Origin: a virus
Lineage: Duplodnaviria; Heunggongvirae; Uroviricota; Caudoviricetes
Reading direction: 5' to 3' (one strand)
DNA length: 38,345 nucleotides
IMG/VR virus record: IMGVR_UViG_3300031087_000514
Made by a program: the position numbers and the translations under genes
Shown: in pieces, positions 1-38,345 of the stretch
Layout of the letters: each line of letters begins with the position of its first letter
Numbering within the stretch: position 1 is the stretch's first letter
The notes under the pieces: model-generated
Told to the model about the DNA's origin: nothing
The model's input: the letters and a program-made list of their open reading frames with translations, nothing else
The model's database searches: none

Positions 1-2
1 TT

Positions 3-1778
3 ATGTCCTTTATGCCAGGGCCAGACTTCCCGACAGGATGCTTGGTTCTTGGAACAGATGGCATCAAACAAGCATACGAAACAGGTAAGGGCAAAGTCAC
101 TATCCGTGCGCCGTACCGTATAGAGGATGTGGGTCGTGGTAAAAAAGCCATTATCTTCTATGAACTTCCATACGAAGTCCGCTCTGAAAAAATCATTGAA
201 CAAATTAAAGAAAACCTTACCTCTGGCAAGTTACAAGGTATTGCAGACGTGCTGGACCTTACAGACCGTCGTAACGGAACAAACTTCTATGTAGAAACCA
301 AAGCAGGGTTCAATGTAGAAGCTTTAGTTGCTGCTCTCTACAAGATGACAGACCTTGAAGTAGCCTTCAACTACAACAATATTGCACTTACCCCTGAGGG
401 AGTTCCAGAGCAGCTTTCATTGAAACGCATGCTGGAAATCTTCATTGCTCATCGTATTGAAGTCGTCACCCGTAGAAGTGCAGCTCGTAAGAAATCTCGT
501 GAAGATCGTCTGCACACTATTGAAGGTCTTATCAAAGCGCTGGCAAACATCGATGAAGTTATTCGCATCGTTCGCGCTGCTGCTAACTCACAAGCCGCAC
601 AAGAAAATCTCATCAAAAAGTTCAAAATTGACGAGATTCAAGCAGACTACATCCTTAGTATCGCTTTGCGTCGTTTGACCAAATATGACCAGCTTGAGCT
701 TAAAAATGAGCAGAAGAAGCTTCAAGATGAAGTGAAAGCGCTTGACAAAATTTTGAATGATGAAAAAGTCCTCCGTGACCTCATCGGTAAAGAGTTAGAA
801 GAGACAAAGAAGGTTGTTGACCGTCCACGTCGTTCAACTTTGGTTGACGGCAACTTGGCAGAGCACTTGGAAGCTTCTAAGGCAGTAATCAGCGCAGGTA
901 GCTTTGAGGTTACTGACGCTCCTACTGTTGTTGGCGTATACGCTGATGGTTCAGTTGTCCGTGTTCCAGGTGAAAAAACCTCTGAAATCAAAGCAATTGG
1001 TCGCACTAAGGTAAACCCTGTTATCGCTTCTTTGGTGACGCACACTAAGGGTAAAATTGTGTTGGTCACAGATAAAGGCCGTGCATTCCGTGTTGATGTA
1101 TTCCACCTTGGGGAGAACAAGCCAACAGCTTCCTCAGCAGTTGTGCCAAGCCTTGCTAAGAACGAACGCATCGTCGCTGTCGCTCCTGTAGAAGATGAAA
1201 CTATCAAAGCTGGTCTTGGTGTATTCTTCGCTACGAAGCAAGGTTCGGTCAAGATTACAACACCTGACTACCCAGTGCGTAGTGATGAGTTTGACCTGAT
1301 TAGCCTTGCCGCAGGGGATGAGATTGTTACAGCTCGTTGGTTGGAATCAGCAGAAGGAGTGGAAGTTGCATTGCTTTCTTCTGATACCAGCTTGCTGACA
1401 TTCGCGGCTGAAAAGATTCGTCCTCAGGGTCGTAGCGGTGGAGGTATCGCAGGTATCAAGCTTGCTGCTGGTCAGTATGTTATGGCTGCAACTGCAATGC
1501 CTGCTGATGAAGCTGCGTTTGCAAACGTTTTGACCGTTACAGGTCAAACTGTCAAGCTTTCACCATTCAAAGCATACCCAGCAAAGGGTCGTGCAACAGG
1601 TGGAGTTCGCTCACACACCATGCTCAAAGGTGAAAACGGACTTGTTTCCGCATTCATTGGAGCTGATATCATTGGTGTCGACGCATCAGGGACAAAGGTG
1701 GCTTTGCCTCCTGTCAACCAGAAGCGTGATGCCTCTGGAACCAAGTCCACTGATGTTCCAGTAACATTCGGACGATAA
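3..1778 (+). CDS. parC: Type II DNA topoisomerase subunit A (GyrA/ParC family), 5'-truncated by the window edge
   Basis: GPDFPTG, ELPY, D.TDR..G, IDEVIRIVR and QADYIL...LRRLT core motifs, plus a beta-pinwheel CTD (IRPQGRSGGGIAGIKL, YPAKGRATGGVR). No QRRGGKG GyrA-box is seen, which favours the actinobacterial TopoIV-like subtype; parC vs gyrA is tentative. Confidence 0.88.
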   Translation: MSFMPGPDFPTGCLVLGTDGIKQAYETGKGKVTIRAPYRIEDVGRGKKAIIFYELPYEVRSEKIIEQIKENLTSGKLQGIADVLDLTDRRNGTNFYVETKAGFNVEALVAALYKMTDLEVAFNYNNIALTPEGVPEQLSLKRMLEIFIAHRIEVVTRRSAARKKSREDRLHTIEGLIKALANIDEVIRIVRAAANSQAAQENLIKKFKIDEIQADYILSIALRRLTKYDQLELKNEQKKLQDEVKALDKILNDEKVLRDLIGKELEETKKVVDRPRRSTLVDGNLAEHLEASKAVISAGSFEVTDAPTVVGVYADGSVVRVPGEKTSEIKAIGRTKVNPVIASLVTHTKGKIVLVTDKGRAFRVDVFHLGENKPTASSAVVPSLAKNERIVAVAPVEDETIKAGLGVFFATKQGSVKITTPDYPVRSDEFDLISLAAGDEIVTARWLESAEGVEVALLSSDTSLLTFAAEKIRPQGRSGGGIAGIKLAAGQYVMAATAMPADEAAFANVLTVTGQTVKLSPFKAYPAKGRATGGVRSHTMLKGENGLVSAFIGADIIGVDASGTKVALPPVNQKRDASGTKSTDVPVTFGR

Positions 1779-1789
1779 ACTCAACATCC

Positions 1790-1839
1790 AACTACCCTGT
1801 GGCTCAGAAATAACCAGTTTTCTGAGCCACAGGGTAGTT
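1790..1839. terminator. Perfect 21-bp inverted repeat (likely intrinsic terminator) after the topoisomerase gene
   Basis: AACTACCCTGTGGCTCAGAAA (1790-1810), 8-nt loop, TTTCTGAGCCACAGGGTAGTT (1819-1839). Confidence 0.75.
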
Positions 1840-1858
1840 CCGTTATAGAATAACTACC

Positions 1859-2479
1859 ATGCGCAAAACAATCATTCGTTCAGTACTTGCTATCACAGCA
1901 GGATCAGCTTTACTCTTCTCATTGAGTTCCTGCACTGCAGAAGGCTTAGCTCCTGTGCAAGAAAAAGGTATCCGTAACTTCTACACCAGCTACGTCAAAG
2001 AAGCTACCTCACTTGACAACGATAAAATCAAAGCCGCGTACAGTGATTTGAAACAGCAAAACCTTACAGGGGTGGACACGAATACCGCTCGTGATACTAT
2101 CTTCAACCGTTTCGCTGAGGTTGAGCCAAAACTTTTTGATGAATATGCAGTTCAGTACGCAACCTATGATGAGGTTGGCGCAACTTACACCAGCGTTCTG
2201 CTGATGTCATTAGCTACTAAGGGTGTCGCAGTGAGTGCAGATTTCCCATCAGATGCTATCTCTAAAGAGTATGACAGCAAACTCAAAACCACTGTGTATG
2301 AGATTGACCGTTCCAAAATTACAGCGCCTGTACCGTTAGCAGCTGAAAGCCTTGTAAAGCCAGTCAACAAAGGTTCTTTGAAGCCTATCAAATTGGTTCA
2401 GGTGAAAGGTGAATGGAAAATCATTCCTGATGCGGAGTCTTTACAGGAAATTGGTATTCCTGATGAAAGCCAGAAATGA
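1859..2479 (+). CDS. Putative lipoprotein
   Basis: Basic N-terminus, hydrophobic stretch and lipobox LSSC. TAGAAT -10 lies 7 nt before the ATG (leaderless-type). Confidence 0.75.
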   Translation: MRKTIIRSVLAITAGSALLFSLSSCTAEGLAPVQEKGIRNFYTSYVKEATSLDNDKIKAAYSDLKQQNLTGVDTNTARDTIFNRFAEVEPKLFDEYAVQYATYDEVGATYTSVLLMSLATKGVAVSADFPSDAISKEYDSKLKTTVYEIDRSKITAPVPLAAESLVKPVNKGSLKPIKLVQVKGEWKIIPDAESLQEIGIPDESQK

Positions 2480-3672
2480 CCCTGAAACGTAAACCTCTGT
2501 TGGAACACACTATTGTCCGTAGTGACAATCTGGTGTTCATGCAGGAAAATGCTCAGAAGCTTCGTGAGCAGGTGGACTTCATCTACATTGACCCACCGAC
2601 TGTGGTCAAACCGTACCACAATACAGGCAAGATTCCTACACGTCGTCAGCATGAAAAATGGCTTGAATTGATGCGCCCACGCTTGGAAGCATCACGGCTC
2701 ACATTGAAAGACACAGGGGTTATAGCTGTAACTTCCTACGATAATGAGCAAGCCAGAATGCGTATACTTCTTGATGAAGCGTATGGTGAGCAGAACTTCA
2801 TTGGGATGCTTACTATTGATACAGGGAATGTCATTAACAATGCACGGTTCTTATCTGTATCTCATGAGTATTTATTTCTTTATGCGAAAAACTTATCCAT
2901 TCTCACTAAATCTGGAACAAAGTGGCGTAAGAAACGTGAAGGTTTAGAACCTTTGCGAAAGCAAGAGAAAAAGCTTCGCGCTAAATACAATGAAGACTAT
3001 GAAAGCATTTCTGAGGAGCTCAAACAATGGTTGAAGAATCAGAATGTTCCGCAGCGTTTGAAGCAATTCTATAATGCAGATGCAAAAGGATTGTACACGT
3101 ATTCTGATTTATCAGCTCCTAAAAATGGACTCAATTACACTGTAATCAATCCGAATACAGGACAGCCTGTTGCCGTTCCAAGTAGAGGCTGGGGTGTCAG
3201 TGAGGAAACGTTGCAAGAGCTTATTGCAACAGATAGTATTATCTGGGGTGCAAATGATGAGCATCAACCATTGAAAAAGCTTTACTTGAAAGACACCCCA
3301 GATCAGGTAATTCGCTCAGTGTTTTCCTTCCCATCCCGATCATCAGAGCGTCTTTTACAGAAGATTTTAGGGCCTGAGGTTGAATACCAGAACATCAAAG
3401 ATGTGGAGTACGTCAAGTATCTCATTGAAGTCTTCACACCTGAGAATGCGTTAGTGTTCGATTTCTTTGCTGGAAGTGGGACAACTGGACATGCGGTTCT
3501 TGATTTGAATTATGAAGATAATAATAGCCAACGTCGTTTTCTTTTATGTAGTAATGATGAAGGTGGAGTGTATTCACATATTCTCAAACCTCGTTTAGAG
3601 GCAATTATCTCAGGGCATTGGCATGATCGTCAGCATCGTCCAAGAAAAGCAACATTGAAAACAAAGTTTTGA
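2476..3672 (+). CDS. Type III Mod-like (beta-class) DNA amino-methyltransferase with altered catalytic motif
   Basis: VDFIYIDPP, S..HEY and FDFFAGSGTTGHAV...N.ED...RRFLL motifs. The DPPY motif reads DPPTVVKPYHNTG. ATGA overlap with the upstream gene. Confidence 0.85.
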   Translation: MTLKRKPLLEHTIVRSDNLVFMQENAQKLREQVDFIYIDPPTVVKPYHNTGKIPTRRQHEKWLELMRPRLEASRLTLKDTGVIAVTSYDNEQARMRILLDEAYGEQNFIGMLTIDTGNVINNARFLSVSHEYLFLYAKNLSILTKSGTKWRKKREGLEPLRKQEKKLRAKYNEDYESISEELKQWLKNQNVPQRLKQFYNADAKGLYTYSDLSAPKNGLNYTVINPNTGQPVAVPSRGWGVSEETLQELIATDSIIWGANDEHQPLKKLYLKDTPDQVIRSVFSFPSRSSERLLQKILGPEVEYQNIKDVEYVKYLIEVFTPENALVFDFFAGSGTTGHAVLDLNYEDNNSQRRFLLCSNDEGGVYSHILKPRLEAIISGHWHDRQHRPRKATLKTKF

Positions 3673-3708
3673 TAGGTAAACAAATACAAATGCTACAATT
3701 GGTGTGTA

Positions 3709-5514
3709 ATGATTAGTAACGAAGTAAAAGAAGAAATCCGCAGCAAGATAGACATTGTTGAGTTTTTAGAGAACCGTGGTGTTGCTCTAAGAGTCGCTGG
3801 TGCTAACTTTGTTGGCTTATGCCCATTCCATGCTGAACGCACACCATCTTTCAATGTGCGTCCAGCCAACCAGCGTTATCGTTGCTTCGGCTGCGGTGAA
3901 GAAGGTGACATCTTCACTCTGGTTCAGCAGATGGAGCAGTTGAGCTTTACAGGTGCAATCCAGTACCTTGCTGATGAAGCAGGGGTCAAAGTTACCAACG
4001 AAGAAGATGACGAACAGTACCGTCAGCTCAAACGTATGCAGGATATGAACAAAATTGCTGCTGAGTTCTTCCGTGAAAACTTCATGAGTCTTCCTGACCA
4101 GCATCCTGCAAAGCAGAACCTTGCAAAGCGTAACCTTTTAGAGTTCGCTAAAACGGACCCTTCCATCGGTTATGCTCCTAACGCAGGTTTGATGAAGTTG
4201 CTTTACTCCCATCGTTTCTCCAAAGAAGAAATTGTGGCAGCAGGTTTAGCGAAAGCTACCGAAGTGCATGGTAATGAAGACACAAACCGTATCGCTACTA
4301 TTAGCAATGGTGAGGTTCGTGAGAAGTTCCGTAACCGCCTCATGTGGACAATCTACAGCATCGAAGGCCGTCCTGTGGGCTTCTCAGGTCGTCGTGTTTA
4401 TGACGAGAATGACAAGGTTCCAAAATATCTAAACTCACCCGCCACCCGTCTGTTCAATAAGTCAAAAGCGCTTCTTGGATTGAACTTCGCACGCAAAGCT
4501 ATCGTAGATGAACGAGCTGTGTATGTTGTTGAAGGCCAGACTGACGTTATGGCGCTACAAGCTGCAGGTGTTCCTAATGTTGTAGCTTCTTTGGGTACAG
4601 CGTTCGGAACATTCCACGCTGATATGCTTTCTCGTTTAGCAGCAACTTCTGCGAAGAAGAAAGACCAGTTCAAGTTCTACTTCGCATTCGACCCTGACGC
4701 TGCTGGTGTTGAAGCTGCATCCAAAGTGTTCAAAGGTATCCCTGAAATTCAGCTGAACAGCTATGTTGTCAGTCTGGCGAAAGAGATTGAAGACCCTGAG
4801 ACAGGCGATAAATCAATGGTCTTCCCTGATCCATGTGATTATCGTTTGAATTACGGGGATGAGGACCTGTTACAGGCACTAAGTCAGAGCATCAGTATGG
4901 TGGAGTTCATCTTACGTCAAGAGCTAAAAAACCATGACGTTCTTTCTCCTGAGGGTCGTAGCGCATTCATTAGTGCAGCCAGACCAACTCTTGCAGTTAT
5001 CAAAGACCCTCTTGCCCATGACGCGTATCTTCGTAAGATTTCCTACTGGACAGGAACCGCATATGCGCAGTTGGTTGAACTTATCAAGAAACCTCAGCAG
5101 AGTCTGAACCAAGAGTTTGCTCAGCAGCAACGTCGTGATGAGACAACTATTGATGAGAAAATCTTTGCTGCTTTCCTGCAATATCCCGACCAAATGTTCC
5201 ACATTTTCAGTACACGTAAACTCACAGTTGATTTGTTCAGTGATAGAAACCGTGCTGCTGAGATTATTCAGTATCTCCCTGAGGAAGACGCTCTTGCATT
5301 CCATGACTTGAAGATTCCTGAGGGCAAAGAAGAACAACTACTGAAACGCTTAGTAGATATGTTCTTGAATATCAAATACAGAGAAGCTGTGGAGAACCTA
5401 AACGCACGGTTTGCGGCAGCAACAAGTGATGATTCTTCCTTAGTAGATGAAACCTTGTTATTTGAAATTCTTCAAGAACAACAAGCATTGAAAACAAAAT
5501 ACCAACAAGCATAA
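3709..5514 (+). CDS. dnaG: DNA primase
   Basis: CHC2 zinc finger (CPFHAERTPSF..CFGC), KYLNSP and TOPRIM motifs (VVEGQTDV, FAFDPDAAG, PDPCD). Confidence 0.96.
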   Translation: MISNEVKEEIRSKIDIVEFLENRGVALRVAGANFVGLCPFHAERTPSFNVRPANQRYRCFGCGEEGDIFTLVQQMEQLSFTGAIQYLADEAGVKVTNEEDDEQYRQLKRMQDMNKIAAEFFRENFMSLPDQHPAKQNLAKRNLLEFAKTDPSIGYAPNAGLMKLLYSHRFSKEEIVAAGLAKATEVHGNEDTNRIATISNGEVREKFRNRLMWTIYSIEGRPVGFSGRRVYDENDKVPKYLNSPATRLFNKSKALLGLNFARKAIVDERAVYVVEGQTDVMALQAAGVPNVVASLGTAFGTFHADMLSRLAATSAKKKDQFKFYFAFDPDAAGVEAASKVFKGIPEIQLNSYVVSLAKEIEDPETGDKSMVFPDPCDYRLNYGDEDLLQALSQSISMVEFILRQELKNHDVLSPEGRSAFISAARPTLAVIKDPLAHDAYLRKISYWTGTAYAQLVELIKKPQQSLNQEFAQQQRRDETTIDEKIFAAFLQYPDQMFHIFSTRKLTVDLFSDRNRAAEIIQYLPEEDALAFHDLKIPEGKEEQLLKRLVDMFLNIKYREAVENLNARFAAATSDDSSLVDETLLFEILQEQQALKTKYQQA

Positions 5515-5580
5515 TATTCGGTTTTATGGCCGATAGCATACAAAAGCTTGAACTATATGGAAAGAAAAAGGATTATCACA

Positions 5581-6501
5581 ATGGCTAATGAAGTACAAAA
5601 GATTCAAGAGTTGACTGAGGACGCTATTCCTGAGTTCCCTATCTCCCGTCGTGGTGGATATGTGGAAGAAGCTGTTGACCAGTTCATGACACAGAACATC
5701 AAAGAGCTCAAAGACATCATTGACTACCAGCGTTACACTGTCGATGTCTTAGATGAGACCAAGGCTGATCTTGCAGCTGCTGAGAAGCGTGCTGAGGAAG
5801 CAGAAGCCAAAGCCGGCGATTCTGAGGCTCTCGGCGCAGCAGTTCACCGCGCAGAAGAAGCTGAAATTCGTGTAGCTGAGGTTGAGGTTGAACTCTCCCG
5901 CGTCAAAGCTGAACTTCAGCAGGCACAAGCATCACTTGTTGATGCTGCTAACGCCCCTAAGAACAACGTGGAAGCCGAAGCTGACCAGGCTTCTAAGCTC
6001 TTGCAGAATGCTTCCCGTTTGGCCCACGAACACATTGAATCTGCTCAGGCAGATGCTGAGCAGATTCGTCAGGACGCTCTCTCCGAGGTTGTTGAACTTC
6101 GTCAGGAGCAGGAGCGCCTGAATGGCGAGATTTTCGCCACCCGCCGTACCCTTGTTGACTTCTTTGAGACAGAGCTTGTGAAGCTCCGTGCACATGAGCT
6201 ATTTGCTAATGTAGAAGCTGACGATGAAGCTGCCGTTGTTGTTGAAGAGGTAACTGTTGTTACCGAAGACGGCGCAGAAACTGTCGTCGCAGCAGCCGTC
6301 CTTGAAAATGAAGGCGGAATTGTTGTTGATGATGAGGAGGAGAGCGTTGAAGTTCCACAGGACGACAACGATGACACTCCTGCAGAGGTTGTCGAAGAGG
6401 AAGAGGACGAACTTGCCGTCGTTGACCCCACCGACAAGTCCAACGACGAGTTCTTGAAAGAACTTGACGAGGACGATGACGAAGACGACCTTCGCAAATA
6501 A
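5581..6501 (+). CDS. DivIVA-domain coiled-coil protein with acidic tail
   Basis: EFPISRRGGYVEEAVDQFM matches the DivIVA F..(.)RGY...EVD.F signature, followed by a long Ala/Glu coiled coil and a D/E-rich C-terminus. ATG 5581 is preferred because of the AAGGA RBS. Confidence 0.75.
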   Translation: MANEVQKIQELTEDAIPEFPISRRGGYVEEAVDQFMTQNIKELKDIIDYQRYTVDVLDETKADLAAAEKRAEEAEAKAGDSEALGAAVHRAEEAEIRVAEVEVELSRVKAELQQAQASLVDAANAPKNNVEAEADQASKLLQNASRLAHEHIESAQADAEQIRQDALSEVVELRQEQERLNGEIFATRRTLVDFFETELVKLRAHELFANVEADDEAAVVVEEVTVVTEDGAETVVAAAVLENEGGIVVDDEEESVEVPQDDNDDTPAEVVEEEEDELAVVDPTDKSNDEFLKELDEDDDEDDLRK

Positions 6502-6555
6502 TTCATATCCACCATATAGGTAAGCAATAAGAGAAGACAGAGGAGAGAAAGCATC

Positions 6556-7125
6556 ATGACCTCTCCTCTGTCTTCTCTTATTTTACCTCCAAGTTCTCTT
6601 ACTCTGTTAGAAAGACCAGCACCAATGTATCCCCAATTTCTCGCGTTAGCAGATACCAGCATCGTCAATATTGACGGTAAAACTAAAACTTTTGATGATC
6701 TTATTGACGAACCAAACAACCGCGAAACAGTTCTTCGTTTCACAAACAAAGGCGTTTTTGCTTCCTCCCAGATTTTAGATGTAGAAGCAGATCTAGATTC
6801 CGAAGGTGTTCAAGTTGTTCACATTGAATTACACAGTGGAGAAAAATTCACTGTCCTCAAAAGTTCACAAATTCTTTCATCCGAAAACACCTGGGTGTCC
6901 ATCAGCAGCAAAAAGCCTGGCGATGGCATCAAAACTCTGACATACAACCCTTCCGTACGTCATCCACAACTTACTCCAAAAGTTATTTCATCAGTCGTAG
7001 AAGAAACCCTCGCCTTCGCACCTGTTGTTCGTTTTGAAATTACCCCTTCTGACAACTTCCTTTTAGCCGCAGCACAGGATAGAGATATCACAGTGCTCGT
7101 GCCAGTATGTCCGAAGCAGTTGTAA
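6556..7125 (+). CDS. Stand-alone degenerate Hint-fold protein
   Basis: Hydrophobic pattern of Hint blocks (LALADTSIVNIDGKTKTFDDL; IELHSGEKFTV; TWVS..KKPGDGI; VVRFEI.PSDNF) without Cys1, TxxH or terminal HN. GAGGAG RBS. Confidence 0.5.
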   Translation: MTSPLSSLILPPSSLTLLERPAPMYPQFLALADTSIVNIDGKTKTFDDLIDEPNNRETVLRFTNKGVFASSQILDVEADLDSEGVQVVHIELHSGEKFTVLKSSQILSSENTWVSISSKKPGDGIKTLTYNPSVRHPQLTPKVISSVVEETLAFAPVVRFEITPSDNFLLAAAQDRDITVLVPVCPKQL

Positions 7126-7148
7126 AACCATCCTACTTGTGGTAGACT
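7120..7148 (+). promoter_or_regulatory. sigmaA/sigma70-like promoter upstream of the ADP-ribosyltransferase
   Basis: TTGTAA (7120-7125), 17 bp, TG-G-TAGACT (7143-7148). Confidence 0.55.
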
Positions 7149-7149
7149 C

Positions 7150-7186
7150 GGGGCTGTGCAGAAAGCACGGCCCCTTGTCTGTTTTT
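7150..7186 (+). terminator. Intrinsic terminator
   Basis: GGGGCTGTGC-AGAAA-GCACGGCCCC followed by TTGTCTGTTTTT. Confidence 0.65.
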
Positions 7187-7208
7187 ACCCAAGAGAGAAA
7201 TACCCACC

Positions 7209-7796
7209 GTGGCTGTTTTTACCAAGACCGTACCTGACCACCAGTACGTTCACCTTCGGGACCTTTTCATGACCGCTCTGAGCGTGGACGAGTTCCACGC
7301 TATGGAGTTCTACGTCTCCTCAGGATACAAGAGCATCAACCGTTCCATGCTGAACGTTGAAGAATTTGATGGCACTCGTACTGAGGAAAGCTACAAAGCT
7401 ATTATTCAGAACATTCATTCAGCTCTTGACCGAAACATTCTCGGGGAGAAGCTTCCGACTCTGTACCGTGGAACTCGTCAGCAGTTCATTGAGCATTACA
7501 ATGAAGGTGATGAGGTTGAGTTCCCGTTCTTCCTTTCGGCTTCAACGGACCCTGTTATCGCTGCACGGTTTGCAGGAGAAGAAGAACCTGCGGTTCTTGT
7601 TATCAATGGTGTCTCTGAGCGTTATGCTTTGACTTCCCTGACAACTGATGAGAAGGAAGTGCTAATTTCCCCGTTTAGCCGATTTAAGGTAGATACTATT
7701 ACTCGAGGAGTTTCCTTCCAGCCTGAATACGATTCAACTGGTTTCTACGCTCCTGCCCGAAAAAATGTTACAGTAGTTGAATTGACTGTCTTGTAG
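7209..7796 (+). CDS. Mono-ADP-ribosyltransferase, VIP2/Alt-like R-S-E family
   Basis: Y...GY..IN..L helix, LYRG, FLSAS and DEKEVL (E-x-E), followed by FKV. GTG start. Confidence 0.85.
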   Translation: MAVFTKTVPDHQYVHLRDLFMTALSVDEFHAMEFYVSSGYKSINRSMLNVEEFDGTRTEESYKAIIQNIHSALDRNILGEKLPTLYRGTRQQFIEHYNEGDEVEFPFFLSASTDPVIAARFAGEEEPAVLVINGVSERYALTSLTTDEKEVLISPFSRFKVDTITRGVSFQPEYDSTGFYAPARKNVTVVELTVL

Positions 7797-7808
7797 GAGC
7801 TTATAAAA

Positions 7809-8264
7809 ATGTCAGAAAAAGAGCAGTTCGAAACGTTGATGCGTGAACAGCTTCATGAGGATGAGTATGAAACTATCTCTATCCCCCAGTGGTTCATTGC
7901 GCTGCTGTGCTATGTTGTTCCAGCGAACCTGCTGTTACCTCTTGCTATGCATGGGGATATCATCGTTCCTATTGTGTTTACTATCCTCATTGGGACGAGT
8001 ATCTTCTACTACTTCAAGCACCGTGGAATCATCAACTCTTTCATGAAGCAGGAGAAGCCTCTTAAGCAGGTTTTCCGTGAGCACAAAGAGCATGAAACGA
8101 TTATGCGTGAACGAGCAAAGGTAAATGCTCCTGACATGCAAATCAATTCAGGCACAGGTAGCCTCAGTGATAGCGAAGAGCAGAACTGGCAGGATATCAT
8201 TTCAGGGTATGAGACAACGACACAGCCAAAGAAAAAGCGCTGGGGCTGGAAGAAAAAGCACTAA
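7809..8264 (+). CDS. Membrane protein with two TM helices
   Basis: Two hydrophobic segments (WFIALLCYVVPANLLLPL; IIVPIVFTILIGTSIFYYF). AGGAG RBS. Confidence 0.75.
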   Translation: MSEKEQFETLMREQLHEDEYETISIPQWFIALLCYVVPANLLLPLAMHGDIIVPIVFTILIGTSIFYYFKHRGIINSFMKQEKPLKQVFREHKEHETIMRERAKVNAPDMQINSGTGSLSDSEEQNWQDIISGYETTTQPKKKRWGWKKKH

Positions 8265-9017
8265 ATGCCTGAAGAGTTACGTCGTTTAGACGATTTCATG
8301 AATCAGCCCAAAGATGCTGATGATGACTTTGAGCTTGATTTTAAACCTGATTACTTGTACTCCTCAGCTGAGGAAATGAAGCAGCTTATCCGATCAGGGC
8401 AGAAAGTTTTTGGTGTGCCAGCAGCTTCCCTGACTTGGGGTATTGATGGTAACCGTATGAAAGCTTCTCTCATGCCTGGTATGGAAGGTGAAAGGCATAC
8501 AGCGAAGATTCTGGATGCTTTCGCAGCGAAAACCCCTGGTGTTTTTGTATTCCATTCACTGTCATGGCCTGAATCAAATGGTGACACTGACCACATTCTT
8601 GTGTACAAGGATTTGATAGTTGTTATTGACTCCAAACGTTGGAAAGCTCAACGCAAATATTCAGTTACTGATAAAGGCGCAATCAAACGAGGAACCGTAT
8701 ACTTCCCACAAGGAAGAGTGAAGATCGGGTATGCGTTAAAAAGCTGGCGGAAGAAAACTCCCAAAGATGTAAAAGTCATGGGTATTGTCTGCATTGCTCA
8801 GCAGAAGGTTTTTGTTACCCGTGATAAGAACTGGTATAAAGCTCCGTACCGTTTAGTGGAGTCAGAGAAGCTTGTTGAACAGTTAGAATTCATGATTGAT
8901 AAGCATAAGACTTCTAAGCAGGGCGTATCTGGTTCTTTACTGCTGTATTTCACAAAGCTGTTAGTCAAACCTCGTGACATTCTTGCGGAGATTCTCAACA
9001 AAGAAGCTTTGGAATAA
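8265..9017 (+). CDS. NERD-domain (PD-(D/E)xK-like) nuclease
   Basis: G.EGE..TA..L, VFHSL, GDTDHILV and VVIDSKRWK motifs. Confidence 0.8.
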   Translation: MPEELRRLDDFMNQPKDADDDFELDFKPDYLYSSAEEMKQLIRSGQKVFGVPAASLTWGIDGNRMKASLMPGMEGERHTAKILDAFAAKTPGVFVFHSLSWPESNGDTDHILVYKDLIVVIDSKRWKAQRKYSVTDKGAIKRGTVYFPQGRVKIGYALKSWRKKTPKDVKVMGIVCIAQQKVFVTRDKNWYKAPYRLVESEKLVEQLEFMIDKHKTSKQGVSGSLLLYFTKLLVKPRDILAEILNKEALE

Positions 9018-9042
9018 TCGTTGAACATGATATACTTGATGG

Positions 9043-9354
9043 ATGAACTCTTATCCTCAGTATCTTGAACGGTTAGAACAAAAGCTCAACGCTGTTGCTG
9101 ATGCATGTTCTTTCCATGCCCGCACATACCAAGAGTCTCCTCCTAAAAAGCTCACTGAAAAGTATAATGTTCTTTCTGTCGCATGGGATGGTTATCATAT
9201 CATTGAGCTGGACGATGCAAGGTATAAGAGAGTAGAACCTCTTGAATATGACAGCTATAAAGAGTATTTACAAAACTATGTGGCAGTAAAATATGAGCAG
9301 GCTTTCGAGAAAAACTTGAAGACTATGCTCCCGAAAAACCTACGTTGGTGGTAA
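9043..9354 (+). CDS. Hypothetical protein
   Basis: 103-aa ORF in a co-directional run. TG-A-TATACT lies 6 nt before the ATG. Confidence 0.65.
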   Translation: MNSYPQYLERLEQKLNAVADACSFHARTYQESPPKKLTEKYNVLSVAWDGYHIIELDDARYKRVEPLEYDSYKEYLQNYVAVKYEQAFEKNLKTMLPKNLRWW

Positions 9355-9359
9355 AAATT

Positions 9360-10235
9360 ATGACAACATATCATGTGTTTGGTGACACTGGTGGGCATCA
9401 CAAACAGCTGAAAGCTGGTTTAGAAGCTATTGGGCTTAACCCGAAAACATTCAAGCTCCCAGAAGATGTTATTGTAATTCACTGTGGTGATTTGATTCAC
9501 AAAGGTCCTCTCTCAGAAGCTGTAATGCTTCTTGTGGATAAAATCATGGACGTGAACCCAGGGCAATGGATTCAGCTGCTTGGTAACCATGAGTTCCAGT
9601 ATCTTGATGGTGCTCCGTTCTTCTGGGGTGCTGTCATTCCTGCTGATGCTCAACGAATCCTTGCTTCTTGGTTGGAGAAGCGGCGAGTACGGGTTGCGTA
9701 TGCAATTGAAGGTCCTGTTCAGTTCCATGACTTGACTCTTTCTGCTCGTCCGTTTGAAACTCCTGATAAGCCTGTCCTGTTCACACATGCTGGTTTAGCG
9801 AAGCCTTTCTGGGAACAGCGTTTGAAAAGCTCAACGAACATTGTTGAGATAGTAAATGCAATCAACGCGCTACCTATCAAGCAGGTAACTGCTCCTGGTT
9901 CAATGTTGTATGGTGAGCCAGCAGGGGGCGCTCCCTGGAAGCCCGTAGGGCCTGTGTGGGCGCTTTCTACGGACGAAGTATGGGGTTCATGGAAAGATAC
10001 CCCAGATATGCCTTTCATGCAGGTACACGGGCACGTAGCGCCGTTTAGTTATAGCCGTAACTCCTGGTGGCCCACAACCCCGAATGAGTATCGTCGGAAC
10101 GCTAAAATCAACGCTGAGCGCTGCACAACAGTTGTTCGCCTTGCTAACAGTATCCAGGTTGCTGTTGACCCAGGGTATTCAAAGCAAGCAACGAATGCAG
10201 TTCAGCCTGCTTTGAAGATTACAACGAATGACTAA
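9360..10235 (+). CDS. Calcineurin-like metallophosphoesterase
   Basis: GDTGGH, GDLIHKGP, LGNHE, FTHAG and VHGH motifs. Confidence 0.88.
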   Translation: MTTYHVFGDTGGHHKQLKAGLEAIGLNPKTFKLPEDVIVIHCGDLIHKGPLSEAVMLLVDKIMDVNPGQWIQLLGNHEFQYLDGAPFFWGAVIPADAQRILASWLEKRRVRVAYAIEGPVQFHDLTLSARPFETPDKPVLFTHAGLAKPFWEQRLKSSTNIVEIVNAINALPIKQVTAPGSMLYGEPAGGAPWKPVGPVWALSTDEVWGSWKDTPDMPFMQVHGHVAPFSYSRNSWWPTTPNEYRRNAKINAERCTTVVRLANSIQVAVDPGYSKQATNAVQPALKITTND

Positions 10236-10863
10236 AAACAAAAAGCTCCGCTTACCCCTATGGCTACGTATAGTACTGTGGGTAAGCGGAGCTTTCTACG
10301 CTATTTTTCTCATAGTGGCTCGCATCAATGATAAAGACTATCCATTAGGAGCATGGCTATTCCAAGCCTCAGCATTTACCCTTGTAGCTGCTATTTTCTT
10401 CACAATTGTTATTCTTGCTCTGATTGCAATTGTTGACAACCGTTTCTCCCTTTTCTACTCGAAAGTGATAGCAGAGGTGCATGAGAATGAATTGCAGTTT
10501 GTATACACAACGCGTCTAGGCTTGAAACTTCGTAAGAGGTTGGTGCGTTTAGAGCAGGGTCAGGCTTTCTTTATAGAAGAATCTCATTTGTTTCAGGATA
10601 CGTATTTACAAATCTGGGATGGGAATCCTTGGATGCAATACGACCGGTACATTATGGTTCCCAGCAGGTCTGACAAAACGAAGCTTTTTGAAATGAATGC
10701 GGCAGTTATCAGTCAACGATCTGAGCTACGAGAGTCTTTGACTGAGGTGCTTGTTGCATGGTTTGGTTCTACTGAATTTGCGCCAGAGCTGGATATTGAC
10801 ACTTGGAAATCAACGGTCCTCAAACCGCCACCGCCAACTTCTCCATACATCACAAATCCCTGA
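10228..10863 (+). CDS. Membrane protein with two N-terminal TM helices
   Basis: Two long hydrophobic stretches, then a soluble domain. Overlaps the upstream stop. Confidence 0.7.
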   Translation: MTKNKKLRLPLWLRIVLWVSGAFYAIFLIVARINDKDYPLGAWLFQASAFTLVAAIFFTIVILALIAIVDNRFSLFYSKVIAEVHENELQFVYTTRLGLKLRKRLVRLEQGQAFFIEESHLFQDTYLQIWDGNPWMQYDRYIMVPSRSDKTKLFEMNAAVISQRSELRESLTEVLVAWFGSTEFAPELDIDTWKSTVLKPPPPTSPYITNP

Positions 10864-10929
10864 TGTAGATAGCTTTTACCACAAGGCTATGATATAATCA
10901 GGTACAGACTTGACTTATAGGATAAGCAT

Positions 10930-11358
10930 ATGAATTACAATCAATTACACCGCAAGATCACTAATGGCGAAATTGCAGCAGACCATAGGTTCTGGATTGT
11001 GGATGTTCGTTATGAAAATGTTGATAACAAGCCGGTCCGGAACGTTTTACCAACAGAAGTTATGCTTGTTCAGAATAATGACCAAGACCGCCGCTATTAT
11101 CATAACGAGTTTACTTTCCGTTCATTCAAGCCAAATGGTGAGCTTTCTGCCAAGTCTATTGCCATTTACCCTAGTGTGTACCGTTCTCGTCCAGATGATA
11201 GTCTCCATATCTTTGTCACGAAAGAAGAAGCGGAAGCTAAATTTCAAGAACAGTGCTTTGAAATTCTTCGTCAGGTAGAAGAGCGAAAAGTTCGCACTAT
11301 TGCTCGTTTTGATGAAATCATCATGGATATAACGCGTAAATTGGATTCAATCTCCTAA
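10930..11358 (+). CDS. Hypothetical protein
   Basis: 142-aa ORF with an AGGA RBS and TG-A-TATAAT at 10890-10898. Confidence 0.7.
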   Translation: MNYNQLHRKITNGEIAADHRFWIVDVRYENVDNKPVRNVLPTEVMLVQNNDQDRRYYHNEFTFRSFKPNGELSAKSIAIYPSVYRSRPDDSLHIFVTKEEAEAKFQEQCFEILRQVEERKVRTIARFDEIIMDITRKLDSIS

Positions 11359-11404
11359 TAGGTAAGAGCCATGCTATGCTACATGAATTGAATTAGGAAA
11401 AATT

Positions 11405-12100
11405 ATGACAGTAGAATTTACCCATTTACGTAATCAAGTCATCCCAAGCTATTTGAGTACGGATGACGATGACCCATACGCTCTTATCTTCGTTGTTAAC
11501 GACAGCAAGAATGATAAGGGTGAGCTTCCTCCTGAGGATCACATCATTGCGGCTGCAATGCATGCTTTGACTGACTTGCTATTGAGCAAGGACGAAGATA
11601 TCCAAACGCGAATTTCAGCTTGGTTGTCAGGTCGTATTCGTAAGATTGTCAAGCGAGCAAAGAATGCTGCTTGGGATAAGACTGCTCAGACAGATGTTCC
11701 TTATTCTGAGTCTTCCTTCAATAATGCTAAAGTCCGTGTTTTTGCCCCTATGCAGCTTTCACAGCAGCCTCCTGCTTTGAAGAAGCTACAAGTGACTGGT
11801 CTGCAAGCAACCGTAAAGCATACTCTTGCAGTAGCAGAGGATATGCTTATTGTGAATGTTGATGCAAACTTGGATATGACAACTGGAAAGCTGATTGCTC
11901 AGGTTGGGCACGCTGTCCAACTGTTTATCATGGACGCAGACGAGAACAAAGTAACTGCCTGGTTAGACGCAGGTCAGCGTGTTGCTGTTATTCCAACCGA
12001 TACTATGCCTTCACAGGATAGTGTTGATGTTGCTGTCCGCGATGCAGGGTTCACCGAGGTTCCTGCTGGCAGCTTGACCGCTACTGCCTTATACCGTTAA
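11405..12100 (+). CDS. Peptidyl-tRNA hydrolase, Pth2 family (actinobacterial long form)
   Basis: GRIRKIVKRA, LDMTTGKLIAQVGHA and VRDAGFTEVPAGSLT motifs. Confidence 0.85.
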   Translation: MTVEFTHLRNQVIPSYLSTDDDDPYALIFVVNDSKNDKGELPPEDHIIAAAMHALTDLLLSKDEDIQTRISAWLSGRIRKIVKRAKNAAWDKTAQTDVPYSESSFNNAKVRVFAPMQLSQQPPALKKLQVTGLQATVKHTLAVAEDMLIVNVDANLDMTTGKLIAQVGHAVQLFIMDADENKVTAWLDAGQRVAVIPTDTMPSQDSVDVAVRDAGFTEVPAGSLTATALYR

Positions 12101-12135
12101 CAAACCACACTCTTAGAAAGGTCCCTTGTTTCGTC

Positions 12136-13029
12136 ATGAAACGAAGTACAAAAATTATCATCGCAATCATTGCTGTGCTTGCAGTAGTCGGCTCTGTCAT
12201 TGCAGGAGTTGTGGCAACTGGTAGTGCAACGCCGAAAACAACAGCGAACATCCAGAAAGAGTATAAGGACGCTTTCAAAGGAGCGAAATACTACAAGGAT
12301 GTTCAAGTCCAAACCTACTCTGGAACTTCTACAACTCCTCAGGAGAATGAGAACAAAGAAGCTGACAGTGCAGCAATTGACTTGCAGCTAAATACCCTTA
12401 CCTCATCTGACTTCAAAGACTTTTTAGATCGTCTTCCCAAAATGGAGATTACAACCTACTACAAAATTGCAGTAGACAAAAAAGAAGCTTACACGGGTTT
12501 GTACGGATTCACATACAAAGATTTGACCGACAAAGATTTTGACAGTAAGATTGCCTCCATCTTGAAAAAGCGTGAAAGCGACAAAGACACTACGTATCTG
12601 CAAGTTTCAGCAGGTAATGTCACCTCAGAGGAGAAGAAAGCTCTGACGGTTTCTATTACTTCACCTGTAAACACTGTTGAAGGAACGCGTAAAGCTGTTG
12701 ACTCTTACCTTGCGAAGAACGTCGATGTCATCGCAGTGAATCTTCCTGATGTCGGTGGTCAGAGCTATTCTCAGAACGCTGTTGTTGATGGAAAGACAGC
12801 TGATTTCAACAAGATTGTTGACTTTGGTCTACAGTTTGGTAAAGCAGTCTTCTCTCCAACGAACGAGATTTCTGTTGTCGGCAAGGATAAGACAGTAACT
12901 ATTTCCTTTGCGAACGTGGATAAAGGCATCACCAAAGAATCATTGCAGAAAACTGCTGATTCTATCAACGCTGGTGGAGCATATGGTTTGACTATCAAAG
13001 TTAACGACCAGACGAAGCCGCAGCAGTAA
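12136..13029 (+). CDS. Secreted or membrane-anchored protein
   Basis: MKRSTK plus a long hydrophobic signal/anchor; Thr/Lys/Asp-rich extracellular-type body. Confidence 0.72.
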   Translation: MKRSTKIIIAIIAVLAVVGSVIAGVVATGSATPKTTANIQKEYKDAFKGAKYYKDVQVQTYSGTSTTPQENENKEADSAAIDLQLNTLTSSDFKDFLDRLPKMEITTYYKIAVDKKEAYTGLYGFTYKDLTDKDFDSKIASILKKRESDKDTTYLQVSAGNVTSEEKKALTVSITSPVNTVEGTRKAVDSYLAKNVDVIAVNLPDVGGQSYSQNAVVDGKTADFNKIVDFGLQFGKAVFSPTNEISVVGKDKTVTISFANVDKGITKESLQKTADSINAGGAYGLTIKVNDQTKPQQ

Positions 13030-13041
13030 ATAAAGACATAC

Positions 13042-13087
13042 ATGAAGAAGGGCTACGAAACTTAGTTGTTTCGTAGCCCTTCTTCAT
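13042..13087. terminator. Bidirectional terminator between convergent genes
   Basis: ATGAAGAAGGGCTACGAAAC-TTAGTT-GTTTCGTAGCCCTTCTTCAT, perfect 20-bp stem. Confidence 0.8.
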
Positions 13088-13093
13088 TGCTGT

Positions 13094-13528
13094 TTAAGCG
13101 TAGATGCTTTCATCCTTGTAACGCAACCAGTCACCATGCTCAATGAGCGGCAAAGTCTCCCGAACGCGAAGGCCAGTGTGCTCAGATGCAATGTAAATCC
13201 ACGCCTGACGGTCAAGACCATCAACAGTGAACTCCAACAGCCTACGGTCGTAGTGGTTCATGTAGGAACCCTCACCGTGGAATCCTTCAAGGAAGTCCAA
13301 GCCCTGCATGGTCTCATCGTAGTTCTCAGAGTCCAGGTACACCAGGGTCGCAGTAACAGTGCCCTCAGCATCAACAAGGTACGGGAACCCACCATTGGTG
13401 TACATCTGGAAACCATCAATGGTCACATCCTGCTCGAGGATAGTGTTTCCAGCAAGGAAAGCATTGTAGTTGCCACAGCCAGGACGTAAAGTTCCGTAAA
13501 CAAGGACAGGATACTGTGTGGTGGTCAT
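13094..13528 (-). CDS. Gamma-glutamylcyclotransferase (AIG2-like)
   Basis: VLVYGTLRPG, GGFPYL, LDFLEG and YDRR motifs. ATG 13528 has a GGAGAG RBS; the ORF track's 13573 start overlaps the -10 box. Confidence 0.88.
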   Translation of the reverse strand: MTTTQYPVLVYGTLRPGCGNYNAFLAGNTILEQDVTIDGFQMYTNGGFPYLVDAEGTVTATLVYLDSENYDETMQGLDFLEGFHGEGSYMNHYDRRLLEFTVDGLDRQAWIYIASEHTGLRVRETLPLIEHGDWLRYKDESIYA

Positions 13529-13571
13529 GCCACTCTCCATTTCAAAGTCATTAATAGTCATTATGCTAACC

Positions 13572-13600
13572 ATTGTATCATTTTAAAAATAAAATGTCAA
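13572..13600 (-). promoter_or_regulatory. Near-consensus sigmaA promoter for the GGCT gene
   Basis: On the minus strand: TTGACA, 17 bp, TG-A-TACAAT. Confidence 0.75.
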
Positions 13601-13678
13601 ATGACCTTCTCAGACAGTGATGTCTTTTACCATGACCGATAGTAATACCTAAGGTTCCTTAAAGAAAGAGAAAACCCT

Positions 13679-16600
13679 ATGTGTCAAGCAATACGTGACG
13701 GTGGACGGCGTTGTCCTGTCCACCAGCACCAAAACATTGCAGCTATCAAAGCTGCTTCTCATCTGAGTGGTCTTACTCGTTTGCAGACTGAACGTATGTT
13801 CGCTGAACTTCGTCGTGAAGGTCGTAACGCTGAGCCTATCTCAAACCGTCTCCGTGCAGGATCAGTTCGTCGTTTACGTAATGCTGTCAATGGTACTCCT
13901 GTTGAGGCTGACGTAACAGCAGAGCTTGAGCGCTCCGCTATTCACGACCATGAAATTGACCCAGCATCAGCATATGCTAACCGTGCACTTATCGCCCGTA
14001 GCCGTGAACGAGCAGCTAACTTGGATCAGCGTTTCCAGGAAGTAGCTAACCGTACAGGTTTGACAAAGCAGGAAGTTGCTCAGAAGTACAAAGAGTTCCG
14101 TGACGCTGTTGACACTAGCCGCGGTTCTGACGTACCAGGTGAATATGACCAGAATACTCGTCGTGCAGCTGTTATTGCTAACCTTCCATATGACCGTGCA
14201 TCTGTTGTCGCATTAGTCAAAATTGACAACTTGACAGAAGCGCAGAGCGAACGTCGCGTTACTCTTATCCCTGCACCTGCAGAATCTCACATCAATGCTT
14301 TCGGATATGATGAAGGCCGTTTGGAAATTGAGTTCGGCAGTCGTTTAGGTGAACCATATTCTTACCAGAATGTTCCAGAAGCTCTTTGGGAAGAACTCCG
14401 TGACAGTGACTCACCAGGTCGTATCTTCGCACGCGAGATTCGTAACAACACTGATTACCAGTACGCTTCACAGGCAGAAGCTGAACGTGATGCTGTACGC
14501 GTACGCTGTGGTGCTTGTGGTCAGTTCCGTGCAGCGTCTCACACCTGCCCCGAGCGTGAGGTTCGCGCTGAACTCTCCAACGCTCCTTTGACTATTGAAC
14601 AAGTTCGGGACGTTCTTGATTCACAAGAAACTGATGTACCAGAAGATGCTGCTGTTGAACCAGTAGATGCTCCTTTAGCTGAAGAAACTCCTTCATTGCC
14701 TGAAAACAATGAGCCTGTTATAGCTGAAACACCAGCAGAAGCTGCTGCACCTGTACCTGAAACATTTATTGTTGCTGCATCTGATATGCCTGACTTGGCC
14801 AACAATCCTGTTGCTCAGGAAGTCCCTGAGCAAACAACGGGATTCCCAAATCAGGTAGGTGCTGATGAAGTGCCAACAGTAGAAACTCCTGAGCGTACTG
14901 TTCTGTCACAATTCCGTCCAGAGAAGCTTGACACCAGTGGTTTGGTTGTCAAAGAAGTTGCTGATTTGTCTCAGCGTCCTGTTTTCATAAACTCTGCAAA
15001 CGTTGATGATTATAGCTGGCAGCTAAGTACTTTGTCTGAATCTGAAAAAGATATCATCAGAAATGCTCCAGCAAACATGCGTTTTGTCATTGGACGAACA
15101 GAGAATTCTCCTAACCAGACCATCCAGAGTAGCTATGACGGTAATGTGTACAATGCTCAAGCTGTCGTAGGTTGGGGTCTCAACGGCACATCTTCCAGTA
15201 ATTACTCTGTAGGTTATCGTATTGCCCGCAAAGGACAGAGCGCTCCTACCCAAACCTTCACAGCAGAAGAAAAGACTGCGGCTGTTGAAGCTGAAAACGC
15301 TGTTCTTACTCAACTTGTTGAAAATGGAACAGCAGAGCGTATTCCATCTATTGCCAGTGAAACACGCCGTTACACAACAGATGCTAATTTGAAAGAACAG
15401 CCTTTCGTCCGTTTCGGTAACGCTGTTGCATTGAAGCGTGCATTGCGTCAAAATAAAGTCGCTATTGTTCCTGTAAGCTTCCGCTCAAAGGAAGGTACGA
15501 AAGGTGACTATGTAGATGACCAGGGTTACAATGTTTACACTCGTTCGCGTAACCAAGTCACAGGTGATGTCGCTCTTCGTCGTGGAGAAAACGGTGCCAT
15601 TGAAGTTATTTCATCCAGCCGTACTTTGAAATGCACTTGCCAGGACTACCGTATGAGATACCATTGCCAGCACGTTGATTATATTCACCGTCATGCAGGA
15701 AATATCGCCCAGCAAATTGCTCCAACCGCAGAAGCTCAGGCTACTGTCGCTCTTACCCCAGAAGGCCAGCACAGCAATCTGTTAACTTCTGCTTTGTCCC
15801 GTCGTGCAGATATTTCTGTTCAGACAAATGAAGATGGGTCACCATACATCTCCTTCGGGGACAACTTGTACGCTGCTGGTAGCCCACGAACAAATTATAG
15901 TCATCAGTACTTCAACCGTCTCCGTATTCCTGAGCGTTTGCGCCCAGCTGACCCTCAGAACATCACAGAAGAAGAAGCTTTGGAGCTATACAAATACCAA
16001 CAGCTTATTTCTCAATTGAATGGACTGACAACAGTAAATTCACCAGCTGCTATTCGTACGGCTGTACGTCGTGCAGACGTTGATGTTCCTGTGACTGGTG
16101 GATTCTACCATTATACTAATGGACGTTCAGAGCGTGCAGAAGTGACTGGAACAATGCGTATCGGTCAGCAGACAGGCGAAATTGAAGACCTGCAAGTGCG
16201 TAGTCATAACTTAAAATGCACCTGTGCTGAGTATGCTGAAAACTACACTTGCCCTCACGTACGTTTTGTCTCCGAGCAGGCATTCGGTATTGCTGGTATC
16301 GGTAGCCAGCAGAATGCCACGACTCACACATGGAGCGGCGCACAGATTGCTTACAGTGAAGACATGCGTGGTGTTGCTGAATTGCAGACATACATTGCTC
16401 GAGGACACTCCGCTGAGGAAGCTCGTCGTCTTATCCGCGAAGAGCGCGAGGCTCGTGTACGTCAAGAAGCCGAGCGTCAGGAACGTCGTCAGCGTGCATT
16501 GGCTGAACAAGCAGAACGTGATGCACGTTATGCTCGTGAGCAAGCAGAACGTTTAGCAACAGCAAACGCTCCTGTTATTGAAGACACAAACGCATATCGT

Positions 16601-17683
16601 GAGCGTATGATGAGCCGTTGGGAAGAACAAGAAGAAGGTTACACATCTAACCCGAAGCAGTTCTACGATGACCACAAAGATGCACTTCGTCGTAAGCGTA
16701 ACGGTGAAGACCCAATTCCATTCCGTACAGAAAACGTCACAGACGGTATTTGTGCTGATGAGCCAGGTGCACGTCAGTTTGGTATTGAGTTGGAGTTCGA
16801 CATCAAACGTGGCGTTGACCGTCGTACAGCTATTCAGAACATCGGTCGTGAACTGCACGAAGCTGGTTTGACAGAACACTCAGGTCAGGACGGGTACCAC
16901 ACTGCTCGTCGTAATGGATGGTCAAGCTGGTCATTGGAGAATGACTCAACAGTCGATGCTGAGCTCGTTTCTCCATTGATGAAAGACACTCCTGAGCACT
17001 GGGAACAGCTGCGTAAGGTTTGTGAAATCATCAACCGTAACGGTGGTGTAGCATCCTCCCGCACCGGTTCACACGTTCACGTTTCAACTGCATCCTACGG
17101 ACTGTCAACAGCAAAGCACGCTGAGTTGCTGCGTACAGTGAACAACAATGAAGACGTGTTGTACCGTATGGCATCCAATCCTGCACGAGGAACACACCGT
17201 GGAACGCAATGGTGTGCACCAAACGCAAGTGACCGTGCTGGAGATGTTAACGAAGAAATCATGAACGGTCACCGCGTTCTTGGTGGACATTCTTCACACA
17301 TGGTTGGTTTGAACTTCGAAGGAACAGCAAACACTGACTTCAAGAAATCAAACGTTGAGTTCCGTATGTGGGACGGTAGCATTGACCCTGCTGTCATCCA
17401 GCAGCAGGTTGCAATGTCAGCTGCTATCACAGACTATGCTGAGCGTAAAGTTGTCAAAGACAAGATTTCACGCAGTGGTGCTGCAACGGACCGTGTTCGT
17501 ATCGGTGCCGGTAAGGCTAAGGAGCGTCAGGCTCTCAACTCAGCTGGAACACAGACTCACACAGAGGAAACCTTCAAAGAGTCAACTGAGCAAGCCGCTC
17601 AGTTCTTCGACAAGATTTTCCGTCGCCGTGAAGACCGTGCAGCAGCTGCATCCTTGTTCGCAGTAACTAACTGGAACGATTAA
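13679..17683 (+). CDS. 1334-aa multidomain protein: N-terminal Cys/His motif, KTSC domain, Zn knuckle, two SWIM zinc fingers, coiled coil and C-terminal amidoligase (COOH-NH2 ligase) domain
   Basis: KTSC: SHINAFGYDEGRLEIEF..YSYQNVPEALWEEL..SPGR. Knuckle: CGACGQF..HTC. SWIM: CTC..Y...CxH twice. Ligase: FGIELEF, ENDSTVDAELVSP, GSHVHVS, VEFRMWDG. Confidence 0.82.
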   Translation: MCQAIRDGGRRCPVHQHQNIAAIKAASHLSGLTRLQTERMFAELRREGRNAEPISNRLRAGSVRRLRNAVNGTPVEADVTAELERSAIHDHEIDPASAYANRALIARSRERAANLDQRFQEVANRTGLTKQEVAQKYKEFRDAVDTSRGSDVPGEYDQNTRRAAVIANLPYDRASVVALVKIDNLTEAQSERRVTLIPAPAESHINAFGYDEGRLEIEFGSRLGEPYSYQNVPEALWEELRDSDSPGRIFAREIRNNTDYQYASQAEAERDAVRVRCGACGQFRAASHTCPEREVRAELSNAPLTIEQVRDVLDSQETDVPEDAAVEPVDAPLAEETPSLPENNEPVIAETPAEAAAPVPETFIVAASDMPDLANNPVAQEVPEQTTGFPNQVGADEVPTVETPERTVLSQFRPEKLDTSGLVVKEVADLSQRPVFINSANVDDYSWQLSTLSESEKDIIRNAPANMRFVIGRTENSPNQTIQSSYDGNVYNAQAVVGWGLNGTSSSNYSVGYRIARKGQSAPTQTFTAEEKTAAVEAENAVLTQLVENGTAERIPSIASETRRYTTDANLKEQPFVRFGNAVALKRALRQNKVAIVPVSFRSKEGTKGDYVDDQGYNVYTRSRNQVTGDVALRRGENGAIEVISSSRTLKCTCQDYRMRYHCQHVDYIHRHAGNIAQQIAPTAEAQATVALTPEGQHSNLLTSALSRRADISVQTNEDGSPYISFGDNLYAAGSPRTNYSHQYFNRLRIPERLRPADPQNITEEEALELYKYQQLISQLNGLTTVNSPAAIRTAVRRADVDVPVTGGFYHYTNGRSERAEVTGTMRIGQQTGEIEDLQVRSHNLKCTCAEYAENYTCPHVRFVSEQAFGIAGIGSQQNATTHTWSGAQIAYSEDMRGVAELQTYIARGHSAEEARRLIREEREARVRQEAERQERRQRALAEQAERDARYAREQAERLATANAPVIEDTNAYRERMMSRWEEQEEGYTSNPKQFYDDHKDALRRKRNGEDPIPFRTENVTDGICADEPGARQFGIELEFDIKRGVDRRTAIQNIGRELHEAGLTEHSGQDGYHTARRNGWSSWSLENDSTVDAELVSPLMKDTPEHWEQLRKVCEIINRNGGVASSRTGSHVHVSTASYGLSTAKHAELLRTVNNNEDVLYRMASNPARGTHRGTQWCAPNASDRAGDVNEEIMNGHRVLGGHSSHMVGLNFEGTANTDFKKSNVEFRMWDGSIDPAVIQQQVAMSAAITDYAERKVVKDKISRSGAATDRVRIGAGKAKERQALNSAGTQTHTEETFKESTEQAAQFFDKIFRRREDRAAAASLFAVTNWND

Positions 17684-17700
17684 TTAGAGGATAACCGATA

Positions 17701-17752
17701 ATACAGAATGAGCCTCCCAGGAACCCCTACTCCTGGGAGGCTCATTCTGTAT
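17701..17752. terminator. Bidirectional terminator between convergent genes
   Basis: ATACAGAATGAGCCTCCCAGGA-ACCCCTAC-TCCTGGGAGGCTCATTCTGTAT, perfect 22-bp stem. Confidence 0.8.
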
Positions 17753-18561
17753 TAACCTTTTAGAACAAGAGGAGCTTTGGCTTCAAGGAATTGCGCTTGA
17801 GCTTTCAATTCCTTCAATGCATTCTGTGCTCCACGACTGTTAACTGCATTCAGCTGGTCTTCAATCAAAGTTAGATGATGTAGGAATACTTCTTCAACTT
17901 CTTCATGCATGCTGTTAGGAGCGTCCTGCAACTGACTGTACAAGCGAACCGCTTCGGGAAGGTAGGAAGTAACTGCTTGTTCTACGATGAACCGGTCCTC
18001 AGAAGTGAGAGAGTTCTTCTGTGCTTTTTCAGCTAAATCATACAAACTCTTCACTTGTCCCTGCAAGAATTTGTCCATGACCTGAGGAACATCCTGCTTG
18101 GCTTGAACACTAATAGCTTTTCGTGCAACAAGTTGCTGAGGGTATCTGTCAATTGTAAGAACCCGAAGCCGAATGATACGGCTTCGCACTTTGCGTGCGG
18201 CTTTTACGTTTTTAGCTGTGTCATTCGCTGGAATCTGAGTTAACTGTGTTCGCATCGAAGAGATATAGCCAGGAATAAGTAAATGAAGCATGACCCACAT
18301 GAGGATAGCTTGTTTATCAGAGAGAAGGAAACGATCCACTGAATTGTAGCGGATAAAGAAGTTCTTCAGGTGTGAAGAAATCTGTGCGCGAGCATAATCG
18401 CTATTTCCAAAAGCTGCCTGCTTGTCCACCTGATTTTGTAGATTATCTTGAATGTTGGAGAGTTCATCTCTTGAGACAGTTCTCGTCCATAGAATCATCT
18501 GATCTTTGGATACAGGGGAGTGCCGACGATGGTAATTTAGCTTTCCGCGTACAGTTCTCAT
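17752..18561 (-). CDS. Helical hypothetical protein, paralog of 22735..23646 (remote XpaC-like C-terminus)
   Basis: C-terminal EDRFIVEQAVTSYLPEAV..L..QL....FLEAK shared with the 22735 ORF. TG-G-TAGACT lies 6 nt upstream of the ATG. Confidence 0.68.
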   Translation of the reverse strand: MRTVRGKLNYHRRHSPVSKDQMILWTRTVSRDELSNIQDNLQNQVDKQAAFGNSDYARAQISSHLKNFFIRYNSVDRFLLSDKQAILMWVMLHLLIPGYISSMRTQLTQIPANDTAKNVKAARKVRSRIIRLRVLTIDRYPQQLVARKAISVQAKQDVPQVMDKFLQGQVKSLYDLAEKAQKNSLTSEDRFIVEQAVTSYLPEAVRLYSQLQDAPNSMHEEVEEVFLHHLTLIEDQLNAVNSRGAQNALKELKAQAQFLEAKAPLVLKG

Positions 18562-18731
18562 AAGGATAGTCTACCAAAGAACCCCAGAAAATCAAGGGTA
18601 AAACAGATTTTAAAACTTTTTTCAAAAATTTTTCTCAAAACACCCCCAAAAGGGGGACTATGACCGATTGTTAAATAGTAACAGTACATGAGACTCATGT
18701 AAACGGTACAACAAATGACGGAGGCAGAGAA

Positions 18732-19226
18732 ATGACTACTGCAGAAGCAACAGACAAGAAAATGAACTCCATTGAAAAATCAATTGACGTAAATGTTCCA
18801 GTTGGAACGGCTTACAATCAATGGACACAGTTCGAATCTTTTCCAAAATTCATGAATTCCGTAGACAAAATTGAACAGACTGATGACACTCATACTCATT
18901 GGAGAACTTCCATCGCAGGAAAGAAAAATGAGTTTGATGCTGAAATTGTGGAGCAGGTGCCAGACAAGAAGATTGCCTGGCGAAGCACAGATGGTGAAAC
19001 GCATGCTGGGGTAGTATCGTTTGAACCAATCAGTGATAAAGCTACACGAGTGACAGTGCAGATGGATTGGAAGCCTGAGGGGGTTGCTGAGAAAATCGGA
19101 GCGGCATTACAGCTTGATGATGTGTCAGTACAGCAAGATTTGAAAAACTTCAAAGAACTCATCGAGTCCAATGGATTCGAAGAAGGAGCGTGGCGAGGGG
19201 AAGTCACACACGGAATGAAAACCTAA
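18732..19226 (+). CDS. SRPBCC (polyketide cyclase/START-like) family protein
   Basis: IEKSIDVNVPV..AYNQWTQFESFPKFM, EQVPDKKIAWRS, GVVSF and DLKNFKELIE..GAWRGEV. GGAGG RBS. Confidence 0.92.
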   Translation: MTTAEATDKKMNSIEKSIDVNVPVGTAYNQWTQFESFPKFMNSVDKIEQTDDTHTHWRTSIAGKKNEFDAEIVEQVPDKKIAWRSTDGETHAGVVSFEPISDKATRVTVQMDWKPEGVAEKIGAALQLDDVSVQQDLKNFKELIESNGFEEGAWRGEVTHGMKT

Positions 19227-19244
19227 TCAGGCGAGTAATTCATT

Positions 19245-19285
19245 AGGAGGGAACCAGTATGGGGATGCTGGTTCCCTCCTTTTTA
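19245..19285 (+). terminator. Intrinsic terminator after SRPBCC
   Basis: AGGAGGGAACCAGTAT-GGGG-ATGCTGGTTCCCTCCT followed by a T-run. Confidence 0.75.
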
Positions 19286-19294
19286 TTTGCCTAC

Positions 19295-19323
19295 TTGCAC
19301 ATTACTAAACTAACTGGTACACT
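19295..19323 (+). promoter_or_regulatory. sigmaA-like promoter for yqeY
   Basis: TTGCAC, 17 bp, TG-G-TACACT. Confidence 0.65.
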
Positions 19324-19353
19324 GATATGCATAACGTTGAAAGGAGCCTACCG

Positions 19354-19842
19354 ATGGCTATCAAGGACAGACTGTACGCTGACCGTACTAAGTATCTCAA
19401 GGACCGTAACGAGCTGGGGCTTTCTACCCTTCGCGGACTCATCGCCGCTGTTGAAGGTGCGGAAAAGAACGGTATCGGGGAGCCTATTGTTCTCAGCGAT
19501 GCTCGGGTTCAGGAGGTCCTCAACACCGAGCTGAAAAAGCGCCGTAGTGCTGCTTCTGAGTATGCTAAGGCTGGTCGAACTGACCGAGCTGAGCGTGAGC
19601 TTGCTGAGGGTGAGCTTATCAAAGAGTACCTGCCGTATCAGCTTACTGAGGAGGCAGTTGCTGACCTCGTAAACACTGCCATCAAGGAGCTTGGTGAGAA
19701 CGCCAACATTGGGCAGGTTATGAAGCTTGTCAATCCTCACACCAAGGGACGCGCTGACGGTAAGCTTGTCAGCGGTCTGGTCAAGGCAAAGCTTGACGAG
19801 ATTGCTCAGGCTGAGGCTCAGGCAGCAGCCGAAGTGCAGTAA
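19354..19842 (+). CDS. yqeY: GatB/YqeY domain protein
   Basis: LSTLRGLIAAV..E, ELKKRRSAASEYAKAGRTD.AERE..E...I.EYLP.QLTEE, G.VMK and GRADGK motifs. AAGGAG RBS before ATG 19354. Confidence 0.92.
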   Translation: MAIKDRLYADRTKYLKDRNELGLSTLRGLIAAVEGAEKNGIGEPIVLSDARVQEVLNTELKKRRSAASEYAKAGRTDRAERELAEGELIKEYLPYQLTEEAVADLVNTAIKELGENANIGQVMKLVNPHTKGRADGKLVSGLVKAKLDEIAQAEAQAAAEVQ

Positions 19843-19850
19843 CACTCAAT

Positions 19851-19892
19851 AATAAGTAAGGCCCCAAGGAAAACCTTGGGGCCTTACTTATT
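19851..19892. terminator. Bidirectional terminator
   Basis: AATAAGTAAGGCCCCAAGG-AAAA-CCTTGGGGCCTTACTTATT between convergent genes. Confidence 0.8.
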
Positions 19893-20278
19893 TACAACTG
19901 CTGAACAGCTGCCTGGAAGTCACGGACAAGCCGATTATCCATCCAGGTACCCCGCCAGTCACGGTTAGCAACCCAGGTCTGCAATTCAGGTAAAGAGTCG
20001 AACCAGATGATGCTGCCGAACAGTTCATCACGCAGTTCTGTCAGTTCCTGAAGGACATTCCCGCTATCCAGGCAAGACTGCAAAGCGTCACAACCAGAGC
20101 AGGAACCCCAGCCGAAGCAAAGGAATCCATACTTTGCATCATCCCGAAGGACATACAAAGAATCACCCTGGTAGTCGTCTGCATCCACTGCAACCTTGAT
20201 TTCCATCTCGAAAGAGTCAATCAAAGCGTCATAGCTGGATGAGAACCAACCGCGGTCGTTCATTTTCAAGTCGTACAT
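19892..20278 (-). CDS. Phage-type hypothetical protein
   Basis: DDYQGD, FGWGSCSGCD motifs. AAGGAG RBS supports ATG 20278 over the TTG at 20308. Confidence 0.72.
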   Translation of the reverse strand: MYDLKMNDRGWFSSSYDALIDSFEMEIKVAVDADDYQGDSLYVLRDDAKYGFLCFGWGSCSGCDALQSCLDSGNVLQELTELRDELFGSIIWFDSLPELQTWVANRDWRGTWMDNRLVRDFQAAVQQL

Positions 20279-20371
20279 AATTGTTTTCTCCTTTTCATTA
20301 AACAGCATCTAAATTGCTGCGTTCAGCTTTTCTTCAAATCCAATGAAAAGGAATATTCAATTACTACGTAC

Positions 20372-20417
20372 ACTGTAACACATAGAGTTTGATTTTGTCA
20401 AGATAATCTGCTACGAT
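20372..20417. promoter_or_regulatory. Overlapping divergent sigmaA-like promoters
   Basis: Minus strand: TTGACA (20401-20396), 18 bp, TG-T-TACAGT. Plus strand: TTGATT (20389-20394), 17 bp, TG-C-TACGAT (20412-20417), 7 nt before ATG 20425. Confidence 0.65.
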
Positions 20418-20424
20418 AATTACC

Positions 20425-20778
20425 ATGACCGAACTTCAAACAGAGCGCGTTATCTTCGGAGATGCTCAAGTGATTGCTTTCTCCGCGAACTTTGACGCTA
20501 TTTCCTACACCATTCATGTCTCAGAAGTGATGATTGAGAGCGTGGACGCTGTGGAGCCTATGGAAGATTTGGTCGTTTCGTATGAAATCCCTATGAAGAC
20601 TGACTCTGAGGCTCTGACCTGGTTGAAATCTCCTGTTCTTCGTATGATGCAGCAGTCATGGCAACAGCAGGAGAAAGATTGCATGTTCTTCAAGCAGGAG
20701 AACACGTATGAAGTTCTGATGTCCTTCTGCGGATACCCAATGCTTGTTCCGCTTCCTATGAGTGAAGTTTTTCGTTAG
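20425..20778 (+). CDS. Hypothetical protein
   Basis: 117-aa ORF with a leaderless-type promoter. Confidence 0.68.
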   Translation: MTELQTERVIFGDAQVIAFSANFDAISYTIHVSEVMIESVDAVEPMEDLVVSYEIPMKTDSEALTWLKSPVLRMMQQSWQQQEKDCMFFKQENTYEVLMSFCGYPMLVPLPMSEVFR

Positions 20779-20819
20779 TAAAATGAGTTATTTGTTGTAT
20801 CTTTGCTAATGTAGCTCTT

Positions 20820-21797
20820 ATGACAGCAGTTTGCATGAACAAGGGCGAGCATAGTGAGACCTATGCGGCTTTGACTCTTTTGACTAATCCCAGTATTTTG
20901 AGCAAAAAATATGACCCTTCGCAGTCAGTTGAATGGATTGTAGGGTCTAAGACAGTTTCTATATTGAATAATGACTTAATTGTGTATGACACAATTTCTT
21001 CTCAAACTAACACACTTCATTTGCCAGATGTGCAACTCTTGCTTGCTAATTTTTTGAGTGATATCAAAAAAGGCAAAGGAGTCTTTGCTTGTTCTTCTAT
21101 GCTAGCAGTGTATGCATTTTTATTAGAAAATCAGGTGCCTCTTAAAGCTGCAAGCACTACCAAAGTTGATCTTACTATTCAGGTAGCAGAAACGGTATAT
21201 AGACTTTCAGTAAAGTCTTTTCTCGGCTCTAACCCAACAGTTCTTAACGCTAATAAAAAAGCAACTCAGATTGCTTTTCGCGTAAAAGGTCCTGGGATTA
21301 TTGTTTCTTCTGCCAAAAAATCTTCAATTTCTAAGCTTCGGTCACAAGCAAAAGCTGGAACTTTGGAATTAGAGTATACTGATTTTGAAGATACAAACTT
21401 CAAACAATACATAGCAAAATCAGGCATTAAACCAGACCGATTTGCTCAGATGGTTATGGATTACAAATTCCGAGGCAAAGGAAGTTCTTTTGACTCTCAT
21501 ATTACTATGCAAGAGAAGAAATCGTTCGCAAAACTTGCAACAATGCTACTTGTCGACCCCCTTCGTAAAGTCCAGAAAAACGTAGTATCTGCTGACGTTC
21601 CTACTCATATTTTGGCTATTGAGAAATCTGGTTTAGCGCGAATTATGGAAGCTGACGAGTTGCTTAGTCGTTTGGTTTTAGATTCAGCTTCTCAGAGTCG
21701 CCATGATTATGGCTACATCTACACACGCAAATCCGATAGTTATGTTAACATTGCTGTTAGCATTCGAGTAAAACCATCTAAGCCAGAAAGTCGTTGA
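20820..21797 (+). CDS. HpaII-family type II restriction endonuclease-like protein
   Basis: NKGEHSETYA (cf. NKGEWSE.Y), KA.ST.KVDL, SVKSFLGSNPTVLNA and LDSASQSRHDYG.IY resemble HpaII-family motifs as I recall them. Adjacent to a 5mC MTase. Confidence 0.75.
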   Translation: MTAVCMNKGEHSETYAALTLLTNPSILSKKYDPSQSVEWIVGSKTVSILNNDLIVYDTISSQTNTLHLPDVQLLLANFLSDIKKGKGVFACSSMLAVYAFLLENQVPLKAASTTKVDLTIQVAETVYRLSVKSFLGSNPTVLNANKKATQIAFRVKGPGIIVSSAKKSSISKLRSQAKAGTLELEYTDFEDTNFKQYIAKSGIKPDRFAQMVMDYKFRGKGSSFDSHITMQEKKSFAKLATMLLVDPLRKVQKNVVSADVPTHILAIEKSGLARIMEADELLSRLVLDSASQSRHDYGYIYTRKSDSYVNIAVSIRVKPSKPESR

Positions 21798-21804
21798 TTC
21801 ATCT

Positions 21805-22716
21805 ATGCCAAACAAGTTAAAAGTTATTGACTTATTTGCAGGTATTGGTGGTTTTCACCAAGCATTTCATAACCTAGGAGCAAGAGTAGTTTTCGCTTCT
21901 GAATGGGAAGACAATGCGCGCAAAACATATCAAGAAAATTTTGCACACGTTTCCCCTGAAATATTCACTGAGAATAATTTTGCGGGAGATATTACACAAG
22001 TAGTTCCGTCGAGCATTCCAGATTTTGATATCGTTACAGGCGGTTTTCCTTGCCAGCCTTTTTCTCATGCAGGAAAACGTCAAGGGTTTCTTGATGAAAA
22101 GGGTAGAGGTAATTTATTCTTTGACATAGCTAATATTATTAAAGAAAAACAACCGAAAGCCTTCTTTTTAGAAAATGTGCGCGGTCTTCTAAATCACGAT
22201 GGTGGCAATACATTTGCTGTCATTCAAAATATTATTAAGGACCTTGATTATAGTTTCCATTGGAAAGTCGTAAAAGCCTCTGATTTTAATGTGCCTCAAC
22301 ATAGACCACGTGTTTTTATGGTAGGATTTAGAAAAGATATTGATGATTCGAATTTTACTTTTCCTGAGTCTCTTCCACTGACTAATACTATCAGCGAAGT
22401 TCTTGGCGGAAAAGTAACAAATGCGAATGGGGTTGAAAGAACAGTTGGTTTTACTCTCCGTGTAGGTGGACGACGCTCTGGCATTCATGACCGTCGTAAT
22501 TGGGACGGTTATACAGTTGATGGAACGCCAAGGTTCCTCACTGTTGATGAAGGAAGAAAAATGCAAGGTTTCCCAGAGGGATTTACTTTTCCTGTTTCGG
22601 AAGTGCAAGCTTTCAAACAGCTGGGAAACAGTGTTGCAGTTCCCGCAGTCCAAGCAACAGCGAAGAAAATTATTGAAGTTCTTTCACTAAACATACAGCT
22701 TGACGAAACAGCATAA
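21805..22716 (+). CDS. dcm: DNA (cytosine-5)-methyltransferase
   Basis: DLFAGIGG, GDI, GGFPCQPFS, ENV, PQHRPRVF and KQLGNSV motifs. Confidence 0.96.
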   Translation: MPNKLKVIDLFAGIGGFHQAFHNLGARVVFASEWEDNARKTYQENFAHVSPEIFTENNFAGDITQVVPSSIPDFDIVTGGFPCQPFSHAGKRQGFLDEKGRGNLFFDIANIIKEKQPKAFFLENVRGLLNHDGGNTFAVIQNIIKDLDYSFHWKVVKASDFNVPQHRPRVFMVGFRKDIDDSNFTFPESLPLTNTISEVLGGKVTNANGVERTVGFTLRVGGRRSGIHDRRNWDGYTVDGTPRFLTVDEGRKMQGFPEGFTFPVSEVQAFKQLGNSVAVPAVQATAKKIIEVLSLNIQLDETA

Positions 22717-22728
22717 ATCCATTATACT
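22700..22728 (+). promoter_or_regulatory. sigmaA promoter inside the 3' end of the MTase gene, leaderless for 22735
   Basis: TTGACG, 17 bp, TATACT, then 6 nt to the ATG. Confidence 0.7.
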
Positions 22729-22734
22729 GTCTTC

Positions 22735-23646
22735 ATGTGGAGAAAGAAGAATAAGGCGATTCAGCAGCTTGTGACACAGGGTGATACCTCTGCGCACGTA
22801 TCTGCGCGAGATGCCCGTGAACTGAGCATCCGGCAGCATTTTACTGAAGGCACTGTGTACACTGCTATTGACAATCTTCGTAACACATATCTCCGCCTTC
22901 CTGTGAGTAAGCAAGTCAGGTTGAACACTGCCAAGTCTGTTGCAGTGAACGCATATAGGGATTATACCCTTCCATATCCTCACCGTAAGAAGACAGCTGG
23001 CATGTTTCGCTTTCTTTCTACGAAGCTCGCTACTGTTGATTATGACCGTGCGCTGATAAGCCAGCTTGACACCATCATCATGGTTCTCAATGAGCGCATC
23101 CCGAAGCATCTTTCAGAGATGGAAACAGAATTTCTGTTAGAAGGTTTTGGTGACGAAGACTACTACGATGAAGACCTTCAATCTTTCTTAGAACAGGCTA
23201 TCACTGCTGCAACAAAACTTCCTTCAAAGCTCTCCATTCTGCATACGGATAATATTCAGGGAAAGCCTGTGGAAGCTTCTGAGACGCACGTAGTCTTTCC
23301 TGACATTTCCTCTTATCTAGACCAGGAAAACCTCTCAGAGGAGCTTACAGCCTTGAAACAGGACTGGGAGAATGCTCACGAGTTGCCGCTGGGAGTAGAG
23401 GACAGCTTTACCATTGAACAGGTGGCAATTTCATATCTTCCTGATGCATTGGGTCTGTTTGAACGCTTCCGCCGTAGAGCAGGCGATACGAGCGTTCACA
23501 AAGCGCAGGAGCTTCTGTTGGAGCAGGTAAAACTCATTCGTAAGCAGGTTTCTTTCGTCTTAGAACAGCATTCAGATGACAGCATGAACATGATGGAAGC
23601 ACATATGAGCTTCTTGAAAGCAAAGAACGAACAGCTGGGACTGTAA
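22735..23646 (+). CDS. Helical hypothetical protein, paralog of 17752..18561 (remote XpaC-like C-terminus)
   Basis: EDSFTIEQVAISYLPDAL..LLEQVKLI....FLKAK. Confidence 0.7.
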   Translation: MWRKKNKAIQQLVTQGDTSAHVSARDARELSIRQHFTEGTVYTAIDNLRNTYLRLPVSKQVRLNTAKSVAVNAYRDYTLPYPHRKKTAGMFRFLSTKLATVDYDRALISQLDTIIMVLNERIPKHLSEMETEFLLEGFGDEDYYDEDLQSFLEQAITAATKLPSKLSILHTDNIQGKPVEASETHVVFPDISSYLDQENLSEELTALKQDWENAHELPLGVEDSFTIEQVAISYLPDALGLFERFRRRAGDTSVHKAQELLLEQVKLIRKQVSFVLEQHSDDSMNMMEAHMSFLKAKNEQLGL

Positions 23647-23648
23647 CC

Positions 23649-23697
23649 ATCAACCCTGGAAGGTTGATAAGCTATGAATCAACCTTCCAGGGTTGAT
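23649..23697. terminator. Bidirectional terminator or nested inverted repeat
   Basis: ATCAACCCTGGAAGGTTGAT, 9 nt, ATCAACCTTCCAGGGTTGAT between convergent genes. Confidence 0.72.
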
Positions 23698-23700
23698 TCA

Positions 23701-24390
23701 TTAATGAATGGGCAAAGAACCTGAATTACGTACTGAACGGATACCGAACAAATCAAGTTTCTGCTTCTGCGTTATAGGTAAAGCAGGGGAGCTTTTATCT
23801 TCACGATAATCCCACACAATCAGAGGTCTGCCAGTCCCAGTAATTACACCCTGGCTATGCTCATGAACATAATACTGAGCAACATCTAAATTCTGTGCAT
23901 AACAGTACAAAACAATTCCATGCTTCTGAGCTTGTCGATGCAATTCAGAACGTAAAGCAATACCATATTTGCGTCCAATAGGAAGAGCATAATGGTTGAA
24001 GAACGCCCAACGGCCGTCCTCAACACGAACACTCAACCCTGTCTCATGATGCTGAGAATGAAAAACATGTATGCTTTTGCGGGAGGAGTCAATGAACATT
24101 TGCAGAACTGATAAGAAGAACAAACTGCCAACAGCTATACATTCAGCAACAATCCATACAGGCTGAGCGTACAGGAAAATCATCAGCTGAAATAAACCAA
24201 GCAGAATAAGATTCAACCCGTATTCATTGATGAACAACTTTATCCCTTTTCTCTTCTGATGAGGCTTGGGAACAACAGACAATGGACCGAAGATAGTCGC
24301 TATATGAAGCATGACACCTTGTTTGATTAACTGGAAGCGCTTTGACTGCTGCATGTCAGCGGTACTGTCTGGAATAACGTTCATACACAA
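23701..24390 (-). CDS. Membrane protein with a possible degenerate GNAT C-terminal domain
   Basis: Two TM stretches. GRKYGIAL..ELHRQA..HG..LY..A.N...AQYY resembles GNAT motifs A/B. Start uncertain. Confidence 0.55.
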   Translation of the reverse strand: MCMNVIPDSTADMQQSKRFQLIKQGVMLHIATIFGPLSVVPKPHQKRKGIKLFINEYGLNLILLGLFQLMIFLYAQPVWIVAECIAVGSLFFLSVLQMFIDSSRKSIHVFHSQHHETGLSVRVEDGRWAFFNHYALPIGRKYGIALRSELHRQAQKHGIVLYCYAQNLDVAQYYVHEHSQGVITGTGRPLIVWDYREDKSSPALPITQKQKLDLFGIRSVRNSGSLPIH

Positions 24391-24417
24391 ACATATTGGA
24401 TGATCCTCTCACCTTTG

Positions 24418-24446
24418 TTGTACCACCCCCGAAAGTGTGGTAGTAT
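24418..24446 (+). promoter_or_regulatory. sigmaA-like promoter for the TerD-like gene (overlaps a divergent TG-G-TACAAC box)
   Basis: TTGTAC, 17 bp, TG-G-TAGTAT. Confidence 0.55.
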
Positions 24447-24480
24447 AATCTCAACAAAACTACGAAAGGAAGGCCCACAG

Positions 24481-25179
24481 ATGGCTTTGTTTGGTTTCGG
24501 TAAAAATAAGGATAACAGCCAGCCTGTTTCATCCACCCCAGATTCTTCGTCCTCGCAGGCAGCTCCTGCTTCCAGTGGCGGCATCAACTTAGGTAAGCAG
24601 TCAGGTAAGATTGACCTGACTAAGGGTGCACGAGTCACCATTGAGAAGACACCAGTCATCCGTGCGACTGCACAGTGGTCTTCCAACACAGATTACGACC
24701 TGTACGCTCTTGTTCTCCTGCGCGATGGCCGCGAGCTTGTTGTTTCAACCTTCGGTTCTGAAAGCCAGCCTACCCCTACCCCAAGCATTTTGAACGGTGC
24801 AGTCCGTCACCTCGGTGATGTTGGTCGTGTTCCGGGTGGAAATGCTCAGGAGGTTATTGAGATTAAGATGACTGATGAGATTGAGGCGGTTGTTCCGATT
24901 GCCTACTCCGCTCAGTCTAACGGTACTGGCTCCTTCAAGCAGTACAAGGTCTCTTTGGGTATTGACAACGGAGCAGGAACTCAGGTAAACATCTCAGCAG
25001 ATGATGCAAGCCGTAACCCGTTGGTTTACTCTCTCGGAATCGGTATCATTCGCAACACCGCTGACGGTGTTGTCATTGAGCACTTGGAGAAGTACTCCAA
25101 GCTTTCTTCTGAGAAGCGTCCTGCCTTCCGTAACGGGGAACTCGTTATGGACGCAGGTGCAAAGAACCTTTACAAGTAA
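24481..25179 (+). CDS. TerD-family (tellurium-resistance/stress) domain protein
   Basis: INL.K...I.LTKG, W...TDYDLYAL, HLGDV, E.IEI and AYSAQSNGTGSF. GAAAGGAAGG RBS before ATG 24481. Confidence 0.78.
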   Translation: MALFGFGKNKDNSQPVSSTPDSSSSQAAPASSGGINLGKQSGKIDLTKGARVTIEKTPVIRATAQWSSNTDYDLYALVLLRDGRELVVSTFGSESQPTPTPSILNGAVRHLGDVGRVPGGNAQEVIEIKMTDEIEAVVPIAYSAQSNGTGSFKQYKVSLGIDNGAGTQVNISADDASRNPLVYSLGIGIIRNTADGVVIEHLEKYSKLSSEKRPAFRNGELVMDAGAKNLYK

Positions 25180-25191
25180 TATTGTAAACAC

Positions 25192-25231
25192 AATGAGGAA
25201 GGCCCCGAAAAATTTCGGGGCCTTCCTCATT
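25192..25231. terminator. Bidirectional terminator
   Basis: AATGAGGAAGGCCCCGAAA-AA-TTTCGGGGCCTTCCTCATT between convergent genes. Confidence 0.8.
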
Positions 25232-25243
25232 TCATGAAGTTAT

Positions 25244-25879
25244 TTAGTTCTTACGAGCCAACTCTAACGCAACAACGTTAGAAGGAGTGCCGAATGTAAT
25301 ATAACCAATGCGTGACAGTGAACGCAGAAGCTGTAAGTCATCTGATGGGCGTAGCCAGATGATGTTCTTTACCTCAGCATAGTCACCTTCGCTGGAAAGG
25401 GGAGGGAGAATATCTGTGTAAGGAGTATAAGAAGTGTCTACCAAAACAAGCTGAATATCGCTGTTCCAGAAGTCAGGCTGCTCATCATCCTGTTCTGAGC
25501 CAATTGGACGTGAACCATCGCCCCAACCATATGGATCAAAGCCTGTTTCATCGCTACCATAGTTGAGAACTTCCCATTCCCATTCTTTGAGAGCCTCCAT
25601 CTGCTCCTGAGTCAAGTTACCCAGAATGGTTGCACGGGCAAGTTGCTGCACCAAACGAGCAAGGCTCAAACGAGCATCTTTACGGGCATCAGCATCAAGT
25701 AACAAGTAATCACGGATGATGAAATCTAAACATTCTTCTGGAGTGTCAGCATCAACAATGCGCTGGTCATTGTCGAAGAACATCCTCCACGAATAGTTTT
25801 CTCCATCTTCTTTCAACGCAGGAGCGGGCGCACGATTATCACGTGTAAGAGGGTTGTTGGTGGACACAATAGCAACCAT
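25244..25879 (-). CDS. Hypothetical acidic protein
   Basis: 211-aa ORF with an AGGAAA RBS and a TCCGATAG motif upstream. Confidence 0.75.
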   Translation of the reverse strand: MVAIVSTNNPLTRDNRAPAPALKEDGENYSWRMFFDNDQRIVDADTPEECLDFIIRDYLLLDADARKDARLSLARLVQQLARATILGNLTQEQMEALKEWEWEVLNYGSDETGFDPYGWGDGSRPIGSEQDDEQPDFWNSDIQLVLVDTSYTPYTDILPPLSSEGDYAEVKNIIWLRPSDDLQLLRSLSRIGYITFGTPSNVVALELARKN

Positions 25880-26060
25880 GAATTTTTCCTATCTAAAAGC
25901 AACTATGAAAACTATCGGAACAACCCAACAGTCAGCATTCTGTAATGAATATGTATTATTCTACCAAATAAGAGAAGAATCCCCTGTTTAGCGGGTTGAT
26001 TTTGAAAAGAAAGTCTGCTAAGATCGGACTCAGGTTTATATAACCAGTTAGGAATGAGGT

Positions 26061-26303
26061 ATGGACATGGACACTTCAAACATTGAGGACCTGCTGCGGG
26101 GCGTACAAGCACGGATCAAAGAGCGTTCCAAGGAGCAGCCTACATCCTCTTCCTCCTCAACCTCTTCTGACTCTGCGAACACTCAGAAACCCAAAGAAAA
26201 GCCGTACAAAAACCCTAACCCATTCAAAGAATCAAACGAGGAGAGTCCAAGAACTCTTTTGCTCACACAGAATGCTGAGGGCACCTGGCAATACGCCGCA
26301 TAA
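26061..26303 (+). CDS. Small Ser/Lys-rich hypothetical protein
   Basis: GAGGT RBS and its own terminator-like palindrome downstream. Confidence 0.6.
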   Translation: MDMDTSNIEDLLRGVQARIKERSKEQPTSSSSSTSSDSANTQKPKEKPYKNPNPFKESNEESPRTLLLTQNAEGTWQYAA

Positions 26304-26315
26304 TCTCTTCTCTCT

Positions 26316-26349
26316 AAAAGAGGACACTCAACGTTGAGTGTCCTCTTTT
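26316..26349. repeat. Perfect 34-bp palindrome (probable terminator)
   Basis: AAAAGAGGACACTCAAC|GTTGAGTGTCCTCTTTT. Confidence 0.85.
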
Positions 26350-26414
26350 GCGTTTTCTACCGTTAAGCGCAGATAACCTCACAAAATCCAACTTCCCCAA
26401 GGAGCATTAAGATT

Positions 26415-27623
26415 ATGAGTGTAGTCAAGCTCAGCAACGGAGGAGCTCTTCTTGAAGAGAGACGCTCATTCCCTGACCCAGATATTATCATCCGTGTTGT
26501 TTTTAGGGTAGAAGACATCAAATATCTGAACCCAAGAAGCGCCTCAGGAGTATCCAGTGTCGTGTACTTCTACGATGAACGCGACTATATGAATAGTTTG
26601 ACACATTACACAGGGGAAACCAGTGAAACTCCATTTGCTCGTTTCCGTAACACGCATTCCAAAAAAGCTTGGTTACAAGATATCAAATACCCGCTCATTG
26701 GAATGGCTGAAAGCTTAGGAACGCCTTGGGATATAGAAACTCGTAAGACTATTGAATCCTTGTGCGCATACCGCATGAAAGAGCTAGGTTTCAGCGTTGT
26801 CAATGCTGAAACCCACAACTGGGCGCACGGTGTCAGTATCCCACCAACAGTCAACGGAGCATACGCTGACTCAGTTGCAAAACTCCTCGTGGAGCATCAA
26901 ATAGCGGTATTAGGATTAGCTGGTACAGATGTGCGTACTATCGCTCGTAGACTAGGCACCCTGGAAGAAGCGACTGAACTCACTCATGAAGAAGTAGCAA
27001 CAACAGATGCAGCTGAAACAGAGTTTATTGTTCAGAACCCTACTCATCTTAAAACAGAAGAAAAGTTTGACATTCTTATCAAAGCTGGGCTACTGCGTAT
27101 CGGAGAGCCATTGTATCTTACCCACCGTTTGGTTGATAAGACAGTGATGCTCCGTTCTCCTATGGAAGTTGAGTACCGTGATGCAATGTACCTGCCACGT
27201 GAAGCGATAAAAGCTATCGCTCATGAAATCTTCACAAGTGGCGTTACGCAGAAACAAGCAGAAGGATGGAAAGGGTATAACGCTCTAACCTGTTTAGCTG
27301 TTGAACGCAATAATGAGAAAATCAAGATTGAAGCATTATGGAACTCCGTCAAGCATAGAGTTGCTGGATACAAGACAGAAGAGCAAGATGTTGTAGATGA
27401 AGAATGGTTGAACCTTGTTCTCACCTCAGAACTCGTTGGAGCTACTCTGATTTGCAATAACCGTGAAGCAGTCATTGGTGAAAAAGCTCGCATCATGATT
27501 GATGACAAAACCTTCTTATCTTTGACCGAGTTTGGTGAGTATGTGGACGGGTTAAACGACAACGGATGGGGAGATTTCAAAATTCGTCACCAAGGAGAAA
27601 TCTATACCATCCAAAGCGACTAA
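26415..27623 (+). CDS. GIY-YIG-like nuclease domain fused to two RAMA-like domains (tentative)
   Basis: N-terminus: VVYFY..YTGET..ARF..H.KK.W..IE. C-terminus: FDILIKAGLLRIGEPL..GYNAL and A.I..K..I.IDDK.F.SL.E....NGWGDF. AGGAG RBS. Confidence 0.6.
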   Translation: MSVVKLSNGGALLEERRSFPDPDIIIRVVFRVEDIKYLNPRSASGVSSVVYFYDERDYMNSLTHYTGETSETPFARFRNTHSKKAWLQDIKYPLIGMAESLGTPWDIETRKTIESLCAYRMKELGFSVVNAETHNWAHGVSIPPTVNGAYADSVAKLLVEHQIAVLGLAGTDVRTIARRLGTLEEATELTHEEVATTDAAETEFIVQNPTHLKTEEKFDILIKAGLLRIGEPLYLTHRLVDKTVMLRSPMEVEYRDAMYLPREAIKAIAHEIFTSGVTQKQAEGWKGYNALTCLAVERNNEKIKIEALWNSVKHRVAGYKTEEQDVVDEEWLNLVLTSELVGATLICNNREAVIGEKARIMIDDKTFLSLTEFGEYVDGLNDNGWGDFKIRHQGEIYTIQSD

Positions 27624-27672
27624 AACCCGATAGATGAAGGACCTCCAATCTGTCCCTTGTTGAAAGCATCGC

Positions 27673-28146
27673 ATGGTTTCTCTCCTATGGGTAGCGTTAG
27701 CGTATGCTTTGTTAGCTATCCCAGTTATTATTACTCTTCGTGTCCAAGCGCGTAAGAACTACCGTCAGCATGTACATATTCCTGATACTATTGCAGCGAA
27801 ACATGCTGCTCAAGGTACAACAGGTGTCCAGCTCTGGTCGCTGACGCTGCATTTCATTCTAGTCGTCTTTGCATACCCTGCATTCTATGCGTTATTCGTT
27901 GGACTCAATAACACTATTATTCACTGGCAAAGTGGTTTGATATTAGTACTCATTGCTCTGGTGCCACTTACAATTGCAACTATCTTAGTAAATGCTGCAT
28001 GGTTGTATAATAAAACGATTCTTCTTTCCGAGCAAAGAGCTATTGTCAACAAAACCGCTTCACCTTTGGTGTATATTGAACATGTATTCGCTTGGGTGGC
28101 ATGGATCGTGTATTTAGGGTTAGGCATCTGGGCGTTGGTGCTGTGA
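27673..28146 (+). CDS. Multi-pass membrane protein (about 4 TM)
   Basis: Four hydrophobic segments. Confidence 0.75.
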   Translation: MVSLLWVALAYALLAIPVIITLRVQARKNYRQHVHIPDTIAAKHAAQGTTGVQLWSLTLHFILVVFAYPAFYALFVGLNNTIIHWQSGLILVLIALVPLTIATILVNAAWLYNKTILLSEQRAIVNKTASPLVYIEHVFAWVAWIVYLGLGIWALVL

Positions 28147-28150
28147 AAGG

Positions 28151-28179
28151 TTGACCAAGCATGCACAGTATGATAGGAT
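28151..28179 (+). promoter_or_regulatory. sigmaA-like promoter
   Basis: TTGACC, 17 bp, TG-A-TAGGAT. Confidence 0.65.
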
Positions 28180-28214
28180 AGAGCTTATATTAGTTACCCA
28201 TTTGAAGAGGAATC

Positions 28215-29123
28215 ATGGAATCTATTCTCCCGTTTGTTGCTGACAGTAAGAACACCCCGCTCATTGAGGCCATTGAGGAGTTCAAGCTGAATGCTATTCC
28301 CGCATCTCTGCTGGGAGAAGATGAGCAGCGCTTCTTCACGGTGAAGGTCGTCCGTCGTTCAGGCGTTACAAAGCATGATTCCCGTTGGGCTGTAATGTTT
28401 GAAAACGATGCGTACAATGAGCAGCTTGAAGACCAGTATGAGTCGATGCCTTCCAATCGTACTGATGACTTCTTGGAGAACTTCCGTTTCCCGTTGGAGA
28501 AGGCTATCCTGATTGGCGAGAAACTCGCTCATCGCATTCTCTTCCGAGGTATCAGTGCGCAGGATGTCATCAACTATGGTAGTCTCATCGAAGCTGATAA
28601 GGCCATTCCGCGTGATGCCCGTATTCGCGCACGAGTTCTTCCTGAGTCTGAAATTCCGCAGGATGAGGACTTGTTCTACATTGGTAAGCGGAATGATGGT
28701 CGCTTTGAATTAGTTCCAGGTCTTGCATCATTAGGCTACACTTCTTTCCAGTCAGTTTGGGATGATGTTCGTGAGCTGAACACTCCTGAGTGGGATACTC
28801 TTGCAGGTGAGCAGGGTTTCAGTGATGAGGTCCTGCACACCGCAGATTACCTGCCGTACCATGTTGCTGTTACTGATGCAGATGTTGATAATGCATATGG
28901 CTACATCGTTTATGCTGACCCTGAGAATAACCGTTCGAGCATTCTTGCTCATCACAAGAATCTGAACCTTGATACAAAGGTCTTCTCCTCTGTCAAGCGA
29001 GCGCAGGAAGCTATTGAGAGTATCGCTCAGTTCGGTTTCAAGGGGAACTTTGTCATCAAAGTACTCACCCCAGCAGATTATACTGCACAGCAGAAGTTCA
29101 ACAAAAGCGTTTTAGGAGCATAA
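28215..29123 (+). CDS. Phage-type hypothetical protein
   Basis: 302 aa, GAGGA RBS. The V.RR..RWAV..YE.MPS.R.DDFL..FRF.LE.A segment resembles actinophage hypotheticals (from memory). Confidence 0.75.
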   Translation: MESILPFVADSKNTPLIEAIEEFKLNAIPASLLGEDEQRFFTVKVVRRSGVTKHDSRWAVMFENDAYNEQLEDQYESMPSNRTDDFLENFRFPLEKAILIGEKLAHRILFRGISAQDVINYGSLIEADKAIPRDARIRARVLPESEIPQDEDLFYIGKRNDGRFELVPGLASLGYTSFQSVWDDVRELNTPEWDTLAGEQGFSDEVLHTADYLPYHVAVTDADVDNAYGYIVYADPENNRSSILAHHKNLNLDTKVFSSVKRAQEAIESIAQFGFKGNFVIKVLTPADYTAQQKFNKSVLGA

Positions 29124-29125
29124 TT

Positions 29126-29320
29126 ATGGCTGAACAATACCCGAAGCAGATTGCTGTATTCTGCGACGACTGTGGGACAGAAGAAGTTCACGATTACATG
29201 GTTTCAGAAGATGATGACCAGGAAACTCGCTTGGGTTATGCTCGTAAGTATTTAGCTGAGGAAAAAGGCTGGCTGATTCAGCCTAACCTTGACCTCTGCC
29301 CAAAATGTTCTTTCTGTTAA
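29126..29320 (+). CDS. Small zinc-ribbon protein
   Basis: CDDC..CPKC. AGGAG RBS. Confidence 0.75.
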   Translation: MAEQYPKQIAVFCDDCGTEEVHDYMVSEDDDQETRLGYARKYLAEEKGWLIQPNLDLCPKCSFC

Positions 29321-29338
29321 GCTAAGGTAAAAATACAT

Positions 29339-29446
29339 ATGATGAATAAGAAACCCCTCATACGGTTTGTAGCGATTTTCGTCGCAGTGACCGTATTCGT
29401 CTCCTTGATGATGACATATGCTGTCAACTTTTGGAGCGCCGCATAA
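29339..29446 (+). CDS. 35-aa single-TM small protein missed by the ORF track
   Basis: MMNKKPLIRFVAIFVAVTVFVSLMMTYAVNFWSAA. AAGGT upstream and a hairpin immediately downstream. Confidence 0.6.
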   Translation: MMNKKPLIRFVAIFVAVTVFVSLMMTYAVNFWSAA

Positions 29447-29450
29447 CAAG

Positions 29451-29493
29451 AAAATAGCTGTTCTACTTCTCCTGGAGGTAGAACAGCTATTTT
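29451..29493 (+). terminator. Terminator after the small ORF
   Basis: AAAATAGCTGTTCTAC, 11 nt, GTAGAACAGCTATTTT. Confidence 0.7.
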
Positions 29494-29549
29494 GCATTAA
29501 AATCTTACATAATACCGATACATGTTCTATACAACAGGAAGGTACTACT

Positions 29550-30380
29550 ATGCATACTTATGGTTCATACGAAACACATGGAGACCCAGCAGTTGCTGTT
29601 GGATTTGCCATATTTGGTTTATTCATTAGCCTTATTACATATGTGTGGTTTGGAATCGCTGGTTCCAAATTATTCAAAAAAGTAGGATATAAAAATCCTT
29701 GGGCAGCTTGGGTTCCAGTTTACAACACCTACGCTTTGTTAGAAGTAGGTAACCAGCAAGGGAAATGGGCTATCTTCTATGTCGTTGCAGCCCTCCTGCA
29801 AATCATTCCGTTCCTTGGAACACTACTTTACCTTGTTGCAACAGTCTTCTTCATCATCGTTCTTGTTTATGCCTACATTAACATCAACAAAGGTTTCGGT
29901 AAGGAAGTTACTGGATGGACCGTATTCGCCGTATTCTTACAGCTTATCTGGATGACAATCCTTGCGTTTGGTAACACCAACCACTACGATGCTCGTCGTG
30001 CAAACGGACCATTCTTTATGAACAAGGATGCAACTCTTGCTGCAAGTGGCTACAACAATGGATACCAGAACCAGCAAGCTCAAGGTGCCTGGAACAATCA
30101 GCAGCAGGGTGGCTTCCCTCAGCAGAACCAAGGCTGGAACCAGCCTCAGGCTCCGCAGAACCCACAACAGGCTAACCCTTACGGTTACGCACCTTCTCAG
30201 AACCCACAGAACGCCCCTCAGCGCCCTGACTTTGGTCAGAACGAGCAAGGACCAGCAAACGGTTCAAACGGCGCTGACGATGGCACACAGCCAAATCAGT
30301 GGAATACACCACATAACCCAGACCAGGGCAAAGAACCTCCATATAATAACCCATACAACGGAAACGGCTATGGACGCTGA
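29550..30380 (+). CDS. DUF5684-like membrane protein with a Q/N/P/G-rich disordered tail
   Basis: KLFKKVG...WAAWVPVYN.Y.LL motif and four TM segments. CAGGAAGG RBS before ATG 29550. Confidence 0.75.
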   Translation: MHTYGSYETHGDPAVAVGFAIFGLFISLITYVWFGIAGSKLFKKVGYKNPWAAWVPVYNTYALLEVGNQQGKWAIFYVVAALLQIIPFLGTLLYLVATVFFIIVLVYAYININKGFGKEVTGWTVFAVFLQLIWMTILAFGNTNHYDARRANGPFFMNKDATLAASGYNNGYQNQQAQGAWNNQQQGGFPQQNQGWNQPQAPQNPQQANPYGYAPSQNPQNAPQRPDFGQNEQGPANGSNGADDGTQPNQWNTPHNPDQGKEPPYNNPYNGNGYGR

Positions 30381-30394
30381 ACTCGTTTGAGCGT

Positions 30395-30439
30395 AAAGTA
30401 AAGGGAGCGTAACCATTTCGGTTACGCTCCCTTTACTTT
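30395..30439. terminator. Bidirectional terminator
   Basis: AAAGTAAAGGGAGCGTAACC-ATTTC-GGTTACGCTCCCTTTACTTT. Confidence 0.82.
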
Positions 30440-30450
30440 GTACTTATTAT

Positions 30451-31074
30451 TTATTTGTTCTTACGAGGAGGAAGAATCACATCAGCAATTCCGTACTCAA
30501 TAGCCTGCGGGGCAGTCAAGAACTTATCACGCTCCAAGTCGAGGTTGATTTCCTCGGAAGTCTTGCCAGTGAAATCAGCGAGAGTATCTTCAAGCCAAGT
30601 ACGCATACGCAGCATCTCAGCAGCCTGAATCTCAATGTCAGAAGCCTGACCACGCTCGCCCTGAGTAGATGGCTGGTGAATCATCACACGGGAGTTCGGC
30701 AAAACTGCACGCTTACCCTTCTGGCCAGCAGCCAGGATAACAGCAGCAGCGGAAGCAGCCTGGCCCAAGCAGACAGTAGAAACGTGCGGCTTGATGTGCT
30801 GCATGGTGTCAATGATTGCAGCGAGAGCTGTCATACTTCCACCAGGGGAGTTGATGTACATTGTGATGTCAGCGTTGCTATCCATGACTTCAAGAGTCAA
30901 CAGCTGCACCATAATGTCATTCGCTGAAGTGTCATCAACCTGAGTACCGAGGAATACAACACGCTCAGAGAAAAGCTTAGCGTACGGGTCCTGCTGCTTC
31001 ATGCCGTAAGGGGTGCGCTCTTCAAAAGAAGGAAGAACGTAACGAGCCTCAGGGTTCATTGCGGAAAGATTCAT
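30451..31074 (-). CDS. clpP2: ATP-dependent Clp protease proteolytic subunit, ClpP2-type
   Basis: RYVLPSFEERTPYG..DPY.KLF.ER.VFLG, YINSPGG, GQAASAA (Ser), MIHQP (His), ERDKF (Asp). Start uncertain between 31059 and 31080. Confidence 0.93.
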   Translation of the reverse strand: MNLSAMNPEARYVLPSFEERTPYGMKQQDPYAKLFSERVVFLGTQVDDTSANDIMVQLLTLEVMDSNADITMYINSPGGSMTALAAIIDTMQHIKPHVSTVCLGQAASAAAVILAAGQKGKRAVLPNSRVMIHQPSTQGERGQASDIEIQAAEMLRMRTWLEDTLADFTGKTSEEINLDLERDKFLTAPQAIEYGIADVILPPRKNK

Positions 31075-31076
31075 AA

Positions 31077-31691
31077 TCAAGCACCAGCCTTAGCGTCAGA
31101 AGCGGAAATTTCAGTCACATTGTGAGCATGGGTGATGATGTGGTCAACGAAACCATACTCCAATGCCTCATCAGCTGTGAACCAGCGGTCACGGTCACCA
31201 TCAAGATTAATCTGCTCAACAGTCTTACCAGTGGCCTCAGCGGTGATGGTAGCGAGACGCTTCTTCATGTCAAGGATAAGCTCAGCCTGACGACGAACAT
31301 CTGACTCAGTTCCGCCCATACCACCAAGCGGCTGGTGTAGAAGGACTCGGGCGTTCGGGGTGATGAAACGCTTCCCCTTGGTCCCAGCGTTGCTGAGAAG
31401 GAACTGGCCCATTGAAGCAGCCATACCAACAGCAACAGTTGCAACATCATTTGGAATCAGTTTGATAACATCATAGAGCATGACACCGGCGGTAACACTT
31501 CCACCAGGAGAGTTGATGTAGAGGAAAATATCTGATTCTCGGTCCTGAGCTGACAGTAGGAGCATCTTAGCGCTCAGGTCAGCCATGTTTTCATCATTTA
31601 CCTCACCATTGAGCCACAGGATACGACTCTTTGTGAGCTGATCCATAGGATTGAGGGTAACAGGAACTGAAGGGTTTTGCACACTAGTCAA
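31077..31691 (-). CDS. clpP1: ATP-dependent Clp protease proteolytic subunit, ClpP1-type
   Basis: [28 protein letters not shown] and [14 protein letters not shown] 31691 follows a GAGGA RBS. Confidence 0.93.
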
Positions 31692-31774
31692 AGGTGTTTT
31701 CCTCTTTCTTACTTGTAATGTAAGCCAGAGTCTACCATACTTCTTCTCAAACAACCTAATCGGGTAAGTGTGTC

Positions 31775-32218
31775 TCATTTCTTCAATCTATACCAGCCAT
31801 CAACTTCAGGCATTTCTGGTAAAGGTTCTTCAAGCATATGGCGAAGATAAGGTTCAATCATATGAAATGGAGGGGCATCAGCTCCCCATCCATCTTTCAC
31901 ATGGTTCAGCAATGGGATGGTCCCTCTGCTGATTTTATTTTCTCTCATATTATGAACAGCCAGCTTTTCAGGAGAAAATGCAACACCAGCGCGGTTCAAA
32001 AAATCTTTGTAGCTGAGCCCCTCTTTAGGTAAAGAGCTTAATGGGATTATGCCCATGCATGCCCCTACAATGCCGGCTCTGTACGTGTACCAAAAAGCCT
32101 GTATACTTCCCATAAAATATTCTTCTTTGAAATAGGAAGAATAAAACCTTTTACTTGATAGAGTAGTGGGCAAAAATGCAATACTCTGGTGAGCTAATTT
32201 CTCTGTTTTTATGTACAT
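31775..32218 (-). CDS. Hypothetical protein, paralog of 32231..32677
   Basis: Shared motifs LP.TL.S, QAFWY, GAC.GI, L.Y..FL..AG and PLP..PE.DGWY. Confidence 0.75.
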
Positions 32219-32230
32219 AAAAATGACTTT

Positions 32231-32677
32231 CTAATGCTTGCGGATGGTTTGTAAGTACCAGCCATCAATTTCTGGTAATTGAGGTAAAGGATTTCCAATC
32301 ATTTCTTGAAGAAAAGAGCCAACTTGATTGAACTCTGGAAGCTCTTGTCCAAAGTATTTGTGGTACTCTTTTAATGTTGACTTACTGGCTTTACGAGCTT
32401 TACCGTTTCGTAATCGGTGAATATTTTCACGACCGCTAAGAAGTTTGGGATCGGAGCCTGCTGTTTTCAAAAAAGTGTCATAAGTTAGTTCTTTTGCTGA
32501 CCCGAATTCAATAAAAAGAATGCCGAAACAAGCACCAGGAGTAGCTCTATCCTGGGAGTACCAAAATGCTTGCAATGTCCACCCTGTGGTTGTCAGTCCT
32601 GGGCTTCTGTAAGACTTGAGAGTGGAGGGGAGGTAGGCGACAGCTCTGGGCTTTACTTCATCAATTTTGATGTGCAT
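32231..32677 (-). CDS. Hypothetical protein, paralog of 31775..32218
   Basis: Same shared motifs. TCCGATAC lies 7 nt before the ATG. Confidence 0.75.
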   Translation of the reverse strand: MHIKIDEVKPRAVAYLPSTLKSYRSPGLTTTGWTLQAFWYSQDRATPGACFGILFIEFGSAKELTYDTFLKTAGSDPKLLSGRENIHRLRNGKARKASKSTLKEYHKYFGQELPEFNQVGSFLQEMIGNPLPQLPEIDGWYLQTIRKH

Positions 32678-32714
32678 AAAGAATGTATCGGATTTATTGA
32701 TAATTGTGTAGGGG

Positions 32715-32743
32715 TTGAAAATTATCTGTACGTATGATAGTGT
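32715..32743 (+). promoter_or_regulatory. sigmaA-like promoter
   Basis: TTGAAA, 17 bp, TG-A-TAGTGT. Confidence 0.55.
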
Positions 32744-32836
32744 CAGAACTATATCTATATATAATTATAGTAATCGTTCATCGGGGCGATAACTCTTACT
32801 AAGTAAGATCAATTCTTCGTGCATAATAGGGGCCGT

Positions 32837-33859
32837 ATGTTTTCAAAGATAGTCAACTTCATCAAGATGTCTTGGATGTTCTTCTGGCGTTTATCCCTTT
32901 TTAGCACTCTCTTCTTCCGTAGCGAATACAACAACCAAGTCATCTGGGCAGCTTTATTGATTTCAGCCGTCATGGTGTTTGGATTCAATAAAACATTCGT
33001 GATTTTTCCTATCTTCAAAGTTCTTAGCAAACGACCTCTACTCGTTCCAGCTGATGGTTCAGGAGAGAGACCAGTTGTTCCTCATAGACCTCGAGCTTAT
33101 CCGAAGAAGAAGTCCCCGACAAAGACAGATACTCAAACTGAAGTCATTGTCAATGTCGGGCAGCTCGATTATGTGAGAAGTGCCACAGCCCGTGGTCGTA
33201 TTACTGGTTTTGAACCGAAAACACTTGATGAAATGCCTCTACCTCACCTTCCTAATATGACTGGTGTTCCTGGTGAAGGTTTGAAGAAAGCTACCGAAAT
33301 GGACCAGCAGCGAATTAATCTGGGTGTTCAAGGGGAGCAGAATTTCGCAAAAGCGATGCATAAAGCTTCTCTCCTTCACCGTTTCTCTACAATTTGGTCT
33401 GTTCCTGTCCCAGATCAAGAACGGTTCATACCTGGTCCTTATGATACGGATATTGACTGCATCCTAGCAACAAAGAATAGTATCTATCTCATTGACCTCA
33501 AAAATTACAAATCAGGTGATGTGCGTTACTATGCTAAAACTCCTCTCCTTCTTGCAGAAGACATTCCAACAGGTAAGCAGGTTGGGGAGGTAAAGCACAT
33601 GTCTCGTAATATGGAGATGGCAACAAACGCGATGCGGTACCATTTCCCAGAAGCAAAGATTGTCCCTGTTGTTATTTTCATGCCTACAAACAAAGGTGAA
33701 GGCATTATCGACAACGTTTACTGGCCTGGTAACGTACGCGCAGTCAATCTCGCGCAATTTATGGCAGAGCTTTCTTTTGAAGAAGATTTCACGTGGGATA
33801 CTGCTGTGTACAGTGGTGCATTCGCACGTATGGGTAATCTCTTATCAATGAAAAAGTAA
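32837..33859 (+). CDS. Membrane-anchored NERD-domain nuclease
   Basis: N-terminal hydrophobic segments, then G.PG.GL..LGVQGE..FA, DTDIDCIL and YLIDLKNYK. Confidence 0.78.
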   Translation: MFSKIVNFIKMSWMFFWRLSLFSTLFFRSEYNNQVIWAALLISAVMVFGFNKTFVIFPIFKVLSKRPLLVPADGSGERPVVPHRPRAYPKKKSPTKTDTQTEVIVNVGQLDYVRSATARGRITGFEPKTLDEMPLPHLPNMTGVPGEGLKKATEMDQQRINLGVQGEQNFAKAMHKASLLHRFSTIWSVPVPDQERFIPGPYDTDIDCILATKNSIYLIDLKNYKSGDVRYYAKTPLLLAEDIPTGKQVGEVKHMSRNMEMATNAMRYHFPEAKIVPVVIFMPTNKGEGIIDNVYWPGNVRAVNLAQFMAELSFEEDFTWDTAVYSGAFARMGNLLSMKK

Positions 33860-33921
33860 AGGTCATAATCGTCGTTTTCTTTGATTTATCTGGAACTGGA
33901 ATAGAATCAAACTGAACACAG

Positions 33922-34503
33922 TTGTATGCTGTAACTGACTTACTTAGAAAGATAGACTTCTCCACCATGACTTACACGAACTTTGACCAGATTATGGAAG
34001 CTGAACACGTGAATGCAACTGACCGCATTCAATTCACTCGTAAATGGCTTGCGCAGTCTTATGATATCAAGACTGCTGATGAAAACTGGATTGCAGTATT
34101 AGCTGATGTTCATGACCATGACAACCTTCCAAAACATCTTGGAGTGTACAAGGTTGGTTCTTCATTCTCAGCTACCCATACACAGCTTGTACGTTTACCT
34201 GACGGTTGGCATTTAGCTATTGGCAATGACCCTCAGTTACTCACTCCTATTCACCCCAAACAGGAGACAGGTTCATACAGCCACCCGTTGAACATGAAAG
34301 CTCGTATGCAGCTGACAAACATTTTGAAGAAAGGTAAACTCATGTTAGAACGCCAGACCCCTACACGGGAAGAGAACTTTGACTTGTTCGCAGCTGAGGA
34401 TAAAGAAGTTCAGGAAGCTGAAACTGGTAATAACAACGCAGTAACTCTCAACCCAGCATTCGGTATGGGTAAAAAAGAAACAAAGAGCATTAGCATTTTC
34501 TAG
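33922..34503 (+). CDS. Hypothetical protein
   Basis: 193-aa ORF. Start codon uncertain (TTG). Confidence 0.65.
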   Translation: MYAVTDLLRKIDFSTMTYTNFDQIMEAEHVNATDRIQFTRKWLAQSYDIKTADENWIAVLADVHDHDNLPKHLGVYKVGSSFSATHTQLVRLPDGWHLAIGNDPQLLTPIHPKQETGSYSHPLNMKARMQLTNILKKGKLMLERQTPTREENFDLFAAEDKEVQEAETGNNNAVTLNPAFGMGKKETKSISIF

Positions 34504-35103
34504 TCAATAGGATTCCAAATTATCAAAATGAGGCAAAAAATTTTTTAGTTTTGGACATTTTTCACTATTCGCAATCCACTCTGTCAAATAAGTTAAAGCT
34601 CCCGCAACATGAGTAGACCATAGCATGATATCTTTTTGAGAATTTTCCCGCGCTAATGGTTTTTCTTGGTATATGATTTTTGCTTTATCTGGGTTATAAT
34701 GATGTCCATCGCCATTTATATAAGTTGCAAAAAAATCTTCCACATTGTCGCTTTGGAGATAGGGGTTATTGAAAAAGCGTATATTTGTATTTACTTGTTC
34801 ACCAATAATTTTTTTAGCAAAGGCTAACTCGTCAGAATTTTCTCCGTAAATTTCACAAACCTTGACAATTTCTTTCCAATAGATGGCATCTTGTTTTGTG
34901 GGGAAAATAATTGGTCTAATATCGATGAGAAGACACCGAAACAAGTAGAAATATCTTTCAGGAATTATATCTATATAACCTTTTTCAATGAGAGGGTTCG
35001 TACGAATTCGGTTCACAGTATCAGTAAAGCCTTGTAGTAGCAAAGCATGCTCTTCATCGTTATTATTTTTTAGAGACATAGGATTCCAAGGGATAGTGTT
35101 CAA
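34504..35103 (-). CDS. AT-rich hypothetical protein, paralog of 35063..35650
   Basis: FR..L.D.R, I...I, G.G.H and terminal LESY shared with its neighbour. Alternative start at ATG 35079. Confidence 0.68.
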   Translation of the reverse strand: MNTIPWNPMSLKNNNDEEHALLLQGFTDTVNRIRTNPLIEKGYIDIIPERYFYLFRCLLIDIRPIIFPTKQDAIYWKEIVKVCEIYGENSDELAFAKKIIGEQVNTNIRFFNNPYLQSDNVEDFFATYINGDGHHYNPDKAKIIYQEKPLARENSQKDIMLWSTHVAGALTYLTEWIANSEKCPKLKNFLPHFDNLESY

Positions 35104-35650
35104 ATGTTATTTTTGGCAGAGTATCATCTGATTGATATTTATCAATCAGATTGACTAAATATAGTAAATATGAAAGCTGTTGCCTAGTAACTAATACATA
35201 ATTGAAATAATATTCACTGCGTTCAGAAATGGATAGAGAATAAACTTTTTTCAACAATTTAGAGTCTAAATGGATGCCTTCTCCATAGAAAATAAGTTTA
35301 TTTTGTTCTTCCAGGGGTATGTGCCTATCTTGCTTATAGAAAACAAAAGGAGCACTACACTTTTCTATTTCAACTTCTAGGGTCCTGAGATTGTTTTTTT
35401 CTTCTTCAGATAATTCAAGTTCTCTTAGAATTGCTATTATTTTTTTGTAATGAATGGGTTCATTTAGGTGGAGTAATCCTCTCGTATCTAAAAGAAAACT
35501 TCTAAAAGCAGCAAAATCACTAATTCCATTTTTGCCGTTGGCGCTCATAGTTGTTACCCTTGGCTTGCTTACTATGATATTTTCGCAAGCTCTTTTCACG
35601 CAATCTTTGTACGTTTCTAATATGATTGCCTTCTTATCGCGTATGTCCAT
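35063..35650 (-). CDS. AT-rich hypothetical protein, paralog of 34504..35103
   Basis: FRSFLLDTR..NEPIHYKKII, FYGEGIHLD and LESY. Confidence 0.7.
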   Translation of the reverse strand: MDIRDKKAIILETYKDCVKRACENIIVSKPRVTTMSANGKNGISDFAAFRSFLLDTRGLLHLNEPIHYKKIIAILRELELSEEEKNNLRTLEVEIEKCSAPFVFYKQDRHIPLEEQNKLIFYGEGIHLDSKLLKKVYSLSISERSEYYFNYVLVTRQQLSYLLYLVNLIDKYQSDDTLPKITFEHYPLESYVSKK

Positions 35651-35657
35651 TCTAGTT

Positions 35658-36245
35658 TTATCTGCTCAATTTTGTAATTGCTAGTTTCTTATGCCATCCA
35701 GGAATCAAAAGTTTCATACGGGTATCCAGTTTCCCATTCCATTCAACTTCATATCCATACTCTTCTAAGAGCTCTTTGATTTGCTCTCCTGCTTTACGGT
35801 GGGAGATGCCAGGTGTAAAGCTTCCGTAGGAAAGGTAGACTGCTTCTTCTGTTCCTAAAAAGTATGCGTCGTGGCTATGGAAGAATACATAGCCATCATA
35901 TTCATCTTTGATAACTTTTCTATCTAAGAGTCTCGCTGCATCTTTTTGAGATGTTCCATAGTTGACATTAGCGAAAAGTTTATGTTTCGTTCGTAGCTCT
36001 GCGAACACTGTTTCTAATCTATCGTAGGGAGTAGCTCCCCATTTGTTCTGCTCATCTAAATGATTGTGATAAGCCTGATACAGGTAATGCTCCAATGAGC
36101 GTTCTTCCCGTTTTGTGAGAAGTTCGTTCAGACCATATTTTTCAAAAGCAAGTTCATTTAGTTGTTCATAGGTAACGAAACCAGCTTTCAGGTGCGCATC
36201 AATGAATGCTTTCGCTTCTTTGTAGGTTTCGCTTTTTCTAAACAT
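35658..36245 (-). CDS. DUF6891-like hypothetical protein
   Basis: EQ.KW....DRL..F.EL, GYVFFH.HD, YLSYG and G.EVEWNG...RM pattern (recalled family resemblance). GAGGA RBS. Confidence 0.62.
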   Translation of the reverse strand: MFRKSETYKEAKAFIDAHLKAGFVTYEQLNELAFEKYGLNELLTKREERSLEHYLYQAYHNHLDEQNKWGATPYDRLETVFAELRTKHKLFANVNYGTSQKDAARLLDRKVIKDEYDGYVFFHSHDAYFLGTEEAVYLSYGSFTPGISHRKAGEQIKELLEEYGYEVEWNGKLDTRMKLLIPGWHKKLAITKLSR

Positions 36246-36325
36246 ATATCCTCTATTGGCAAATCATCTGTAAACAGTATGTAACTAACCCATGTTATCA
36301 GAGTAAGGAGTGATAGGAATGAAAC

Positions 36326-37105
36326 ATGTCCGACATCCTCACTCTCAATCGTCCTTGCCAAGCTCAGGACCCCACCTCATGTCCTCATCATGGGGAGCAA
36401 GCTCGTTTACAGCAGCTTATGGACATCTCTGCAGAAACAAATGATCTTGATGCATATTTTACTGCTCGGAAAGAATATGAGAACGTTGTAGGTCGTATTC
36501 TTTTAGATGAGGAAGCAGACTTTGGAACGTATGAAGAGCTGTTCGCTGAACAGTTGGAAGAAAATCGTATCCAAACACAGAATATTTCTCAACAGCTGAT
36601 GCGTATGAATCAGACTGGGGACTACTCTGGAATGAACTGGAAACTGTTTGCAAAATGGGCAGTGCAGTATCGTTCACCTCAGTCCTACGGTTCACTTCTG
36701 GAACAACGATACATTCGTGAGAACGGATATCAAAGAGTTCCCTCGCGTGATGAACGTGGTGATTTCTTGAACTTGAAAACAAAAGAATACTCTGAGTTTA
36801 AAGTCACAGCTGCTGATGATGAAAACAATCGTAAAGTGAACTTCGTGCAGATTCGCCCTCACCATAAACTCCACAGCTACCATCTTGTCGTTGTGGATAA
36901 AACCACCGGAGATACTGAACTGTTCGTGCTCACGAAAAAGCAAATGCAATCTGAGTTGACAAAAGTTGGTGGGTTAGCTCATGGTACAAATGCTTCAAAC
37001 AATAATGAACAGAAAGAGTATGCAATTCGTTTCAGCGCATTGGATACTGATGCCACATTCAGCCGATGGAAAAAGTCATACGAGAAGCCTTTTCTGATAG
37101 ACTAA
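36326..37105 (+). CDS. PD-(D/E)xK restriction endonuclease-like protein with an N-terminal Cys/His extension
   Basis: SPQSYG.LLE.Y, RGD..SEFK, NFVQIRP.H and GGLAHGT..EY. N-terminal PCQAQDPTSCPHHG. Directly upstream of an MTase. Confidence 0.68.
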   Translation: MSDILTLNRPCQAQDPTSCPHHGEQARLQQLMDISAETNDLDAYFTARKEYENVVGRILLDEEADFGTYEELFAEQLEENRIQTQNISQQLMRMNQTGDYSGMNWKLFAKWAVQYRSPQSYGSLLEQRYIRENGYQRVPSRDERGDFLNLKTKEYSEFKVTAADDENNRKVNFVQIRPHHKLHSYHLVVVDKTTGDTELFVLTKKQMQSELTKVGGLAHGTNASNNNEQKEYAIRFSALDTDATFSRWKKSYEKPFLID

Positions 37106-37111
37106 ATTACT

Positions 37112-37882
37112 ATGCCTTATTCTTCTGCTTTGAACCCTCATCCTTATGAGAACCAAATTCTTTTTGGTGACTCTTTGAAGAAAATGAAACTTCTGCCTGA
37201 TGAGTCTGTTGACTTGATTTTAGCTGACCTTCCTTACGCTGTAAGTCGTAACCCATGGGATACGATCATTCCTGTTGAAGAAATGTGGGAAGAGTATGAG
37301 CGCATCATCAAGCCCAATGGTGCTATTGTGTTGACGGCAACCCAGCCGTTCTCTTCTCTTCTGGTAATGAGTAATCCAAAGCTGTTCAAATATGAATGGG
37401 TGTGGCAGAAGACCATTGGTTCAGGACAGCTGAATGCACACAAGCAGCCTTTACGTAATCATGAAACAGTGCTGGTCTTCTATAAGAAGCCACCACTGTA
37501 TAATCCTCAGATGACTGAGGGTAAGCCGTATCATGCGAAGCGTAAAGCAACGTTTGAAGGGCCTGGCTATAACGCTCAGCGTCCTTCTGAAACAAAGAAC
37601 GAAGGGACTCGTTTACCGAAGAGTGTTATTTTGGTACCGAATCCTCGCATCAAAGGTGGACATCCAACACAGAAACCGTTGGAACTGTTCCGTTACCTGA
37701 TTCGCACTTATACGAATCCTGGTGATTTGGTGTTAGATAATTGCATCGGCTCAGGAACAACCGCTGTGGCAGCTGTTGTTGAAGGGCGTAGGTACATCGG
37801 CATTGAGAATAACGAGGAGTACTATCAAATGGCATTAGACCGTGTAAAGAACGCTTGGTTGGAGTTAGACGATGAAAAATAA
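37112..37882 (+). CDS. Beta-class N4-C/N6-A DNA methyltransferase
   Basis: GDSL, VDLILADLPY, HETVLVF, HPTQKP and VLDNCIGSGTTAVAA..GRRYIGIE. Confidence 0.93.
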   Translation: MPYSSALNPHPYENQILFGDSLKKMKLLPDESVDLILADLPYAVSRNPWDTIIPVEEMWEEYERIIKPNGAIVLTATQPFSSLLVMSNPKLFKYEWVWQKTIGSGQLNAHKQPLRNHETVLVFYKKPPLYNPQMTEGKPYHAKRKATFEGPGYNAQRPSETKNEGTRLPKSVILVPNPRIKGGHPTQKPLELFRYLIRTYTNPGDLVLDNCIGSGTTAVAAVVEGRRYIGIENNEEYYQMALDRVKNAWLELDDEK

Positions 37883-38345
37883 GATTGTTTTTGTAGTAGC
37901 ATCTTCTGTAATTGCTGGACTGCTGTTGACAGGATGTTCAGACAACGGAACTCCGAAACCTACTCCATCAGCTTCTGCTGTTACATACCCTGAGCCAACT
38001 CAGATTGTTGAAGTCAAAATCCCAGCAGGGTTGACAAATGATACTGATTGGGTCACTCCAAAGAACATCCCGTTCAACTTTGAAAACCAAATCGGGGAGG
38101 GAGCGTATGAGCTGACTTCTCCTACTCTTCGTGAGCCAGCGTTGAACGTTTGGTCTGCTGAGTTAAAGAAGAAAGGCTGGGCTGTGGAACGTAAGAAAGA
38201 TGATGAAGCAACGAACCAGTATCATTTCATTGCTATCAAAGGAAACAAACTTATCCGTGTTGATGGTTCAGGTGGGATGAAAGCTGCATCTTCTCATGAT
38301 GAGGCAACACCTTCACAGACAAATGTTCGTATAAGTGGCTTTTAA
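37872..38345 (+). CDS. Putative lipoprotein
   Basis: MKNK, hydrophobic core, lipobox LTGC and a Pro/Thr linker. Ends at TAA 38343-38345. Confidence 0.78.
   Translation: MKNKIVFVVASSVIAGLLLTGCSDNGTPKPTPSASAVTYPEPTQIVEVKIPAGLTNDTDWVTPKNIPFNFENQIGEGAYELTSPTLREPALNVWSAELKKKGWAVERKKDDEATNQYHFIAIKGNKLIRVDGSGGMKAASSHDEATPSQTNVRISGF

Follow-up and report, generated by a model that had tools for sequence, protein, structure and literature searches.

The open reading frame at 13679-17683 of the window, the whole 38,345-nucleotide stretch of viral DNA analysed here, is confirmed by motif conservation among its homologues as encoding a real multi-domain enzyme, in which a putative amide-bond ligase is joined to zinc-finger, KTSC and SWIM modules. 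The ligase, a neighbouring gamma-glutamyl cyclotransferase (GGACT) and a partner of about 200 aa are all lysine-poor, a pattern that hints at a so far undescribed, reversible tagging of lysines in proteins. The reading frame is single, lies on the plus strand and runs from an ATG at 13679 to a stop at 17683. We found 74 homologues of the 1334-aa product, about 45 of them full length, and in an alignment with 40 full-length homologues (31-86% identity) all Zn-ligand and catalytic residues are invariant; the motif set is thus far beyond chance. The same protein, identical over its 1334 aa, is also carried by 878-883 kb contigs from several samples. Its parts are as follows.

13679..17683, plus strand: complete reading frame of the multi-domain Amidoligase_2 protein P0001, 1334 aa
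13679..13738, plus strand: N-terminal Cys-Cys-His tag, residues 1-20 (M1, C2, G8, G9, R11, C12, H15), from conservation
13739..14263, plus strand: basic Arg-rich region, residues 21-195, pI about 9.7, no Pfam match
14285..14449, plus strand: KTSC domain, residues 203-257, from Pfam PF13619
14507..14548, plus strand: zinc knuckle CxxC..HxC (C277-x2-C280...H288-x-C290), invariant in 40 homologues
14579..14968, plus strand: acidic Pro-rich variable linker, residues 301-430, net charge -23, from composition
15296..15748, plus strand: beta-rich module 1 ending in SWIM signature 1 (C652, C654, C663, H665 at 15632-15673), from the AF2 model and the signature
15776..16333, plus strand: beta-rich module 2 ending in SWIM signature 2 (C847, C849, C858, H860 at 16217-16258), a duplicate of module 1
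16364..16633, plus strand: E/R-rich helix, residues 896-985 (19 R, 18 E, 0 K), from composition
16634..17680, plus strand: Amidoligase_2 catalytic domain of GS/GCL fold, residues 986-1334, from Pfam and AF2

The C-terminus is supported as a GS/GCL-fold ligase with a predicted intact active site. Pfam PF12224 matches residues 1032-1181 above its curated threshold (E = 1.4e-10, 41.9 bits against a cut-off of 22), PHROG 2443 'amidoligase enzyme' matches at 5e-12, and the motifs that an earlier note, made from the letters alone, had described as intact are all present: ExE (1037/1039), ELVSP (1095-1099), GxHVH in the form GSHVH (1130-1134) and EFR (1227-1229). Among 40-43 sequences E1037, E1039, E1087, E1095, H1132, R1163, R1174, E1227 and R1229 do not vary, and at least 90% keep H1134; these residues were assigned to GS roles from their pattern rather than from a superposition. 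The earlier note had proposed structure prediction as a check on this domain, and the AF2 model (pLDDT 92.3, pTM 0.93) indeed adopts the GS/GCL fold. Its top Foldseek matches are glutamine synthetases (about 1e-6, probability 1.00), and VIA gives Z 13.8 for the YbdK-type 1tt4, 13.6 for plant GCL (2gwc), 12-13 for GS, 12.2 for Dop and 10.5 for PafA over 222-262 residues, whereas unrelated folds stay at Z of about 6 or less. The best of these matches (YbdK, GCL and GS, at an rmsd of about 4 Å over 245-262 residues) share only 11-14% sequence identity with the domain, and unlike P0001 they are metabolic enzymes without targeting domains, GS being dodecameric. Gamma-glutamylmethylamide synthetase and 1-naphthylamine GS are other close folds. 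Phage amidoligases match the domain in BFVD, with Arthrobacter and Mycobacterium phages among the top viral structural matches, and its nearest cellular relatives come from Actinomycetota, Streptomyces among them (35-42% identity).

The N-terminal and middle parts are supported, from their motifs, as non-catalytic Zn/KTSC/SWIM modules, which fits a targeting function. Every motif from the Cys tag to the ligase lies where the earlier note had placed it. In the MCQA..RCPVH start, C2, C12 and H15 come directly after Met1; M1, C2, G8, G9, R11, C12 and H15 are invariant among 31 N-terminal sequences, and Met-Cys is the start of most homologues. The KTSC domain, read earlier at about 14266-14464, passes the Pfam threshold (46.7 bits against a cut-off of 25, E = 2.5e-12), and the family profile matches PDB 7x8c, a solved KTSC protein, at 6.4e-7. 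The CGAC..HTC motif noted at 14504-14549 is best called an unclassified Zn knuckle, as it stays below the threshold of zf-CCHC_6 (PF15288) in the Pfam search (15.5 bits against a cut-off of 22). The acidic Pro linker is borne out by its composition (28 D/E, 17 P and only 5 K/R) and is weakly conserved in the 40-homologue alignment. As regards the possible virion delivery suggested in the earlier note, no match to the N-terminal 60 aa was found among phage records, and the window holds no structural genes.

Both SWIM sites carry the signature CxC-x8-CxH (residues 652-665 and 847-860) with ligands invariant in 40 homologues. Module 1 is modelled by AF2 at pLDDT 86.5; its best PDB match reaches Z 4.8, and in AFDB it is matched best by a 'SWIM-type domain-containing protein'. 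Module 2 is 36% identical with module 1 over 66 aa (E = 4e-8), indicating a duplication, and paralogues of about 1000 aa are without module 1. The two signatures of the earlier SWIM1/SWIM2 claim stand, but Pfam SWIM (PF04434) has no match on the 1334-aa protein at E<=1; it matches 3 of 44 relatives (best E 3.7e-5), and precomputed matches exist on several full-length homologues. The SWIM call accordingly rests on the signature, the Pfam matches in some homologues and the structural match to a SWIM-type protein, the Atlas yielding leads only. As in bacterial SWIM-SNF2 ATPases, MuDR transposases, MEKK1 and ZSWIM8, a CxCxnCxH motif follows beta strands, here twice; unlike here, SWIM turns up only with SNF2 ATPases in the literature searched, in which we found no paper pairing it with an amide ligase. 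Residues 896-985, previously taken as an R/E/Q coiled coil, are R/E-rich as described but have no heptad hydrophobic pattern; with 16 i/i+4 opposite-charge pairs, and 736 R against 55 K over 40 homologues, the stretch looks like an E/R single alpha-helix.

Judged by profile matches, the KTSC-knuckle-SWIM-amidoligase architecture is that of a large uncharacterised family. A profile of residues 1-310 matched 975 clusters, of which 127 had E<1e-30, and the only Pfam families in 44 diverse members are KTSC (34), Amidoligase_2 (30) and SWIM (3). Wherever a C-terminal domain is detectable behind the N-terminal module it is Amidoligase_2, and among these 44 the module is never joined to other effector domains. 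Members occur on uncultured contigs of 0.5-0.9 Mb, with several paralogues each, and relatives occur on actinomycete plasmids, where they lie beside ParB-N genes and near relaxase-type genes; on the Streptomyces and Kutzneria plasmids 3-4 amidoligases stand in tandem, and the Streptomyces plasmid also has a nearby GGCT gene. NCBI and UniProt hold unnamed members. The earlier note did not recall this architecture, and we likewise found no paper describing it in the literature searched, but it is no one-off.

The Amidoligase_2/COOH-NH2 ligase family was reportedly defined by comparative genomics by Iyer and colleagues in 2009 (in Mol Biosyst), who are said to have linked its neighbourhoods to gamma-glutamyl cyclotransferase and/or class II glutamine amidotransferase. 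P0001 resembles this family (PF12224, PHROG 2443) in passing the Pfam threshold, in its GS-like fold and ExE/HxH/ExR residues, in its gene linkage with a gamma-glutamyl cyclotransferase and, among relatives, a class II glutamine amidotransferase, and in its occurrence on phage-like elements and plasmids. Viral amidoligases are mostly stand-alone proteins of 250-620 aa, as the earlier note had held; in contrast, P0001 has about 980 extra residues, a dedicated partner of about 200 aa and marked lysine avoidance, and no description of such modules, partner or avoidance for amidoligases was found in the literature searched, nor a published activity for any Amidoligase_2 member. Like the polyvalent proteins of phages and conjugative elements (Iyer et al. 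2017, PMC5512222), it is very large, has several domains and is encoded by mobile or phage-like DNA. Membership among them is rejected, since it has only one catalytic domain rather than several independent catalytic or effector domains; amidoligase and KTSC do not occur in that paper, and SWIM occurs there with SNF2 ATPases only.

Because the closest solved folds (1tt4, GCL, GS and others) are small-molecule ligases, the protein might be a small-molecule enzyme on a scaffold, making a gamma-glutamyl amine or short peptide, for example a gamma-glutamyl-polyamine (cf. the GS-like enzyme PuuA), with GGACT recycling the product and the large N-terminal part only localising or regulating the enzyme. 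GGACT-family enzymes do act on free gamma-glutamyl amines too. We nevertheless regard this as rather improbable: about 980 conserved Zn-finger/KTSC/SWIM residues, duplicated and varied among paralogues, are atypical for a metabolic enzyme, each element carries several paralogues, and the lysine avoidance would go unexplained unless the acyl-phosphate were leaky.

The ligase also has company, which the earlier note missed. New here is that, from gene order and homology, the ligase, GGACT and the partner appear to form a conserved three-gene module. In the window its other parts are these.

13094..13528, minus strand: GGACT/AIG2-like gamma-glutamyl cyclotransferase (PF06094), 144 aa, 1 Lys, divergent from the ligase
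13572..13600, minus strand: promoter-like site for the GGACT gene, TTGACA-17-TACAAT with upstream TG, 11/12 matches
25244..25879, minus strand: protein of the ~200-aa partner family, 211 aa with few lysines and no known domain, from homology

We revised the GGACT start from 13573 to the Met aligned with homologue N-termini. The product matches PF06094 (E = 1.6e-20, 74.3 bits against a cut-off of 22.8), PHROG 2520 and YtfP (1xhs, 2e-6), and keeps the YGTLR and LDxLEG motifs. The promoter-like site, a consensus match only, lies inside a 150-bp divergent control region. GGACT divergently adjoins the ligase here and in loci L152 and L153, and is separated from it by one inserted gene in L160 and L161; it is thus adjacent or one gene away in 5 loci. 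In the latter four relatives the partner gene lies on the other side of GGACT, completing the three-gene module, whereas in the window the partner is displaced, 7.5 kb from the ligase. The window copy is 53-64% identical with these four partners and aligns with partners beside distant ligases (hhalign probability 99.7% against that of L157); in distant long, short and 828-aa forms the partner directly adjoins the ligase. It has no Pfam, PHROG or PDB match, and the partners show no conservation at their C-termini, none of which ends in Gln or Glu. The mammalian GGACT enzyme cleaves gamma-glutamyl-epsilon-lysine, and BtrG takes a gamma-glutamyl group off an amine in butirosin synthesis. If GGACT here likewise removes a gamma-glutamyl group, ligase and GGACT would be a writer/eraser pair.

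The second feature that escaped the earlier note is lysine avoidance by these three proteins. The ligase has 2.5% K and 9.5% R, GGACT a single K in 144 aa and the partner 2.4% K, against 6.8% K in the other 41 window genes (binomial P = 1e-11, 6e-4 and 5e-3, respectively). K/(K+R) is 0.21, 0.12 and 0.26, and no other window gene is below 0.36. Relatives are also lysine-poor: at a locus of 36% GC the trio has 2.1-2.6% K against a background of 8.0%, and a 1015-aa paralogue in the same element has 0.3% K over its last 629 residues. The depletion of the ligase holds at variable alignment columns (K/(K+R) 0.32) and reaches an extreme in the E/R helix, which is itself poorly conserved. These results favour protein lysines over nucleic acids as the target. 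The depletion could instead be partly ancestry from high-GC actinomycete genes, or evasion of a host lysine-directed system. In the latter case, lysine poverty would be defensive, against pupylation or other lysine tagging for degradation in a host that is possibly an actinobacterium, and the ligase target could be anything. Such a host would fit the Actinomycetota relatives of the ligase domain, Streptomyces included, and the Arthrobacter and Mycobacterium phages among its structural matches, and the domain resembles Dop and PafA in fold no less than it does other GS-like enzymes; however, in the window only the three functionally linked genes are depleted, whereas K is normal in the Cys-motif protein at 36326-37105 (6.2%), ART, primase and ClpP, and we give this explanation only a slim chance.

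A nucleic-acid-directed ligase is unlikely, though less so than the two alternatives above. Here KTSC, knuckle and SWIM would bind DNA or tRNA, a modified base bearing an amine or carboxyl group, or an aminoacyl-tRNA, would receive an amide-linked group such as glutamyl, and GGACT would trim that group, a class II amidotransferase taking part in relatives. KTSC is called DNA-binding by one group (PMC9503650) and has been described as the RNA-binding domain of a lysyl-tRNA synthetase (PMC7824862), and in viral contigs amidoligase and glutamine-amidotransferase genes co-occur with the thymidine-hypermodification genes for 5-hmU kinase and aGPT-Pplase (PMC8989533); the DNA-binding claim and this co-occurrence also count against a protein-lysine target, as does the basic N-terminal region with the SWIM1 module (pI about 9.5). 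GATase_6/7 genes lie beside distant family members, a dCTP-deaminase-like gene lies directly upstream of the ligase in L154, a YqeY (GatB-tail-like) gene lies within 0-2.5 kb of it in four loci, and the ParB-N genes of the plasmid relatives point the same way. Against this, the segments with KTSC and the knuckle have an acidic pI (4.4-5), Pfam matches in window and flank include no 5-hmU kinase, aGPT-Pplase, dUMP hydroxymethylase or TET/JBP, the ligase resembles GatB/GatE weakly (Z 4-4.5, compared with 13 for GS/GCL), and the lysine depletion of the trio is left unexplained. No amidotransferase was found in the window.

We tentatively favour, at somewhat less than an even chance, ATP-dependent and probably gamma-glutamyl ligation to lysines of proteins chosen by KTSC and SWIM, reversed by GGACT. 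The earlier reading of a nucleic-acid- or protein-targeted ligase thus keeps its ligase fold and targeting modules, and the lysine depletion shifts it towards protein lysines. Under the preferred reading, the ligase would be an active ATP-dependent carboxylate-amine ligase working with GGACT and the partner. The Cys tag, basic region, KTSC, Zn knuckle and one or two SWIM modules would serve recognition, and the E/R single helix and long acidic linker would space them from the catalytic domain. A carboxylate, most probably the glutamate gamma-carboxyl, would be activated as an acyl-phosphate and transferred to primary amines, most probably lysine epsilon-amines of the bound proteins, and GGACT would release the gamma-glutamyl group as 5-oxoproline. 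Having few lysines of their own, the three proteins may escape self-modification, and paralogues with different recognition modules may have different targets. Counting against this reading, GGACT adjacency is not universal (none within 8 kb in L154, L155 and L156) and the partner is not beside the ligase in the window.

One close known counterpart is actinobacterial pupylation, whose PafA and Dop share the GS-like fold. PafA ligates a glutamate gamma-carboxyl to protein lysine and has a dedicated reversing enzyme, the same chemistry as proposed here; however, P0001 is no member of these families by sequence, a GGACT cyclotransferase and not a Dop homologue would be the eraser, and the partner, unlike Pup, has no conserved C-terminal Gln/Glu. 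Membership among Pup ligases and depupylases is rejected on sequence and on the partner C-termini, leaving a fold-level relation, and no proteasome link was seen. If the preferred reading is true, the family would represent an undescribed writer/eraser tagging of protein lysines, akin in chemistry to PafA ligation.

The ligase is encoded by a single plus-strand ORF (13679-17683; 1334 aa), and each element that the earlier note, made from the sequence alone, had listed for it was found at the position assigned there:

C2, C12 and H15: Cys-Cys-His motif, right behind Met1
Residues 203-257: KTSC domain (Pfam E 2.5e-12)
C277, C280, H288 and C290: CxxC..HxC knuckle
Residues 301-430: acidic, Pro-rich linker (net charge -23)
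Residues 652-665 and 847-860: two SWIM signatures (CxC-x8-CxH)
Residues 896-985: R/E-rich stretch
C-terminus: Amidoligase_2 domain (Pfam E 1.4e-10), carrying ExE, ELVSP, GSHVH and EFR

Across 40 aligned full-length homologues (31-86% identity), the proposed zinc ligands and the catalytic residues are all invariant. The two SWIM modules are borne out in part: both signatures are present, relatives give Pfam SWIM matches and the top AlphaFold-DB match of the region is a 'SWIM-type domain-containing protein', but the Pfam SWIM model has no match on the ligase itself. The R/E-rich stretch had been taken for a coiled coil; a canonical coiled coil was rejected because the heptad hydrophobic pattern is absent, and the stretch looks like an E/R single alpha-helix. 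A polyvalent-protein reading of the ligase was also rejected, as there is one catalytic domain only and there are no alternative warheads. Elsewhere in the window, a second protein (36326-37105, +) bears a related CQA...CPxH motif about 10 residues past its start, not right after Met1; it has a normal lysine content and no Pfam or PHROG match.

The C-terminus, read earlier as a GS/GCS-fold ligase with failure to model named as the outcome against it, does model as a GS/GCL fold. Residues 985-1334, modelled from a 43-sequence alignment, reached a pLDDT of 92.3 and a pTM of 0.93, and the top Foldseek matches in the PDB are all glutamine synthetases (E about 1e-6). Z scores from the exhaustive aligner were 13.8 (1tt4, a YbdK-type ligase), 13.6 (glutamate-cysteine ligase of plants), 12-13 (glutamine synthetases), 12.2 (Dop, a depupylase) and 10.5 (PafA, the Pup ligase), against about 6 or lower for unrelated folds. 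From the viral structure library, the proteins matched are phage 'amidoligases', most of them 250-620 aa long, with Arthrobacter and Mycobacterium phage proteins near the top. On this model, the C-terminus is an intact GS-fold carboxylate-amine ligase. The model of residues 540-885 (pLDDT 86.5) shows two beta-rich modules with a SWIM motif at the end of each; the modules are mutual duplicates (66 aa aligned at 36% identity, E 4e-8). This middle region has no convincing match among solved structures (Foldseek E>3e-3; best VIA Z 4.8; weak Atlas shape search). As the two modules were folded in one model, this does not prove that the fold is new. For residues 431-890 the Atlas feature searches turned up sub-threshold SWIM leads only, and for residues 1-300 nothing.

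The architecture is no one-off and belongs to a large family. Of 74 homologues from a word-indexed search, about 45 are full length (1290-1420 aa) and a second size class has 910-1010 aa; a profile of residues 1-310 searched against 1.84 billion representatives hit 975 clusters (127 below 1e-30). Contigs of 0.5-0.88 Mb carry many of the homologues, three or four paralogues together on one contig, and an identical ligase protein occurs on 878-883 kb contigs from several samples. Short paralogues have the same N-terminus, the helix, the ligase and a single SWIM module equivalent to module 2; the long form has therefore gained module 1. The only Pfam families in 44 diverse members are KTSC (34), Amidoligase_2 (30) and SWIM (3), so the N-terminal module is dedicated to the ligase and is not a portable address for other effectors. 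Full-length members were not found in GTDB species genomes. The ligase domain occurs at 35-42% identity, sometimes with KTSC, in Streptomyces and other Actinomycetota, often on plasmids. In a Streptomyces plasmid (L151, 7035-13840), three tandem amidoligases adjoin ParB-N, DUF4417 and replication-relaxation genes with a gamma-glutamylcyclotransferase (GGCT) gene near, and in a Kutzneria plasmid (L015, 8576-17253) four lie in tandem by ParB-N with two integrase genes near; these tandem copies differ in their N-termini. The phage database gave no DNA match and one weak protein match only, with the N-terminal 60 aa of the ligase unmatched, and phage records and IMG/VR held only distant stand-alone amidoligases.

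Genes of the window include topoisomerase, primase, ClpP, restriction-modification and ADP-ribosyltransferase genes and no virion genes, and a relative of the primase was not found in IMG/VR. Several of its loci are as follows:

7209-7796 (+), 8265-9017 (+) and 32819-33859 (+): an ADP-ribosyltransferase-like gene (PF01129) and two NERD nuclease-domain genes, up- and downstream of the ligase
20820-22716 (+): HpaII-like endonuclease and C5-methylase pair
30451-31778 (-): two adjoining ClpP-type protease genes (Pfam CLP_protease confirmed for 31077-31778)

The endonuclease/methylase pair is present in only some copies of the element (contigs L001 and L002 compared with L003, L005 and L006); a single 294-aa methylase takes its place in otherwise identical contigs, and the pair is thus a strain-variable restriction-modification cassette. 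A second ClpP was also called beside the first in L152, a relative locus.

Two further genes recur with the ligase:

13094-13528 (-): GGACT, a GGACT/AIG2-like gamma-glutamyl cyclotransferase with YGTLR and LDxLEG motifs
25244-25879 (-): partner, a 211-aa ORF displaced 7.5 kb from the ligase

Enzymes of the GGACT type take gamma-glutamyl groups off amines as 5-oxoproline. GGACT probably begins with the Met at 13528, since its homologues begin there and since the first ATG overlaps with a strong promoter-like site. A divergent GGACT also adjoins ligase homologues of 54% and 48% identity, where the other neighbours differ, and lies one inserted gene away from homologues of 42% and 37% identity. 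A gene of about 200 aa, 53-64% identical to the window partner, is found on the far side of GGACT in all four relative loci, and the partner family directly adjoins distant long forms, a short paralogue and an 828-aa form (hhalign probability 99.7% for the partner beside the last). About 60 partner homologues, none with a known domain, occur on the same contig types as the ligase family; the partner family is unmatched in Pfam, PHROG and the PDB, and Atlas feature searches returned nothing for it. For ligase residues 700-1334 together with the window partner, a complex prediction run without controls scored 0.00, which counts neither for nor against an interaction. Two distant members of the ligase family have class II glutamine amidotransferase genes beside them; together with the cyclotransferase link, this agrees with the association of amidoligase, amidotransferase and cyclotransferase genes that Iyer et al. 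reportedly described in 2009.

Other features of these loci were also seen. A perfect hairpin with a 20-bp stem and T-runs on both strands (13042-13087) forms a bidirectional terminator-like site between the gene at 12136-13029 and GGACT, setting GGACT apart as a single-gene unit. A GTTAG-N9-ATG box is absent upstream of the ligase gene. In L161, the locus of the 37%-identical relative, a flagellin-like gene (8942-9799, -) is inserted between GGACT and the ligase, and a TerD/TerC/TelA cluster (1-4515) is near on the same contig. In four loci in which other neighbours change, a YqeY gene (GatB-tail-like, PF09424) follows the long-form ligase within 0-2.5 kb:

Window 19327-19842 (+): YqeY
L152 13002-13448: YqeY
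L160 14135-14587: YqeY
L161 16174-16623: YqeY

YqeY is not lysine-depleted (K 8.2%), and may be a fourth member of the module or plain synteny.

The ligase, GGACT and partner are all poor in lysine.

Lysine and arginine content of the three module proteins and of the other window genes
Ligase: K 2.5%, R 9.5%, K/(K+R) 0.21
GGACT: 1 Lys in 144 aa, K/(K+R) 0.12
Partner: K 2.4%, R 6.6%, K/(K+R) 0.26
Other 41 window genes: K 6.8%, R 4.9%, K/(K+R) none below 0.36

The depletion has a binomial P of 1e-11 for the ligase, 6e-4 for GGACT and 5e-3 for the partner, and it recurs in relatives. A local GC effect was rejected as the cause because the depletion holds at a locus of 36% GC, where the trio has 2.1-2.6% K against a background of 8.0%, and at variable alignment columns (K/(K+R) 0.32). 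The poorly conserved E/R helix shows 55 K versus 736 R summed over 40 homologues; as the depletion is seen both there and at variable columns, it is not merely inherited from conserved positions. About 6 kb upstream of the window (L159 1-1891), the same element encodes a 1015-aa paralogue whose last 629 residues include only 2 Lys (K 0.3%, R 11.1%); the 209-aa gene immediately downstream does not belong to the partner family. The avoidance might instead serve to evade a lysine-tagging system of the host, an explanation which we regard as improbable.

A ligase directed at DNA or tRNA would leave the lysine avoidance unexplained. KTSC has been described as nucleic-acid-binding (PMC9503650, PMC7824862), amidoligase genes have been found with thymidine-hypermodification genes (PMC8989533) and YqeY lies close to the ligase in four loci; however, the KTSC and knuckle segments are acidic and hypermodification genes are absent nearby, and we consider a nucleic-acid target unlikely. 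That the protein is a small-molecule ligase on a scaffold seems more doubtful still. The most economical reading, held tentatively and at somewhat less than an even chance, is that a GS-fold carboxylate-amine ligase fixed to protein- or nucleic-acid-recognition modules would join a gamma-glutamyl-type group to lysine amines of chosen proteins, that GGACT would be the eraser of this mark, and that the ligase, GGACT and partner would shun lysine as self-protection. A broader reading, possible though on balance doubtful, is that giant phage-like elements and actinomycete plasmids have, in these three genes, a hitherto unknown system of reversible protein modification, in which paralogous zinc-finger-addressed 'writers' would put gamma-glutamyl or short-peptide marks on lysines of host or element proteins, the cyclotransferase would erase them, and the module proteins would have purged their own lysines. 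Such a system would parallel pupylation in function and be separate from it in evolution.

Comparative genomics had already described the Amidoligase_2 domain family together with its fold class and its link to cyclotransferases. New here are the confirmation of the fold, the dedicated architecture, the partner/GGACT/ligase module and the module-wide, position-independent lysine depletion. The earlier note had also named, as an outcome against its reading, an architecture already well described with a known function; no description of KTSC or SWIM fused to an amidoligase was found in the literature searched. Phages, plasmids and giant viruses commonly carry Amidoligase_2 genes, and no published activity for any member was found in that literature. 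The ligase family offers sharp hypotheses, with a defined three-gene module, a plausible eraser of known gamma-glutamyl-removing chemistry and, in lysine avoidance, a compositional signature that points to the acceptor. If confirmed, these would establish a new enzymatic protein mark in conflicts between phages or plasmids and their hosts, provide the first function for a widespread 'hypothetical' enzyme family, and help explain what uncultured elements of 0.5-0.9 Mb use multiple copies of such large proteins for.
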